The notes under the pieces are model-generated. The model saw nothing but the letters and a program-made list of their open reading frames with translations, ran no database searches and had not been told where the DNA came from. From the NCBI GenBank assembly GCA_045863475.1, contig BTUR01000001.1:59846-123845 (forward strand): a stretch of 64,000 nt of DNA, read 5' to 3'. The DNA is from Candidatus Campbellbacteria bacterium (GTDB taxonomy: Bacteria; Patescibacteriota; Minisyncoccia; Phycocordibacterales; EsbW-18). Positions within the stretch are counted from its first letter, which is position 1. Every line of letters starts with the position of its first letter. Positions 1 through 64,000 of this stretch are shown in pieces. The position numbers were made by a program, and so were the translations under genes.

Positions 1-205
1 TATGAGCTTGCAGTATAGCAAATTGAGTAAAAATGGCTCAACAGAGCCGTTTTTTGATATATACAATTAAGCTTAAAAAATGTTGTGGTGCGGGATTTTA
101 AAAACAAAATTGCAGGTTTTAATTGATGCACCTTTCAACAGAAAGTGCCGTCCCTCGGGGCGGCCTTTTGCGTACATGGGAACGTGTGCGCTGGAAGGCA
201 ACCAT

Positions 206-796
206 ATGAAAATCAACATCAAGACTCTACTCCCGAAGCTTTCTGCCAAGGTATGTGCGTTTGGTCTCATCACCTCATTCACGTCGTTTGCGAACTTCGG
301 AGTTATCAGCAATCCTATTCTCGTTGAAGCAGAGACGGAAGGGGAAACTGTGATTACTGTTAATGCAGACACTGAGGTTCTCTGGTTTGCCCGCGCAATC
401 TACTCGGAAACGAAAATTGCATCGGAGCAGGCGCTCGTCGCATGGGTTATTCGAAACCGCGTTGAATCTGAGCGATACCCGGACACATACAAAGAAGTTG
501 TGCTCCAGGCCAATCAGTTCTCCGGATTCTCAATCCGTGATGCGCAGTACCATGTGAACACAACGATGACGTTTGAGGACTCGAGCCCGTCGTGGGACAG
601 CGCGGTTGCCATCGCACAGGCGGTGTACACCGCTCCCGCGGCACTTCGCCCGCTTTCTGCAGACGTCATGCACTTCTACTCGCCGATTTCGGTTGTGAAC
701 ACGCCCTCATGGGCACAGGGACGCGAAGCAGACCACGTCGTTCGCGACACCAAGACCAACGGCATTCGGTTCGCCTTCTACGCAGACATCATCTAA
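206..796 (+). CDS. Cell-wall hydrolase, SleB/CwlJ (Hydrolase_2) family, with N-terminal signal peptide (start chosen at internal ATG 'MKINIK')
   Basis: Motifs LWFARAIYSE...EQALVAWVIRNRVES..YPDTYKEVVLQANQFS typical of SleB-like cell-wall hydrolases; hydrophobic N-terminus after MKINIK; first 42 codons of the track ORF look non-coding. Confidence 0.65.
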   Translation: MKINIKTLLPKLSAKVCAFGLITSFTSFANFGVISNPILVEAETEGETVITVNADTEVLWFARAIYSETKIASEQALVAWVIRNRVESERYPDTYKEVVLQANQFSGFSIRDAQYHVNTTMTFEDSSPSWDSAVAIAQAVYTAPAALRPLSADVMHFYSPISVVNTPSWAQGREADHVVRDTKTNGIRFAFYADII

Positions 797-810
797 CGAA
801 AGAAAAACCA

Positions 811-845
811 CCCCGCACGAAAAACGTGCGGGGTGGTTTTCGTTT
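811..845 (+). terminator. Rho-independent terminator (hairpin ccccgcacg...cgtgcgggg + T-run)
   Basis: GC-rich inverted repeat followed by ttttcgttt directly after stop codon. Confidence 0.55.
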
Positions 846-917
846 GCCGACAACCCTCCGGCGTGCTACAACTCCAAGCAGATTTTCGTTTTTTGACAGA
901 TAGGGAAAGGAGACACT

Positions 918-2291
918 ATGGGCCGGATGGGCGAACGAGCGGCGGCAAAGCGCAAGACACAGGAGTCGGCAACGCTCTTCTTCTGTCCGGTGCACAAGAG
1001 CCGGATCAGCAGAGAAGCATGTCTTGCGTTCTGTACGGCGCCGAAGAACAACGTTGATCGATGCACGCGTGAGTTCGCGTGCCCCTCCTCGTGGAGGCTG
1101 TGCTGGGCGTGTATCGCACACCACGGCCTCGGCGGACGCAGTAAACCCGTGGATGACCCGACCAAAGGTCTCTGCGAGTTTCACGCGGCAAAAGGCTTTG
1201 AAGCTGTGCCGACGTGGGTTGCGCAGGAACGCGAACGGTCACAGGGACATCACGGTTCTACAATCGACGAGATTCGGGAGCGGATCGAGAATCATAAGGT
1301 TGCGCGTAATGCGCCGAAACCGGAGGAAGAGGCGCCGCTTGCGACGGTTGTTCCACTCTCCGGTAACGGACACGCCAAGAAGGAGGATGACGGCCGGTAT
1401 CCGGTTGATGCCGTGCTTGAGGTCGACTGCAGTCGTGTACGACCGCTGAAGGACCAACCAAGATCGTATTTTGATGAGGAGAGGTTTAACGGCCTCGTCA
1501 ACTCAATCGGTAAGGTTGGTCAGCTTGAGATCGTCCCGGCGGTGTCGCTGCCGGACGGCACATTCCGTATCCGTGACGGCGAGCGTCGTTGGAGGGCCTG
1601 TACGAAACTCAGACGTAAGTTACGTATCATTGTGGTTCGGGAACTTTCGTACGAGGAAGAGGTTGAGCAGGCGGCGGTGCTGAACTTCAATCGCCAAGAG
1701 CATACACCCATCGAGAAGGCCCGCATCTTTCTACGGCTTCGCGACGGCGAACTTAAGCGCACGGTCGCAGAGATCGCGCACATGTTCGGTGTCACGACGC
1801 AGACGGTGTACAACCACATTATCCTTCTGGAGAAGCTTACACCGAAGGTTCAGGAACTGCTCGATCCGGTCCTGCAAGGTGGCATGAGGAACATCCTCGG
1901 GTCATCTATTGCGCAATACCTCACTGCTTTTTTCGATCGTCCGAAGAAACAGGAAGAGCTCGCGCAGAAGATTCTAAAGAACAAACTCAACCTCCGTGAA
2001 GCCAAGGTGCTCATCGACCGCGAAGCATCGAAACTCGGTATTAAGACTGGACGCGGACGTGAGGCGAAGGCGCACGACCACATCGTCATTCTCAAGCGGA
2101 TGCTCACGACCATGGGTGCGACACTCGACCGCTTCGAAGGATTTTCGGAGGAGGAGTGGCGGCGTCTGTGGGTGTCTCGTTCGTGGCTCGAGCGTGAGCA
2201 GATTGCCGAGAGACTCAAAAAACTCGAAGCGCGCCTCAACAGCTTGCGAGTCCACATCAACGAATCTCTCGGGCGTCCCAAGGATGCCTGA
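918..2291 (+). CDS. ParB/sulfiredoxin-like nuclease-domain protein with N-terminal Cys-rich (putative zinc-ribbon) region and HTH
   Basis: ParB-N motif ...RPLKDQPRSYFDEERFNGLVNSIGKVGQLEIVPAV...FRIRDGERRWRA; 8 Cys in first 90 aa; RBS aaggaga 7 nt upstream of ATG; no adjacent parA. Confidence 0.6.
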   Translation: MGRMGERAAAKRKTQESATLFFCPVHKSRISREACLAFCTAPKNNVDRCTREFACPSSWRLCWACIAHHGLGGRSKPVDDPTKGLCEFHAAKGFEAVPTWVAQERERSQGHHGSTIDEIRERIENHKVARNAPKPEEEAPLATVVPLSGNGHAKKEDDGRYPVDAVLEVDCSRVRPLKDQPRSYFDEERFNGLVNSIGKVGQLEIVPAVSLPDGTFRIRDGERRWRACTKLRRKLRIIVVRELSYEEEVEQAAVLNFNRQEHTPIEKARIFLRLRDGELKRTVAEIAHMFGVTTQTVYNHIILLEKLTPKVQELLDPVLQGGMRNILGSSIAQYLTAFFDRPKKQEELAQKILKNKLNLREAKVLIDREASKLGIKTGRGREAKAHDHIVILKRMLTTMGATLDRFEGFSEEEWRRLWVSRSWLEREQIAERLKKLEARLNSLRVHINESLGRPKDA

Positions 2292-2311
2292 CAACCTTTC
2301 TTTTCTATCGA

Positions 2312-2348
2312 GCGCGTCCCGGCTAGCCGGGACGCGCTCGTCTTTTTC
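2312..2348 (+). terminator. Rho-independent terminator
   Basis: gcgcgtcccggctagccgggacgcgc perfect hairpin followed by tcgtcttttt. Confidence 0.7.
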
Positions 2349-2365
2349 AAAAATTCTTTATCACC

Positions 2366-3244
2366 ATGGCGTATACTTTCCCCATGCTGCAGAATGTAAA
2401 ACTCTTTTTGTTCTCATTTGTACTTCTTGTGTTTGCAACGGGAAGTATTTGGTATGTCTTGCGCGACGTGGAGCGCGAGCCGACGCTCACGGTTGCGTTT
2501 CTTGATGTCGGACAAGGTGATGCAATTTTTATTGAGAGTCCATCGGGGAAACAAATGCTCATTGATGGTGGGCCGGATAAAAGTGTGGTGCGAGAACTCT
2601 CACGTGTCATGCCATTTTATGACCGCACGATTGATGTCGTCATTAACACACATCCTGACCGCGACCACATCGGCGGGTTACCCGAAGTGCTCAGACGCTA
2701 CCGTGTTGCGCAAGTGTTTGATCCCGGCGTGGAATCGGATTCAGGGACGTACGGGTACTACCGACAACTTATTGAATCAAAGGACATTGAATACATAGCC
2801 GCACGCCGAGGTCAGATAATTGATTTCGGTGATGGAACATATGCAGAAATTTTATTTCCCGACCGGGACCTCAACGGGATTTCAAATGACAATAATGCAT
2901 CGGTTGTTGCGCGTGTCGTGTATGCGAGCACGTCTGTAATGCTTACCGGCGACGCTCCGAAGAGTGTTGAGCAGTATCTTGCTGCACTCGGCGGTGATGC
3001 ATTGGATTCCGATATTTTGAAGGCCGGACATCACGGCTCGCGCACCTCAAGCGGAGAGTTGTTTGTCGTGGCGGTTTCTCCCGTGTGGGCAATTATCTCG
3101 GCGGGGAAGGATAATTCGTACAATCATCCGCACGAAGAGGTGCTGCAAATTTTTGCATCATCAAGTGTCGCAGTGTTGGGTACCTACGATCTCGGCACCA
3201 TTATTTTTGAAAGCGACGGAAAAGAGTTTGTTCTACAAAAATAA
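2366..3244 (+). CDS. ComEC/Rec2-related metallo-beta-lactamase-fold domain protein (stand-alone, membrane anchored)
   Basis: FLDVGQGDAIFIESPSGKQMLIDGG...HPDRDHIGGL...LKAGHHGSRTSS motifs of the ComEC C-terminal MBL domain; N-terminal TM helix. Confidence 0.7.
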   Translation: MAYTFPMLQNVKLFLFSFVLLVFATGSIWYVLRDVEREPTLTVAFLDVGQGDAIFIESPSGKQMLIDGGPDKSVVRELSRVMPFYDRTIDVVINTHPDRDHIGGLPEVLRRYRVAQVFDPGVESDSGTYGYYRQLIESKDIEYIAARRGQIIDFGDGTYAEILFPDRDLNGISNDNNASVVARVVYASTSVMLTGDAPKSVEQYLAALGGDALDSDILKAGHHGSRTSSGELFVVAVSPVWAIISAGKDNSYNHPHEEVLQIFASSSVAVLGTYDLGTIIFESDGKEFVLQK

Positions 3245-3245
3245 A

Positions 3246-3276
3246 AATCCTCCGGCATGCCGGAGGATTTTTAGTT
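3246..3276 (+). terminator. Rho-independent terminator
   Basis: aaaatcctccggcatgccggaggatttttag hairpin + T-run. Confidence 0.65.
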
Positions 3277-3281
3277 TGTGA

Positions 3282-3536
3282 TTATTTGAGTGCGCCGACT
3301 TTCTTGAGTGTCTCGTATGCACCTCGCTTGCGAATGGTCTTGAGGCCGCGATTTGAAACGGAGACATGGACGGACTTGCCGAGTTCTGGAATGTAGAGCT
3401 TGCGCTTCTGGATGTTTGCCTTGCGGCGGTTCTTTCCGCGTTTTACGCCAGGGTTAAATTGCGTCGCACGCGTTCGGTTGCTGTAGCGACCCGCTGTTTG
3501 AGTTGATTTCCCTGTAACAACGCATTTCTTTGTCAT
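3282..3536 (-). CDS. rpmB: 50S ribosomal protein L28
   Basis: MTKKCVVTGK...HVSVSNRGLKTIRKRG matches L28 family; start moved to MTKK ATG inside track ORF. Confidence 0.8.
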   Translation of the reverse strand: MTKKCVVTGKSTQTAGRYSNRTRATQFNPGVKRGKNRRKANIQKRKLYIPELGKSVHVSVSNRGLKTIRKRGAYETLKKVGALK

Positions 3537-3547
3537 ATAGCGTAGGT

Positions 3548-4225
3548 ATGCCGATACCAAACCGGCTCGCGCATGATATCATGAGGCGACATACTCGTAA
3601 AGTTCTTATGCCCGACCTCGTACAAGCCGCAATTACCATCGCCGTCGTCATTTTTTCCATCGTGTTGCACGAGGTCGCCCACGGCTATGCCGCCAATTAC
3701 CTTGGTGATCCGACGGCGCGGCTGTCGGGGAGGCTCACGCTTAACCCGCTGTCGCACCTGGATTTGTTCGGTTCCGTGCTCGTACCCGTGGTCACCTGGC
3801 TCTCCGGTGGTTTTATCTTCGGGTGGGCGAAACCGGTCCCGTACAATCCCTACAACCTGAAAGCAGCGAGGTTCTCGGAGGCATTCGTTGCCGCTGCAGG
3901 CCCAGCGACAAATCTACTGCTCGCTTTGGTCTTTGGACTCGCCATTCGTTTGTTCGGGGACATATTGCCGGACGGTGTTCTCTTTGTTGCGTTTATTGTT
4001 ACCGTTGCAAACATTGCACTCTTCATCTTCAACCTCATTCCCGTACCACCGTTAGACGGAAGTAAGATTCTTGCATCGGTGTTGCCTCTTCATGTTGCTC
4101 AGAAAATGCTCTCGCTTGAAAAATACGGATTTTTACTTGTTTTTTTGGTTATTCTCGTCGCGTGGCGTGTCATTTCTCCCGTTATTAGTGCGACTTTTTC
4201 ACTCATCACCGGTTTGTCGTTTTAA
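3548..4225 (+). CDS. Site-2 protease / peptidase M50 family membrane metalloprotease (start uncertain: 3530 TTG, 3548 ATG or 3581 ATG)
   Basis: HEVAHGYAA HExxH motif in TM helix, multiple TM segments, LDG motif near C-terminus; divergent from rpmB with only ~10-45 nt between starts. Confidence 0.6.
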   Translation: MPIPNRLAHDIMRRHTRKVLMPDLVQAAITIAVVIFSIVLHEVAHGYAANYLGDPTARLSGRLTLNPLSHLDLFGSVLVPVVTWLSGGFIFGWAKPVPYNPYNLKAARFSEAFVAAAGPATNLLLALVFGLAIRLFGDILPDGVLFVAFIVTVANIALFIFNLIPVPPLDGSKILASVLPLHVAQKMLSLEKYGFLLVFLVILVAWRVISPVISATFSLITGLSF

Positions 4226-4317
4226 CTTGTCCACATAAGGCTTTTTTCCGAAAAAAAGCCTTATTTTTCGTGGTATTATTTGGGGTGGCAACTGAAGCCG
4301 CCGATTTTTCATTGTTC

Positions 4318-7300
4318 ATGACAGAGCGAACACCTACAAAAGCGCTTCTCACCTCGATTTTCCTCCTCGGTTCGTTACTCGGACCTCTCTTTTCTGAGGC
4401 CGAGACGACTGTCGAAGACCCGTTTGCGACAGGGTCCACAACCCCCACACTCTTTGACCGATACGCAACATTTTCCGAAGGTGCGCAGGGCGTTATTTTT
4501 GGCGCATTTGAAAAAACACTCGCGGACGTTCTTGTCGGTTTTCGGTTATACGACGAATTTTCCGCCGGCGCGGAGCGGACGGTTCTCGATGGGTTTACCG
4601 CTTTTGCTGATGGTGCGCTGTCAGCAACATACACATACGAAAACGCAGCAAATATTTTGCATACAGCAACACTCGCGTCAGTGTCCGACGCCGTCGATTC
4701 TGTCGGTGGCAGTGTTGCGTTCGGCAGACGCAGCTATGTAACAGCTGTTGATACCGTGTTTGCATTTGCCGAACGCGCAGTCGTAGACACAACCGACGCG
4801 ACTGTTGAAAATGCGCAACGCATGACGCGTGTCGCGCGCTCACTTGTTTCGTTGGACACATTTGTTGTGCGAAGCACAACGGAAGAAGAAAAAGAAAAAC
4901 TAACTCCAAAACAAGAACCGACCGTCGTGATAAAAAATAATACACTCACTGCGTCAGGGGCTCTCGCGTGGAACACGCTTGGTGGCGTACCTGATGTTGC
5001 AATCGATGCTGCAAAAAATTCTCTCGCAGCAAGCGCAGAAGCAACAACGGGACTGTTTGAGCGCACGCGCCTCGCACTCCGACGCTGGCTTGGTATCGGG
5101 GATGACACAATGGTTGCTGTTCCGGGCACGAATACAACGACAGCCACAACGACGGTCATTGAGCGCATCGTTGAGCGCCCGACGACGGTCACGCAGGTGT
5201 TGCGAAGCAGTGGTGTTTCGTATGCAGACCTCATCAATGCAATTGCAGGATTACGAAACGAACTCCAGCCGCAGATAGACCTTGCGATGGAGCGTCCGCG
5301 CACGGTGTCGCATTCAGGTGATGACGATGATGATGGTGGTGATGGCGGAAGCAGCGGAGATGTAACTGAGGACGACTTGTCCGACAACTCCATTGAGGAC
5401 CTTTCCGATGTCGCTGCGATGACTGAAACATCCGGCGACCTGCTCTACTGGAACGGGGCAACATGGACGAACATCGCAACGTCGTCTTTGGGAATTTCCG
5501 GTGGCTCATCACAATGGACGACCTCCGGTTCAGATATCTACTACACGACAGGCAACGTCGGTGTCGGCACAACGTCGCCTGACGAGCGCCTGACGGTGGG
5601 CGGCAATATTCACGCAACGGGCTCCGTTGATATTGACTCAGGTTCCGAATATCAGATCGGCGGTACGGGGATTCTTACGCGCACGAGCTCGGGCGCCGTA
5701 CTGCTTGGTGACTACAACACGTCGGTCACGCGTGGTACAAACGCACTTGAACTCCAGTCAGCGCCCGGTGACACAACAAACTTCGCGCAAGGAAACAGCT
5801 CAATTGTCATCGGTATGTGGAACCGTGCGTCATCAACAAACGCAATTGCAATCGGTAACAGTAATGAAGCATATTCCGCCGATGACATTCTTGTCGGATA
5901 CGGGAACATGACGCGAGAGACCGCTGCAGCTGGAACACAATCGGACTCGACCATCTTTGGTCGCGCCAACGAAATCTGGAACGTAAATAACTCACTTGCC
6001 CTGGGTGACGATAACTCTCTGACCGGCGGATTTGCGGGGCTTGAGCGTCAGGTAGTTGTGGGCGCATCAAACTCTGTGGAAGGGGCGGGGTACACAAGCG
6101 TATTCGGCTACGACAACACACTCAATGCAGCATCGTCATACTTGTACGCGGTTGCGCTCGGTTCAACCAACATCCTCGGTACTACTCCGGCGTACTCGGT
6201 TGCTGTTGGTTCGAACAACGCACTCGACGGTGCGCGCACGGTTGCCGTCGGTTCCAATGTGTACGCCGGCGGTCCCGAGGCAATCGCCATCGGTGTCGAG
6301 TCGTCAGGTGGAAACATGTTTGCGCTCGGTTATCGCGCGATTTCAATCGGTGTGAATACGCAGGCGAACGCCGACGGCGCGATTGCAATCGGCAACGGCA
6401 TCGTCAACGCGGTTGCCTCGTCCACGCAGATCGGTCCGTCAGACACAGCGAAGCTCACTATCCTTGGTGCCACGGGTTCGGAAGGATTCGTCGGTATTGG
6501 CACGACGACGCCCGCGACAAATCTCGTTGTTGACGGCGACGTTTCAATCACTGGCGGGCTCTACGATTCCGGCACCTCGCTTGGTTCAAACGGCATGGTG
6601 CTTCAGTCAACAGGAACGGGTATCGACTGGGTGTCGACGTCATCTCTTAACATCACCCAAGACCTCTCCGCATACCTGACACTTGCCGACTGGTATGCGA
6701 CAACAACGGACGGACTTGCTGAAGGACTCACAAATCTCTATAACCAAACACACACAGGCGAGGTGACTGGGGCAACAGGTCTCACAATTGCTGATGATGT
6801 TGTCGATGAAGCGAATCTAAAAATAAACGCGGCCGTTGACGGGTATGTTATCTCTGCGTCGTCAACCGCATCTGGCGGGCTTGCGTGGGTCGCGACATCC
6901 AGTTTGGGATTTGGTAGTGGTTCCGGGGTTGTTGGCTCTGGCACAACAGGACAGGTTGCATACTACGCCGCGGACGGCACAGCGGTAACGGGAACGTCGT
7001 CTGTGTTCATTGCACCGAGCGGCAATGTGGGCATCGGTTCAACGACACCGTTGAGTGTGCTAACCGTATCAGGTCCTGCGGCAACAATCTCGATAGACAA
7101 CTCAAGTATCGGAGGTCGGATATACCAGTTGCGCAATGGGGTGTCACCCGTTGGTCGTTTCGAAATATTTGATGTCAGTGCAAATGAGACACGGCTTGCT
7201 ATAGACTCTGATGGAAAGACGGCTATTGGCACATCAACACCGATAGAAGACGCAAGGCTATTTATCTACGGTGGCGCGAATGTCGATATTCGCACAGCGG

Positions 7301-10300
7301 CAAACACTGAGAACGCAACGATTGAAGTACAATCCGATGACTTTGAGTCCAGTTTCCAGTCAGCATATCTCCAATACGTTGGGTCAGGTATCGCGGGGAA
7401 CGTGTTTGGCTCTGTCCCGAATGCAGATCTCGCCCGGCTCGTTTTTCAGGAGTCGGCGAACGCAGCGATATACACAACAAATGACGTCCCGATTATTTTT
7501 GGCATAAATAGTGCTGAAGTCGCACGCTTCAGTGGAACGAGCTTTGGTATCGGTACGACATCACCATACGCTACGCTGTCCGTTGCGGGTGATATTGCAC
7601 TGACTGGCGGTTTATACGATAGTACCGCATCGCTCGGTGCAGATGGCTTCGTGTTGCAGACAACAGCCACAGGTGTTGAGTGGGTTTCAACATCATCGCT
7701 TAACATCACCCAAGACCTTTCCGGCTACTTCACACTCGCTGACTGGTACGCAACAACAACGGACGGGCTTGCTGAAGGACTCACAAATCTCTATAACCAA
7801 ACACACACAGGCGAGGTGACTGGGGCAACAGGTCTCACAATTGCTGATGATGTTGTCGATGAAGCGAATCTAAAAATAAACGCGGCCGTTGACGGGTATG
7901 TTATCTCTGCGTCGTCAACCGCATCTGGCGGGCTTGCGTGGGTCGCGACATCAACACTTGGATTGGGTAGTGAGTTGTTTGTTGACGATGGAAGCACACT
8001 TCGCACAGCCGGTGGAGAGGCGGTGCAGGCCGACTACTTTATTGCGACATCAACATCTGCCACTTCAACTTTCCCGATTATTGCGGGAAGTTCTGCCGCA
8101 TCAGGAAATCTCATTTTGCAGTCAACGACCAACTCGACGAAGGGTCGCATCTATCTCGAGGGGACGAGTAACGGAACGGGCCTAGGCATCCGCATCAATA
8201 ATGATTCAGGAACTGCACGGCTCGAACTGTACAACGGGACATCGGGAAACGCAGCACACATTCTTGCCGGCACCATTCTTGGCTCAGCGTTTCGAGGTTC
8301 GGCATCGTGTTCATCCGCTCCGTGCTTCAGTATCAACCCGACGCAGGCATCATTTAACTCGGCGTACACCCTTGATTGGACGAGTGGCGCGTACAATGCA
8401 ACGCGTGACATCGGCCTCGCTCGTGTCAGTGCCGGTATTCTTGGTGTTACAGGTGGACTGACAGGTGGTGGCGCACTTTCCGCAAACTATTTTACTGCCA
8501 CGTCGACGTCAGCAACATCAACGTTTTCAGGTGTTCTGAGTGTTGCGGGTGCGCTCGCAGATGGCTCTGGTAGTCCTGGCGTTTCTGGCTACGTTCTTCA
8601 ATCCACCGGAACGGGAGTAGATTGGGTTTCGACGACAACGCTCGGATTGGACGGAGGTACGAGTTTGTTTGTTGATGACGGCACCACTCTTCGCACGGCC
8701 GATGGGGAAGCAGTGCAGGCGAGCCACATCATCTCCACATCAACCGCGACCTCCACTTTTGGCGGAGACATTTCGATAACCGGCGACATTGTTCCGACTG
8801 CGGACAACACGTACTCGCTTGGTGCTTCAACAACACAGTGGAAAGATGTTTTCATCGGTCCCGGGTCACTGTACATCAACGGACAGAAGGTGATTGAGGA
8901 AGACGGGTCGAACAATATTGTCGTATCGTCTGATATCAACCAGTCACTCGTCCTTCAGACGTCGGGGAGTGGTGATGTGGAACTTAATCCGACGGGGGCC
9001 GGTCTCATTTATCTCAAGGGAAATATTAACGTTACGGGCGGTAAGGTGGTTTCCACATCCGATAATTCATTACTTGAGTTTGAAGACGGCGTCCTTGCAG
9101 GAAATCTTGCAATTGACGGCAACGCAATTACCGCAACGAACACCGATGGAAGCATTTCACTGACTCCCAACGGTGTTGGTAATCTTCTGCTCACAAGTGG
9201 TAACTTTGGCATCGGCACGTCATCTCCATACGCAGACCTTTCCGTTACGGGTGACATAGCACTCACGGGTGGTTTGTATGACAATACGGCAACACGCGGT
9301 GTTTCGGGGTATGTCCTCCAATCCACTGGCACAGGAGTTTCATGGGTCTCGACGAGCTCCTTGAATATATCCGGCGGCTCTTCGCAATGGACAACGACGG
9401 GCTCGGACATTTACTACGCGACGGGACGAGTTGGTGTGGGCACGACGGCACCTGCGTTCACACTCTCGGTTGCCGGTGACACACTACTGGACTCTAACAA
9501 TATTCGTTTTGCATCCAGCTCCGCATCATCACTTACCGTCAGTTACCTTGCCGCTGCGACATCAACGATTGTAAACAACTCCGCGTTTTCGTGGACCCTG
9601 GCGACGTCAACGACTGCAACGCCTATCTTCCGTATCGACACCACATCTGGAGGCATGGCGACAACATCTATTGCCGGCGGACTGCTCATCAACGGCGGTG
9701 CGATTTCATACGACTACGGTGCAAACGAAACATCCATTGAGAAACTCAATCTCGGCAACATGGCGTTTGATGACGACGCCGGCATCGTTTCGTGGATTAA
9801 TCTTCCCATCACGGCGTCTCCGTCCATCGGCACTCCGCAGAGCTATTCCGCGCAAATTGATGACAATATCCTCCTGACTATTTATGGTGAGGCAGACGGT
9901 TCAGGTGGTGCACAGAATTTGCGTGTTGGTGTTGGTACATCAACGCCGTATGCGCGCTTTGCCATTATGGGTGCCGCTGGTTCTACTGATATATTCCAAA
10001 TTGCTTCATCAACCGGAGCGAGTGTTCTTACGGTGACAGCTGCGGGGAAGGTGGGAATTGGCACGACGACCCCGTACACGACGTTGGCTATCATTGGACC
10101 CGATGAAGCACCAACGACAGCGACGACAACCAACGGAGGACTCGGTATTCGTGGTACGGGAACAACAGTCGAGCTGACTATGGGTACGAACGTTGAAGGT
10201 TCAGAAGCATATGCATGGTTACAGGGTAAAAATTATGTGACACCAGGTATATACTATCCGATTATCCTTAACCAAAACGGCGGCAACGTCGGTGTAGGTA

Positions 10301-11100
10301 CCTCAACGCCAACTCAGACGTTCTCAGTGGAGGGGACGGTTGCGTTCAACGGACTCGGAACGGTTGGCGAGATTCAACCAGATGCACTCTGTATAGGCAG
10401 TGATGGAGAGGTAATGGTGAACACAGGAGCGACGGACTGCACCCTATCATCCATTCGTTTCAAACACGACGACCAAGACCTGGCCATCGGCTTAGACGAG
10501 CTCCTACAATTGCGCCCAGTGTCATTCGTGTACAACGAAATGGATGAACGAAGAGTTGGTTTTATTGCCGAGGATGTTGATGCTGTTTCAGGTCTCGACC
10601 CTCTCATCTTCCGTGAAGAAGACGGAACCCCGCGCGGTGTTCGTTATGGTGATATGGTTTCACTTGTCGTCAAATCAATACAGGAACTCAACTACAAGGT
10701 GGACCAGGCACTCGCGGCAAGCGGTGCAGCAATCCAAGGTGGTATCGCGCGATTTACGGAACTCATTGCGGACAAGGTTACGACAAAAGAACTTTGTCTG
10801 GATGATGTGTGTGTGACGCGTGACGAACTGCAAGAACTTCTTGATAATGCAAACATTGATAGCACGCCTCCAAGCGGCGGGGGAGACACAACACCGCCTT
10901 CAGGCACAACAACGCCGCCGACAGACGGGACGGGCACGACAACCGACCCCGCCCCCGAACCTGACCCGACCCCTGATCCGACGCCGGAGCCAGAACCAAC
11001 CCCGGAACCAACGCCGGAACCAACACCTGAACCTGAGCCAGAACCTGAACCCGAGCCCGAGCCAGAACCTACTCCTGAACCCGAACCAATAACCCCGTAA
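4318..11100 (+). CDS. Giant (~2260 aa) secreted fibre-like surface protein: signal peptide, YadA-head/Hep_Hag-like Gly-rich beta-repeats, repeated ~55-aa modules, peptidase-S74 intramolecular chaperone domain, Pro/Glu/Thr repeat tail
   Basis: Signal peptide MTERTPTKALLTSIFLLGSLLGPLFSEA; repeats like AIAIGNSNEAYS / SVAVGSNNALDG / AIAIGVESSGG; S74 motif SSIRFKHDD...LRPVSFVYNE...GFIAEDV...SLVVKSIQEL; C-terminal PEPTPEPEPEP. Confidence 0.8.
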   Translation: MTERTPTKALLTSIFLLGSLLGPLFSEAETTVEDPFATGSTTPTLFDRYATFSEGAQGVIFGAFEKTLADVLVGFRLYDEFSAGAERTVLDGFTAFADGALSATYTYENAANILHTATLASVSDAVDSVGGSVAFGRRSYVTAVDTVFAFAERAVVDTTDATVENAQRMTRVARSLVSLDTFVVRSTTEEEKEKLTPKQEPTVVIKNNTLTASGALAWNTLGGVPDVAIDAAKNSLAASAEATTGLFERTRLALRRWLGIGDDTMVAVPGTNTTTATTTVIERIVERPTTVTQVLRSSGVSYADLINAIAGLRNELQPQIDLAMERPRTVSHSGDDDDDGGDGGSSGDVTEDDLSDNSIEDLSDVAAMTETSGDLLYWNGATWTNIATSSLGISGGSSQWTTSGSDIYYTTGNVGVGTTSPDERLTVGGNIHATGSVDIDSGSEYQIGGTGILTRTSSGAVLLGDYNTSVTRGTNALELQSAPGDTTNFAQGNSSIVIGMWNRASSTNAIAIGNSNEAYSADDILVGYGNMTRETAAAGTQSDSTIFGRANEIWNVNNSLALGDDNSLTGGFAGLERQVVVGASNSVEGAGYTSVFGYDNTLNAASSYLYAVALGSTNILGTTPAYSVAVGSNNALDGARTVAVGSNVYAGGPEAIAIGVESSGGNMFALGYRAISIGVNTQANADGAIAIGNGIVNAVASSTQIGPSDTAKLTILGATGSEGFVGIGTTTPATNLVVDGDVSITGGLYDSGTSLGSNGMVLQSTGTGIDWVSTSSLNITQDLSAYLTLADWYATTTDGLAEGLTNLYNQTHTGEVTGATGLTIADDVVDEANLKINAAVDGYVISASSTASGGLAWVATSSLGFGSGSGVVGSGTTGQVAYYAADGTAVTGTSSVFIAPSGNVGIGSTTPLSVLTVSGPAATISIDNSSIGGRIYQLRNGVSPVGRFEIFDVSANETRLAIDSDGKTAIGTSTPIEDARLFIYGGANVDIRTAANTENATIEVQSDDFESSFQSAYLQYVGSGIAGNVFGSVPNADLARLVFQESANAAIYTTNDVPIIFGINSAEVARFSGTSFGIGTTSPYATLSVAGDIALTGGLYDSTASLGADGFVLQTTATGVEWVSTSSLNITQDLSGYFTLADWYATTTDGLAEGLTNLYNQTHTGEVTGATGLTIADDVVDEANLKINAAVDGYVISASSTASGGLAWVATSTLGLGSELFVDDGSTLRTAGGEAVQADYFIATSTSATSTFPIIAGSSAASGNLILQSTTNSTKGRIYLEGTSNGTGLGIRINNDSGTARLELYNGTSGNAAHILAGTILGSAFRGSASCSSAPCFSINPTQASFNSAYTLDWTSGAYNATRDIGLARVSAGILGVTGGLTGGGALSANYFTATSTSATSTFSGVLSVAGALADGSGSPGVSGYVLQSTGTGVDWVSTTTLGLDGGTSLFVDDGTTLRTADGEAVQASHIISTSTATSTFGGDISITGDIVPTADNTYSLGASTTQWKDVFIGPGSLYINGQKVIEEDGSNNIVVSSDINQSLVLQTSGSGDVELNPTGAGLIYLKGNINVTGGKVVSTSDNSLLEFEDGVLAGNLAIDGNAITATNTDGSISLTPNGVGNLLLTSGNFGIGTSSPYADLSVTGDIALTGGLYDNTATRGVSGYVLQSTGTGVSWVSTSSLNISGGSSQWTTTGSDIYYATGRVGVGTTAPAFTLSVAGDTLLDSNNIRFASSSASSLTVSYLAAATSTIVNNSAFSWTLATSTTATPIFRIDTTSGGMATTSIAGGLLINGGAISYDYGANETSIEKLNLGNMAFDDDAGIVSWINLPITASPSIGTPQSYSAQIDDNILLTIYGEADGSGGAQNLRVGVGTSTPYARFAIMGAAGSTDIFQIASSTGASVLTVTAAGKVGIGTTTPYTTLAIIGPDEAPTTATTTNGGLGIRGTGTTVELTMGTNVEGSEAYAWLQGKNYVTPGIYYPIILNQNGGNVGVGTSTPTQTFSVEGTVAFNGLGTVGEIQPDALCIGSDGEVMVNTGATDCTLSSIRFKHDDQDLAIGLDELLQLRPVSFVYNEMDERRVGFIAEDVDAVSGLDPLIFREEDGTPRGVRYGDMVSLVVKSIQELNYKVDQALAASGAAIQGGIARFTELIADKVTTKELCLDDVCVTRDELQELLDNANIDSTPPSGGGDTTPPSGTTTPPTDGTGTTTDPAPEPDPTPDPTPEPEPTPEPTPEPTPEPEPEPEPEPEPEPTPEPEPITP
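6718..6899 (+). repeat. Intragenic direct repeat copy A (~180 bp identical to 7768-7949)
   Basis: Identical DNA encoding AEGLTNLYNQTHTGEVTGATGLTIADDVVDEANLKINAAVDGYVISASSTASGGLAWVAT in both copies; antisense ORFs 6738..6944 and 7791..8006 share identical translations. Confidence 0.85.
7768..7949 (+). repeat. Intragenic direct repeat copy B
   Basis: See copy A; flanking ~80 bp diverged at synonymous and nonsynonymous sites. Confidence 0.85.
10860..11097 (+). repeat. Low-complexity (ccn-gaa/gag-cca) tandem repeat encoding TPPSG...PEPTPEPEPEPEP tail
   Basis: Visible short-period repeat cctgaacc/cgagcc; antisense translation is GSGVGSG. Confidence 0.8.
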
Positions 11101-11106
11101 TCTCCC

Positions 11107-14100
11107 ATGCGTTTTTCTCGTAGAACAATATATGTAGTAGTCGGGGTGATTGCGTTGATTGTTGCTTTGTACGCGCTGGTCACAACAGTGCGCGGTGATA
11201 CGTTTTTCGGAATTTCTCTGCGCTCGGGTTCTTTGAGCGACGGACTTATTGCGCATTGGACGTTTGACGGTAAGTACATGACACCGAATGTGCGGGATGC
11301 AGCCGGAAGTTACCACGGTGTATTAACAAACCAAACGGCAACGACAACACGTATCGGACGCATCGGGCAGGCGCTCGAATTTGACGGTGACAATGACTAC
11401 GTCAACCTCGGCACCATCCCGCTCAGCGACCCACTGCAGCTCTCTGACGATGTACTCACTATTTCTGCGTGGTTCTATCAAAAATCAGGGGGCGACAGCT
11501 TTCAACGCATTATCGACAAATCAAGCAACACGGGTGCGACAAACGGCTGGGCGTTTTTTGCCGACCCCAGTGATCCGAACTCCATATGGTTTCAATCTGC
11601 CGGTTCTGAACTTCGTTCCGCGGATAACGTCTACAATCAGAACGAATGGACACACGCGGCAGTCGTGTTTCGCGCCAATGATGTCAAAAAGATATACGTA
11701 AATGGCCAAGAGGTTTCGTTACAAACATCAAACAACCTAAACATCCCCAATTCAGCTGTCGGTGCCCGCATTGGTACGTGGTATAACGCCACGACGCGTG
11801 AATGGAACGGCTATCTCGATGATATCCGCGTGTACAACAGACTGCTTTCGGCAAACGAAATCAAGCGTTTGTACGGACTCGGCAACACGACGCGGATTTC
11901 AAAAACAATTTCTGTCGGCAGTATCGGTGCAACGGCCGACTCCGGGCTCGTCGGCCACTGGACGTTTGACGGTAAACACATGACACCGAATGTGCGGGAT
12001 ACCAGCGGGCAAGCGAATCATGGCGCACTCGCGAACTTTTCTGCTACGACCACTGCGATTGGCCGCATTGGTCAGGCACTTGAATTTGATGGATTGGACG
12101 ATGTTGTTGCTATTACACACAACAGCGTGCTCAATCCGTCGGGCAGTTATACCGTCGCGGCATGGGTATACCCACAAACCCTTCCTACAGTGAGCAACGG
12201 ACAATGGATTGGGATAGTTGCAAAAGGGAATACAGGGGAAACATCCGCGAGCAACCACCCATATGTTATCGCGTACCACCCTGTCGGTGGGGGAAGCCCG
12301 GTCGGCTTCGGTGTTGGACTCGAAAACAGCTCTGGATCAAACTGCAATGCATTTTCAAGTGATGCGGAACCAGCGGGAGCGTGGTATCACGTTGTCAGCC
12401 GTTTCAATGACAGTTCCAATGTGCTTGAAGTTTTCGTCAACGGTGTTTCTCAGGGAAGTGATGCATGTAGTTTAAGCCCCAACACTGGGAACTCGCGCCC
12501 TGTTTGGATTGGAGATGACGAACACACATCAGGACTTCGATTTGACGGTGTCATAGATGACGTCCGTATCTATAATCGCGCTCTTGTTGATGACGAAATA
12601 CAACGGCTCTACGATCAGGGTTCTGGCACCAGAATTACCTACACACCACCTGCGGAAGAAAACACTGCGCCGACGGTAAGTGATTCGGGGAGGAGTCCAT
12701 TTCACGGTGCGGATCTTGGCGGCTCTTCGTCCATAAAGCTCTTCATGAATACATGGACGGATCCGGAGGGGGATTCTATTGAATATTATTTTGAATTTTT
12801 CCAGAACGCGGCGTTTTGCAGTGGTGGAACAGGGATACTAAACAGTGGGTGGATTAGTGACCCAACAGCGACCGGAGGATTCACCGTAGCACTATCCGCT
12901 GGCAGCACATATTCATGGCATGTAAAGGCAAGGGACGAACACGGACTTGAGAGTGATTACAACGCCTGTTATGTGTTTACGAACAGTATCGGCGGCAGCT
13001 GTCCGTATGTGTTCGGTTGGGATGGAGAACAGTATCAATTCGAAGCAGATATCTACGGCTCCGGCGGCTTGGGGTACAAGAAATGGGGAGCATCCGACTT
13101 CGTGCAACCCTCTCCAAACAGGACGTATGTCCTGAAGTACGTAGAACCCCGAAATGGAGCGTTTGAGTGGCGCATCGTGGGTGACCTCAGTGAAATCAAC
13201 TACTTTGACCTCTTCCGTATGTATTCGTATTTTGTGCCGGAGGATCGTGACATCATCGTTGAGTCGCCGACGCTGGGCTCGGGTATGAGCGCGACGAGTA
13301 CGCTCCATACCATATCAACGGCACCGCTGTCGGCTCTGTCGGCGACGCGCCTTGATACGAACGAAGACGTTACGAGCGCTCTGTCAGCGCGCGACGAAGA
13401 CAAAGTCATCGTCAATAAGAACAAAAAAGAGACATATGAACCCGTACAAATAGAAGTCGATTTCGGCGACATCTCACGCTATTCGACGAAGAAGCTCGTT
13501 GTCGGCGGCTCAACAACGTACCCAACCACCGAAGAGGGTATCGCGCGCAAACAACTCTACGGTCGGGAGTGGGGTTTGTACGTGCAGGACGCGGCAGGGC
13601 AGTGGCAGAAAGTGCCGTACGAAAAATACAGCCCGACAAAACCGCTCTCATTCGAAAGTGTACTCGCCGTTGATATCTCAGACATCTTTATTTCGGAGAA
13701 CACAAAACTGCGCCTCGAGTACTTATATAAGGTATACGTGGATTACGTTGCATTGGACGTTACCGAGGATTTGCCGCTCGCGGTCGCCGAGGAACATCCA
13801 ATTACGTATGCTGACTTGCATGACTTTGGCGGATGGCACGATTTCGATAAGGATGGCAATGTGCCTGACTACTACAACGTTTCGCCACTTGAGGAGGATT
13901 ACGAGGATTTTCCGGGATACTACACCCGTTTCGGCGATGTTACTCCGCTTCTTGAAAAGCGTGACGACAAATTTGTTATTCTTGCGAAGAGAGACGAGAT
14001 AACCGTGAAGAACGCGCTACCCAAAATTGAACCCCCGACAGGATACAAGCGCGTGTACATGCTCGATGTGACCGGCTACTACAAGGCGCTCACCAAGACG

Positions 14101-14310
14101 ATGACGCCTATGACCGTTGAACCCATGCCGTTCTCGGGTATGAGTGCGTTCCCGTACCCTGATACGGAGCACTACCCGGACACGCCGGAGTATCAGGAGT
14201 ATCGGGCCAAATACAATACGCGGTACCTCTCTCCTGACACTCCAAGGAGCGGCTCCTCTATTACTGATGCGGCAAAGCGGCTCCTGGATGGCGTCCTTGG
14301 CGGGGAATAG
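11107..14310 (+). CDS. Membrane-anchored protein with two LamG-like (concanavalin A-like lectin) domains and a long Tyr/Pro-rich C-terminal region
   Basis: N-terminal TM helix; duplicated motif L(I/V)(A/G)HWTFDGK(Y/H)MTPNVRD..G..HG.L.N.(T/S)ATTT.IGRIGQALEFDG.(N/D)D(Y/V)V plus I(R/D)VYNR(A/L)L...EI.RLY; 7-nt gap after giant gene suggests one operon. Confidence 0.75.
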   Translation: MRFSRRTIYVVVGVIALIVALYALVTTVRGDTFFGISLRSGSLSDGLIAHWTFDGKYMTPNVRDAAGSYHGVLTNQTATTTRIGRIGQALEFDGDNDYVNLGTIPLSDPLQLSDDVLTISAWFYQKSGGDSFQRIIDKSSNTGATNGWAFFADPSDPNSIWFQSAGSELRSADNVYNQNEWTHAAVVFRANDVKKIYVNGQEVSLQTSNNLNIPNSAVGARIGTWYNATTREWNGYLDDIRVYNRLLSANEIKRLYGLGNTTRISKTISVGSIGATADSGLVGHWTFDGKHMTPNVRDTSGQANHGALANFSATTTAIGRIGQALEFDGLDDVVAITHNSVLNPSGSYTVAAWVYPQTLPTVSNGQWIGIVAKGNTGETSASNHPYVIAYHPVGGGSPVGFGVGLENSSGSNCNAFSSDAEPAGAWYHVVSRFNDSSNVLEVFVNGVSQGSDACSLSPNTGNSRPVWIGDDEHTSGLRFDGVIDDVRIYNRALVDDEIQRLYDQGSGTRITYTPPAEENTAPTVSDSGRSPFHGADLGGSSSIKLFMNTWTDPEGDSIEYYFEFFQNAAFCSGGTGILNSGWISDPTATGGFTVALSAGSTYSWHVKARDEHGLESDYNACYVFTNSIGGSCPYVFGWDGEQYQFEADIYGSGGLGYKKWGASDFVQPSPNRTYVLKYVEPRNGAFEWRIVGDLSEINYFDLFRMYSYFVPEDRDIIVESPTLGSGMSATSTLHTISTAPLSALSATRLDTNEDVTSALSARDEDKVIVNKNKKETYEPVQIEVDFGDISRYSTKKLVVGGSTTYPTTEEGIARKQLYGREWGLYVQDAAGQWQKVPYEKYSPTKPLSFESVLAVDISDIFISENTKLRLEYLYKVYVDYVALDVTEDLPLAVAEEHPITYADLHDFGGWHDFDKDGNVPDYYNVSPLEEDYEDFPGYYTRFGDVTPLLEKRDDKFVILAKRDEITVKNALPKIEPPTGYKRVYMLDVTGYYKALTKTMTPMTVEPMPFSGMSAFPYPDTEHYPDTPEYQEYRAKYNTRYLSPDTPRSGSSITDAAKRLLDGVLGGE

Positions 14311-14385
14311 GCCAGAGCGCTTGTACACGGCGTTTCTCTGTGGTATCTTTTTGACACCCGCAGAGGGGTTTTTTCTTGGAAACAC

Positions 14386-14799
14386 ATGGCGACAATTAAC
14401 CAGCTGACAAAGAAAGGTAGACGAAAGGTGGCGCGAAAAGCGAAGACCACCGGCCTTCGTCGTGGTTTCAACACGCTCACGAACCGTCCGACGCGATACG
14501 TCTCGCCGTTTAAGCGCGGTGTGTGCACACAGGTCAAAACAACGACGCCGAAAAAGCCGAACTCAGCTATCCGCAAGATTGCCCGTGTACGACTCACCAA
14601 CGGTCAAGAGATTACCGCATACATTCCGGGCATGGGACACAAACTCCAGGAACACTCGGTGGTCTTGGTGCGCGGCGGACGCGTGAAAGACATCGGCGTA
14701 CGCTACACCATTGTCCGCGGCACGCTTGACGCGGAAGGTGTTGAGAAGCGCATGAAGGGCCGCTCGCACTACGGAGCAAAACGACCGAAAGCTAAATAA
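14386..14799 (+). CDS. rpsL: 30S ribosomal protein S12
   Basis: Conserved S12 sequence (PKKPNSA(L/I)RK, GHNLQEHS-like, VRGG.VKD.PGV). Confidence 0.95.
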
Positions 14800-14807
14800 T
14801 TTTTACT

Positions 14808-15311
14808 ATGCGTCGCCGACTTAAAGAAAGAGAAAAACACCCCGTACGCCCTGACCGCGTTTACAACTCGGTTACGGTTTCTAAACTCATCTCGCACGTT
14901 ACAAAAGACGGAAAGAAAAGCACTGCACAGCGCCTCGTCTACGGTGCACTCGATCTGCTCAAAAGCGAGCACGATGTGAAGGAGCCTGCAGCACTCCTTG
15001 AACAAGCAATTCAAAACGCAGCCCCGACGATGGAGGTTCGCTCACGACGCGTGGGAGGTGCCAACTACCAGGTGCCGTTCCCGGTCCGACCCGAGCGACA
15101 ACTCGCACTTGCACTCCGCTGGATTTTGGAAGGCGCCCGCGCCAAGAAGGGAAGTGATTTTTCAAAACGACTTTCCGACGAGCTTTTTGCAGCATCAAAG
15201 GGAGAGGGGGGCGCAATGACCAAGCGCGAAAACGTCCACCGCATGGCGGAAGCCAACAAGGCGTTCGCTCACTTCGCATTTTCACGACAGAAGAAACCGA
15301 GCGTGCGATAA
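14808..15311 (+). CDS. rpsG: 30S ribosomal protein S7
   Basis: S7 family sequence; canonical position after rpsL. Confidence 0.95.
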   Translation: MRRRLKEREKHPVRPDRVYNSVTVSKLISHVTKDGKKSTAQRLVYGALDLLKSEHDVKEPAALLEQAIQNAAPTMEVRSRRVGGANYQVPFPVRPERQLALALRWILEGARAKKGSDFSKRLSDELFAASKGEGGAMTKRENVHRMAEANKAFAHFAFSRQKKPSVR

Positions 15312-15346
15312 ACGCCCTCGGATTTTCTGCATAATTCTGTTTTTTC

Positions 15347-17497
15347 ATGAACCGAGACTACCCACTGGAGAAGGTACGCAACTTCGGAATCGTTGCGCAC
15401 ATTGACGCCGGCAAGACGACTGTCTCCGAGCGTGTGTTGTTCTATACCGGCATGTCGCACAAAATCGGCGAGGTGCACGAAGGTGAAGCAACCATGGACT
15501 GGATGGAACAGGAGCGCGAGCGCGGTATCACCATTACCGCCGCGGCAACGACGTGTTTCTGGACGCCGTCTTACGAGGCGGACAACACGGAGCGCAAACA
15601 CCGTTTCAATCTCATCGACACTCCGGGCCACATCGACTTCACTATTGAAGTGAAGCGCTCACTGCGCGTGCTTGACGGTGCAGTCGTCGTCTTCGACGGC
15701 GTGTCTGGCGTCGAACCGCAGTCAGAGACGAACTGGCGCTATGCCGATGAAGGTAAGGTGCCGCGCATGTGTTTCATCAACAAACTCGACCGCACGGGTG
15801 CGTCATTTGAACGCTCCTACAAATCCATTCTTGACCGCCTCACGACGAACGCGGTGCGCATGCAGATTCCGATTGGTGAAGAGGACAAGCACGAAGGCGT
15901 CGTTGATCTCCTCACGATGAAGGCGTACTACTTCGAGGGAAACATGGGCAGTGTTATTCGTATTGATGAAGTACCGGAACACCTCACAGCCGATGCACAG
16001 AAATATCGTCACGAACTTATTGAGAAGATTGTTGAGCAGGACGAGGATGCAATGAACCTGTATTTGGAAGGGAAGGAGCCCTCTCTTGCGGAGCTTAAGA
16101 AGATTCTGCGCCGCGCGGTTATTGCAAACGCAATTACGCCGGTGTTTACCGGTTCAGCACTCAAGAACAAGGGTGTGCAGCTTGTGCTCGATGCGGTTGT
16201 TGATTATCTCCCCTCACCGTTGGATATTCCTCCGGCAAAGGGTATTGATCCGCACACTGGAGAAGAACTCGTGCGTCACGCCTCAGACGAGGAGCCGTTT
16301 TCGGCACTTGCGTTTAAGGTGCAGACCGACCCGTTCGTCGGACAACTCACGTTTTTCCGTGTCTACTCGGGAACGGTTGAAGCTGGCTCATACATGTACA
16401 ACGCGACAAAAGAGAGCAAAGAGCGTGTTGGCCGTATCGTGCGTCTTCACGCCAACGATCGTGAAGAGGTGAAGAAAGTGTTTGCGGGAGAAATTGCCGC
16501 CGCCGTGGGTTTGAAGGACACAACAACGTCGGATACGCTCTGTGACGAGAACAATCCGATTATCCTTGAGCGCATCAAGGTTCCGGAGCCGGTTATCTCA
16601 TTGCGTATTGAGCCGAAGACAAAAGCAGACCAGGAAAAACTCGGACTCGCGCTCAAACGTCTCTCGGACGAAGACCCGACATTCCGCGTTACGACTGACC
16701 CTGAAACCATGGAAACCATTATTGCAGGCATGGGTGAACTGCACCTTGAAGTGCTGGTGGAGCGCATGCGCCGCGAATTCTCCGTGGACGCAAACGTCGG
16801 CAAGCCGCAAGTTGCGTACCGCGAGACGATTACGGGCACGGCGGAAGTTGAAAACAAATACATCAAACAAACGGGAGGTCGCGGTCAGTACGGTCACGTG
16901 AAGCTTCGCGTCAAACCGATGGACACGACGATTAACGAAGAAGATTTGCCGAAGAACACGAAACGCGATGACGGTCTTGAGTTCATTAACTCCATCAAGG
17001 GAGGTGTCATTCCGCAGGAATACATTCCGGCGGTCCAGAAGGGTCTTCGTGAGGCGATGGATCGTGGTGTTTTGGCCGGTTACCACCTCGTGAACATCTC
17101 TGTAGATCTCTACGACGGTTCGTACCACGAAGTTGACTCATCTGAAATCGCGTTCAAAATTTCTGCTTCACAAGCACTCCAGGAAGCGGTACAGAAAGCA
17201 CGACCGGTGTTGCTCGAACCGATTATGAAAGTGGAGGTTGTGGTTCCGGAGCAGTTCATGGGTGACATTACCGGTAACCTCTCATCCAAGCGCGGACAAA
17301 TTCAGGGAATGGAAGACCGCGGACAACTCAAAGCAATCAAGGCATTTGTTCCGCTCTCCGAGATGTTCGGCTACACAACCGCACTTCGCTCCATGACGGA
17401 AGGACGCGGTAACTCAACGATGGAATTTGACCACTACGAAATCGTTCCAGACAGCGTTGCAAAGGGCATCATCGAAGCACGTGGTGCAGCTCGTTAA
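15347..17497 (+). CDS. fusA: Elongation factor G
   Basis: [13 protein letters not shown]1 motif, [11 protein letters not shown], full EF-G domain order; canonical str-operon position. Confidence 0.95.
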
Positions 17498-17522
17498 CTC
17501 TCCACCCGCATTTATTTTTGAG

Positions 17523-17562
17523 AACACAAAAACCGCCAAGCAAGGCGGTTTTTGTTTTTTTT
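17523..17562 (+). terminator. Rho-independent terminator after fusA
   Basis: aaaaccgccaagcaaggcggtttttgttttttttt. Confidence 0.75.
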
Positions 17563-17577
17563 TAAAAAAGGGGGGGT

Positions 17578-17611
17578 CTTGACGTTTTTTAGGTATACGC
17601 TATTGTGAACG
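17578..17611 (+). promoter_or_regulatory. Putative sigma70-like promoter (ttgacg-16-tattgt)
   Basis: -35/-10-like hexamers ~100 nt upstream of the 17718 ORF. Confidence 0.3.
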
Positions 17612-17717
17612 CTAAATTTGCTGTTCTTTGCAGACCCCATACTTCACCTCCTGGACCGCGTGGGTTCAGGGTTCGCTGTGATAGCAGGCGACTACCAGAA
17701 AGAAGAGGTGCTCAGAG

Positions 17718-18095
17718 ATGAAGAGATTCGTCCTCTGCGCGACGCTCGCGACGTTCGTCGCGGCGCTCGCCGTCTCCATCCCGGCCCAAGCAACGGACCC
17801 GAGTCCGCCGCTTGCCGAGTTGTCGATGGAGGCGCCGTACGCGCCCACCGATATCAATACCTTCTGCGAAGTCCAGATCGGCCTGACCCCTGCCATCCTC
17901 ACCGAGCACGTCCTCGTCCTGCCCGACCTCACCGGCGACCGTGTCGACCGCGACGTCGGCTGGGTCGACATCTCCGCGAACCCCTTCTTCGTGCGAACGG
18001 TCGACACAACGACCACTTCGAGCTCCATCGGCGCCGACCGACAGCGTGACACCGGCGAGAAACGAGGGGGCGCCCTGCGCGCCCATCCGACCTGA
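17718..18095 (+). CDS. Small secreted protein of unknown function on a high-GC (~66%) island
   Basis: Sec signal peptide MKRFVLCATLATFVAALAVSIPAQA; RBS aagaggtg; GC3-rich codon usage unlike flanking fusA; own promoter-like and terminator. Confidence 0.55.
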   Translation: MKRFVLCATLATFVAALAVSIPAQATDPSPPLAELSMEAPYAPTDINTFCEVQIGLTPAILTEHVLVLPDLTGDRVDRDVGWVDISANPFFVRTVDTTTTSSSIGADRQRDTGEKRGGALRAHPT

Positions 18096-18118
18096 CCAAC
18101 ACCACCAAGGCGAAGTAC

Positions 18119-18160
18119 GGGAAACCCCGAGTCCGAAAGGATTCGGGGTTTCTTCTTTTT
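18119..18160 (+). terminator. Rho-independent terminator
   Basis: aaaccccgagtccgaaaggattcggggtttcttcttttt. Confidence 0.65.
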
Positions 18161-18250
18161 GTATACGGGTTTGACTTCCATTTTTGAAGAGGGTAGTGTT
18201 GTCCTAGATTTTGCGGATTCTGGCTTGAGAGAGCCGAGGAGGGGGTAAAG

Positions 18251-18616
18251 ATGCCCAGGTACTGTCTCACGTTTGGGAACAATTACTTCGACAATGGACT
18301 CGAGAACGGGTGCGTCGAGGGCAACATGTGCCGAGTCATCTTCGCGGATGATGAGCAGGTGGCCAGACGAATTGGCCTGATTATGGAGGGTGAGGAGGTT
18401 AACGCCCACGAGACTCTCGGTCGGCTCCTCACGGTGAATGAGACAAAGGGCGAGATCAGTCTCAACTCATGGGATCCCGAGAAGATGATGGAGGAGGTGC
18501 TCCAAATTCTGATTACCCAAGGCGAAGAGGGTCTCCAGATTGCTCGAGGTGGCCAGGGTGAGCCAATCGGGTTGACACGCCTCGTGTCCACCGTGCCCGC
18601 CGTAAAGCTCGAGTAA
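18251..18616 (+). CDS. Hypothetical cytoplasmic protein (121 aa)
   Basis: Strong RBS gaggagggggtaaag immediately upstream of ATG; no signal peptide; followed by terminator hairpin. Confidence 0.5.
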   Translation: MPRYCLTFGNNYFDNGLENGCVEGNMCRVIFADDEQVARRIGLIMEGEEVNAHETLGRLLTVNETKGEISLNSWDPEKMMEEVLQILITQGEEGLQIARGGQGEPIGLTRLVSTVPAVKLE

Positions 18617-18624
18617 TACTGAGG

Positions 18625-18680
18625 AGCAGGACAACAACCGCCCAACGAGATCGTTCAATGAATCCGTTGGGCGATTTCGT
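18625..18680 (+). terminator. Rho-independent terminator
   Basis: ccgcccaacg...cgttgggcg hairpin followed by atttcgttttttt. Confidence 0.55.
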
Positions 18681-18699
18681 TTTTTTGAATCAAGGTAGC

Positions 18700-18845
18700 C
18701 GCACGATATTCCTGAGGGATTAGTGCTATATCGTGCGGCGTAGTACGAAGTGAGCTTGTTATTTGCAAAAACTCGCGGAGGCCGAAGAGGCCGAGTGTGA
18801 ACGCCCCGCCAACAGGCGGGGACGTGTGTTTTGCAAATAATCAAG
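18700..18845 (+). other. Inverted-repeat-bounded structured element: hairpin ccgcacgatat/atatcgtgcgg, then 12-bp perfect IR ttatttgcaaaa...ttttgcaaataa enclosing GC-rich nested stems
   Basis: Perfect 11-bp and 12-bp inverted repeats read directly; inner cgccccgcc aaca ggcggggacg stem; palindromic core TTTGCAAA in both arms. Confidence 0.4.
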
Positions 18846-18971
18846 CGAGCGGAGAGTTTATGTACTTTTTATGCAATGTGTGCTATCGTCGTTGCGCAGA
18901 GTCGTAAGGCTCTTTATTAGCTCTTTTCGGCAAGTATCGCAATACGCCGAAGAGGGAGAAGTTAGCATAGT

Positions 18972-19271
18972 ATGGAAGGAGCAAAATTGTACGTCGGCAA
19001 CCTTAGCTACGGAACGACTGAAGAGTCGATCCGCGAGCACTTTGGACAAGCTGGCTCAGTCGCATCAGCGACAATTATTCGCGACAAGATGACCGGCCGT
19101 TCAAAAGGTTTCGGGTTCGTCGAAATGTCATCTGCAGAAGACGCGCAGAAGGCAATTGAGATGTTCCACGGAAAAGACTTCGACGGACGCGCGCTGACGG
19201 TAAACGTAGCACGCCCGATGACGGAGCGACCTCCGCGCCGTGACAACTACGACAACGGTGGACGTTGGTAA
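18972..19271 (+). CDS. RNA-recognition-motif (RRM) RNA-binding protein
   Basis: RNP-2 LYVGNL and RNP-1 KGFGFVEM motifs; Arg/Gly/Asp-rich C-terminal tail. Confidence 0.8.
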   Translation: MEGAKLYVGNLSYGTTEESIREHFGQAGSVASATIIRDKMTGRSKGFGFVEMSSAEDAQKAIEMFHGKDFDGRALTVNVARPMTERPPRRDNYDNGGRW

Positions 19272-19282
19272 GCCACTCTCTT

Positions 19283-19362
19283 TGATTTTTTAAGAGCACG
19301 CGTCCGTTTCTACTGAAACGGCGCTCACGCTCGGGCTCTTCGCCCTCCGCAAGGCTCTTAAA
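19283..19362 (+). other. Second IR-bounded element (ttttttaagagc ... gctcttaaaaaa) enclosing hairpin ccgtttc tact gaaacgg
   Basis: 12-bp perfect inverted repeat flanking a GC-rich 57-nt core, immediately downstream of the RRM gene. Confidence 0.4.
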
Positions 19363-19375
19363 AAATAAAGTATCG

Positions 19376-19412
19376 TTTGATTGATAAAAACCTTGGGCTT
19401 TGCCCAAGGTTT
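19376..19412. terminator. Bidirectional rho-independent terminator
   Basis: gataaaaaccttgggctttgcccaaggtttttatc: 12-bp perfect stem with A/T runs both sides. Confidence 0.7.
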
Positions 19413-19482
19413 TTATCGTTTCTTTACAATTTTTAAGTGCAGGCATACCATTTATCATAGAAGTACACCAACGAGAGGAGGG

Positions 19483-19806
19483 ATGTGTATGTCCGTTTTG
19501 AGAGACCACGTGGTTGAGACGCTGATGGCTCACCGCTCTCAGATTCGACGCCTGCTTACCATCATGACTCCCAACCTTCCACGGAGGGCGAGCATGGTCA
19601 GGCGCATCAACACGCTGATCAATCAGAAGGAGCTTTCCCCAGAGTTCGGGGTGGGGCTCAAGATGGTTCTCCACGCCAGAATTCCTTCTGGGGCGAGGTC
19701 ACTCGTCGAGCTGGGGAGAACTGCAAGGCAGTTTCGCCATCTTCTGGAAGCAACAGATCAGTCGATGCAGATGACCAAGAAGGTGCACGTGCTCAAGGCC
19801 GTGTGA
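19483..19806 (+). CDS. Hypothetical protein (107 aa; alternative start ATG at 19489)
   Basis: RBS gagaggagg just upstream; intact ORF. Confidence 0.45.
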   Translation: MCMSVLRDHVVETLMAHRSQIRRLLTIMTPNLPRRASMVRRINTLINQKELSPEFGVGLKMVLHARIPSGARSLVELGRTARQFRHLLEATDQSMQMTKKVHVLKAV

Positions 19807-19949
19807 ACGGCTGTTTACCGAGGCTCGGGTTACCCCCGGGCTTCTTCTTTTCCCCATGATTTCCCCAGAAATATGAAGTGAGCCCAAAAGGCCTTATTTG
19901 AGGCCTCTAAAATACCTATTTTTACGGCCTAAAATAAGGCTAAATAAAC

Positions 19950-19977
19950 TTGACACGATACTTCGGCTGGGTATAAT
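19950..19977 (+). promoter_or_regulatory. Consensus sigma70 promoter (TTGACA-16-TATAAT), probable 23S rRNA promoter with A/T-rich UP region
   Basis: cttgacacgatacttcggctgggtataatggc read directly; ~320 nt upstream of 23S 5' end. Confidence 0.6.
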
Positions 19978-20893
19978 GGCCGTACTGAATATGATTACTT
20001 CAATTAACTGCATACCGCGGAGCATATAGATGCGAGCCCTTGTGGTGCGCCTCGAAACCCTCCGCTCAAAAAGCGGTTTTTTTGTTCTCATAGACAGTCG
20101 ATGACCTTTGACAACTGCATAAGCAATAAAGAATCAAATGCTTATTTCGCGCAAGCGAAGTAAGCGCAGGTATCTCGTGCGGCTCATCTAGCGCCGCGCG
20201 GGAATCAAACAACGTGTACCGCGCAGCGGTGTGTTGGTGCACGGAATCGCAGACGCATGTAGGTGCGTATGCGATAAAGACGGTTTTTAGATTTCCTAAC
20301 GGGAGATTTAAAGGGCGTATGGTGGATGCCTTGGTTCTATGTGGCGATGAAGGACGTGGTGTAACTGCGATAAGCTTCGGGGAGGTGTTAAGCAACCTTT
20401 GATCCGGAGATTTCCGAATGGGGAAACCCTGTCGAGTAACCCTCGATAACCGACGCAGCGATGCGCGGAGCATACCCTGGGAAGTGAAACATCTCAGTAC
20501 CAGGAGGAAAAGAAAACAAATGTCATTCCCTTAGTAGCGGCGAGCGAAACGGGAGCAGCCCAAACCACACTGTACTTGTATAGTGTGGCGTTGTAGGGCG
20601 GTAACGCCTGTTTTTAACAAGGAGAAAGTTACAAAATACATCTTTAGTCGAATGCGCTGGAAAGCGCAATCCCAGAAGGTAACAGTCCTGTAGACGAAAA
20701 AGATGTATCTTTCTAGTTACCGTTCCTGAGTACCTCAAGACACGAATAGCTTGGGGGAATCCGCCGGAACTAACCGGCAAGGCTACATACACATAGAGAC
20801 CGATAGTGAACTAGTACCGCGAGGGAAAGGTGAAAAGAACCCCGGAGAGGGGAGTGAAATAGATCTGAAACCATATGCCTACAAGGAGTCAGA

Positions 20894-21228
20894 GCCGAGC
20901 TCTACTTTTTGTTTTTAATTTTCTTTGAACATGTTGAAGGTACGCTCGTGCATATGCACGTTGTGTATCTGATACAAAACACGGTGAGCCACGAACTGTA
21001 CGTTGGTGTAACACGCGACCTTAAAAAGAGGTTGGTGACACATAACAGCGGTGCGGTTACGGCAACGCGACGCAGCGGCGAGTGGGTCTTGATTTACGCG
21101 GAGGCGTATCGAGATGAGCACGACGCGCGCGAGCGAGAGCATCACCTCAAACAGCGCGGCGCGGCAAAACGCGGCGTGTATGAAAGAGTTCGAAGAAGTT
21201 TCCTTGAAAACAAAAAGTAGAGCTTCGG
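20894..21228 (+). other. Intervening sequence (IVS)-like insertion in the 23S helix-25 region, closed by a ~17-bp stem (gccgagctctactttttg ... caaaaagtagagcttcgg)
   Basis: rRNA similarity is interrupted after CAAGGAGTCAGAGC and resumes at GCGTGCCTATTGAAGAATGAGCCAACGAGTT; the insertion termini are an almost perfect inverted repeat. Confidence 0.65.
20954..21220 (+). CDS. GIY-YIG nuclease-superfamily protein (UPF0213-like, ~88 aa) encoded inside the 23S insertion
   Basis: VYLIQN...ELYVGVTRDLKKRLVTHNSG...LIYAEAYRDEHDAREREHHLK GIY-YIG motifs; ORF exactly fills the loop, stop codon TAG lies in the 3' stem arm. Confidence 0.7.
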   Translation: MHVVYLIQNTVSHELYVGVTRDLKKRLVTHNSGAVTATRRSGEWVLIYAEAYRDEHDAREREHHLKQRGAAKRGVYERVRRSFLENKK

Positions 21229-22640
21229 TCATGGCGTGCCTATTGAAGAATGAGCCAACGAGTTTAAGTATGCGGCGAAGCTAAATCCTTTGTCGGATGA
21301 AGCTGCAGGGAAACCGAGTGTTAATAGCGCGTACTTTGAAAGCAAGGAGGTCGGACGTGTAGGTGAGCAATCACACACGCGTTCGGCATTCTCGCTTTCA
21401 AAAGGTCGTATACTTAAGACCCGAAGCTAGGTGAGCTACCCATGAGCAGGGTGAACTTTGTCGAAAGATGAAGGGAGGCCCGAACCGGTTGATGGTGCAA
21501 AATCTTCGGATGACTTGTGGGTTGGAGTGAAAAGCTTATCGAACCTAGTAATAGCTGGTTCTCTCCGAAACAGCTTTTGGGCTGGCGTACAGCGTACCTC
21601 TTGGGGGTAGAGCACTGGATGGTCCGGATAGGGAGAAATCTCGCTGGACCAATCAAACTCCGAATACCAAGAGTAAGTACTGTGCAGTTAGACCGTGGGG
21701 GCTAAGCTCCACTGGTCAAAAGGGAAACAGCCCTTGATCTCAAGTTAAGGTCCCTAAATCGATGCTAAGTGCAAGTCGAGGAGGTGAAATTTCTCAGACA
21801 CTGAGGAAGTTGGCTTAGAAGCAGCCATCTTTTAAAGAAAGCGTAACAGCTCACTCACTCAGAGATTTCGCGCCACAGACTATCGGGGCTAAGTATCGTA
21901 CCGAAACTGAGGATGACACGTGCGTTCGCGCATGTGTCGTGGTAGGAGAGCATTTCCATCTGCGATGAAGCCGAAGGCGTGAGCCACGGTGGAGCGATGG
22001 GAAGAGAGAATGTTGGTACAAGTAACCGCAATGCGGGTGAAATACCCGCACGCCGAAAAACCGAGGTTTCCTTCGCGATGGTAATCAGCGAAGGGTTAGT
22101 CGGGCCTAAGCGAATGGCGAAAGCCGGACGTGATGGACACACGGTTAATATTCCGTGACTCGGCTGTAATTCGATGGAGAGACGGAGTGAAGTATATATC
22201 GCACATTATTGGATTTGTGTCGGGCATGCGAGGAGGTCTGTTTGGCAAATCCGGCAGACACTACTCCAGAGGCATGTTCGGGAACCCAATCTACGGAACG
22301 GGGAACGATATAAAGCGCGCTTCCAAGAAAATCTTCTAAGGTTAATTACAGACGACCCGTACCGCAAACCGACTCCGGTGGTTAGCTCGAGTAGAGTAAG
22401 GCGAACGAGTGAGAGGTCCTCAAGGAACTCGGCAAAAAAGCGACCGTAAGTTAGCAATAAGGTCTGCCTGCGCAGCAGTGCGTGGGCCGCAGCTAAAGTC
22501 TTCCTGGCGACTGTTTATCAAAAACACAGCTCCCTGCGAACTCGTAAGAGGATGTATAGGGGGTGACACCTGACCAATGCCAGAAGGTCAAGTATGGAGG
22601 GTCTTCTCCGCAAGGAGAAGGCTGAGCTATATAAGCCCTG

Positions 22641-22702
<62 letters not shown>

Positions 22703-22765
22703 ACGCCGATGAGAACAAATGCTATGGTACGTAAATAGTCTGTGCGCATGGCGAAGTGCCACGTG

Positions 22766-23425
22766 CTATGCAGTTTCTTCAGGTGCGGCTGTTTCTCCTT
22801 CTCCCTCCGCAGTTTCATCCTTACCTTTCTTTTCCACTTCGATTGCATCCATGTCAATCGGTGCAACCGGCTCTTCGATTTCTTCTTGCGGCTGAGAAAT
22901 TGCGGCAACCACTTCGTCTCCTTCGTTGAGAATCGTAACACCTGCAGGCACGGGTATGTCTTTAATGACAACTTGACTGTCAAACGTTTCAAGCGATGAC
23001 ACATCAACAGTGAGCTCGTGTGGCAAGTCTTTTGGCATCGCCTCAACTTCCACCTCGTGCATCACCTTCACCAGTGTACCACCCAAGTTCTTAACTGCGG
23101 GCGCCTCACCTGTGAACAACAGCGGGACATCGATGCGAAGCTTCTTTCCTTTCTCGATAACGTAAAAATCAACGTGCTCAAATACATCCGTGACCGGATG
23201 TTTTGTAACTTCATGAACGAGCGCGTCTTTCGGCTCACCAACACCTTCCAGTGTGATGATGGATGATTCACCGGCCGAGCGGAACACTTTTTCAAATGTC
23301 TTGCGGTCAACTGCAATCGGCGTGGATTCCTCTTTCGGACCGTAAAAAACCGCCGGAATCTTGCCGCCTTTGCGCAAGCTCTCCGCGTTTCCTGCCTCTC
23401 GTTTTTCTACTGTAAGCGTCAACAT
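22766..23425 (-). CDS. rplY: 50S ribosomal protein L25 / general stress protein Ctc
   Basis: L25/Ctc family (LTVEKREAG..SLRKGGKIPAVFYG, two beta-barrel domains, acidic tail); start set to MLTLTVEKR. Confidence 0.85.
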   Translation of the reverse strand: MLTLTVEKREAGNAESLRKGGKIPAVFYGPKEESTPIAVDRKTFEKVFRSAGESSIITLEGVGEPKDALVHEVTKHPVTDVFEHVDFYVIEKGKKLRIDVPLLFTGEAPAVKNLGGTLVKVMHEVEVEAMPKDLPHELTVDVSSLETFDSQVVIKDIPVPAGVTILNEGDEVVAAISQPQEEIEEPVAPIDMDAIEVEKKGKDETAEGEGETAAPEETA

Positions 23426-23465
23426 AGGCGTCCTATACTCGCATAAAACCTCGCCGAAGGCAAGA

Positions 23466-24338
23466 TTAGAACCCCGCAAAAAGCTTCATGCGCTTCTCGA
23501 CGACCTCCTGGACTGCAACAAGCGCTTGTTTTGTGTATTTGTAGGGAGCAAGCTCGTCCGGGTTCTCCTGCAAACTGAGCTGGAGTGCTTTTCGGTACGC
23601 CTGTCTGAGTTCCGTGGAAACATGCACGAGCGCAATGCCGTTTTTGATGACCGCCGCGTAATCCTCGTCAGATGTTCCGGTGCCGCCGTGCAAAACGAGC
23701 GGGACAGCGACCGCACCGGCAATCTCTTTAACCCGTTCCGGGTTAAGCCGCGGATCCATACCGCTCTTCAGTGTTCCGTGAATGGTGCCGACCGCAGGAG
23801 CAAGCAGGTCAACGCCGGTTTCCTCAACAAATCGCTTTGCATCCGCCGCTGTCGTCATCATCTCGGAAGTGACCGCTGCTCCCTCGGGAAGCGCATCAAG
23901 CACTTGTGAACCGACACCAATAAATCCGAGTTCCCCTTCAATCAACGTCGCGCCTCCTTTCTCTTTTGCGTATGCGGCACACTCACGCGCCTTGGTAATA
24001 TTCTCCTCAAGTGAAAGTTGTGCGCCGTCAAAAATGACCGAGTCGAAACCAGCGTCAATTGCCTCCTTCACGCGCTCAACTGAATAGGTGTGATCGGCGT
24101 TAAGATAGACGGAGAGACCTGATTCTTCACGCGCTGCGCGCACCATTACGGCAAGTTCACGAACGCCGAACGCATCACGCTCGCCCTCTGACGCTCCGAT
24201 GACGACCGGAAGACCGGTTGCCTTTGCCGCGGCAACGACGGCGCGAAACATCTCTATGTTGCCGACGTTAAAATGGCCGACTGCCTTTCCCTGCGCGCGA
24301 TATTCTTGGAGCGTCTCTATAAGCGTCTGCATGCACAT
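23466..24338 (-). CDS. fba: Class II fructose-1,6-bisphosphate aldolase
   Basis: FbaA/tagatose-bisphosphate aldolase family motifs (VGHFNV, LHGGTG.SDED). Confidence 0.85.
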   Translation of the reverse strand: MCMQTLIETLQEYRAQGKAVGHFNVGNIEMFRAVVAAAKATGLPVVIGASEGERDAFGVRELAVMVRAAREESGLSVYLNADHTYSVERVKEAIDAGFDSVIFDGAQLSLEENITKARECAAYAKEKGGATLIEGELGFIGVGSQVLDALPEGAAVTSEMMTTAADAKRFVEETGVDLLAPAVGTIHGTLKSGMDPRLNPERVKEIAGAVAVPLVLHGGTGTSDEDYAAVIKNGIALVHVSTELRQAYRKALQLSLQENPDELAPYKYTKQALVAVQEVVEKRMKLFAGF

Positions 24339-24360
24339 ATTTTAGCACGGCGCCTGTGCT

Positions 24361-25380
24361 ATGATAGTCCTCATGAAGTACGACTTTATCGCCATCGGCG
24401 ACACGGTAACTGATGAATTCATCGAGGTAGATGACGTGCGCATTGATGTAAAACGCGATCCGGAGGATAAGGGCTACCAGGAAATCTGCTTCCGTTTCGG
24501 AGATAAGGTGTCCTATAAAAACGTTGAGACCGTGCATGCTGTCGGCAATTCCGCAAATGCCGCGGTTGCCGCAACACGTCTCGGACTCGCAACCGCATTC
24601 GTCTCCAATGTCGGCGATGATGAGCTTGGCGAGAAAATCCTTGAGACGCTCACGATGCAAAATGTTTCAACTGCATTTGTGCGCATTCATGAAGACATGC
24701 TGTCCAATCACCACTACGTATTGCAGTACGGCCCGGAACGAACCATTCTCATCAAGCACCAGCCGTATCCGTACGCATTGCCCGACATTGATGATCCTGC
24801 GTGGGTATACCTCTCATCACTCTCGGAACACTCGCTTGAATTCCATCACGAAATTGCAACCTACCTCGAAGCACACCCAAACGTAAAACTCGCGTTTCAA
24901 CCCGGCACGTTTCAGATTAAGCTCGGCGCCAAAGAACTCGCCGACCTCTACGCACACACGCACGTCTTTTTCTGCAACCGCGAAGAAGCGGGCCGCATCC
25001 TTGAAACAACTGAACTGGGAGACACACAAAAATTATTGAAAGATCTCTCGGCACTCGGTCCGAAGATTGTCATCATCACCGACGGTCCTGCCGGCGCATT
25101 CTCATACGACTCTGCAAGCGGCGAGATGCTCACTGTCCCCATGTTCCCCGATCCGAAACCGCCCGTAGACCGCACCGGCGCGGGAGATGCATTTTCTTCA
25201 ACCGTCATCGGCGCACTCGCGCTTGGAAAACCCTTATCTGAGGCCCTTTTGTGGGGACCCGTCAATTCCATGTCGGTTGTGCAGCACATCGGTGCACAGA
25301 AGGGTCTTCTCCCCCGAGAACAGATTGAAAAGCACCTCGCCGAAGCACCCGCTGGCTACGCGGTCACTACTCTGAGTTAA
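24361..25380 (+). CDS. PfkB-family carbohydrate kinase (ribokinase-like)
   Basis: N-terminal GD motif, GNSANAAVA, C-terminal DRTGAGDAF signature. Confidence 0.8.
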   Translation: MIVLMKYDFIAIGDTVTDEFIEVDDVRIDVKRDPEDKGYQEICFRFGDKVSYKNVETVHAVGNSANAAVAATRLGLATAFVSNVGDDELGEKILETLTMQNVSTAFVRIHEDMLSNHHYVLQYGPERTILIKHQPYPYALPDIDDPAWVYLSSLSEHSLEFHHEIATYLEAHPNVKLAFQPGTFQIKLGAKELADLYAHTHVFFCNREEAGRILETTELGDTQKLLKDLSALGPKIVIITDGPAGAFSYDSASGEMLTVPMFPDPKPPVDRTGAGDAFSSTVIGALALGKPLSEALLWGPVNSMSVVQHIGAQKGLLPREQIEKHLAEAPAGYAVTTLS

Positions 25381-25422
25381 TACCTGCTACAATGGCGGCA
25401 GACCTTTAAAAGGAGCCCTGCC

Positions 25423-26226
25423 ATGCGAAATAGTTTCGTTGTCGCCGCGCTCCTTCTTGGAGCGCTCTTTGACACCTCTTCCCCTCTTCTCGGACACACC
25501 GAAGAAGAACGGCGCACCGATCTCGTACAGGAACTCAGTGCATTCTTCGAAAAAGACTGGGTCCTCGACATCTTCAACCACCAAGACCTCTGTGCCGGTC
25601 GCGAGATTCCCATTGAACGACTACGGGGCGGTTGGCCTGAGCTTGAGCGCCAAGTACTCCACGAAGATTCCGTCGCTCGCGGCGTCGCGTTCTTCGAGGA
25701 ACACTATTTCACGCTGACAGGCACGAGCTATGCGCACCGAGACAAGACAAACACACTTCCGTTTGTCACGGTGGCAATTCTCCGCATCGAGTCCGATCTC
25801 GGTGAAAACCGCACCGGCACACCGGTCATACGAACGTTGTTCAACAAGTATCACAGAGCAACAGACGGGCCCGGCGGCAATGCACGTCGACGGTATATCC
25901 TTGAGCGCGAAATTGTTCCCTTCATGCGCATGGCGGCCCAAAGTGATTGGGACGTGTGCGGTATTCTGGGAACGCGTGCTGCAGCATTCGGCTATCCGCA
26001 TTTCATTCCGGAATCCCTGCGTCTCTCGGCTGACGGTGATGGTGACGGTACCATCGACCTGATGTGGAGCGTGGCCGACGCGGTCGCAAGCATCGGAAAC
26101 TACCTCGAAAAAACGGGGTGGCATCGCTCACCAAAGCAGTCGGTGTTTCGGTACAATCCCGACTGGAGGTATGTGCACATCGTGCTTTCGTACGCGAAAG
26201 CACTGGAAAGAGCTGTTAAAGAATGA
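25423..26226 (+). CDS. Lytic murein transglycosylase (MltB/SLT_2-like) with signal peptide
   Basis: VAILRIESDLG...GYPHFIPESL...DGDGDGTIDL...ASIGNYL pattern of SLT_2 family. Confidence 0.7.
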   Translation: MRNSFVVAALLLGALFDTSSPLLGHTEEERRTDLVQELSAFFEKDWVLDIFNHQDLCAGREIPIERLRGGWPELERQVLHEDSVARGVAFFEEHYFTLTGTSYAHRDKTNTLPFVTVAILRIESDLGENRTGTPVIRTLFNKYHRATDGPGGNARRRYILEREIVPFMRMAAQSDWDVCGILGTRAAAFGYPHFIPESLRLSADGDGDGTIDLMWSVADAVASIGNYLEKTGWHRSPKQSVFRYNPDWRYVHIVLSYAKALERAVKE

Positions 26227-26227
26227 A

Positions 26228-26265
26228 GAAGCCCCGTTTCGGCATGCCGGAACGGGGGTGTTTTT
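26228..26265 (+). terminator. Rho-independent terminator
   Basis: ccccgtttcggcatgccggaacggggg + tgttttt. Confidence 0.65.
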
Positions 26266-26482
26266 ATTCTTCTATTTTTTCAAACCGTCTTCTTCTCTGT
26301 CCTTCAATCTCTACTTCCTCCTCAAACATGGAGAGCGGTCGAACCCAGAGTTTTGATTTCGGATTATCGTAAAGCGCCTCGTAGACCACCAGGTCTTCGA
26401 GAGTTTCTGAGTGTTTTGCAACTCCCAGAACTCGATAGAGGTTCCCCGTCTTCGCGTGTTTGTATGTTCCCGGTGTCACCAT
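26264..26482 (-). CDS. DUF1653-family small protein (72 aa)
   Basis: GTYKHAKTGNLYRVLGVAKHSETLEDLVVYEALYDNPKSKLWVRP matches DUF1653 pattern; start abuts transketolase stop; upstream 200 nt of track ORF treated as non-coding. Confidence 0.5.
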   Translation of the reverse strand: MVTPGTYKHAKTGNLYRVLGVAKHSETLEDLVVYEALYDNPKSKLWVRPLSMFEEEVEIEGQRRRRFEKIEE

Positions 26483-26483
26483 A

Positions 26484-27473
26484 TTATTTTCTTGAAACCG
26501 CCCTCTTCGCGGCGGCGGCGATGGACTTCGCGTCCAGTTTGTAATGTTCCCAAAGCTCATCCGGCGTTCCTGACTGACCATACTGGTCGTGCACCCCAAT
26601 GAATTCCTGCGGCACCGGATACGTCTGTGTAAGAAATTCCGCAACCGCGGACCCCATACCGCCAGCAACTTGATGCTCTTCAATGGTCACTACCGCACCG
26701 CACTGTTTTGCAACACTTTCAATCGTCTTCTCATCCATCGGTTTAATCGTGTGGTTATTTACGACGATGGAACCCACTCCTTCATCTTGTAGTTTTTTCG
26801 CCGCGACGAGCGCGTTGTGTGTGAGCGCTCCGCATGCAATCAACGCAACAACAGGGCTCTCCGATTTCCATAAGATTTCCGCACGTCCGAGTTCAAACGG
26901 CGACGACAGTGTTGTAAATGCCGGACTTCCCGCACGCCCGAGACGGATATACGACGGGTTGTTCGTCCCCGCGATAGCAACGGTTGCCTTCCGTGCTTCT
27001 TCCGCGTCCGCGGGTACCACCACCGTCATGTTCGGCAGCATGCGCATAAGTCCGATATCTTCAAGTGCCTGATGTGTCGCGCCGTCGGGACCCACCGACA
27101 CACCCGCGTGGCTTCCCGCGATTTTTACCGGTACGTTGTTAAGCGCAATCGTCGTGCGAATTTGTTCGTTGTTGCGCCCAGGGGAAAATGTTGCATACGA
27201 CGTAATAAACGGAATCTTGCCGTAGTTTGCAAGACCGGAACCTACGGTCGCCAAGTTCTGCTCGGCGACACCGACTTCAATAAACCTCGTTGGAAATTCT
27301 TTATGAAACCATTCGGCACGCGTGGACTCTTCCAGATCAGCACATACGACGACAACGCGCTCATCCGCTTTTCCTGCTTCCACGAGCCCGTGCCCGAAAC
27401 CATCGCGCGTCGGCACCTTTTTGATGTCGTCGTTGAAAATCCCGTCAATGAGTTTTTGCTCTTTATTAATCAT
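26484..27473 (-). CDS. Transketolase, C-terminal (pyrimidine-binding) subunit of split enzyme
   Basis: FIEVGVAEQN...GPDGATHQALEDIGLMR motifs. Confidence 0.9.
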   Translation of the reverse strand: MINKEQKLIDGIFNDDIKKVPTRDGFGHGLVEAGKADERVVVVCADLEESTRAEWFHKEFPTRFIEVGVAEQNLATVGSGLANYGKIPFITSYATFSPGRNNEQIRTTIALNNVPVKIAGSHAGVSVGPDGATHQALEDIGLMRMLPNMTVVVPADAEEARKATVAIAGTNNPSYIRLGRAGSPAFTTLSSPFELGRAEILWKSESPVVALIACGALTHNALVAAKKLQDEGVGSIVVNNHTIKPMDEKTIESVAKQCGAVVTIEEHQVAGGMGSAVAEFLTQTYPVPQEFIGVHDQYGQSGTPDELWEHYKLDAKSIAAAAKRAVSRK

Positions 27474-28329
27474 TGTGTGATGCCTCTATTTTTCCCTTGA
27501 GGGTCCGCAATTCTTTCAAAAATTTCTTTTCTTCTTCTTTTGTCGGCGGTTTGCCGTGCCAGTGGTAGTCATATTCAATCTCTTTGACTCCCTTGCCGGC
27601 AATGGTGTGCGCGATGATAACCGTCGGGCGCTCAGAAATCGCGCGCGCCTCATCCACCGCGTCCACAAACGCCATGATGTTGTGCCCGTCCACTTCAATG
27701 ACGTGCCAGTTGAACGCGCGCCATTTGTCGGCGAGCGGCTCCAGGGGCATCACGTGCTCGGTTGTACCGCTGATTTGAATGTTGTTGCGATCAATGACCG
27801 CGGTAAGATTGCTGAGTTTGTTCGCACCGGCAAACATCACGCCCTCCCAGGTGTTGCCCGCCTGCAATTCCCCGTCTGACATCAGACAGTACGTGCGCCA
27901 TTTCTTGCCGTCGAGGCGCGCGGCGTACGCGTAGCCCGCGGCCTGCGAGAGTCCGGAGCCCAGCGGCCCTGATGTCGTCTCAACTCCGGGCAGGCGTTCG
28001 CGCTCGGGATGTCCCTGCAGTCTCGTGCCAAATTTTCGAAGTGTTTTAAGCTCTGAAAGCGGAAAGTATCCGGCGTGTGCCATCGCGGCGTAGCGAACCG
28101 GCGTAATGTGGCCATTGGAGAGAAAGAGCCGGTCGCGTTCTTCCCACGCAGGATTCTTCGGGTCGTGTTTGAGAATATGAAAATAAAACGCCGTAAAGAT
28201 GTCCGCCATGTCCAACGGTCCCGCGGTGTGCCCCGACCCCGCGTCTTCCAGCATATCAATCAGTGATATGCGAATATCATTGGCTTTCAATTCTAAATCT
28301 TTAATCTTGTCGTCAGAAAGATGTGTCAT
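27466..28329 (-). CDS. Transketolase, N-terminal (TPP-binding) subunit of split enzyme
   Basis: GSGHTAGPLDMADI, GHPE...GVETTSGPLGSGLSQAAG, MSDGELQAGNTWE motifs; 8-nt overlap with C-terminal subunit gene. Confidence 0.9.
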   Translation of the reverse strand: MTHLSDDKIKDLELKANDIRISLIDMLEDAGSGHTAGPLDMADIFTAFYFHILKHDPKNPAWEERDRLFLSNGHITPVRYAAMAHAGYFPLSELKTLRKFGTRLQGHPERERLPGVETTSGPLGSGLSQAAGYAYAARLDGKKWRTYCLMSDGELQAGNTWEGVMFAGANKLSNLTAVIDRNNIQISGTTEHVMPLEPLADKWRAFNWHVIEVDGHNIMAFVDAVDEARAISERPTVIIAHTIAGKGVKEIEYDYHWHGKPPTKEEEKKFLKELRTLKGKIEASHND

Positions 28330-28417
28330 ACGCTTTTGAAAGTATACCCCGTGAGATAGTTTTTTACATCTCACGGGGTATAACAAATCTCCCTACAAAT
28401 TCTTGACAAACCATGCA

Positions 28418-28960
28418 CTAATCAAGAATTAAATAACCACACCAAACATTGTTCTTATCGACACCAATCCCATCATCTCCATAAGCACATTCAAAATATT
28501 GAGATGACTCATCCAAATGGAATGTCTGGGCGTCTGCGCCCTCCAACAATACGATCCCGTGACCAGCCATCACGTTATCATAAAACCAGACGTATTTACC
28601 TGATTTAAAAAATTCTGGGTCACCTCCCTCGGAAAACTTTTTTCCTGATGTAAGACCAACCGCTTTTGAAAGTTCTATATCATAATCTTCCGGTTTAACC
28701 CAAGAACCATACACCTGACCATTTGATGTAATGACACAAAAATTTTTGTTGTATCCACAATTAACTTTTGATGTGTCTTTAGACTGGGAAAGCACACTGT
28801 TTAATGTACCCGCCCATTCTTCACTTGCTTGTTGTGTTGTATTTATTAATTTTTGTTTTTTTAAATAAACCAATGCCCCAACGAGGGTTAGAAAAACTAC
28901 AAGAAAAATAGCGACGTAGGTGGCCGTCTTAAATGTAATTTTCAAATCAAACGACTTCAT
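28418..28960 (-). CDS. Hypothetical membrane-anchored protein (AT-rich gene, ~38% GC)
   Basis: N-terminal TM helix; intact ORF; compositionally distinct from flanking genes. Confidence 0.45.
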   Translation of the reverse strand: MKSFDLKITFKTATYVAIFLVVFLTLVGALVYLKKQKLINTTQQASEEWAGTLNSVLSQSKDTSKVNCGYNKNFCVITSNGQVYGSWVKPEDYDIELSKAVGLTSGKKFSEGGDPEFFKSGKYVWFYDNVMAGHGIVLLEGADAQTFHLDESSQYFECAYGDDGIGVDKNNVWCGYLILD

Positions 28961-28972
28961 GTCTAAAAATTG

Positions 28973-29650
28973 TTATAAATTTTTTAAACGTTCAATGGTT
29001 GCCTTGATGTTCTCACTGCCGAATATTGCAGAACCTGATACGAGCTTCGTTGCGCCTGCGTCCACAAGCTGTGGTGCGGTCTCCTCGGAAACACCGATAT
29101 CAACGGCAATGGGAAGTTCCGGATAACGTGCGCGTATCTCCTCAATTTTCTCGTACACACGCTCATCCAACGAGACGCCGTGGTATCCGATATCATCACT
29201 GCCCATGCACTGCACAAAATCCGGCACGCCGTGCGCTTCAAGTATGGAGAACAACACCTCGTTGGGGGTACTCGGTGTAATCGCCCACCCCACTTCAATA
29301 TCTGCATCTTTCAGTTTCTTAAAAATATCCCCGTGAGCTTTGGTACTCTCAATGTGCACCACCGCTGCAGCAACGCCAACTCGTATCCACGTGTCAATTT
29401 CTTTTTCTGGCTCGTCGATGAGCAAATCCACTTCGTAGTTTATTTCATCCCACAGCGGCAACCCTTCGTCCTCAGATGCAAGCCGCTGCATGTGTCCGTC
29501 GTCGCCGTTGTACGGCCATGTTTTTGACGGCGCGTAGGTACCGTCCGCAACATCCAACTGCACACGCGACACAGAACTGCGAACCAGTCCCGCCTTCGCG
29601 GTTATGTCTTCGTAGGTATCAGGAATGATTGCCGGTACGACTTCAATCAT
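28973..29650 (-). CDS. rpe: Ribulose-phosphate 3-epimerase (divergent)
   Basis: QLDVADG..., VDIGVSEETAPQLVDAGATKLVSGSAIF C-terminal signature; start set at MIEVVP (8-nt overlap with rpiB end). Confidence 0.65.
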   Translation of the reverse strand: MIEVVPAIIPDTYEDITAKAGLVRSSVSRVQLDVADGTYAPSKTWPYNGDDGHMQRLASEDEGLPLWDEINYEVDLLIDEPEKEIDTWIRVGVAAAVVHIESTKAHGDIFKKLKDADIEVGWAITPSTPNEVLFSILEAHGVPDFVQCMGSDDIGYHGVSLDERVYEKIEEIRARYPELPIAVDIGVSEETAPQLVDAGATKLVSGSAIFGSENIKATIERLKNL

Positions 29651-30119
29651 CGAGTTTTTTGATGCGTCGAAGGTGACGCTCTTCTCCGGGAAAACGCATC
29701 GAGAGCCATTCCTCAACGACCGCACCCGCCTCCTCAGGAGAGACGAAGGATGCACCGATAGCAAGCACGTTTGCGTCGTTGTCTTCACACACCGACTCAA
29801 TGAGGCTCTTCTGCGGCCCTGTTTTTGCGGTTTGCGAATACGGCTCACGCTCGCCGTAGTACACCACCGAACGTACACCCTTTATGCGGTTTGCCGCAAT
29901 GCTTTCACCTTGGCCTGATGAACCGATGATGATGCCGCGCTCAGCATCACGGCCGGCAACGGAGTGCGCAACGGGAAATACAAAGTCAGGATAATCGTCG
30001 TTTGGGTCTAGTGCGTACGCACCGAAATCTTTTACCTCATGACCGAGCGATGTGATAAACGTTTTCAGCTGTTCTTTGAGGGCGAACCCCGCGTGGTCTG
30101 CTCCGATTGCTATTTTCAT
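29643..30119 (-). CDS. rpiB: Ribose-5-phosphate isomerase B
   Basis: MKIAIGADHAGF...GIIIGSSGQGESIAANRIKG RpiB/LacAB family. Confidence 0.9.
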   Translation of the reverse strand: MKIAIGADHAGFALKEQLKTFITSLGHEVKDFGAYALDPNDDYPDFVFPVAHSVAGRDAERGIIIGSSGQGESIAANRIKGVRSVVYYGEREPYSQTAKTGPQKSLIESVCEDNDANVLAIGASFVSPEEAGAVVEEWLSMRFPGEERHLRRIKKLDD

Positions 30120-30127
30120 ATAGATTT

Positions 30128-31147
30128 TTACAAGCTAGCTGACATTTTTCGCACATGCTGAACAAGTGTTGCGCAATAGCCGACTTCGTTGTCGTACCAC
30201 GACATCACCTTCACGAGATTTCCCGCAACGACGCGTGTCATGTTGCTGTCAACAATTGCCCCGTACTGCTCCCCGACGATATCTGACGACACGAGCTCGT
30301 CATCGGAAACTTTAAGGATCCCCTGCCAGCGCGCGTCTGCAGCCGCCTTACGCAAAATGTCGTTTACTTCCTCAGCGGTCGTGTCGCGTGAAGTTACCAT
30401 CGTCGTGTCGGCAATGGAGCCGACAATGACGGGTACGCGAACGGCGATACCGTCGAATTTTCCTTCCAAATCGGTAAGTGCTTTCGTCACCGCGATTGCA
30501 GCACCGGTCGTCGTCGGCACAATGTTCGCCGCCGCCGCACGTCCTTCACGCCAGCCGCGCGCATTCGGCGCATCCTGCAAACTCTGCGACTGCGTGTACC
30601 CGTGCACGGTGTTAAGAATTGCTTTTTCGACACCGAGCGCTTCGTGGATAACCTGAATTATGGGAGATGCGGCGTTTGTTGTGCACGATGCGTTAGAGGT
30701 GATATCACACGTCTTGAGTTTTTCTTCGTTGATACCCATCAGAACCGTCGCCACTTCGATACCGGGAACACTGTCGCCTTTTGCCGGTGCGGTAATGACA
30801 ACTTTGCTGGCACCCGCGTCGAGGTGTTGCTTTGCGTCCTCATACTTCGTGTAGTGTCCGGAGCTCTCAATGACAATATCGATATCGAGTTTCTTCCATG
30901 GAAGCTTTGCCGCCTCTTTTTCTTGCAAGAATGCGATATCTTTTCCGTTAATGGTGAGCACGCCGTCTTTTGACTCAACATCTATGCCCGATCTTCCGTA
31001 CACCGAGTCGTACTTCAGGAGATACGCAAGGTTGTGTGCGTCGCCGAGGTCATTGATGGCGACAATATCAAGTTCCGGATACTTGAGCGCGAGTTTCAAA
31101 AACGCCCTGCCGATGCGACCAAAACCGTTTATTGCAATGCGAGCCAT
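30128..31147 (-). CDS. gap: Glyceraldehyde-3-phosphate dehydrogenase
   Basis: INGFGRIGR, SNASCTTNA active-site motif. Confidence 0.95.
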   Translation of the reverse strand: MARIAINGFGRIGRAFLKLALKYPELDIVAINDLGDAHNLAYLLKYDSVYGRSGIDVESKDGVLTINGKDIAFLQEKEAAKLPWKKLDIDIVIESSGHYTKYEDAKQHLDAGASKVVITAPAKGDSVPGIEVATVLMGINEEKLKTCDITSNASCTTNAASPIIQVIHEALGVEKAILNTVHGYTQSQSLQDAPNARGWREGRAAAANIVPTTTGAAIAVTKALTDLEGKFDGIAVRVPVIVGSIADTTMVTSRDTTAEEVNDILRKAAADARWQGILKVSDDELVSSDIVGEQYGAIVDSNMTRVVAGNLVKVMSWYDNEVGYCATLVQHVRKMSASL

Positions 31148-31311
31148 ACGCGTGGGGATTAGTGAATGGTGAATAGTGAAAGGGACTACTGCAGTAAAAA
31201 GTATACCATGCAGGGACTGCGTTCTCGGTGTACGCTCGGAAAAATTGACACATCACTATTTATTGTGGTATCGTACGCACAGATTTTCGGACCTTCGAAA
31301 GGAGAACAGCG

Positions 31312-31587
31312 TTGAAAACGCTCGGTGAAGCACGCAAGCAGATGGAACGCCTGCGCATCAAGATGGCAATCTTCGGCGTCCACTCAGAGCACAAGCAGGA
31401 GCTCGAGTTTCGAGCCGAGGAGATCGTTCGGATCTTCATCGAGGAGAATGCTGTGGGTAAGGGAGTGAGCGCTCCTGATGACGGTGTGCTCGGCACCCGG
31501 AGCTCCGAGCTCCTCGACGCTACTGTCGAGTGGTTCAAAACCATCGAATCCACGTGGGTTCCACAGGAAGCCCTGGAAGTTTCCTGA
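31312..31587 (+). CDS. Hypothetical small protein (TTG start)
   Basis: RBS aaaggaga 7 nt upstream of TTG; followed by strong terminator; putative TTGACA-type promoter at ~31236. Confidence 0.4.
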   Translation: MKTLGEARKQMERLRIKMAIFGVHSEHKQELEFRAEEIVRIFIEENAVGKGVSAPDDGVLGTRSSELLDATVEWFKTIESTWVPQEALEVS

Positions 31588-31595
31588 CTCGCAGC

Positions 31596-31632
31596 ACACG
31601 AAAACGCCGTCCCGGCTTCCGGGACGGCATCG
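31596..31632. terminator. Bidirectional rho-independent terminator
   Basis: aaaacgccgtcccggcttccgggacggcatcgtttttt. Confidence 0.7.
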
Positions 31633-31636
31633 TTTT

Positions 31637-33040
31637 TTATGAAAGCTTTTCCTTGAGAAGCTTCGCGAGCACCCCGGGGTTCGCCGAACCTTTTGAGAGT
31701 TTCATGCCCTGCCCCACGAGGAACTGCAGCGATGCTTCCTTACCCGCTTTGTATTCTGCAACCACTTTTTCGTTTTGTGCGATAACGTCATCAACGATCG
31801 CGCCAATCGCACCTTCATCGCTTTGCTGCAGCAATCCTTCCCGTTCCGCAATTTCTTTCGGGTTACCGCCCTGGGCCACCATAACAGCGAGCGTATCTTT
31901 TGCGCCGCGTGATGAAAGTTCATTGCCTGCAACCATCCGAATCAATTCCGCGAAGTCACCGGGTGCCACGGTAATCTCTTGCGCACCTTTAAGCAATCCT
32001 GCGAGGTCAGCGGCAATGTAGTTAGCGGCAAGCAAAATCATTTTCGTATCATCACCGAGTTCTTTTGTAACCGCCTCGAAGAAATTGCCGAATACGACAT
32101 CGCCTCGAAACATATTCGCGTCTTCCTGCTTGAGTCCGAATGCGAGGTATCGCTCTTTCTTCTCCCACGGCAATTCCGGTAATTCTTTTTTGAGCGCATC
32201 AACTGAAAACTCGGGAATCTCGGAGATTTTCAGTTTCGGCAAATCAGGTTCCGGGAAATAACGATAGTCATGTGACGATTCTTTCTCGCGCTGTGAGAAT
32301 GTCTCACCTTTCTCATCGTCCCATCCACGGGTTTCCTGCACAATCTTTTCTCCCGCCTCAAGTGCGGCGATTTGCCGCTGTGTCTCGTACTCAATTGCTT
32401 TTTCCGCGGCGCGGAACGAGTTGATGTTTTTTATTTCCGTCTTTGTTCCTAGTGTGCCGTCTTTTGAGACCGAAATATTTACCTCAACACGCAAATGTCC
32501 TTTTTCCATGTCCGCGTCCGACACGCCGAGGTAGCGCAGTAGGAGCTGCAGCTCACGCGCAAAGTCGCCCGCCTCTTTCGACGAGTGAATGACAGGTTCG
32601 GTCACGAGCTCCATCAAAGGCACGCCGGCGCGGTTGAAGTCCACCAATGAGTGATCGCCCTCGTGCTGAGAGCGCGCCGTGTCTTCTTCCAAGTGAATAC
32701 GCGTCAGTGCAACGCCGTTTAAACTGCCGCCGGAGACCAGCGGATACGCGTACTGGCTGATTTGGTAACCTTTCGGGATATCAGGGTAAAAATAATTCTT
32801 CCGGTCGAATTCCGTGTAGTCCGCCAATGTTCCGCCGACGGCGACACCGACCTTCAGCACGTGCTTCACCGCCTCGCGGTTGATGACCGGAAGCGTGCCC
32901 GGATGCGCCATACACACCGGACACACGTTCCAGTTCGGACGCTTCTCGTCCGGGTCATTCTTTGAATCGCAGAACATCTTCGTCTGCGTTTTGAGCTCGG
33001 CGTGAATCTCGAGCCCTATCGTGGGCGTGTACTCCGTCAT
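31637..33040 (-). CDS. gatB: Asp-tRNA(Asn)/Glu-tRNA(Gln) amidotransferase subunit B
   Basis: GatB N-terminal IGLEIHAEL..., central and C-terminal YqeY-like domain. Confidence 0.95.
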   Translation of the reverse strand: MTEYTPTIGLEIHAELKTQTKMFCDSKNDPDEKRPNWNVCPVCMAHPGTLPVINREAVKHVLKVGVAVGGTLADYTEFDRKNYFYPDIPKGYQISQYAYPLVSGGSLNGVALTRIHLEEDTARSQHEGDHSLVDFNRAGVPLMELVTEPVIHSSKEAGDFARELQLLLRYLGVSDADMEKGHLRVEVNISVSKDGTLGTKTEIKNINSFRAAEKAIEYETQRQIAALEAGEKIVQETRGWDDEKGETFSQREKESSHDYRYFPEPDLPKLKISEIPEFSVDALKKELPELPWEKKERYLAFGLKQEDANMFRGDVVFGNFFEAVTKELGDDTKMILLAANYIAADLAGLLKGAQEITVAPGDFAELIRMVAGNELSSRGAKDTLAVMVAQGGNPKEIAEREGLLQQSDEGAIGAIVDDVIAQNEKVVAEYKAGKEASLQFLVGQGMKLSKGSANPGVLAKLLKEKLS

Positions 33041-33052
33041 GACCTCATTATA

Positions 33053-34045
33053 CTAGCGTCCTTCCAATTCGCCCATGCGCCGAGAAAGCTCGTCGGAGAG
33101 GTCTTTCAGCGACGCATCATCGTATATAGAAACCGTTAGTATCCGATCCTGCGGGATACCTGCGCGGGCAGAGAACTCTTTCTTCCGCTCCTGTACTTCC
33201 TCCGGCTGGAGTAAATCTGTTTTTGTCAGCAGGACGACTTCCGACTTATCGGAAAGCTCGCTAGAGTATTTTGAAAGCTCGCGGCGTACCGTGGTGTAGG
33301 CGTCAGCAGGATCTTCGTGCTCAAGTGAGATGCAGTGTACAACCATCTTCGTCCGTTTGATGTGACGTAAAAATTTGTGTCCCAATCCCCTTCCTTCCGA
33401 CGCGCCCTCAATAAGTCCCGGAATATCAGCGAGCACGTATCCGTACAAAACACCCAAAGAAGGATTAAGTGTGGTAAACGCGTACGCACCGACTTTTGCA
33501 TGTGCACCGGTGAGTGCGTTGAGTAAACTGCTCTTGCCCGCATTCGGCATACCAATGAAACCTGCGTCCACAACGAGCTGGAGTTCGATATCAACATCCG
33601 TTTCCTCACCCGGTTTTCCTTTCGTCGACTGTAGCGGTGTTACGTTACGTGAACCTTTGAAGTGTTCGTTGCCGTACCCGCCGTTACCGCCAACGAGAAT
33701 GGTTTCGCGCTGGCCGTCGGCAAGCAACTCCCACGTCTGCCCGGTATCCCGTCGCGTAACAATGGAACCCACCGGAACCTGGAGGATAAAATCCTCACCG
33801 TTGCGTCCCTCTTTACTGCGTCCTCCGCCGGGCGCACCGTCCTCCGCGTCATAATTCTTTTGGTCCATGTAGCGCTCAAGCACCGAGAGGTCACGAATGG
33901 CCTCCACAACAACGTCACCGCCGCGCCCGCCATTGCCTCCGGCCGCACCTGAAAACTCCTTGCCTTTCAAGTGCAGCCAACGGACAACGCCGTCGCCGCC
34001 GCGTCCCGCTTTTAGATGTAGATGTAGTTCGTCGATGAATGCCAT
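33053..34045 (-). CDS. obg: GTPase Obg
   Basis: Obg fold N-terminal Gly-rich domain (GGDGGRGG), G-domain GxPNAGKS. Confidence 0.95.
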   Translation of the reverse strand: MAFIDELHLHLKAGRGGDGVVRWLHLKGKEFSGAAGGNGGRGGDVVVEAIRDLSVLERYMDQKNYDAEDGAPGGGRSKEGRNGEDFILQVPVGSIVTRRDTGQTWELLADGQRETILVGGNGGYGNEHFKGSRNVTPLQSTKGKPGEETDVDIELQLVVDAGFIGMPNAGKSSLLNALTGAHAKVGAYAFTTLNPSLGVLYGYVLADIPGLIEGASEGRGLGHKFLRHIKRTKMVVHCISLEHEDPADAYTTVRRELSKYSSELSDKSEVVLLTKTDLLQPEEVQERKKEFSARAGIPQDRILTVSIYDDASLKDLSDELSRRMGELEGR

Positions 34046-34059
34046 GCGGACACTGTATC

Positions 34060-34087
34060 CTAGAGACGCTAAATAAAAAAGCGGCCC
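34060..34087 (-). terminator. Rho-independent terminator for the 34301..34088 gene
   Basis: Minus strand reads ggccccgtaactcgtaggggcc gcttttttatt. Confidence 0.55.
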
Positions 34088-34301
34088 CTACGAGTTACGG
34101 GGCCGGAGAGAGTGCGGGACGTACGTGCCGTCGCCGCGGAGGAAGGGACGTTCGGAGAAGACCGGCGGATGATCTTCGTACGCTCCGTCACAGACGGCGC
34201 AGGATCTTCCGTCGCGTTGCCCGCCCGGACCCGTGTCCAGCACGAAGGTGTGCCCGCGGCGGACCCGCGCTTCTTGAGACAGACTCTGGGACTGCGACAT
34301 G
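34088..34301 (-). CDS. Small protein (71 aa) of unknown function on a ~66% GC island
   Basis: Strong RBS ggaaggaggacac ATG on minus strand; terminator directly downstream; CxxC-containing; track ORF 34088..34462 trimmed to this start. Confidence 0.45.
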
Positions 34302-34361
34302 TGTCCTCCTTCCTTGAAAACTCTGCAGAAGCTATAGCATGAATGACCGCCTGTGTGCAAC

Positions 34362-35267
34362 TTATGCGGCAAGTGCGATTTCAGCAAGTTTAAGCGCACC
34401 TTCTTTACTGTCGGCAACCGCCATGAAACCTTCACGATGACAAAAGTATGCATCCGGAACACCTGTTACTGCCGCCAGCTCTGCCTCCTGCTTTCCGCGC
34501 CATGCATCCGGAAGAGGTTTTCTGTTGTCGTCATACATCGGAGGATCCACAACGCACACAAGCTGCCATCTGCCACCTTCGTGTTTGCGAATGAAGTAGA
34601 GTGTGTCGGGATGCGCGCCGAGAAACAGTGCGACGAGAATACGGTCAACGACCAAAGACTCGTCAAAGACAATGAGTTGTTTGTTCGGTGCTTTTTCGTA
34701 TGCGTCATCGACAATTGTTTTGATTTCAATCTCTCCTTTCGCCGAGACGATGAGCCGTGTCAAAATCTTCTTCGCAAGTTCGACGGCCTCGAGAAACCCC
34801 TCATCATTGCTCCTGCTCTCGCGCCACATCGGCTCGAAAAGCGACATGACATCTTGCACTAAAAACGGAGGGGTGTTGCGTTCATTGAGCGAGAAGAGTT
34901 TCGTGCCGTTATCGTACGCATCAACCTGCTGAACAAGGCGCGTGTCTATCCGGTCTGCTACTTCCTGCGAGCCGCACACCTGCACGCCGAACTTTTTCCA
35001 TACAAGCCCGAAAGACGCATACGGGATGCCGTTATCGCGCATGCCAGCACCAACTTCTTGGTGGTGGTCAAAGCGATTCTTTGCCTCGTCATAGACAAAT
35101 CCAACATCAAGCACGTAGTCGCCTGCATCAATGAGGGACTGGTCGCGCGTTCGAACGACTTCAATGTTGTCATCACCCAGTAACAGTGCGAGTGTGGCGA
35201 CGGCAAACACATCGTCGGCGTGAAAACCGGCGTTGTGCGTCACGATGCGGATTTTCTTTTCCGCCAT
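34362..35267 (-). CDS. MYG1/UPF0160-family metal-dependent hydrolase
   Basis: THNAGFHADDVFA...RTRD...DVGFVYD...DHHQ signature. Confidence 0.8.
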   Translation of the reverse strand: MAEKKIRIVTHNAGFHADDVFAVATLALLLGDDNIEVVRTRDQSLIDAGDYVLDVGFVYDEAKNRFDHHQEVGAGMRDNGIPYASFGLVWKKFGVQVCGSQEVADRIDTRLVQQVDAYDNGTKLFSLNERNTPPFLVQDVMSLFEPMWRESRSNDEGFLEAVELAKKILTRLIVSAKGEIEIKTIVDDAYEKAPNKQLIVFDESLVVDRILVALFLGAHPDTLYFIRKHEGGRWQLVCVVDPPMYDDNRKPLPDAWRGKQEAELAAVTGVPDAYFCHREGFMAVADSKEGALKLAEIALAA

Positions 35268-35272
35268 GGAGA

Positions 35273-35620
35273 TTAGTCGTTATCCGGAAGCAGTTTGTGG
35301 CCAACCCACACGACAACTGACACCAAGAGAGCACCGAGAAATGCACCGGTGAAACCAAAGACGTTAAACCCGTCAACAAAGTACGATGCGAGCCAGAAGA
35401 GTCCCGCGTTGATGACGAGGGTAAAAAGACCCAGGGTCACGAGGTTAATCGGAAGTGTGAGCAGTATGATAACCGGCTTCACAATAAGGTTGAGCACTGC
35501 GAGCACGACCGCAACGATGAGCGCGACGTAGAAACTCTCAACGGAAACGAATTGCGGCAGCAAGTATGAGGCCGCAAGTACCGCGAGCGCAGTAAGAATA
35601 ATCTTAAAAAGGATACGCAT
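35273..35620 (-). CDS. YvlD/DUF360 (phage holin 4_2 superfamily) small membrane protein
   Basis: 4 TM helices, LLP.F.V.SF..AL..A.VLA.LN..VKP......LP...TLGLF.LVINA pattern. Confidence 0.6.
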   Translation of the reverse strand: MRILFKIILTALAVLAASYLLPQFVSVESFYVALIVAVVLAVLNLIVKPVIILLTLPINLVTLGLFTLVINAGLFWLASYFVDGFNVFGFTGAFLGALLVSVVVWVGHKLLPDND

Positions 35621-35661
35621 AGAAATTGAAATTAACGGATAACGACTAAATAAACCTGAAA

Positions 35662-36339
35662 TTATTGTACCACCTTTTCCGGAGGGGTCGCGGGTGTCTC
35701 CACGAGTCGCGCGCGTCGCTTTCGGTGGTACAGATACGCACCAACAGCAATGAGAACGATGAGAAAAACGATGTTTTGGGTATTTTCAATGACCGTCGCA
35801 TATCGCTGGTAGATATGCGCAAATTCCCAACCCAAGAATCCCGACCACATTGAACGAATAATGGTTCCAAAGAATGTGTAGAGGGCAAACTTACCCAACG
35901 GCCAACGCACCAGACCTGAGAATACGTTGATGGCAACCGACGGCATGAGCGGGAATGAGCGCGCCAAGAAGAATACGACGTCATCCCACGCGTGCCCGCG
36001 CATATATGACTGTATCTTCTCAACATCCTCCCAGGAGAGTCCTGCGTAGCGACCATATCGTAGTACGAGCGGCTTCCCTCCCCAGTACACGACTCCGTAG
36101 ATAATGAGCGAGCCGAGGGTAAGCCCCACCGCAATCGGCAAGCCAACGTACAAAAACATTTTCAGAAATGCCGCCCAGGAAAATGCTTCACCTGCAAGAA
36201 ACACAAACCCTGCGGACACCGTCACGAGTGTTGAAGGTATCGGCGGCACGATTTCCTGTACAAACGCCAACAACAATACTCCCCACGGACCTAGACTGAG
36301 GAATATTGTCTGTATGTACGAGAGGAGACTCTCAATCAT
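35662..36339 (-). CDS. DedA/SNARE-associated (VTT-domain) membrane protein
   Basis: DedA-family topology and VTT-domain motif (F..E...PPIPS..V....G); 4-nt gap to secA. Confidence 0.75.
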   Translation of the reverse strand: MIESLLSYIQTIFLSLGPWGVLLLAFVQEIVPPIPSTLVTVSAGFVFLAGEAFSWAAFLKMFLYVGLPIAVGLTLGSLIIYGVVYWGGKPLVLRYGRYAGLSWEDVEKIQSYMRGHAWDDVVFFLARSFPLMPSVAINVFSGLVRWPLGKFALYTFFGTIIRSMWSGFLGWEFAHIYQRYATVIENTQNIVFLIVLIAVGAYLYHRKRRARLVETPATPPEKVVQ

Positions 36340-36343
36340 GATA

Positions 36344-38884
36344 TTACGCCGTTGGCGCTATCTTCCACTCACCACTTTCAAGCAAGCTTTCGGCTTTTTT
36401 GTATTTCATCTGTTTGGTTTCCTTGCCGTTGGTGACGGTCACGAGATCATTGCGGCCGATTTTGTCGTGCGCGACCGCCGGCACCGGTGCACCCGCAGCA
36501 GATGTGTCACCGCCGATCATTTGCAATTTCGCGCGCTCGCGACGCAAGTTCTCTTCTTCCTTGGCGAATGCACCGGCACCCACTTGTGGCAGCATTGAGA
36601 GAATGTTCGCACGCACCGCCTCCTGCATGGAGCGGAACGCACGGATGCCTTCTTTTTGGTATTCAACGAGCGGGTCACGCTGGCCGTACGCACGGAGATT
36701 GACGCTGCTGCGCGCATAATCCATCAGCTCGAGGTGGTCAATCCACATGATATCAATGGTCTGCAGCATGAGCCGGCGAACCGCTTCAAAAAACGCCTCA
36801 TCGCCGAGTGCGGTGCGCTTTTCTTGTATGAGTGCGTGCGTTGCTTCGTCGTCGCCGACCGCTTCAAGGAGTTCTCGCTCAATGTCCTCGTGCGTTCCGA
36901 GCACCAGTGCGCGTCGGTTGCTGTACACGGATGAGCGCTGTGTGTTCATGACGTCGTCGAATTCCAACACGTGCTTACGCACATCAAAGTTAAGACCCTC
37001 AATCTTCTTTTGTGCGCTTTCAAGCGACTTGTTGATGAATCTGTTTTCAATCGGCACATCTTCAGGGATGCCGAAACGGCCCATCATGCGCTTCACCACA
37101 TCTGAAGCGAACACGCGCATGAGCGAATCCTCAAGCGAAACGAAAAATTGCGTCTCGCCCGGGTCTCCCTGACGACCGGAACGGCCGCGAAGCTGATCGT
37201 CAATGCGTCGCGCTTCGTGACGTTCGGTTCCGAGCACGAACAATCCTCCCAAAGACTTTATCTCTTCGTGTTCCTCAGGTGTTGCCTTCACGCCGCCGAG
37301 TTTGATGTCGACACCGCGACCGGCCATGTTTGTCGCAACCGTTACCGATCCTTTCTTTCCCGCCTGTGCGATAACTTCACCTTCCTGCTCGTGCATCTTT
37401 GCGTTGAGCACGGTGTGCGGAATACCCTCGCGCTGTAAATGCATGGAGAGCATCTCGTTTTTCTCAACAGACACCGTACCAATCAAGACCGGCTGACCTT
37501 TGTCGTGCGCCTCTTTCACGCGCTTTGCTATCGCTTCAAATTTTCCTTTCTCGGTCTGATAGATGAAATCGTTTCGGTCGACACGTGCAGACGGCCGATG
37601 CGTCGGGACGGGAATAACCTGCAGTCCGTATACTTTGTAGAATTCTTCTTCGCTGGACAGCGCCGTTCCCGTCATGCCGGAGATCTTCTTGTACATACGG
37701 AAGAAGTTCTGGTAGGTGATGGAGGCAAGCGTTCGTGATTCTTCCTGAATGCGCGTGCCTTCTTTTGCTTCAATGGCTTGGTGCAAACCTTCAGACCAGC
37801 GTCTGCCCGGCTGAAGCCGTCCGGTGAACTCATCAACAATGACAACCTGTCCGTCACGCACGATGTACTCCTTGTCGCGTCGGTACAAGGCCTTTGCGCG
37901 TACGGCCGTTTCAAGGTGGTGCACGTAGCGGATACCCGCATCGGTGTAAATGTTCTCGATACCGAGCATTTTCTCGGCTTTTTCAATACCCTTGTCGGTC
38001 AACAGCACGGCATTTTTCTTTTCATCCACCTCGTAGTCCTCATCCGGCTGGAGTCGCGCCGCGATTTGGGCGAATGTTGTGTACAATTTCTCCCCTTCAC
38101 GCGTCGCGACCGAGATAATGAGCGGTGTGCGGGCCTCATCAATCAAAATAGAGTCGATTTCGTCGACAATGGCGAAGTTATGCCCGCCGTCCTCCGGCGT
38201 ACGCTGGGAAAGGTCCTCTTTGCGGTACACCGTGTTGTCCCGCAAGTAGTCGAATCCGAATTCACTGTTTGTTCCGTAGGTAATGTCGGCACCGTACGCT
38301 TCTTTTTTCTCGCACGGACGCAAAAATTCGTATATAACTTTGAACGCAGCAACTTCATCGCGCTTTTGATCCGCTTCTGAATGCGCCGGGTCATACAAAA
38401 ACGACTGTCGCTGACTGTTAACAACACCCACCGTTAGTCCGAGCGCCGCGTACACTTGTCCCATCCATACCGCGTCACGTCGCGCAAGGTAATCGTTCAC
38501 CGTTACGATGTGCACACCGTGTCCGGTGAGTGCATTAAGGTATGCAGGAAGTGTTGCGACGAGCGTCTTTCCTTCTCCGGTTCGCATCTCGGCAATTGCA
38601 CTTTGATGCAAAATCATACCGCCGATGAGCTGCACGTCGTAGTGGCGTTGTTTGAGTGTTCGCTTCGCCGCTTCGCGTACGCACGCAAACGCTTCTGGCA
38701 ACACGTCATCGAGCGTCTCGCCGGAGGCCAAACGCTTCTTGAATTCTTGCGTCTTGTCGCGCAACTCCCCATCCGAGAGTTTTTCAATAGTCGGTTCCAG
38801 GGCGTTTATCTCATCCACCTTGGCGCGCAGTTTCGCAACCGCTCTTGAAGCATCATCTCCGAAAATCTTCTTTAAAAAATCCAT
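36344..38884 (-). CDS. secA: Preprotein translocase ATPase SecA
   Basis: Full-length SecA motor domains, DEAD-like Walker motifs. Confidence 0.95.
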   Translation of the reverse strand: MDFLKKIFGDDASRAVAKLRAKVDEINALEPTIEKLSDGELRDKTQEFKKRLASGETLDDVLPEAFACVREAAKRTLKQRHYDVQLIGGMILHQSAIAEMRTGEGKTLVATLPAYLNALTGHGVHIVTVNDYLARRDAVWMGQVYAALGLTVGVVNSQRQSFLYDPAHSEADQKRDEVAAFKVIYEFLRPCEKKEAYGADITYGTNSEFGFDYLRDNTVYRKEDLSQRTPEDGGHNFAIVDEIDSILIDEARTPLIISVATREGEKLYTTFAQIAARLQPDEDYEVDEKKNAVLLTDKGIEKAEKMLGIENIYTDAGIRYVHHLETAVRAKALYRRDKEYIVRDGQVVIVDEFTGRLQPGRRWSEGLHQAIEAKEGTRIQEESRTLASITYQNFFRMYKKISGMTGTALSSEEEFYKVYGLQVIPVPTHRPSARVDRNDFIYQTEKGKFEAIAKRVKEAHDKGQPVLIGTVSVEKNEMLSMHLQREGIPHTVLNAKMHEQEGEVIAQAGKKGSVTVATNMAGRGVDIKLGGVKATPEEHEEIKSLGGLFVLGTERHEARRIDDQLRGRSGRQGDPGETQFFVSLEDSLMRVFASDVVKRMMGRFGIPEDVPIENRFINKSLESAQKKIEGLNFDVRKHVLEFDDVMNTQRSSVYSNRRALVLGTHEDIERELLEAVGDDEATHALIQEKRTALGDEAFFEAVRRLMLQTIDIMWIDHLELMDYARSSVNLRAYGQRDPLVEYQKEGIRAFRSMQEAVRANILSMLPQVGAGAFAKEEENLRRERAKLQMIGGDTSAAGAPVPAVAHDKIGRNDLVTVTNGKETKQMKYKKAESLLESGEWKIAPTA

Positions 38885-38899
38885 ATTTTAAGGGCTACG

Positions 38900-39060
38900 A
38901 AGGCAATTGTAACACAAATCCCGCCTTTCGGCGGGCGCGTAGTAAAAAGCGTATAAACACAAAACCCGCCAGAGGGGCAACGGGCGCCTTTGGCGCCCGT
39001 ATATTAAAAAGTGTGTAAACAAAAAATCCCCTGAGGGGATTTTTTGTATGTGGGACAAAG
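38900..39060. repeat. Three tandem repeat units, each GT(A/G)TAAACA-A-rich spacer + GC hairpin (cccgcctttcggcggg; gggcgcctttggcgccc; aaaaatcccctgaggggattttt), the last a bidirectional terminator
   Basis: Hairpins and repeated gtaacacaaa/gtataaacacaaaa/gtgtaaacaaaaaa leaders read directly. Confidence 0.55.
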
Positions 39061-39068
39061 CGGGGCGC

Positions 39069-39173
39069 TTACGCGCGACGTCGCTTCGTCGTCTTCTTGG
39101 CTGCGCGCTTCGTTGTTCGCTTCTTTGCCTTTTTTGCAACCTTGCGCTTCTTAGCTGCTTTCTTTTTTGCCAT
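39069..39173 (-). CDS. Possible 34-aa Lys/Arg-rich peptide (MAKKKAAKKRKVAKKAKKRTTKRAAKKTTKRRRA)
   Basis: ATG..TAA ORF below the 60-aa track cutoff; followed by the hairpin array; no clear RBS. Confidence 0.25.
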   Translation of the reverse strand: MAKKKAAKKRKVAKKAKKRTTKRAAKKTTKRRRA

Positions 39174-39339
39174 ATGTTTGTCGTGGTACCACGACTAAGT
39201 AGTGTTTGGTAATGTCGACCAACACGAACACACAACTAAATGTGTGTATGTTCTATATAAAGTATCGGACAAGTACGAACACAACACAATGATTTTTAAG
39301 GAAAAATGTGGATAACTTTTTCGTTGCGTGCAGAATGAC

Positions 39340-40389
39340 TCAGGTAAGCATCTGCGCTTCTCTTTCAATAACAATGTTCGTCGCGTCATGCACGCGTGTT
39401 TCAATTTTTTTTGCAAACGCGTCGACTTCCGCAGCTGTTGCACCTGCACGCGCACACAACACAAGCGGCTGTGTCGGAAAACAAAACACGTTTCCCTCAG
39501 CAGCTCCGTTAAGGTGCAGTACGGTATCCAGCACCCACGCCAAAAGCACCTTCACGCGTCCATCCCCCACCGGAAACCCTTTGATGCCAGGGTATTTCAT
39601 TTCTAAAGAAGCAAACTGCTCGGCCGAGAGTATCGGATTCTTAAAAAACGAGCCTGCGGTCCCTACCGTGCGCGGGTCCGGAAGCTTCCGCTCCCGAACC
39701 GAACGCACTGCGGTGCGCACCGCATCGGCGTCAGACGGCACTACTCCCCCGAAGTACGCTTCAATGTCTTTATATGCAGTGTTCGGTACAAACGTTTTTG
39801 AAAGTCGAAACGCAACACGTGTCACGACATACCGTTTTCCCTCAAGCGTTTTGAAAAAACTGTCCCGATATCCGAACGCACAGGCAGTGTTTGGAAATAT
39901 TTTTATCTCACGCGTATCCAACGAAATCGTTTCCACCCATTCAATTGTATCTTTCACTTCCGCGCCATACGCGCCGATGTTTTGTATCGGTGACGCACCG
40001 ACGGTTCCCGGTATGCCGGAGAGATTTTCAAGTCCGAATGCTCCATGTGCAATCGTGTCTGCAACAAACGTATCCCAGTCAACACCCGCACCCGCAATTG
40101 CACGCACCGCGTCATCTTGATCTTCGTACACAATACCCGGAATGCATATGCGAATGACAACGCCGCGCACGCCACGGTCACCGACGAGTATGTTGGAACC
40201 ACCGCCGATAATTGTTATCCGACCGTCTTGGTGGTGCGCGATGATGTCTGCCAACTCATCCGTGTTTTTCGCTTCATAAAAAATATCGGCGGGACCGCCG
40301 ATATGGAACGTGGTGTACGGAGCGAGCGCAACATTTGGGGTTCCCCCGTTAGAGATTGCCCATTCCGAATTCTTTTCAAAAATTGTCAT
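39340..40389 (-). CDS. murB: UDP-N-acetylenolpyruvoylglucosamine reductase
   Basis: FAD-binding PCMH domain motifs (TTFHIGGPA, IIGGGSNIL) and MurB C-terminal domain; start set at MTIFEK. Confidence 0.9.
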   Translation of the reverse strand: MTIFEKNSEWAISNGGTPNVALAPYTTFHIGGPADIFYEAKNTDELADIIAHHQDGRITIIGGGSNILVGDRGVRGVVIRICIPGIVYEDQDDAVRAIAGAGVDWDTFVADTIAHGAFGLENLSGIPGTVGASPIQNIGAYGAEVKDTIEWVETISLDTREIKIFPNTACAFGYRDSFFKTLEGKRYVVTRVAFRLSKTFVPNTAYKDIEAYFGGVVPSDADAVRTAVRSVRERKLPDPRTVGTAGSFFKNPILSAEQFASLEMKYPGIKGFPVGDGRVKVLLAWVLDTVLHLNGAAEGNVFCFPTQPLVLCARAGATAAEVDAFAKKIETRVHDATNIVIEREAQMLT

Positions 40390-40424
40390 ATCGATTCTGA
40401 TATATACATATCGAAGCAAAAATT

Positions 40425-40620
40425 AAGAACGGAAACGCATAGCGTTTCCTGTCTCTAACGGGGTTCCGTTCATACATGACCGGCGGGTGCGAAGCTCCAA
40501 TGAAATGTTCTATGTGAGTGCAGCCGCCGGCCATGCATAAAAAGAAACAATTCTATTGTACGTGCGACACAAAGTGAGTGCAACGGAAAAAACAAAGAGG
40601 CCTCGCCACCGATTTGGCGG
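40425..40620. other. Hairpin-dense intergenic region (ggaaacgcatagcgtttcc; ccggcggg...cccgccgg; gaggcct..ggcctc) ending in a minus-strand terminator
   Basis: Multiple perfect stems; minus strand reads ggaggccttgccgcc aaatc ggtggcgaggcctc tttgttttttcc. Confidence 0.35.
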
Positions 40621-40651
40621 CAAGGCCTCCGGAAATCTCAGGTTTGTCCTA

Positions 40652-41137
40652 CTACTCCGTTGCCTCTTCTATGATGACCTCAGACGCGGGCGGGAGTTGT
40701 TGTTCCGCTTGTGCCGGCTGTTGCTGTGCTTCGCCTTGGTTTTTCAGCGACTCCTCGTACTGCTTAATGGTTGCGATTACCTGCGAGTCAGCGCGTAGTG
40801 GTTGGATAAGCAGGATATGATCACGGTTGATGTGCATCTCGTCACGAGGGCCGTGCAGCTCAGACCCGCTCTTCTGCAACACAAATCCGGCCTGTCCCGC
40901 GTTCTCCACCTGTTGTAGGTAATACACGTTCTTCAGTACGACGTAGTCATAGCTCAGTGAGCCAACCTTTCCGAAAAAGACCTGGTTCGTATCAAGAAAA
41001 GCCGCGACGTATGTGGAGTTACCCAAAAGTGCGCTGTTGGTGTCGAGTGTTGAACGGTAGGTGTACCAGACCAGGCCGCCGAAAAAGCCGCCGAGGATGA
41101 TACCGAGTAAAATTGAGAGCCCTGATGGTTTACGCAT
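40652..41137 (-). CDS. Hypothetical membrane-anchored protein with Gln-rich acidic C-terminus
   Basis: Start chosen at MRKPSGLSILLGIILGGFFGG (TM helix); upstream part of track ORF discarded. Confidence 0.45.
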   Translation of the reverse strand: MRKPSGLSILLGIILGGFFGGLVWYTYRSTLDTNSALLGNSTYVAAFLDTNQVFFGKVGSLSYDYVVLKNVYYLQQVENAGQAGFVLQKSGSELHGPRDEMHINRDHILLIQPLRADSQVIATIKQYEESLKNQGEAQQQPAQAEQQLPPASEVIIEEATE

Positions 41138-41326
41138 AGTAGATAAAATTAAAAAACCCGTATGCATACAGTATATACGAGAGTGAGAGCGCACCAAAAG
41201 GAGTTGTGTACAATGTCTTTCCGGAAACGAAAACACCGCGCGGAGCGCGGAGCTTTCGTAGAACATCTGTGTAGTAGCTTAACACGCCACTGCACTCACG
41301 GGGGACATCATATCACAAAACGTTTT

Positions 41327-43594
41327 TTATTGCAACTCCCCCGAAGTTGAGGTGCCCGGTCCTTGGATTTGAATCTCTCTGCCAGACTGAACGGCGGCTT
41401 TCAATTCTGTTGCTTGTTGTGCGTACTCCGGAACAAATGCCGCGAGATCATCGGTCAGAACGAGCGCTTCCGTCTTCCTTCCCGCATTCGCCAAGTCGCG
41501 AATACCGATAAGATATTCATCTTTTGTTGCGTTAATGCGTCGCAGCTGTACTCGTTCCACTTCAAACGCGGTGATACGCGATGCCTCGGTATACGAGACG
41601 GGTGTTTTGTAGAGTGCCAGTGAAACCGGCCTGTCTCCAAGCAACCCTTCGGAGAACTGCATGAGCACCGTTTCAGCATCTGCGCGTTTTCCATGGAGGA
41701 ACAACGAAGCTACGTATCGCGTTGCTGCATCAGCACTCTCAGGGGCACTCTCCCAATATCGTTTAAAGATATCTTCTGACTCGGTTTTCTTACCTAAAAG
41801 TTCCAGCACAACACCGTACTCGGCAAGGAAAATCTGTCGGTGCGGGTTAACTTCAAAAAGCTCCGCAAACAGTCGTTCTGATTCCACGAGATTTCCCGTG
41901 CGTGCGTGGAAGACGGCAAGAAAGTACTTCGGACGCGTATTCAAGGGGTCTTCTGCAACACCCTGTTCCAGCTCTGCAAGCGTGCGCTCCAAATACTGTC
42001 GCTTGACCTCATTGGTTACCGTCGGATTATCAGTCGCAGCAACGGTAAATGCGAGCCGGTTCAATTGATACCGCGCTTCGTCATCAGCGACCGGATCCGC
42101 GATTGCATCGTTAAACATCTCCAGAGGCTCGGTGAGACTTCCTTTCTGCAGGGCAAGGACAGCGCCAATAATATTTTTGGATGCGCGGATGTGCGGAATG
42201 GTTGTCATGTACACGAGTACCAGTATCAGAAGTAACACTCCGCCGACAATGGTGTTTCTCAGCGACGAATCGGCAAACACCCCGTCGTTTTGTTGCCGTG
42301 TATTCTGTGCAACAGCAGACGCTTCCCCGCCTAAGCGCACGTACGTCGACGCTATGAATCCCAAAAATAAGAAGAAGAAAATATAGCTGATAAGATTGTC
42401 GAATACGAAGAGGTTGTGGACGAAGTAACCGGCAAGCAGCCCCGTTCCCAAGCTCCGCTCAGGCACAGAGAGCTGCGCCGACTTTCTCCAGAGAATATAG
42501 AGTGCAACGCCAAAAAGCGAGAGGTACGCGAGTAAGCCGACAACACCCGCGGCAATGAGCCAGTCCAAAAATACGTTGTGTGCCCGGTCATACCATGGCT
42601 CCTGCTGATACATCCGCGGATCGTAGTACTTACCGAACACAACGATAAAGTTGTCCTGCCCCCATCCCAAGATCGGACGCTCATAAAATCCCGGAAGCGC
42701 GACGCCATTCCACAGGATGAAGCGGGCTTCTCCGGAATCCGTGTAAATTGAAATATTTGCGAAACGGCTGAGAATCGGCCGTTCCTGCACGAACGACGAA
42801 TCTTTAAATGCGGTAAATACAGCCACGAGCGCAACGAGCGCCAGTATGACGCCGAGAGAAATTTTTCGCAGTCGCGGGTGCGCACCACCGCGCCACGCAA
42901 TCAGAAGTGCTGTGAGACCAAGACCGCCAAGAAGTCCGAGCATCGTACCGCGCGTACCGGTGTTGTAGAGCGCCGCGAATTGTAGAATAAGTGCAGTAAT
43001 ATAAAAAACGGCAGGTCCTTTTGAGCTGTGTTTCCGGTAGAGGAACCATAGCGTCAGGAACATGTGGAAAAGCATGTACACCGCGAGGTAAATCGCGTTT
43101 CCCATAGTTCCGTCAACGCGCACACCTGCTTGTGAAGGGTCAGAAACGCCGAACGCCTGCGCAAGTGCATAAAACGCCATAACGACGGATGCTGCGATAG
43201 ATGTATTCCAGAAAGCGCTCCATAAATTCTTTCGAGTCAAAACCGTTGAGCTCACAAGGAAAAATGCACAGAGATACAGAAACGTCACGAGTCCTTCCAT
43301 GCGCTCAAAGTTACTCCACAAACTGCGCTCAAAGTTCGCGCCGAAGATGTCTGCGACGGCAACAACACCGAAGAATGCGAGTACCGCCCAGAGCATTGGC
43401 GACTTCTTCGGCACATACGAGCGATCGAAAAACAAGAGTGCACACCACAATGCCAGACCGATACCGACAAGAATACGGAATGCAAAGGCTTTTCCGGTAA
43501 TAAACGGGAAATACATGGACCCCGTGACCAAAAACGGGATAAACGGAACAAGAAAGAGGGTACCGAGAATTCCCCACTCAAGATTTTTTTTCAT
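41327..43594 (-). CDS. O-antigen ligase/polymerase-like (Wzy_C) polytopic membrane protein with C-terminal TPR-like domain
   Basis: ~12 TM helices with large periplasmic loop followed by ~300-aa soluble helical-repeat domain. Confidence 0.6.
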   Translation of the reverse strand: MKKNLEWGILGTLFLVPFIPFLVTGSMYFPFITGKAFAFRILVGIGLALWCALLFFDRSYVPKKSPMLWAVLAFFGVVAVADIFGANFERSLWSNFERMEGLVTFLYLCAFFLVSSTVLTRKNLWSAFWNTSIAASVVMAFYALAQAFGVSDPSQAGVRVDGTMGNAIYLAVYMLFHMFLTLWFLYRKHSSKGPAVFYITALILQFAALYNTGTRGTMLGLLGGLGLTALLIAWRGGAHPRLRKISLGVILALVALVAVFTAFKDSSFVQERPILSRFANISIYTDSGEARFILWNGVALPGFYERPILGWGQDNFIVVFGKYYDPRMYQQEPWYDRAHNVFLDWLIAAGVVGLLAYLSLFGVALYILWRKSAQLSVPERSLGTGLLAGYFVHNLFVFDNLISYIFFFLFLGFIASTYVRLGGEASAVAQNTRQQNDGVFADSSLRNTIVGGVLLLILVLVYMTTIPHIRASKNIIGAVLALQKGSLTEPLEMFNDAIADPVADDEARYQLNRLAFTVAATDNPTVTNEVKRQYLERTLAELEQGVAEDPLNTRPKYFLAVFHARTGNLVESERLFAELFEVNPHRQIFLAEYGVVLELLGKKTESEDIFKRYWESAPESADAATRYVASLFLHGKRADAETVLMQFSEGLLGDRPVSLALYKTPVSYTEASRITAFEVERVQLRRINATKDEYLIGIRDLANAGRKTEALVLTDDLAAFVPEYAQQATELKAAVQSGREIQIQGPGTSTSGELQ

Positions 43595-43765
43595 CCCATT
43601 AGAAAGCAGGTCGCGGTCATCAGCCGATTTCGACACTGCAAGATTATCACTGAGTAATTGTCCTCCATTGAAATTACTGACCCCCGTATATTGCGACCGC
43701 GGCTTCTAACGGAATTCATATGAAAAACACTATACCACAGACAAAAAATCTACTGGAAAGCGGGA

Positions 43766-44485
43766 TTAATGCTTCTGTGCCCATACCGCGATTGCGGGAA
43801 ACAGAATTTCGCGTTCAGATTTGGGCATATGCAACAAGTACGGAGAGACATCAAATTCCCACTGCAAAACTCTTTCAGCAAGTGCTTTTTTTTCTTCTGT
43901 GTCGGCTATAAATGTCTTGAGAAACCGCTTGTGGTTAGGCATTTGATGATACGTCATGCGCGTCACCTGTGCTCCTTCTTGTTTAAGAATTTGCCTGACT
44001 TTTTCAGGATCGAGATAACACACGTATTTTTTCTCAGACAAAAGAAACGGGAGATTATTCCCCAAAAAAACCTGTAGGCGCTCCTTCAATGACGATGGCA
44101 GAAGCGAGTGTCCGAGGTCATAGCGATGAATAATGTATCCGCCGCTCTTTGTCAGCTGTACACTGTTTTTTAAGAATCGTTCAATCTGCTTTACATGCTC
44201 GAGAACGCTGAGGGACACGCAAAGATCAAACTGTGCTTCGTTACGTAGTGGTTCATATGCCAGTTGATTATAGATACGAACATTTGGAAAACGCGAGAGA
44301 AGTGCCCGTGCAGTATCGGCATCTTCTTTGCGCGGCTCAATACCGATGTACGAAAGTTTTGGAAACCGTTCAAGGAGCGGCAAAAAACTGCGCGACTGCC
44401 CACTACCCAGGTCGACGATACGCGTCGTCTCCCCAACTTCGAGTTCTCGTGCGATACGTTCGATAAAAAACTCTTTCGGCTGCAT
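43766..44485 (-). CDS. Class I SAM-dependent methyltransferase
   Basis: IVDLGSGQS glycine-rich motif I, IGIEP motif II. Confidence 0.7.
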   Translation of the reverse strand: MQPKEFFIERIARELEVGETTRIVDLGSGQSRSFLPLLERFPKLSYIGIEPRKEDADTARALLSRFPNVRIYNQLAYEPLRNEAQFDLCVSLSVLEHVKQIERFLKNSVQLTKSGGYIIHRYDLGHSLLPSSLKERLQVFLGNNLPFLLSEKKYVCYLDPEKVRQILKQEGAQVTRMTYHQMPNHKRFLKTFIADTEEKKALAERVLQWEFDVSPYLLHMPKSEREILFPAIAVWAQKH

Positions 44486-44545
44486 GATATTCGTACTATA
44501 TCATGGCAAGCAAAAAGTGCTCTCGTACGGTACACTAATGGTCGT

Positions 44546-45793
44546 ATGGAACAGATAAAACACCGTCTTATCGGCGCATTGCGTTGGAGCGAAAAATACA
44601 CGAAGACCGACATGGTGTATCTCGTTGGTAATAGTTTCTGGCTCACGGTAGGACAGGGCATCTCCTCTCTAGCATCCCTCGCGCTAATAATTGCGTTTGC
44701 TAACCTTCTCCCAAAAGAAACTTACGGGACTTACAAGTTTGTTCTCTCGGTGGCAAGTGTTCTTTCCGTGCTGACCTTGCCAAGAATGAACACCGCAATC
44801 ACACAGGCCGTTGCACGCGGGTATGAAGGTTCTCTTTTTGTTGGCACAAAAAAACGCGTTATTTGGGGTACGTTCGGTGCTATCGTCTCCTTTTTTGTTT
44901 CCCTTTATTATTTTCTGCAAGGCAACACTGAAATTGCAATTGCACTACTTCTTGCCGCAGCATTTCTTCCCATATTTGATACATTCGGCACCTGGAATGC
45001 ATATCTCCAAGGAAAACAGGATTTTAAATCCGGGGTGATTTATACCACAGTTGTGCACATTGCTTCTGTTACCATACTGTTTCTAACTATTCTTGCCACT
45101 GACAGTCTTCTTGCGATTGTTTTTATCTACTTTCTTTCATATACGCTACTACGCGCTTTCTTTTTCTATCTCACAGTCAAAAAATATACGCCAAATACCC
45201 TGATTGATCCGAGTACGTATTCCTACGGGAAACACCTGACGGCGATGACAGTTTTGAGCACTATCGTTGGACAATTGGACAAAATACTTCTCTTTCATTT
45301 TTTGGGAGCAGCCCAAGTTGCAACATACTCAATCGCCCTGGTTGTACCAGAACAAGTTCAGGGTATGCTTAGAAATGTCGGGGTGGTTGCATTTCCAAAG
45401 TTTGCTTCACAAAGTTTTGAGGATATAAAAAGAAATCTCTCCTTCCGGCTTGCACAATATGGTCTCTTCATAACTATTCTGACCATCCTTTATGTTTTTT
45501 TGGCACCGTTTTTATTTTCTCTTCTTTTTCCCGGATACAGTGACGGCATCCTGCTCTCGCAAATAGTTTCGCTGTCCCTTATTACCGCCTTGGTTGGGCC
45601 TGCCGTAGCAGCCCTAGAAGCTCAACAGAAAAAACAGCAACTCTACATGCTTCGAACCCTCTTTCCTGTTATAGGCATCGTTCTTTTTCTTGCCCTTGTA
45701 CCCACTTTTGGGATTTTAGGAGCAACACTTGCGTTTACTACCCTAAACTTCTCAAAACTCATCCTCTCACTCTTCTTTCTCTATAGGACATAA
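44546..45793 (+). CDS. Polysaccharide biosynthesis flippase (Wzx/MOP-family)
   Basis: ~12 TM helices, Polysacc_synt-like pattern; start trimmed to MEQIKHRL. Confidence 0.7.
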   Translation: MEQIKHRLIGALRWSEKYTKTDMVYLVGNSFWLTVGQGISSLASLALIIAFANLLPKETYGTYKFVLSVASVLSVLTLPRMNTAITQAVARGYEGSLFVGTKKRVIWGTFGAIVSFFVSLYYFLQGNTEIAIALLLAAAFLPIFDTFGTWNAYLQGKQDFKSGVIYTTVVHIASVTILFLTILATDSLLAIVFIYFLSYTLLRAFFFYLTVKKYTPNTLIDPSTYSYGKHLTAMTVLSTIVGQLDKILLFHFLGAAQVATYSIALVVPEQVQGMLRNVGVVAFPKFASQSFEDIKRNLSFRLAQYGLFITILTILYVFLAPFLFSLLFPGYSDGILLSQIVSLSLITALVGPAVAALEAQQKKQQLYMLRTLFPVIGIVLFLALVPTFGILGATLAFTTLNFSKLILSLFFLYRT

Positions 45794-45932
45794 CTTCCAC
45801 CTAAAATAAGTTGTCTGTACAAGTAAAGCTTTAAAAAACGAAACCAGGGTAGAAACCGCCTGTTCTAAAAGAGGAAAGTGGGTTACATTAGTATGGTTCC
45901 CATTAAAACGACGCCAATAGCAACTACACAAC

Positions 45933-46601
45933 ATGCAGAACAACACTCATTTCAGCAAAAAAAATAAAGACTATGAAGCTTACTGGAAGGACAGAATCGG
46001 AAGAAACAGAACTTACATAACACCGATTCATCGAAAAATTTTGGAGTTGGTCTCGAAAATAGCGAAGCCGGGTAGTGCCGTCCTTGATTTGGGGGTTGGT
46101 CCCGGCCACGTGTTTAGAGAATTACAAAAAGACTACAAAGTATACGGGGCGGAAATCTCTACCACAGTATTTGATCTTTATGACTTTCCCACCGAAAACA
46201 TCAAACATGTTGACTTGGAAAAAGAGATGCCCGCGTTTGATGGAAACCCAAACTTCTCCGTGATTATCGCAAGCCACATCATCCACCATTTTGATGATCC
46301 GCTGGCTTTCCTGCGTCGGGTTAAAGAAAAAATGGATAGCAACACTCGCCTCTTGGTGGCCACACCCAATACTGTATTTATAAACTACAGAATAAAATAC
46401 CTCCTTCTTGCTCAGTTTCCTGATCTTAGTCGTGCCCACGTCAACTACCTGACTCCACGTGAATATAGAAAATTATTCGAAGAGGCAGGTCTAGAAATTG
46501 AAACATTTGCAGGAATTAAGCATTACCCCCTCCTAGTTTTAAGCACAATCTTTCCCTCCCTGTTCTCACAAACACTATTCTTTGTTGTTAAAAAGGTCTA
46601 A
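45933..46601 (+). CDS. Class I SAM-dependent methyltransferase (AT-rich gene)
   Basis: VLDLGVGPGHV motif I, acidic motif II YGAEIS. Confidence 0.7.
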   Translation: MQNNTHFSKKNKDYEAYWKDRIGRNRTYITPIHRKILELVSKIAKPGSAVLDLGVGPGHVFRELQKDYKVYGAEISTTVFDLYDFPTENIKHVDLEKEMPAFDGNPNFSVIIASHIIHHFDDPLAFLRRVKEKMDSNTRLLVATPNTVFINYRIKYLLLAQFPDLSRAHVNYLTPREYRKLFEEAGLEIETFAGIKHYPLLVLSTIFPSLFSQTLFFVVKKV

Positions 46602-47201
46602 AACTACCTGTAGGGTTTTTTCTTCTCGCACAATCGATGCGGGAGTTTGAAAGTTTAAGTAATCCCAGTCAATGAAATAAATCTCTCCTTTCTCATTTAG
46701 GAGGATATTTTTAGCTTTAATATCCCCGTGTACGTATCCAAGATCGTGTAGCCTTGAAGTAAAATCTTGAACTTGTTTTTTAATTTTCATTCTTTCAGCC
46801 AGAGTTGGATTTTTTGCCAAAAAATCTTTCAGGCTTTCAGACTCTGTAATAACCTCAGTTAGTATTTTATTTTCAAAAAGAACGACTTTTGGAATATTGT
46901 TTTTTAAAACAACGTCCTCGGTTAGTTTCTTTAGGATTAGAAAACATTCCTTGTCCGGCAACCAATCAAGCCCCATTTTCTTGTGGTAAATCCTGGTAAC
47001 GGGGTTTTTAATTTTTATAACGAACCACTCAGGTTTCTCTTTTTGTTTTACCCTGTAAATAAAATGTGTTGGCTTTTCGTTTCCACAAAAAAAAGAGGTG
47101 ACGTCTAATCGGTTTTTAAACTTCAACTTATAAAAAAATAACACTGGAAAATAGAACAGAAACAGGATAATCTTCGATGTGTAAAGTAAAACACTGTTCA
47201 T
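46575..47201 (-). CDS. Kdo/WaaP-like lipopolysaccharide kinase-family (protein-kinase-like fold) protein, AT-rich gene
   Basis: LHDLGYVHGDIKAKNILL catalytic loop, YFIDWD metal-binding motif, N-terminal membrane anchor. Confidence 0.6.
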   Translation of the reverse strand: MNSVLLYTSKIILFLFYFPVLFFYKLKFKNRLDVTSFFCGNEKPTHFIYRVKQKEKPEWFVIKIKNPVTRIYHKKMGLDWLPDKECFLILKKLTEDVVLKNNIPKVVLFENKILTEVITESESLKDFLAKNPTLAERMKIKKQVQDFTSRLHDLGYVHGDIKAKNILLNEKGEIYFIDWDYLNFQTPASIVREEKTLQVVLDLFNNKE

Positions 47202-47228
47202 TTTCGTTTGATTTCAATAATCGACCGT

Positions 47229-47855
47229 TTATTTTTTTACAACAAAAAAATAACCAAGGGGCATGAAACGTGGAGAAAAGTGGCTATCTTTTTTTATCCA
47301 ACTAATCACCCTATCGAGGAAGCGCACAAGAAGCATCATACCTTCCTTGACCACAGCAAACCTATACAGACCGAATAGCGCGTGGTACAGCACGCTAAAA
47401 GCCCCCGTTCCGAGTGGTGAGACATGTATCTCGGTAAAACCGGCGTCTGCAAAAATACGTTCAAGCGCAGACTGAGTGTAACGAAAATAGTCGTCTGGAG
47501 ACCCGTGGACGTTAAAAAGAAACGGCGTTGAACCAACGAGTACGCCACCTTGTTTGAGTATGCGGAAGCTTTCATTAACCGCGTTTTGGTACCCAAACAA
47601 GTGCTCCAAAACATTGAGCATAATCACGCCGTCATAACTCTCGTCCTTCAAAGGAAAAGGTTTTTGTGCATCAAACGTCATGTCTATATCCACACCCTCC
47701 TTAATATTTGCGACCTGGATCGTATGTGTACCAGAAATAAGTTCGTGGTATCCAGATTTTTTATCTCCACCAACATCGAGTATTTTTCCGTTGATGGTTA
47801 GGTGCGACATGCACTCATATTGAAGCCTGCGAAGCAGTGAAAATGTTTTGGTCAT
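47229..47855 (-). CDS. Class I SAM-dependent methyltransferase (Methyltransf_11-like)
   Basis: ILDVGGDKKSG motif I; ATGA start/stop overlap with upstream methyltransferase. Confidence 0.7.
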   Translation of the reverse strand: MTKTFSLLRRLQYECMSHLTINGKILDVGGDKKSGYHELISGTHTIQVANIKEGVDIDMTFDAQKPFPLKDESYDGVIMLNVLEHLFGYQNAVNESFRILKQGGVLVGSTPFLFNVHGSPDDYFRYTQSALERIFADAGFTEIHVSPLGTGAFSVLYHALFGLYRFAVVKEGMMLLVRFLDRVISWIKKDSHFSPRFMPLGYFFVVKK

Positions 47856-48493
47856 AGCGATGCAATAAAAATAAGGTCGAAAGCAAAGAGGCCAGGTAGC
47901 CATCGCGCAAGTTTTCGGTATTTTCCAAGTCCGATAATTTGGACAGAGGAAAAATGCAGACGCAACATCGCACTGAGTTCTGAGACCGAAAAATGATTTA
48001 TATGTGTCGGATCAGCGAGAGGTGTATTTCTCTTATTCCCCAAAAAAAGCCGGATTCTGTTCTTGATGCTAAACGCGTTCGGTACAGAGCCGATGAACAT
48101 GCCGTTTTCCTTAAGGGCAGCGCGTGCCCGTTGTATAACCTTATTCGGATAATACAAATGTTCAAGTATCTCTCCCGCGACAACAACATCAAAACGCCTG
48201 CCGCCTAGTTCTCCCCAGTCACCGTTAAGATCGAAGCTTTCGGTCTTGATACCCAAATCCCGCCGAGCCTTTTCGAGAAGCCGCTCGTCAATATCAACTC
48301 CAAGCACTTCGTTATGCTTCGAAAAATGTTGCGTAAGCGTACCATCCCTGCATCCGATATCCAGAACCTGCTTCCCCGACCCGATAGTTTGCGATAATAC
48401 TTCGCCACGCTCTTTTTCAAAAACAGAAAAACCGTCCCGTTGGCGTGAGCGGTGGTGTTCTTCGTACATTGTTTTTAGTGTGTTTGTGGTCAT
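47852..48493 (-). CDS. Class I SAM-dependent methyltransferase
   Basis: VLDIGCRDG motif I, FDVVVAGEILEHL. Confidence 0.75.
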   Translation of the reverse strand: MTTNTLKTMYEEHHRSRQRDGFSVFEKERGEVLSQTIGSGKQVLDIGCRDGTLTQHFSKHNEVLGVDIDERLLEKARRDLGIKTESFDLNGDWGELGGRRFDVVVAGEILEHLYYPNKVIQRARAALKENGMFIGSVPNAFSIKNRIRLFLGNKRNTPLADPTHINHFSVSELSAMLRLHFSSVQIIGLGKYRKLARWLPGLFAFDLIFIASL

Positions 48494-48514
48494 AACAATC
48501 TCGCCCGAAATATT

Positions 48515-49207
48515 TTATATAATTGTTTTTTTAAACATACAAACAATCGGGTTTCTACGGACACGTAGTGCTCGATGTTCGATCAAGTGTAACCCATAAC
48601 GGGCAAAAAAGTCACGGACACCGAGTATTCCGAAATGATACGATTTTCCGATACCACGCCTATATTCCTTATAGCGCTTTATCGACCGTAAAACCGAAGT
48701 CAAAAAGATGGAAAGAGACATATTATTGACGAAATCGGCAATAAGCAGGCCATCCTTCTGTAAGATGCGCGCAACCACCGGGATAGCATCTTTATGGGTT
48801 GCGGCCGACGCAAAACCTGTTGAAATAATTATCTGCTGTGATTCTGCTCCGAGAACTTGTTCGGCTTGGTACACATCAAGCACTGAAAAACGGAGTCCGT
48901 TCTCCGACATGCCCGCGTTGCACACCTGCTTCCTCGTACGCTCGATGCAGCGTGGGAGTAAATCGGTAAAATGGTACGAGAAAGACATCGCGTGTTCCTT
49001 AAGAATCTTAATGACGCAGATTCCGACGTATCCATTCCCACACCCTATCTCTAAAATATCGTAATGCGGTAATTGTTGTGCTATAAGCCACCGCGCGATA
49101 AGACGTGCTTCCTTTTTTTGAATACGGCGTTGACGAAGCGTATTCCATCCTTCAAAACGCACATACTCTTTCTCCCACACATCTACTTCACCGAACTTAT
49201 TTTTCAT
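48515..49207 (-). CDS. Class I SAM-dependent methyltransferase
   Basis: ILEIGCGNGYV motif I; ATGA overlap with upstream GT4 gene. Confidence 0.7.
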   Translation of the reverse strand: MKNKFGEVDVWEKEYVRFEGWNTLRQRRIQKKEARLIARWLIAQQLPHYDILEIGCGNGYVGICVIKILKEHAMSFSYHFTDLLPRCIERTRKQVCNAGMSENGLRFSVLDVYQAEQVLGAESQQIIISTGFASAATHKDAIPVVARILQKDGLLIADFVNNMSLSIFLTSVLRSIKRYKEYRRGIGKSYHFGILGVRDFFARYGLHLIEHRALRVRRNPIVCMFKKTII

Positions 49208-50232
49208 ATGCGATGTTGTGTAGCTAACCGAAGCACGGCCATCTTCTTCTGTATCAACACTGGAAGTGAATGCTCCTGTTGGACATACAAGTGCGTGTTA
49301 TGTTTCACCTGCGGTTGTTTTATCACCGTCGCAATCGATTCTGCGTCTTGGTCCGCAACAACAACCCCAAGAACCGAACTGAAAGCGATATTCGTACTCA
49401 CCACGGGAATGTTCATCGCAAGCGCCTCAAGTACTGCCTTATCCATACTCCCCGTCTGACTCGCCTGGGCAAAGACATCAGCCTCAGCAAGAAAGTGCGG
49501 CAAGTCAGTGTACACGACCGCACCGGCAAAGTGGACTTTGTCCGCAATCCCCCTTCTCCCCGCCAGATCTTCAAGTCCTTTTTGGTACCGCTTCTCACCT
49601 TCGGTTTGTGCCAATCCGTACAGATAGAGTTCCGCCTCAGGATTCGTCTGGAGCACAATGGAAAGAGCGTCAATGAGCACGTTGATGTGTTTGACTGAGC
49701 TTATTCTCCCCACTGAAACAATTCTTAACGCACCGTCCTTCCTCACCATTCCCATTGGTTTGAAAAGTTCAGTGTCGATTCCCTGCCCGACAATGTGAAC
49801 TTTTCTGCTTGCAATGCGGAACCCGTCCGGAGAAGACGTAAAGGCGATATTGGTCAGTTTCTCCGCGAGGCGCATTGATGTACTCACCGCACCGTGTGCA
49901 TACCACCAGGAAACCGTCTTCCCGAGACACCTCCACACCAACGCCCCAAGAATCACATAAATCTGATTCATGTGCGCATACACGGCGTCGTAGTTCTTTC
50001 GCTCCCGCCAGATGTATGTGTAAAACCGTCGTACATATTTCATACGCGAAACGCCGCCCTCTTTCCCCAATGAGAGCACGCGCACGTTCTCCGGCAGGTG
50101 GTGTTCTCCCTCGTAGAGACAGACGACAATGATACTTTCGCACTGTTTCGCAAACGCTTCCACCCATCGATGAAAGAACCCGAGTACCGGGTCCCGTACA
50201 TCCATTTTTTGGGTCAGAATAAGCAGTCTCAT
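49204..50232 (-). CDS. Glycosyltransferase family 4
   Basis: GT-B fold with C-terminal Glycos_transf_1 motif (E..G....EA). Confidence 0.8.
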   Translation of the reverse strand: MRLLILTQKMDVRDPVLGFFHRWVEAFAKQCESIIVVCLYEGEHHLPENVRVLSLGKEGGVSRMKYVRRFYTYIWRERKNYDAVYAHMNQIYVILGALVWRCLGKTVSWWYAHGAVSTSMRLAEKLTNIAFTSSPDGFRIASRKVHIVGQGIDTELFKPMGMVRKDGALRIVSVGRISSVKHINVLIDALSIVLQTNPEAELYLYGLAQTEGEKRYQKGLEDLAGRRGIADKVHFAGAVVYTDLPHFLAEADVFAQASQTGSMDKAVLEALAMNIPVVSTNIAFSSVLGVVVADQDAESIATVIKQPQVKHNTHLYVQQEHSLPVLIQKKMAVLRLATQHRI

Positions 50233-50253
50233 TGAACTTTGGTTGAAGTGTTT

Positions 50254-51405
50254 CTATTTTGCGCGCCTGGAATGACTGATTCGCTCTAGAAATTCCGCGA
50301 GCGGGCGCTGATAATCGAGAACCGTTTTCCCGCCATACATTTTTTTAAACTGCTCTCGAATCGCCTGTGACATGGATGCAATTGTATCCGGAGGGTTATA
50401 CAGCCCGTGGAGAGCACTCAGCCACACAGCAACATCAGCCCCCTGCGGAAGCACACGCCCCGTAACACCGTCAATAATCAAATCCTTGATACCGCCGACG
50501 TCGCTGGTAATAACCGGCATTCCCGCAAGCGCTGCTTCCATAAAAACCCGCGGAAAACCCTCATAAAAGGACGTGAGTATGAGTACGTGATGCGTTCCGT
50601 ATACCGAAAGAATCTCATCTCTGTTGAGAACACCCCTATCACCTACAACAGACGCGGCACCCGACCGTGTAAGGCCCGCTACAAAATCTTTTTTACGTGT
50701 GCCGTCACCAACAAGTGTAAACCGAACCGCACCGCCAAACTCACCATGCGCTCTAGCAATCACTTTCTCAAGGAGATTTAAATTCTTTTGTTTTTCAAAG
50801 CGACCGATAAAGAGAACTTTCAGCGGCGGAATGTCCGGAGTTGAGCGCGAAAGATTTACAAGAGCATCTGCGTTTGCTGGAAACATGGGTTTGAAAAACA
50901 CCTTGTTTCCGTAAGTAATCCTGAGGTGATCAACCGTCTCGGGACCGTCTGTTTGTATAGCGTCAGCACGTCGGAAAACAAACGGAGCTATGACAGCACT
51001 GATGCGACGTGCAACTGATTCCTTGGTAAACGCGCGGTTACGTATGTCCGTACCATATACCCCGACTGAAAATGGAATTTTGCAGCGTCGTGACAACAGC
51101 CACGCGACAACACCAAGCCAAAACGGATCTTGTGCGTAGATGACGGTAAAGTTTCCGTGCATAGCAACACGGCTAGCCTTTCTCCAGAGAGAAAAAAGAC
51201 CGAGTGGTTTACTACGATACGGTACAGGGTGTACAACAACCGAAGGGCGTACTTCCCTTGCATCAACCGGGATACTTCGTCCAACAACAAGTATCTCTAC
51301 CGACTCATACAGTTGCGCGTACTCCTCCATACGGCGCGCCGTATCGCTGGAAGGATTGAGTACGGACACATCCGTCGAGAGTATGAGGGCTTTGCCGTAT
51401 TTCAT
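50254..51405 (-). CDS. Glycosyltransferase family 4
   Basis: Glycos_transf_1 domain motifs (SFYEGFP..FMEAAL.G.PVI). Confidence 0.8.
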   Translation of the reverse strand: MKYGKALILSTDVSVLNPSSDTARRMEEYAQLYESVEILVVGRSIPVDAREVRPSVVVHPVPYRSKPLGLFSLWRKASRVAMHGNFTVIYAQDPFWLGVVAWLLSRRCKIPFSVGVYGTDIRNRAFTKESVARRISAVIAPFVFRRADAIQTDGPETVDHLRITYGNKVFFKPMFPANADALVNLSRSTPDIPPLKVLFIGRFEKQKNLNLLEKVIARAHGEFGGAVRFTLVGDGTRKKDFVAGLTRSGAASVVGDRGVLNRDEILSVYGTHHVLILTSFYEGFPRVFMEAALAGMPVITSDVGGIKDLIIDGVTGRVLPQGADVAVWLSALHGLYNPPDTIASMSQAIREQFKKMYGGKTVLDYQRPLAEFLERISHSRRAK

Positions 51406-52403
51406 ACCAAGAGATTAGTAAACTCTCGCGCAATGTCTTTATATGAATGTACAAAAGAGAATTCCTGCACGCGCCCCTGGAACGTTTTGTAGATGGTGTC
51501 ATTGCACATCTGCACCACAGCATCTGTAATAGCTACCTCATCAAGCGGATCAACATACAACACGATGTCGCCGAGCCGCTCTGTCAGACCCGTTTCTCGC
51601 GTAAGAATTACGGGTTTGCCGTACGACAGCGCCTCAGACACAAGGTTGGGTGATATGTCCCCAAGCGAGACCAAAATAGCGCAGTAGCACCGCTTGAGCG
51701 CGGTAAGTGTCTCTTCATGCGACACATCAAATCGCATATCCAATAGTGCAGTAGGAGCTTTTTGCTTTGCAAGTACAAATGCACGCATCAGCGTATCTGT
51801 GTTCTTCCATTTCAAATCACGGACGATGCATACAAAATCCTTTCTGGACGGCTGAACCGCCTCATCGGTCTTCTTTTGGAATGCATTTTCGATAATGGAC
51901 GTTTCCTTTGCATCAAGGTTATACGGTTCCTTCCACACGCGCCGTTGATATTCCGAGTTAAACACGATGTGGTCAGCGAGTGAGAGCGCCCATTGCATTA
52001 AACGGAAAATTGTTTGTTCTTTTTTGTTGAAATACCGATGGCCTGTATAAAATTCAGAGAACAGTACTTTGTTCCCTGTCCGCTCTACATATTGCTCCCA
52101 TAAAAAGTCGCCGCCCGTGCGGATAATCATTTTTTTACCGAACCATTTTTTCATCAGCGCGACCGGCACTGCGACTGAAAACGTATCCATGACGATGGTC
52201 GCATCCGCCCACAGGTATGCAGGGAGCGTTTTCAAAAAATACACAGCGTGACGCATCCCCGTTGGGAGCCATCGCTCCAACGTAAATGTCCGCACGGCAA
52301 CTTTGTGGCCAAGTAGTTTGAGTTCTTCACGCAAACTCTTCGCGTAATAGGAAGGGCCGCCGGCATGCGGCGGATAAATACCTGTTGCTATCAAAATCTT
52401 CAT
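51402..52403 (-). CDS. Glycosyltransferase (GT-B fold, GT4-like, divergent)
   Basis: MKILIATGIYPPHAGGPSYY N-terminal GT4 motif; ATGA overlap with downstream GT4. Confidence 0.65.
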   Translation of the reverse strand: MKILIATGIYPPHAGGPSYYAKSLREELKLLGHKVAVRTFTLERWLPTGMRHAVYFLKTLPAYLWADATIVMDTFSVAVPVALMKKWFGKKMIIRTGGDFLWEQYVERTGNKVLFSEFYTGHRYFNKKEQTIFRLMQWALSLADHIVFNSEYQRRVWKEPYNLDAKETSIIENAFQKKTDEAVQPSRKDFVCIVRDLKWKNTDTLMRAFVLAKQKAPTALLDMRFDVSHEETLTALKRCYCAILVSLGDISPNLVSEALSYGKPVILTRETGLTERLGDIVLYVDPLDEVAITDAVVQMCNDTIYKTFQGRVQEFSFVHSYKDIAREFTNLLV

Positions 52404-52423
52404 TATTCTGGATTATCGCATAT

Positions 52424-52445
52424 TCCAATGTTCTTAAGAACATTG
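52424..52445. promoter_or_regulatory. Perfect 9-4-9 palindrome CCAATGTTC TTAA GAACATTGG ~20 nt upstream of the 51402..52403 start codon
   Basis: Read directly; no flanking T-run, so operator-like rather than terminator. Confidence 0.4.
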
Positions 52446-52449
52446 GAGG

Positions 52450-52665
52450 AATAAAAAAGGTCCTCCGTGCATCGAGTCGAAGGGCCAGACAAACCCACTC
52501 CTTCGCCTATAGCTCCCGGAGGGAGACGACGAAGGGGGTGCCGCATTCCCGCGGAGACATGCGGCCGACGCAAGGCGACCGGGGGAACCTCGGCTACCGG
52601 TTTGACCGGAGCTTCACAAACGACCACGGAGGACGCCTTGAGCGTACGCGAGTAAACTCTCAAAA
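52450..52665. other. ~215-nt GC-rich (~63%) hairpin-rich non-coding island interrupting the glycosyltransferase operon
   Basis: Stems ggaggaataaaaaaggtcctcc, gccgcattcccgcggagacatgcggc, ccggtttgaccgg; no convincing ORF or RBS. Confidence 0.3.
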
Positions 52666-52680
52666 GCAAGCCGTTTTCTA

Positions 52681-53841
52681 CTACACCGCAGAGGCAAACA
52701 CTTCTTCGTTCACCCGGCGAGCAATGGTGTCCCAGTTGTAAGTTGTTGCGATGCGCTCAGCACCGTTTTTGATAAGCGATAAGCGAAGTGTCTCGTCTGA
52801 GAGAATTTTGGAAAGTGCCTGTGCAATAGAGTCGGGGTCACCTGCGCGGGCGAACACCCCCGTGACACCGTCCTCCAGAAAGTCAGGAATACCGCCGACC
52901 GGTGTTGCAACAACAGGTACGCCGGCCGCCATCGCCTCAAGAAAGACGATACCGAAACCTTCCGACAGTGGTGTACGCGCGTACACATCCGCACTTGCGA
53001 CAAGTTCACCAACCTTTTCATGTAGTACGTGTCCAAGAAACGTAACGCGTTGTTTAATCCCGTGTTCCCGCGCGAGTGCCTCAAGCGACACGCGACGGCT
53101 TCCGTCGCCGGCGACAATGAGATGCGCGTCGGGAATCTTTGCAACAGCCGCAATAAGATCCTGCACACCGTTCTTGTGTTCAAGGCGCGATGTTGTCACA
53201 ACAAGCTTTGCATCAAGTGGCACCTTGTATGTCTCTCGTACACGTCGCTTCCCCGCCTCGTCCAACGGTTTGAATACGTCCGTTTCCACGCCGTTGGGAA
53301 TCATGACGCACGTGCTCACGCCCTGATTTCTAAAGTGCTTGCACAAATCATTGCTCACCGCATGGCACACACGCGCGCGTCGGTAGACCGCACGCTCAAC
53401 CGCCATCTGTAGACGAACGAGAAAACGTGCCTCCGGATGATAAATAGTAAAGTCGGCCGACTGAATGGTGATGACGTACGGAACGTGCGTAAAAAAAGAG
53501 ACGCACATACAGACGATACCGCTGAAAAATCCGTTGGCGTGCAGTAGCGGCCGTGAAGTTTTCCGGACCGCACGAACAGTCTGAAAAAACAAAATCGGCA
53601 GCGCGGTCAGCACATACCAATACGAGCTGTACGAAAGGTTGGAAAGCGGATACAGCGATGCGGTACGATCAATGTGCAAACGGCCATCTGTTTCGCGCGT
53701 CGGTGTTCCTGCCACGCGTCCGGTAATGATGCGGATATCCATGTCTTGAGACAACCGCTGTGCAATATTTTGTACGAATACCTCAATGCCGCCAATAACG
53801 GGCGGATAGTGTAGAATCGGTATGATGAGTGTAAAACGCAT
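52681..53841 (-). CDS. Glycosyltransferase family 4
   Basis: N-terminal IPILHYPPVIGGIEVFV, C-terminal Glycos_transf_1 motif EGFGIVFLEAMAAGVPVV. Confidence 0.8.
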   Translation of the reverse strand: MRFTLIIPILHYPPVIGGIEVFVQNIAQRLSQDMDIRIITGRVAGTPTRETDGRLHIDRTASLYPLSNLSYSSYWYVLTALPILFFQTVRAVRKTSRPLLHANGFFSGIVCMCVSFFTHVPYVITIQSADFTIYHPEARFLVRLQMAVERAVYRRARVCHAVSNDLCKHFRNQGVSTCVMIPNGVETDVFKPLDEAGKRRVRETYKVPLDAKLVVTTSRLEHKNGVQDLIAAVAKIPDAHLIVAGDGSRRVSLEALAREHGIKQRVTFLGHVLHEKVGELVASADVYARTPLSEGFGIVFLEAMAAGVPVVATPVGGIPDFLEDGVTGVFARAGDPDSIAQALSKILSDETLRLSLIKNGAERIATTYNWDTIARRVNEEVFASAV

Positions 53842-54849
53842 ATGATTACCTTTCATCCAACAGTATCGCTCCTAGAACTTGGTGCAACGCTTTTTGGAAG
53901 CGCTCCGAACCCTGAAAAGCGCCTTACTGAGCTGTTTCCGGGTCATCATAGCATACTTACCGACTCCGGACGCTCCGCACTCGCCGTCATCATAGAAGCC
54001 CTGCACCTGGAAGGCACGCGTATGGCGGTCCCCGCGTTTCTGTGCACAAACCTGCTCCCCGTGCTCACTCACTACCGCATCGAGCCGGTATTTATCGACA
54101 GCGAGCCGGGAACATTCCAATTCCACGCGAGTTCGTACGCGGGAGCATTTCAAAGCGCACTCGTCGTTGCAACATACGGACAGATGCCCGACGCGACGCT
54201 CATTGAAACTCTTGAGCGCCGTAGTGTCCGCGTCATTGAAGACTACGCGCACGTTCCATTGCCGAATACTCCCGAAAATTTCTCGCGCCCGCGCTACTAC
54301 AGCATTGCAAAGACACTACCTGCCCCCGATGGCGGTATTGCGCTTCTCCCCCGAGAATACGCGTATGAAAAAACATTCCCGCGCGCGCAGTGGACACCCG
54401 GGTTTCTAAAAAACACTCTCAAGCTCTGGCGCGTCGTAGCAGCATTCTTATTCCGAGTACGTATTCTTGTGCATAAAACGGAGACGCAGCCACCCGCATG
54501 GCACGGTATCACCGCAATGGCGTCTCTTTCGCGCCGCTGCTTGGGCCGCACACTTGCAAAAGGCAGCCGTTTTTCTCCCGCACCCTACGCGTACTGCTAC
54601 CCTTTGCTTCTCTCCAACCCGGAGCGTGCGCAGCAAACACTTTTCAAAAACGGCATCATCGCCGAGCGCATTTGGAATCCGATTATCGCAGGGGCGCACA
54701 ACGCGCACGCGTTCCCGAATGCGTATGAAAAATCAAACACGACACTGTGCCTTCCGCTGTGGCACATAGACAGCGACACGGCGCTGGAAACATACGAAAA
54801 GAAACTACAGAACGTACTTGCCGGCGAGTTTGCTGGCTTTCGGCAGTAG
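53842..54849 (+). CDS. DegT/DnrJ/EryC1/StrS-like (aminotransferase fold) protein, short and divergent
   Basis: SGRSALAVII..., PAFLC, and YYSIAKTLPAPDGG resembling the SF.xxK..xxGEGG PLP-lysine block; start codon abuts divergent GT4 start. Confidence 0.45.
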   Translation: MITFHPTVSLLELGATLFGSAPNPEKRLTELFPGHHSILTDSGRSALAVIIEALHLEGTRMAVPAFLCTNLLPVLTHYRIEPVFIDSEPGTFQFHASSYAGAFQSALVVATYGQMPDATLIETLERRSVRVIEDYAHVPLPNTPENFSRPRYYSIAKTLPAPDGGIALLPREYAYEKTFPRAQWTPGFLKNTLKLWRVVAAFLFRVRILVHKTETQPPAWHGITAMASLSRRCLGRTLAKGSRFSPAPYAYCYPLLLSNPERAQQTLFKNGIIAERIWNPIIAGAHNAHAFPNAYEKSNTTLCLPLWHIDSDTALETYEKKLQNVLAGEFAGFRQ

Positions 54850-55755
54850 TACAAGCGGAATGAGTCCCCAGAGAGCGCGCAGCGGCGAACGGCGCGCTTT
54901 TTCGTGTGCGGAGTTATCTGTGATTGTGTACATACCGCACGGTGTCCCGCGCCACCCTTCCTTAAACGTTTGCAGTGGAGAGCCCGCGCGAACGCCGCCG
55001 AGAAATACTGATTGAAAACCGCGCTTTTGATACTCAGCAAGTGCATGGAACAACAGATGGTGCGGTGCGTGAAGGTTCTTACCTGCCCTGTCGGATGCGC
55101 TTATAAAATAGTGCGCGGTGTTTTTCTCGGTAAGAAACACAGAGGCAGCGCGTGCGTTGCCATTTACCAGAAAAAGATACACATCGTCGTGCGAAAAATG
55201 CGCAAACGTGGAGAACGGGAGTGCAAACGCTTTGGCCGCGCGCATCGTCCTGAGATACAGCCGATACGCGTCGCGCATGTCGCGCGGAGTTTGTGCGGTC
55301 CTGATGGAAACTTCCTGCGGGACTTCCTCTGAGAGGATGTGCCGCAAGGTTTTACGTATTGACTCAACTCCAAAGTTCGGGAGCGCAATGCGATAATCCA
55401 TCACATCGGGTTCCAGGTCACCGCGGTCCGCAACGGGACAAAAGCTTTCGTGCACGCGAAGTGTGCATGACGGCCCGAAAAACGCGAGACAATCATCACG
55501 GAATTTTGAGAGTAAGAGTGGTTCACCAGAAAGTGCGACGACGTCACCGCCGTCTGAAAACGGCACCGTCGTAGCGCGTCCACGAATAGCTGCAACACGC
55601 ACCGCATACCCGTCGCGATACAAAAAATACTTGAAATGAATATACGGAAACGCAGAGGAAAGCGCGTCCTCCCACGCACGCTCCAAAAAAGGAGACCGTT
55701 TCCCGACAAGCGCGCCCCATGCGTTTCGATCTGTAATTTCCTTAAAAGGACTCAT
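54805..55755 (-). CDS. FemAB-like / GNAT-fold acyltransferase
   Basis: YFISASDRAGKNLHAPHHLLFHALAEYQKRGFQSVFLGG characteristic of FemAB/Acetyltransf_6 family. Confidence 0.55.
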   Translation of the reverse strand: MSPFKEITDRNAWGALVGKRSPFLERAWEDALSSAFPYIHFKYFLYRDGYAVRVAAIRGRATTVPFSDGGDVVALSGEPLLLSKFRDDCLAFFGPSCTLRVHESFCPVADRGDLEPDVMDYRIALPNFGVESIRKTLRHILSEEVPQEVSIRTAQTPRDMRDAYRLYLRTMRAAKAFALPFSTFAHFSHDDVYLFLVNGNARAASVFLTEKNTAHYFISASDRAGKNLHAPHHLLFHALAEYQKRGFQSVFLGGVRAGSPLQTFKEGWRGTPCGMYTITDNSAHEKARRSPLRALWGLIPLVLLPKASKLAGKYVL

Positions 55756-56612
55756 GTTGTTTTTGAAACCTGTTCGGTGTACTCCTTCATGGTCACGATA
55801 TCAAGCAGTCCTTTGTCACGAAGAGAACACGCATGCGCAAGTACTCGTTCAAAAATCTTAAGCTGTGTCTCGGTGTCATACGAGAAGTTGGACGGATGAA
55901 ACCACAAATGGAACACCTCGCCGCGTGTAACGGCCTCATCAATGCCATACCGCATTTTTCGCACGAGCTGTGAAGGCGGCAGGAGCTTCTGCAGACCTCT
56001 GCGTGTGATGAAAAAAAGGCTGTCGGGGATGTTGAGCAGTCCCGACTCATGCCGGCGCGGCGTGTGCGTGCGCGCAATCGGCAGCCAGAAATCCAAACCG
56101 CGCCATAACGGCTTCGTTATTTTCGGGAATCGGTCGTACCACGTTTTCGTGACGCCGCGATATGCGCGTATGCCGTTTTCTTTCAACACGTCGTAATGCC
56201 CTTCTTTGTTGCGCGGGAAGATAAACGATGCGAACGGAAACCCGCGCGCTTCGTGGATAGCTTTTGCTCGGCGGATATCGGCAAGCGCCACGTCCCTTGA
56301 AGCGGCATCAAACAGCGTGTGCTCAAACGAGTGGCTCGCAATTTCGTGTCCTGCCGGAGAGGAGGCTATCGCATCAACGAGGTGTTCCGCGTCATACCAC
56401 GCAAGATCGTCTCCATGGAAATCTTTTTCAAGAAGATGCGCGACAATAGCCCACGTCGCAGGAACGTTGTACGTTTCAAATGATTTCAGGAGCTTTTTGG
56501 TAATAGCGGCTTCACCACGCATGCGCTCAAAGTCGGCCGATGTCAGGTTCCAGTCGGTAAATCCCCATGCGTATTCGTAATCAATACTGATGATGAACGT
56601 GCCGCGTCTCAT
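55752..56612 (-). CDS. Polysaccharide deacetylase (NodB/CE4 family)
   Basis: TFIISIDYEYAWG (Asp-Asp region), HSFEHTLF His motifs; ATGA overlap with FemAB-like gene. Confidence 0.8.
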   Translation of the reverse strand: MRRGTFIISIDYEYAWGFTDWNLTSADFERMRGEAAITKKLLKSFETYNVPATWAIVAHLLEKDFHGDDLAWYDAEHLVDAIASSPAGHEIASHSFEHTLFDAASRDVALADIRRAKAIHEARGFPFASFIFPRNKEGHYDVLKENGIRAYRGVTKTWYDRFPKITKPLWRGLDFWLPIARTHTPRRHESGLLNIPDSLFFITRRGLQKLLPPSQLVRKMRYGIDEAVTRGEVFHLWFHPSNFSYDTETQLKIFERVLAHACSLRDKGLLDIVTMKEYTEQVSKTT

Positions 56613-56782
56613 ACGGTGCTCCGGTAAGCCGGTTGCACCCTCATCCTAGCACATCGTCTTCTATGATTTCGATGCCGTCTGCAAGCGACGCTCGCTCGTT
56701 TTTTTGCAGTGATTCAAAGAATCGTACGGCCAAAACTGCACACATGCCGCCAAAAATTCCGATGAATACTGAAAGCAGCATA

Positions 56783-57886
56783 TCAGCGTGACGCGACAGT
56801 TTTTCCGCTCGGCAAAATCAAGTCAATCCGGTCGCCTTCTTCGGGAGCCATGTCGGTAATAACCGCAGGAAATGGAATACTCGTGTTTGGTGCAAGTAGT
56901 GTCGCGTTTGGGAATGAAAATGTTTTGTCTTCTTTCTCGCCTGATTTCAGGCGCAGTTCCCAACCGGAGAGATCGAGTTCGTACTCACTTTCATTCCGTA
57001 CTGTTATAAAACCGCGCGGGCCGTACACGACGTCCCCTATCGACACGGCGGGTTCCGTGACACGCACTACCACTTTATCGCGTGACTTCTGCTCTTTTCC
57101 GGAAACCGAGAGTACCGCCGTGTACGTGCCCGGGAAATGGTAGATGTGGTGCACGCTCGCTCTCCTGTCGGTTGCTCCGTCACCGAAGTTCCATGAGTAC
57201 CGTGCAAACTCGAGGCGCTCCCCTTTCTCATCAACACCGTAACCGTCAAAGAATGCAGATGCACCGGCGACCGTGCCGATATCAGGACCGGCATACGAGA
57301 ACGCCCGCTGCACGTAGCCATTGGTTGTTTTTGCGGTCGATGTCTTCTTTGTAGTGCTTGTTCCGGCCACCTCACCCGACTCCTTCTCTTTTTTTGTGTT
57401 CTCGGTGCTGTTTGCCGCACGCGGTGTGGGAACACCTGTAATCCACGAGCCGTCCCCCTGGCGCTGTGCCGTGTGTTTTGTTGTATTGTCGCCGCCGAGT
57501 GACCAGTTCTCACCGCTTTGTACTTCATCAATCTTTGTACCAGAAGCATCACTAAGTGTCAGATGCTCCGTGTCGTTGCCGATTGCTCCGGTAAATATAA
57601 GATCCGCCGGAACATCCGGCACGGACGCGTCATCACTGCGCTCCAACAAAAAGTAGCCACCGGCCTCGATGACACCGGACAGTGCAATGGAGGGCGCGCC
57701 GTCCTCCCCGGAGAGCCGCCAGCCATCAAGCGACATGTGATCGGTGCCGTCGTTGTACAGCTCAATCCATTCGTCGTTTGCCGAAACCGACGTTCCCATC
57801 CAGGCAACTTCGTTGATAACAACAGCAGCCCCGGCCGAAAGTGGCCAGAGTGCGATGCATGTAAACAAAAAGAATGCGTGTTTCAT
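56783..57886 (-). CDS. Secreted protein with lamin-tail domain (LTD), PKD domain and second LTD-like domain
   Basis: Signal peptide; VVINEV...NDEWIELYN.G...LDGWRL (LTD); YSWNFGDGATD...HIYHFPGTYTAVLSVSG (PKD); LDLSGWELRL. Confidence 0.7.
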   Translation of the reverse strand: MKHAFFLFTCIALWPLSAGAAVVINEVAWMGTSVSANDEWIELYNDGTDHMSLDGWRLSGEDGAPSIALSGVIEAGGYFLLERSDDASVPDVPADLIFTGAIGNDTEHLTLSDASGTKIDEVQSGENWSLGGDNTTKHTAQRQGDGSWITGVPTPRAANSTENTKKEKESGEVAGTSTTKKTSTAKTTNGYVQRAFSYAGPDIGTVAGASAFFDGYGVDEKGERLEFARYSWNFGDGATDRRASVHHIYHFPGTYTAVLSVSGKEQKSRDKVVVRVTEPAVSIGDVVYGPRGFITVRNESEYELDLSGWELRLKSGEKEDKTFSFPNATLLAPNTSIPFPAVITDMAPEEGDRIDLILPSGKTVASR

Positions 57887-58081
57887 CCCGTTAGAGAAAG
57901 GAAATGCAAAACATTTCCGCGGTTATTTAAAATAAACCAAACTTTTTTAAAGCCGGTCTATACGCCTCCCGTCCGAGATTACGACTATCTAATCTCTAAC
58001 GGGATTCATACGCACGCACGATACAGAATCGGATATGAAAAAAATATAAGGACTGAGTGGCTGCGTCCCTTAGGGACGATT

Positions 58082-59869
58082 TTAGTTTTTTTCGTCGCGT
58101 TTAAAGAGATCTTTCAGGACGTGTTCTGGAACTTCTTTTGGTTGTTGCTTCTCCTGCTTCTGTTGCGGCGGTTCAGTTTTTTCCGTCTCTCGGCGCGGTT
58201 CTTCTTTCGGTTTTTGCGGTGCCGCAGGCGGAGGTGTCGGTGTTTTTTCTGCAGCATTCGCTTGTACGTCACCGATAACCGCGGAAAGTGCCGCGCGTAA
58301 GTCAGAGAGGTGCGCTTGTGACGGCCCCTTCTCTTTTTTCACGTGTTTGTGTTTTTGTTTGTGCCGATCTGCATCGTGACGGAGATTGGAAAGCGACACC
58401 GCTGCACGCAGTTGTGTCTCTCGATCAACAGCGGGTGCCGGAGCAGGTGCCGGGCCCCTGTGAGCGTGCTCGGGTCGCTCTGTGCGCGGCTGCTGCGGCC
58501 GACGCTCTTCTCGGCGAGGGCCGTGATTCCCGTGTCCCTCACCTTCTGGTCGAGGTTGCGCGCTCTTGCCGAAGTTTTTTTGGTGCCATTTCAAAATGTC
58601 GTTCTCCACAACGGCGCGCGGATGCGCGAATTGCGCACGTGAACGCGCGATAGAAACGTCACGGTATGAAATGTGCGGCACGGTAATCGGCGGCAGCGTA
58701 CGCGCGGAGAACGGCGAGGACGCCATGCCGTCAATCATGAGCTTGAGATAAATCTGGTAGCGGTCCAGGTTCACAAGGTCTTCGGCGGTAAATGCCGGCG
58801 CGTACTCCTTCTCAAGATATTCGGCGTCAGTCGCACCGACACGAAATGTCATCATGGTGCCGACGTTGCCGAACACGGCGGCGCGTACTTCCTCGGACAT
58901 TTGTTCAATGTACTGGTGCGCGATGGTGAGGTTGAGCTTGTACTTGCGAGCTTCCGAGAGAATGTCGGCAAACGACTCGTTGGCAAATGACTGAAATTCG
59001 TCCACGTACAGATAGAAGTTCGGCAGCTTTTCAAGTTCCGGCTCGCGCAAATCAGCGCGTGACATCGCGGCGAGGTAAATCTTCGTGATAATCATGGAAC
59101 CAAGGAGGTTCGCACTGTCCTCACCCACCTGCCCCTTTGAGAGGTTGATGATGAGAATCTTTTTCTTGTCCATGATTTCGCGGATGTTGAACGTGGACTT
59201 CGGCTGACCGATGATGTTGCGGATAACCGGATTGGCGGTGAATTGTCCGACCTTGTTTTGAATTGCCGGTGTTGCCTCTTGTGCGAAGCGGTCGGTGTAG
59301 TTGGCAAACTCATCTTCCCAGAACGATTTCACACCCGGGTCGGTAACGTGCGAAACAACTTCCTTGCGAAAATCTTTGTCCGCGAGCATGCGGTTAATGC
59401 CAAGCAGTGTTGAGCCCGGATACTCCAGGAGGGCGAGAATGGTGTTGTTGAGAATGTACTCCATGCGCGCCGACCATGCATCCACCCAGATTTTTTTGAA
59501 CGCCGACATCAAACCCGCCGCAACGAGGTGGCGCTTGTCCGGTCCGATATCTTCCATGACGTTGAATGACACCGGGTTGGCGAGGTCAAACGGTGCAAAA
59601 TACAGCACGTCGTCAACGCGCTCTTTGGGAATGTAGTCGAGGAGTAAGTCGGCGCTCCGTCCGTGCGGATCAATAAACGCGAACCCTTCGCCGTTTTGGA
59701 TATCCTGAACGGCCATGTTCTCCAGGAGTACAGACTTACCGACACCGGTCTTACCGATGACATACACGTGGCGCGTACGGTCTTTCGCCTTAATGCCGAA
59801 TTTTACCCGTTTGCTGCGATAATCGGTCTCGCCGATATACGTGATGCGGTTTGGGTCGTAGGAGGACAT
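58082..59869 (-). CDS. P-loop ATPase of the VirD4/TraD/HerA-FtsK (DUF87-like) clade with long disordered Pro/Glu/Lys-rich C-terminal tail
   Basis: Walker A HVYVIGKTGVGKS, Walker B NFYLYVDEFQ, sensor TIAHQ; low-complexity tail ...PRREERRPQQPRTERPEH...KQEKQQPKE; start set at MSSYDP. Confidence 0.55.
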   Translation of the reverse strand: MSSYDPNRITYIGETDYRSKRVKFGIKAKDRTRHVYVIGKTGVGKSVLLENMAVQDIQNGEGFAFIDPHGRSADLLLDYIPKERVDDVLYFAPFDLANPVSFNVMEDIGPDKRHLVAAGLMSAFKKIWVDAWSARMEYILNNTILALLEYPGSTLLGINRMLADKDFRKEVVSHVTDPGVKSFWEDEFANYTDRFAQEATPAIQNKVGQFTANPVIRNIIGQPKSTFNIREIMDKKKILIINLSKGQVGEDSANLLGSMIITKIYLAAMSRADLREPELEKLPNFYLYVDEFQSFANESFADILSEARKYKLNLTIAHQYIEQMSEEVRAAVFGNVGTMMTFRVGATDAEYLEKEYAPAFTAEDLVNLDRYQIYLKLMIDGMASSPFSARTLPPITVPHISYRDVSIARSRAQFAHPRAVVENDILKWHQKNFGKSAQPRPEGEGHGNHGPRREERRPQQPRTERPEHAHRGPAPAPAPAVDRETQLRAAVSLSNLRHDADRHKQKHKHVKKEKGPSQAHLSDLRAALSAVIGDVQANAAEKTPTPPPAAPQKPKEEPRRETEKTEPPQQKQEKQQPKEVPEHVLKDLFKRDEKN

Positions 59870-59945
59870 GGATTTCAAAGACTGTGGGTCCCGCGCGGCG
59901 GCGGACCAGCTAGAGTTCAGTATAAAGCACAAATGAAAAAGAAAA

Positions 59946-59977
59946 AGCGCCGAGCTGTCTGAGCAGACAGCTCGGCG
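59946..59977 (-). terminator. Strong rho-independent terminator for the minus-strand small-gene operon
   Basis: gcgccgagctgtc tgagca gacagctcggcgc (13-bp stem); minus strand followed by tttttctttttcattt. Confidence 0.75.
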
Positions 59978-60006
59978 CGAACCCCGCGTCCTTCCTCAGT
60001 AGTTGA

Positions 60007-60456
60007 TCACAGCGATAGGCCTCCTTGGTTGACCCTGTCTGCGTTGACGTTCCTGACGGCGCCACGTGCAATCTCTTCGACGGTCGCGAGATCGTGCGGG
60101 TCTCCCCACACCCACCGCACTTCTTTGACATCACGCCATGCACCAAGCAGGTGCGGGTACGCGTCCGGTTCGACGGTAAACAATCTCCAGTCGTCGTACA
60201 CAACGAAGCGCCACGGATGGCGGCGCCAGTACGTGACCTGCACCCCGTCGTGGTTCTTGAGGCGCTGTTGAACAACGTGCTCCGGCATCAACGTATCGCA
60301 CGGAGTCACAAACAGCATCCAGAGCCGAATCTCCTCTTTGGACGAAAGACCGCGAATCGGCGCTCGCTTGAGAAGCCCTCGCCAGTACTCATACCGTTCC
60401 ACGGGATGATTCCCGATGACGACGTCCTCCAAGGGACGTGGTCTGTTGTAGAGCAT
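60007..60456 (-). CDS. Hypothetical protein (149 aa), Trp/Arg-rich
   Basis: RBS ggggggtgg 5 nt upstream of ATG (MLYNRPRP); ~58% GC; terminator downstream. Confidence 0.5.
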   Translation of the reverse strand: MLYNRPRPLEDVVIGNHPVERYEYWRGLLKRAPIRGLSSKEEIRLWMLFVTPCDTLMPEHVVQQRLKNHDGVQVTYWRRHPWRFVVYDDWRLFTVEPDAYPHLLGAWRDVKEVRWVWGDPHDLATVEEIARGAVRNVNADRVNQGGLSL

Positions 60457-60584
60457 TGATCCACCCCCCGACTTGTCGGTAATGCTGTCTTGAAAAATGT
60501 GCTTCTGCACACTACCCTACTCTGCAAAAACACGAAAATCAAGAACGCCGTCCGGGGTTAGCCCGAGACGGCGTTGAAGAACAG

Positions 60585-60824
60585 TCATGATTCGGTTTGG
60601 CATCCATCGCGCCTGATACGCTCGCCGCGCACACCGGCGAAGAGCCAGACGGCTTTCAGAAGAAATGCTTCCTTCCAGGTCCCCGACGACACCGCCGTCG
60701 CACCGTATTGCACGAGTGTGTCAGCAAGTGCAATGACCCAGATGAACGTAACCAGGGACAGCGGAATGAAAAAGAGTCCCGTGCCGGAGAGCGCGTACCC
60801 GAATGGCACAAGAAACTTCTTCAT
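60585..60824 (-). CDS. Small two-TM membrane protein (79 aa)
   Basis: RBS ggaaggtgag; ATGA overlap with upstream ORF stop; hydrophobic helices. Confidence 0.45.
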   Translation of the reverse strand: MKKFLVPFGYALSGTGLFFIPLSLVTFIWVIALADTLVQYGATAVSSGTWKEAFLLKAVWLFAGVRGERIRRDGCQTES

Positions 60825-61063
60825 GCGCTCACCTTCCTGCACCAGATGGAGATGGCCTTGGAACCTTTCTTCCACGTAACCCTCCATCCGCGTTCCTTGT
60901 ACATCTTGAAGAGACACTGCAACACTTCCGCCGGCAGACCCGTCGGCGAATCCCACCGGCCAACGGTCAGCAAACCCGTGTTGATGGAGCCCTCGAGATA
61001 CGAGAGCATCGCCGGCAGATTGTTTTGGCAATCCAGATGATCCTGCACCGATACGACGCGCAT
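60821..61063 (-). CDS. Hypothetical small protein (80 aa)
   Basis: Strong RBS gggagggag immediately upstream of ATG; 57 nt after hydrolase gene stop. Confidence 0.45.
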   Translation of the reverse strand: MRVVSVQDHLDCQNNLPAMLSYLEGSINTGLLTVGRWDSPTGLPAEVLQCLFKMYKERGWRVTWKKGSKAISIWCRKVSA

Positions 61064-61119
61064 GACTCCCTCCCTTTCCGTTGAGGTACGTTTCTGAAAA
61101 ATCTGCCCCCTACAGTGCC

Positions 61120-62481
61120 CTACCGCCCTGTCGGTGTCAAAGAGCTGCCGGTGGCAGTCGCTTCATGGAGTGCAGCGCGTGTGTACGTGTTGCCTGCATC
61201 CCACAGCGCCCAGGAGGTCAGTCCTGCGTCGTATGTTGCCTGCATCTGTGCACGAACCATCTCAGGTGTATACGTCGCGCCGAGGTCAAAGTCCTGCAGC
61301 CAAGGGCGCATTTGTAGTACGTTGATGTTGCCATGTCCTTTGTTTGCCTGTGTACGCAAATAGGTGGCTTCGGTTGTTGTTGCGGTTGAATTTTTTGCCT
61401 CCGCCATAGCACGCACGCGCCGCACCGCCTCGTCCATAGAATACTTCACCACTTCGTACGGGGAGCTTGCCGGTTTTGCAATCCCGATGAATCCTGCGTT
61501 GTAGTGCGACGGGTACACCATCGGCATCACGTAATCAAAGTACGGGAGCGCGCGTTCAAGCAGCTGTCCGATGCCGAGATCGTCGCGGTTCGTTGTTGTG
61601 TACCCAAAGAGATCAACGGAGAGCACCGGGCGCGGTTCATCGTCTGAGAAAATATTGCGCACCGAACGCAAACCCGACGTCGGTGCCTCGCCCGTATCAA
61701 GTGCTTCGTAGAGATATGCGAAAAAAGTTTCGAGCTCCACATCTTTCGGCTTGCCCTCAGAGAGCGTGAACGCGATATCTTTCATGTTGCCGTCGGACGG
61801 ATAGCGCACGTAGTCGTAGTTAAGTTCATCAAACCCGAGTGCGTATGACTCACGCGACAGTTCAATGATGTAGTCCCAGAATGGACGCGCACCGACATCG
61901 ATAAATGACAGTCCTTTGTGGTCCGTCCAGACAACCGACGTGTCACTCTCTTTCTTCACCGCGAGTTCCGGGTGCAGTTTGCTGTAAAACGGATCTTGGA
62001 ACACCGTAATGCGTCCGACGACGTAAATATTTTTGCCGTGGAGCATTTTGATGAACTCTTTCATGTCACGCGCGCCACACGCGTCAGATACGGACGGTGC
62101 AAGCACCGGATTATCGGTCGTAAAGGCGATTTTTCCGGAAAAATCCTTGATGTCAATGATAACGGCGTTGAGTTCGGTCTCATCAATGAGCTTTACGAGC
62201 TTCTCGCGAAACGACGGTGTGCCGACGACACACTGCGTCATGTAAATTGCCTTGAGCGGGTCGGGTGTCGGGAGGTGCACCACGTCAGAGGCGGGCTTTT
62301 TTTCCTCTTCGTCAAACGTCGCGTTCTGTGCCTTCACTTCCTGCTGGTTGTATCGGTATGAAAAAATCTGCGGTCCGATGAAAAAACCAACAAGGAAGAT
62401 GACGACTGCCACCAACGATGCCCAGAGGAGCACCGGAGAGAACCATCGTATATGTTTACGCGATATGGGTTGTTTCATCAT
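61120..62481 (-). CDS. Putative TIM-barrel glycoside hydrolase-like protein (DUF4015/GHL-type), N-terminal signal anchor
   Basis: TM anchor ...LLWASLVAVVIFLVGFFIG; NAVIIDIKDFSGKIAF, GRITVFQDPFY motifs typical of DUF4015 family; start set to MMKQP. Confidence 0.6.
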   Translation of the reverse strand: MMKQPISRKHIRWFSPVLLWASLVAVVIFLVGFFIGPQIFSYRYNQQEVKAQNATFDEEEKKPASDVVHLPTPDPLKAIYMTQCVVGTPSFREKLVKLIDETELNAVIIDIKDFSGKIAFTTDNPVLAPSVSDACGARDMKEFIKMLHGKNIYVVGRITVFQDPFYSKLHPELAVKKESDTSVVWTDHKGLSFIDVGARPFWDYIIELSRESYALGFDELNYDYVRYPSDGNMKDIAFTLSEGKPKDVELETFFAYLYEALDTGEAPTSGLRSVRNIFSDDEPRPVLSVDLFGYTTTNRDDLGIGQLLERALPYFDYVMPMVYPSHYNAGFIGIAKPASSPYEVVKYSMDEAVRRVRAMAEAKNSTATTTEATYLRTQANKGHGNINVLQMRPWLQDFDLGATYTPEMVRAQMQATYDAGLTSWALWDAGNTYTRAALHEATATGSSLTPTGR

Positions 62482-63109
62482 GTGATACTTCTTGCCGCAG
62501 TGTCCCGCCATACCGCAGATATAATCCCCAAGCGATATAAAACAGTCCGATGCCTGCTGAAATCCATTGCTTCCAGAGAAGCGGAATGCCGATGACCTGC
62601 GTCAACAGGAGCACCACACCAAGCAAAACGAGTGTGCGTGTTTGTTTGCGGTTCATGGGGATAAGTATAGCGTGCAGAACCAAAATATTGTAGTGTGAAT
62701 TACAGACGAACCGCGAAGCATGCGCTTCGCAGAAAGGAGAGCACCATGAGAGCGTGGAGGGGATGATGCGTAGGCACACCCGCAGGAAAACTTCCAACTT
62801 CGGCAAGATGATCGACCGCGGTATCTGGATTCGCCACAGGTACATCCAGAACGGCATCCGCCGGCGCATCATCGATGGACGACGCAGTTACATCGTCCGG
62901 GCTCACCGTGGAAGGAGCACCTCACATCGGTGCAGGAGCACCGTCACCAACATGAAGGCCCGTACCATCTAGGGGGTGATCCGGCGCCTCGGCGCCATAT
63001 CTGCCGCCGACGGGGCGGTGCAGGGTCCCACCGCAACGGGTAGTTGCCGCAGCACCATCCGCAACACTCTCCTGCCACCACGGCCGTCTCGATTCCGAGG
63101 CGGCCGCGT

Positions 63110-63805
63110 TTATTTTCCAGAAACAATCACCACAAATTCCCCTTTTTGCTTCTCTGTGTTGTCTTCAAAATATTTCAGTACCTCTTCGGCACTTCCGCGC
63201 ACTACTTCTTCGTAAATTTTGGTCAGTTCGCGCGCGATGACGACAGTTTTTTCTTTCGGCAGAACATCCGAAAGTGACGCGAGTGTTTTCATGATGCGGT
63301 GCGGTGATTCATAGAAAATCATCGCGCGCTTACTCTCCGCAATCTCTTTGAAGAGTGTTTGGCGTCCTTTTTTGTGCGGCAAAAACCCTAAGAACACAAA
63401 ATCCGCAACGGGCACGCTTGCAATGGAGAGCGCTGCAGTGAGCGCCGAAGGACCGGGAATAACTTCAATGCGAACATCCGGCATTTTCTCCCGAACGACT
63501 GACACCACGAGCCCGCCCGGGTCCGATACGCCCGGCGTTCCTGCATCAGAGACGAGCGCAACCTTCTTCCCCTCAGTTAGTGCTCCCATCACTGAGCCGA
63601 TTTTTGCGTGTTCGGTGCGCGCATTCAAAGATGTCGTGCGTGTGTGAATGTCGTACTTATCCAGCAGGCGCTTCGTTACTCGTGTGTCTTCACAAAAAAT
63701 AACGTCCGCCTCTTTCAAAATGCGCAACGCGCGGAGCGTCACGTCTTCCAAGTTGCCTATCGGCGTTCCCACCACGTAAAGCGTTCCGAGTATTTCACTT
63801 GTCAT
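63110..63805 (-). CDS. rsmI: 16S rRNA (cytidine1402-2'-O)-methyltransferase
   Basis: LYVVGTPIGNLEDVTLRALRILKEADVIFCEDTR tetrapyrrole-methylase-family N-terminus; start trimmed to MTSEILG. Confidence 0.85.
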   Translation of the reverse strand: MTSEILGTLYVVGTPIGNLEDVTLRALRILKEADVIFCEDTRVTKRLLDKYDIHTRTTSLNARTEHAKIGSVMGALTEGKKVALVSDAGTPGVSDPGGLVVSVVREKMPDVRIEVIPGPSALTAALSIASVPVADFVFLGFLPHKKGRQTLFKEIAESKRAMIFYESPHRIMKTLASLSDVLPKEKTVVIARELTKIYEEVVRGSAEEVLKYFEDNTEKQKGEFVVIVSGK

Positions 63806-63825
63806 ACGGGCACTATACATGAAAC

Positions 63826-63852
63826 CGAAACGCCCCGCGAGGAATCCTCGCG
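63826..63852 (-). terminator. Rho-independent terminator for gene entering from window end
   Basis: cgccccgcgaggaatcctcgcggggcg with T-run on minus strand. Confidence 0.5.
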
Positions 63853-63872
63853 GGGCGCGAAACGAACGGAGG

Positions 63873-64000
63873 TTAGACGACGTATGTCTTGAGCAACTGA
63901 TCATCGAGATCCAACTCCTCACCGAGAGCACGCGCATACCCGAGAGTCCTACGGGCGCTCCTCTCATCGCCGTATGAGGTGTACGCTTCGGCGAGCTGCT
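63873..64000 (-). CDS. 3' end of a CDS continuing beyond the window (unknown product)
   Basis: Open minus-strand frame to window edge, stop TAA at 63873-63875. Confidence 0.3.
   Translation of the reverse strand, partial: QLAEAYTSYGDERSARRTLGYARALGEELDLDDQLLKTYVV

Follow-up and report, generated by a model that had tools for sequence, protein, structure and literature searches.

The 64-kb stretch of DNA that was analysed (hereafter the window) comes from the chromosome of a Candidatus Campbellbacteria metagenome-assembled genome (MAG), and its minus strand carries a gene for an ATPase that resembles the coupling proteins (T4CPs) of T4SSs, with no such system beside it. The locus therefore raises the question of what this protein is, and what an apparently solitary coupling protein might do in its cell.

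A genuine gene in a window without a secretion system

The 616-aa open reading frame (ORF) that opens with a TTG and spans 58082..59932 of the minus strand is a genuine coding gene. The earlier note had accepted this start, but the N-termini of 20 homologues line up in our alignment at an ATG at 59869, which is almost certainly the true start and predicts a product of 595 aa. This product is identical to the 595-aa MAG protein AMXMBFR44_1260 at NCBI. The end of a strong terminator-like hairpin lies ~15 nt upstream of the TTG.

58082..59869, minus strand: coding sequence for the T4CP-like ATPase (595 aa and a stop codon), with the start revised from TTG 59932 to ATG 59869
59947..59978, minus strand: intrinsic-terminator-like hairpin of 14 pairs, 10 of them G-C, followed by the T-run TTTTTCTTTT

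The GC content of the gene resembles that of the surrounding DNA. Across ~50 ORFs from the whole 64-kb window, Pfam scans recognised neither T4SS nor relaxase nor pilus genes, so that the description of the ATPase as an orphan at this locus stands. The same scans returned no integrase or transposase genes among the window ORFs, and the family HMM located no second copy of the ATPase in the window.

The catalytic core belongs to the coupling-protein branch

The first 432 residues form a conserved core whose landmarks can be placed directly against TrwB of R388:

58574..59869, minus strand: conserved core (aa 1-432), a RecA-like nucleotide-binding domain into which an all-alpha domain is inserted
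59732..59755, minus strand: Walker A motif GKTGVGKS (aa 39-46), paired with the TrwB P-loop in the alignment
59165..59557, minus strand: all-alpha insertion (~aa 105-235), the counterpart of the TrwB AAD
58991..59014, minus strand: Walker B motif YLYVDEFQ (aa 286-293), paired with the TrwB DE in the alignment

A T4CP-type FIDPHG motif (aa 65-70) aligns to its TrwB equivalent, and together with GKTGVGKS, YLYVDEFQ and R308/K309 it is invariant in 21 sequences and matched by the TrwB motifs. H318/Q319 and R343 are likewise invariant in the ATPase alignment and line up with their TrwB counterparts, and R308 is presumably the equivalent of the TrwB arginine finger. In the predicted structure, helices 113-234 make up the inserted all-alpha domain that is characteristic of T4CPs. 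The ATPase thus has in common with TrwB, VirD4, TraD and Cag-beta a RecA-like domain, Walker A, DPxG and Walker B motifs, an Arg/Lys pair and an all-alpha insertion, and from these intact motifs we predict that it is catalytically competent.

Profile searches gave passing, yet weak, scores for three T4CP families in Pfam, namely PF10412 (TrwB_AAD_bind; 32.2 bits vs a gathering cut-off of 20.5, spanning aa 48-366), PF02534 (T4SS-DNA_transf; 26.3 vs 20.1) and PF12696 (TraG-D_C; 22.6 vs 22.0), alongside DUF87 (23.4 bits vs 23.2). All NCBIfam T4CP equivalog and subfamily models (TraD, CD1115 VirD4-like, CedD) scored far under their cut-offs, the best being SXT_TraD at 50.5 bits against 366. TrwB was the sole solved relative found in a sequence search of the PDB, a PDB profile search with the family alignment added nothing beyond it, and it was also the top Foldseek match of the ATPase model. 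HerA and VirB4 chains of the PDB gave no match at the sequence level. The model shows only two short strands ahead of the P-loop and no HerA-type N-terminal barrel, and the NurA, Sir2/DUF4297 or Dnd partners of HerA and DptH(DndH) are missing from the neighbourhood. With VirB4 the ATPase shares only the C-terminal ATPase fold; the VirB4 N-terminal domain is absent, and the CagE_TrbE_VirB and TIGR00929 VirB4 profiles did not recognise the protein.

Unlike TrwB, VirD4, TraD and Cag-beta, the ATPase lacks an N-terminal transmembrane (TM) domain, as well as a linked T4SS or relaxase. No TM segment is expected, since Walker A begins at aa 39 already and Kyte-Doolittle means over 19 residues peak at 1.15. 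DotL (IcmO) of Legionella is also membrane-anchored and is encoded with the Dot/Icm genes, and its tail has no sequence similarity to that of the ATPase. Judged from its sequence, the protein is a member of the T4CP (VirD4/TrwB) branch of the FtsK-HerA P-loop ATPases without a membrane anchor, which narrows the VirD4/TraD/HerA clade correctly named in the earlier note.

A basic, disordered tail with three conserved helices

P (13%), K, A and E (11% each), R (10%) and Q (8%) dominate the C-terminal ~165 aa, which carry a net charge of +9 and have pLDDT values <50 over most of their length in the structure model. A low-complexity, Pro/Glu/Lys/Gln-rich and disordered tail had been recognised before, but beyond being charged it is basic, and it is not featureless:

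58085..58573, minus strand: disordered basic tail (aa 433-595), Pro/Lys/Ala/Glu/Arg/Gln-rich
58382..58426, minus strand: tail motif 1, DRETQLRAAVSLSNL (aa 482-496), with a predicted helix at 483-491
58271..58330, minus strand: tail motif 2, KGPSQAHLSDLRAALSAVIG (aa 514-533), a predicted helix
58094..58138, minus strand: tail motif 3, KEVPEHVLKDLFKRD (aa 578-592), a C-terminal amphipathic helix

Among the 252 soluble-form homologues that were scored, 91% have a net positive tail (median charge +7). Motif 1 is kept in the homologue alignment and lies ~114 aa before the C-terminus of homologues, and motif 2, which follows a His/Lys-rich patch, lies ~85 aa before it. A strict pattern detected motif 3 ~16 aa from the C-terminus in 134 of 195 homologues; its hydrophobic moment is 0.56 vs a tail background median of 0.26. 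Conserved, amphipathic and held at fixed distances from the C-terminus, the three helices look like putative docking sites. A MinD-like membrane-targeting sequence was considered for motif 3, which is amphipathic, but the motif is acidic to neutral (E-V-P-E-[DE]-V-L-K-K-L-L-E), and docking on a protein therefore seems likelier than membrane targeting. TraD has an acidic tail; that of the ATPase differs from those of TrwB, VirD4, TraD and Cag-beta in being long and basic and in bearing the three conserved helices.

A slowly evolving gene in a conserved chromosomal block

More than 8,000 close homologues of the ATPase were found, and 6,240 clusters (50% identity) at E<=1e-30. Over the same genome pairs, the median pairwise identity was 68.7% for the ATPase vs 54.7% for RsmI and 48.6% for the Mur ligase. 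Its neighbourhood was compared across 77 loci of species representatives, with 10 kb taken on each side, and a co-directional block emerged that consists of the Mur ligase, RsmI, a small 2-TM protein, DUF4015 and the ATPase, followed by an LTD protein or glycosyltransferases. Gaps in this block are short (median ~65 bp upstream and ~8 bp downstream). Its members in the window are:

63110..63967, minus strand: RsmI-like methyltransferase (TP_methylase), at the start of the conserved syntenic block
62456..62656, minus strand: small 2-TM hairpin protein of 66 aa (family c5), with a P-F-L-G-F-P..W-K motif
61120..62511, minus strand: DUF4015 protein (putative glycoside hydrolase; Pfam 1.2e-79) with an N-terminal TM helix, the conserved upstream neighbour
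56783..57886, minus strand: secreted LTD + PKD protein, often found downstream

DUF4015 lies upstream of the ATPase in 56 of the 77 species loci and is its immediate neighbour in 26, RsmI is present in 43, the 2-TM family in 39 (the window copy being assigned via motif and position, not BLAST clustering), and the LTD + PKD protein occupies position +1 in 22. In the window, the stop of the 2-TM gene overlaps the DUF4015 start. No T4SS- or relaxase-like conserved neighbour family occurs within 10 kb on either side in the 77 related loci. By these comparisons the ATPase is a slowly evolving, vertically inherited core chromosomal gene of Parcubacteria and not a mobile-element relic, which also sets it apart from TrwB, VirD4, TraD and Cag-beta. 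The earlier note had reckoned with a housekeeping family such as FtsK; the family is a different one, but the gene does behave as a core chromosomal gene.

The gene is set apart in this window by the terminator and a 195-bp gap. Between it and DUF4015 lie small ORFs (60007-61031) without any Pfam or PADLOC match, and these had been proposed to form a module with the ATPase. Only close Campbellbacteria relatives conserve them, they are absent elsewhere, and the terminator, which would insulate the ATPase gene from them, stands in between; for both reasons the small ORFs were rejected as partners and the proposed module is contradicted.

Relatives with and without a membrane anchor

The subfamily to which the ATPase belongs extends across Patescibacteria, where it is chromosomal, passed on vertically and strongly conserved, and the ATPase represents its form in Parcubacteria (class Paceibacteria). 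It shares 54% identity over 430 aa with a Saccharimonadia protein (B2), and in a rough NJ tree the two forms are intermixed in the same clade. Saccharimonadia forms carry an N-terminal extension of 330-490 aa, with a TM helix and DUF8128, that the soluble Parcubacteria form lacks; an HMM built from 120 such extensions found no match, as a split-off gene, in the six-frame translated window or among the ORFs of the related loci. The tails differ as well, those of the membrane-anchored Saccharimonadia form being acidic and free of the three motifs (0/129), while the Parcubacteria tail is basic and motif-bearing. Three type-B loci (labelled Saccharimonadia or Berkelbacteria) hold translationally coupled tandem pairs (B1+B2), with the orthologue between tgt and secDF and the Parcubacteria synteny not kept. 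A tandem paralogue of this kind is absent from the window and from the 77 loci.

In Southlakia, SEML1_0293 is the likely orthologue, judged only from its length and Pfam layout. It scored as non-essential in Tn-seq, where T4SS genes are essential, and is therefore not required for the essential T4SS function; reads of its mutants fell from 5817 to 1372 (~four-fold) over the Tn-seq time points, whereas comEC mutants stayed flat. The Southlakia Tn-seq table flags the orphan T4CP-like family as core and Patescibacteria-enriched.

The closest plasmid relatives are T4CPs that adjoin VirB4-like and relaxase genes. One T4CP on an Embleya plasmid (tblastn E 4e-51) neighbours PrgI, a VirB4-like ATPase and a relaxase, and tblastn also found a 412-aa homologue adjoining a relaxase on a B. 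subtilis plasmid, into which, by size alone, the N-terminal extension would not fit. The latter was considered as a pLS20-type protein; the pLS20 T4CP has 786 aa and 2 TM helices, and the 412-aa homologue therefore belongs to another plasmid family.

Two proposed roles: a coupling protein in trans or a motor with a new role

Patescibacteria T4SSs are MPF-FATA-like, and a survey of the phylum counted 5,713 T4CP homologues across 2,918 of 3,035 genomes, with just 148 near virB4, against VirB4 in 2,417 of the 3,035 and a near lack of relaxases (PMC12102498). The essential T4SS cluster of Southlakia has no recognisable coupling protein (PMC10633639). Our leading reading, to which we give a probability of roughly 0.45, is that the ATPase is a hexameric translocase that docks in trans on a chromosomal T4SS. 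By analogy with TrwB, we infer that it would assemble into an ATP-burning hexameric ring, which may hand over or thread a macromolecular substrate, either DNA or unfolded protein. The N-terminal TM/DUF8128 module would have been lost in the Parcubacteria lineage, and we therefore propose that the long basic disordered tail positions the ring, with its three helices as possible peptides for docking on partner proteins or on the membrane. The likeliest partner would be the chromosomal monoderm-type (MPF-FATA-like) T4SS of most Patescibacteria, which is encoded elsewhere and has no linked coupling protein, and the transfer function so served would be one that is dispensable in laboratory co-culture.

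In pIP501, which encodes a Gram-positive (monoderm) MPF-FATA system, the T4CP TraJ has been proposed to gain its place at the membrane via TraI, a separate and small 2-TM protein (PMC12857230). The small 2-TM protein encoded two genes upstream of the ATPase offers an analogy, and may serve as a lead. The pIP501 arrangement differs in that traJ sits in the T4SS operon beside traI, whereas the 2-TM gene is translationally coupled to DUF4015 and not to the ATPase.

Several observations sit uneasily with docking in trans: the lack of T4SS genes in the window and within 10 kb on either side in the 77 related loci, the larger number of Patescibacteria genomes with T4CP homologues than with VirB4, the almost complete absence of relaxases from the phylum, the non-essential SEML1_0293 (taken as orthologue) beside an essential T4SS, the basic tail against the acidic one of the membrane-anchored form, and NCBIfam T4CP equivalog scores that all fall far under cut-off.

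A serious rival, which we regard as quite possible, is exaptation, in which the T4CP fold was domesticated as a T4SS-independent motor for another core process of Parcubacteria. Candidate processes are an envelope or surface-polymer role with the 2-TM protein, DUF4015, the LTD protein and GT4 glycosyltransferases, a cytoplasmic DNA-uptake motor, or nucleoid handling; nucleic acid or membrane would then be what the basic tail binds. The class-wide, co-directional block from RsmI to LTD/GT4 with its short gaps speaks for this, as do a conservation that exceeds that of housekeeping enzymes, the contrast of basic (soluble form) and acidic (anchored form) tails, Southlakia's lack of an annotated ComFA, and T4CP homologues more widespread than VirB4, for which the authors of the survey themselves keep exaptation possible (PMC12102498). 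Yet the synteny is not kept at the tgt/secDF flanks of the three type-B loci examined, and the Parcubacteria block, rsmI included, may therefore reflect inherited order rather than function; the terminator and gap isolate the ATPase in this window; the comEC and SEML1_0293 mutants behaved differently, which weighs against a pure DNA-uptake role; and Southlakia has a canonical, essential FtsK. The fuller version, that the soluble form is an exapted core cytoplasmic T4CP-derived ring translocase, no longer part of a secretion system, positioned by short linear motifs in its tail and acting with the envelope block or nucleic acids, is only slightly less probable.

That the protein is an anti-phage defence ATPase (HerA-, DptH/DndH- or MADS mad8-like) is very improbable; a defence module had been one suggestion of the earlier note. 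The mad8 profile alone matches it (7.6e-17), PADLOC found neither MADS partner genes nor any other model match among the four flanking proteins, no nuclease, Sir2, methylase or NurA partner accompanies it in its housekeeping and envelope gene context, and near-universal, slow-evolving, syntenic genes are atypical of defence islands. Decay from an integrated conjugative element, also suggested there, would suit an orphan T4CP-like gene with plasmid relatives and no T4SS or relaxase nearby, but is effectively refuted by catalytic motifs that are all intact and invariant, by the very strong purifying selection seen in a cross-species median identity above that of housekeeping genes, by the same chromosomal position in 77 species, and by the unremarkable GC content and absence of integrase and transposase genes. 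It is extremely improbable that the ATPase is a VirB4 paralogue or a housekeeping chromosome translocase of the FtsK/SpoIIIE type, given the lack of an FtsK_SpoIIIE Pfam match, gamma domain or 4-TM region, a TIGR00929 score of 12.7 bits vs a cut-off of 643 with no VirB4 N-terminal domain, and sequence-level relatives that are T4CPs.

Implications for Patescibacteria

Orphan T4CP homologues of Patescibacteria, which belong to the same subfamily and are likewise unlinked to virB4, have already been reported (Quiñonero-Coronel 2025), and the present work therefore refines rather than discovers; for the soluble architecture, the tail motifs, the synteny and the conservation we came across no earlier description. 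Patescibacteria are host-dependent and account for much of bacterial diversity, and in the one genetically tractable species the T4SS is essential, with a cluster that has no linked coupling protein or relaxase. The ATPase is near-universal, shows slower evolution than enzymes of rRNA modification and of the cell wall, has no link to a T4SS, and must therefore matter: either it feeds the T4SS in trans or it took on a new job. The soluble vs TM + DUF8128 forms, the basic three-helix tail and the conserved neighbours provide handles for interaction screens and genetics. Should exaptation prove true, the ATPase would represent a new functional class of FtsK-HerA ATPases, and would help to define the cell biology of ultra-small episymbionts.

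The ATPase gene and its chromosomal setting

The gene of the T4CP-like ATPase (T4CP, type IV coupling protein, the VirD4/TrwB branch) was first read as the longest ORF at its locus, and a terminator-like hairpin stops ~15 nt 5′ of the TTG with which that ORF opens:

58082..59932, minus strand: ATPase ORF as first read, TTG start, 616 aa
59978..59947: strong, intrinsic-terminator-like hairpin, 14-bp stem with 10 G-C pairs, then TTTTTCTTTT

Because the N-termini of 20 homologues line up at ATG 59869, we placed the start there; this is almost certainly the true start and gives a product of 595 aa, to which the deposited protein AMXMBFR44_1260 (Candidatus Campbellbacteria MAG) is identical. With the terminator on its 5′ side and 195 bp on its 3′ side, the gene looks monocistronic in the window genome.

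The window comes from the chromosome of a CPR/Patescibacteria genome and is ordinary in content, with housekeeping genes (S7, EF-G, ParB, SecA, MurB, Obg, GatB, GAPDH, transketolase and aldolase) and a large glycosyltransferase/polysaccharide cluster. The earlier note had seen no T4SS, relaxase or pilus genes next to the ATPase, and indeed none was found across the 64 kb; a family HMM likewise detected no second ATPase copy in the window. Within the polysaccharide cluster, an island at ~44000-48000 with a GC content of 0.40-0.43 (vs ~0.53 elsewhere in the window) encodes a Wzx-like flippase and several methyltransferases; it may be a surface-glycan cassette gained by horizontal transfer. Two consecutive plus-strand genes probably code for fibres or adhesins on the surface of an episymbiont. 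The product of the first (4270-11100, 2,276 aa) combines a YadA-head repeat and a tail of Pro/Glu repeats with a Peptidase_S74 domain (endosialidase chaperone) close to its C-terminus; that of the second (11107-14310, 1,067 aa) contains two Laminin_G_3 domains. The 23S rRNA gene (20299-22833, plus strand) stands alone, with 16S, 5S and tRNA genes absent from the 64 kb, and the rRNA genes are unlinked; it matches the full 2,925-position Rfam model with just 2,535 nt, and several expansion helices appear to be missing.

In transcription order, the ATPase is preceded by an RsmI-like methyltransferase and the genes listed here, and followed by a secreted LTD+PKD protein, a polysaccharide deacetylase, GNAT/FemAB-like and DegT-like proteins and GT4 glycosyltransferases.

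62456-62656, minus strand: 66-aa two-TM hairpin protein (family c5) with a conserved P-F-L-G-F-P..W-K turn; its stop codon overlaps the start of the DUF4015 gene
61120-62511, minus strand: DUF4015 gene; product membrane-anchored, glycoside-hydrolase-like
60007-61031, minus strand: two or three small ORFs without annotation, an insertion that separates DUF4015 from the ATPase

The pair formed by the two-TM protein and DUF4015 is kept in ~40 Parcubacteria species. The small ORFs, which include a 167-aa soluble protein and a ~96-aa TM protein, have no Pfam or PADLOC match and are conserved only among close Campbellbacteria relatives (loci L091 and L092); the 167-aa protein and its relatives have in common the motifs H-x-V-x-R-Y..R and W..GPWRLV...T[VI]EPD. 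The proposal that the ATPase is linked to this small-gene operon, perhaps as part of a defence module, did not hold up, given the clade-specific ORFs and the terminator 5′ of the ATPase gene, and we consider a defence ATPase very improbable.

Abundance, conservation and synteny

At least 8,000 homologues were found at E ≤ 0.001 in a 90% identity cluster database (all candidates scored passed), with 57-100% identity to the ATPase among the 120 matches listed. In a 50% identity cluster library, 22,766 clusters passed E ≤ 1e-3 and 6,240 the stricter E ≤ 1e-30. To examine the neighbourhood, ORFs were called and proteins clustered for 80 loci from GTDB species representatives. One co-directional gene order was shared by 77 sources, window included, with short gaps on both sides of the ATPase (medians of ~65 bp towards DUF4015 and ~8 bp towards the following ORF).

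Conserved gene order around the ATPase, beginning with Mur ligase(s)
RsmI, after the Mur ligase(s): 43 loci
Small 2-TM protein c5: 39 loci
DUF4015: 56 loci, adjoining the ATPase in 26
ATPase
then LTD protein: +1 position in 22 loci
or GT4 glycosyltransferases: 49 loci

Compared across identical sets of genome pairs, median identity was 68.7% for the ATPase, 54.7% for RsmI, 48.6% for the Mur ligase and 48.2% for DUF4015. The earlier suggestion of a remnant of a conjugative element is excluded because the ATPase is better conserved than its housekeeping neighbours, and the large, syntenic family also speaks against it; such decay would be highly unlikely.

Family assignment

The Walker A (GKTGVGKS, aa 39-46), FIDPHG (aa 65-70) and Walker B (YLYVDEFQ, aa 286-293) motifs all align with their TrwB counterparts, and R308/K309, H318/Q319 and R343 are invariant in the homologue alignment. 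No hydrophobic segment occurs anywhere in the protein (top 19-residue Kyte-Doolittle mean, 1.15). In the proposed HMM classification, the Pfam families TrwB_AAD_bind (32.2 bits), T4SS-DNA_transf (26.3) and TraG-D_C (22.6) score above their gathering cut-offs, with DUF87 marginally so (23.4 bits). Every NCBIfam T4CP, VirB4 and CedD score is far under cut-off. By sequence, TrwB was the sole solved structure retrieved, whether a single protein or a family profile served as query. AlphaFold2, run with an alignment of 21 sequences, modelled aa 1-430 confidently (pLDDT mostly 85-96) as a RecA-like domain into which an all-helical stretch (aa 113-234) is inserted; the model's top Foldseek match is TrwB. 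Homologues were found by tblastn in 681 plasmid records, among them an Embleya T4CP (E 4e-51) adjoined by PrgI, a VirB4-like ATPase and a replication-relaxation relaxase, and, on a 26-kb plasmid of B. subtilis, a 412-aa protein that is too small to hold an N-terminal extension and whose gene adjoins those of a relaxase and an ATPase of VirB4 size. Together, the Pfam, PDB, Foldseek and plasmid results place the predicted ATPase in the T4CP branch, within the VirD4/TraD/HerA clade first proposed, and not in FtsK, VirB4 or HerA proper; a housekeeping FtsK or a VirB4 is very unlikely.

The closest plasmid-borne homologue (locus L083; 41.6% identity, 395 aa, too short for any N-terminal extension) lies at 99994-101181 of the alphaproteobacterial Sulfitobacter mediterraneus plasmid NZ_CP081110.1, as an isolated gene with a DUF3768 gene to one side and transposases to the other; on a plasmid so far from CPR, it may reflect horizontal transfer.

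Two architectures

Among the best 150 representatives, 76 have the P-loop near residue 40, as in the soluble Parcubacteria form of the window (type A), and 42 carry an N-terminal extension of 330-490 aa, which includes a hydrophobic, TM-like segment in about half of them. A search seeded with one extended protein identified the extension as Pfam PF26449 (DUF8128); neither the window nor the Parcubacteria loci yielded a DUF8128-like ORF. Three genomes labelled Saccharimonadia or Berkelbacteria have two extended (type B) paralogues, B1 (~800 aa) and B2 (~1,000 aa), arranged as a translationally coupled tandem between tgt and secDF, after a ~100-aa Pro/Glu-rich gene, which suggests a possible hetero-oligomeric motor.

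B1/B2 tandems (L088-L090, the three loci)
L088: 5311-11048
L089: 5286-10970
L090: 5283-10916

Pairwise identity is 54% between the window ATPase and B2, 42% between it and B1, and 35% between B1 and B2. In a rough NJ tree type A is mixed with B2, B1 is sister to both and plasmid T4CPs fall outside; from this mixing and the identity pattern, type A is the orthologue of B2, lacking its membrane/DUF8128 module.

The C-terminal tail

The long, disordered, low-complexity tail that the earlier note described was borne out: the last 165 residues are Pro/Lys/Ala/Glu/Arg/Gln-rich, carry a net charge of +9 and are modelled mostly as disordered. Tail lengths range from 83 to 470 aa, and despite this variation three short helical motifs keep a fixed distance to the C-terminus.

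Helical tail motifs, with distance before the C-terminus
DRExxLRxAVSL: ~114 aa
KGPSxxxLxDLRxAL: ~85 aa
KEVPExVL(K/R)K(L/I)(L/F): ~16 aa

Net charge is positive in 91% of type A tails (median +7) and negative in type B tails (median -10), where the motifs occur in 0 of 129 sequences checked. The C-terminal motif is strongly amphipathic (hydrophobic moment 0.56 vs a tail background median of 0.26), and since it holds several acidic residues, a role as a docking peptide for a protein seems to us more likely than MinD-like anchoring in the membrane.

Discussion

The ATPase is an intact, soluble T4CP-type motor with a basic disordered tail bearing short conserved motifs, and a core, syntenic gene unlinked to any T4SS. 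Most economically, it would work as a hexameric ring like TrwB, using ATP hydrolysis to thread a macromolecule or hand it over, with the tail helices as docking points onto partners. The pIP501 coupling protein TraJ, thought to be anchored via the small two-TM protein TraI according to a recent T4SS review, offers a precedent for a T4CP reaching the membrane through a separate partner (PMC12857230).

A recent survey counted 5,713 VirD4-type T4CP homologues in 2,918 of 3,035 Patescibacteria genomes, just 148 of them near virB4, with VirB4 in 2,417 genomes and relaxases almost absent, and its authors left exaptation of t4cp possible (Quiñonero-Coronel et al. 2025, PMC12102498). Southlakia epibionticum ML1 has an essential T4SS cluster without a recognisable coupling protein (Wang et al. 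2023, PMC10633639) and, according to the survey, a single, non-essential t4cp homologue (PMC12102498). In Table S1 of PMC10633639, SEML1_0293 (921 aa, TrwB_AAD_bind at residues 402-719; marked as a core, Patescibacteria-enriched family) is scored non-essential, its normalised reads dropping ~four-fold over outgrowth (5817, 2940, 1372), comEC reads are flat, and a canonical FtsK is present and essential. SEML1_0293 is likely of the B2 type, with which we equate it solely by length and Pfam layout. The same table scores SEML1_0142 (1,019 aa, 'TraM recognition domain') and the small upstream gene SEML1_0141 as essential; SEML1_0142 is a second T4CP-like gene of ML1, whereas the survey counts one.

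Our leading, still tentative reading (probability roughly 0.45) is that the ATPase partners in trans with a chromosomal MPF-FATA-like T4SS, in a function dispensable in co-culture: its closest relatives are monoderm conjugative T4CPs, and no T4CP is linked to the Patescibacteria T4SS. A serious though less probable rival is exaptation to a T4SS-independent role, to which the excess of T4CP homologues over VirB4, the non-essential likely orthologue vs the essential T4SS, the basic tail and the Parcubacteria synteny with envelope genes all point. That synteny is a weaker guide to function, however, as the neighbourhood is wholly different in the three type-B loci examined and the block includes rsmI, so the Parcubacteria gene order may simply be inherited.

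Abundant orphan T4CP homologues in Patescibacteria, to which the window gene belongs, have already been published. In the literature we found no description of the Parcubacteria form without TM helices, of its orthology to B2 with its DUF8128 module and of the B1/B2 tandem, of the tail motifs and the opposite tail charges in types A and B, of the conserved block of RsmI, 2-TM protein, DUF4015 and ATPase, or of a conservation of the ATPase above that of housekeeping genes.
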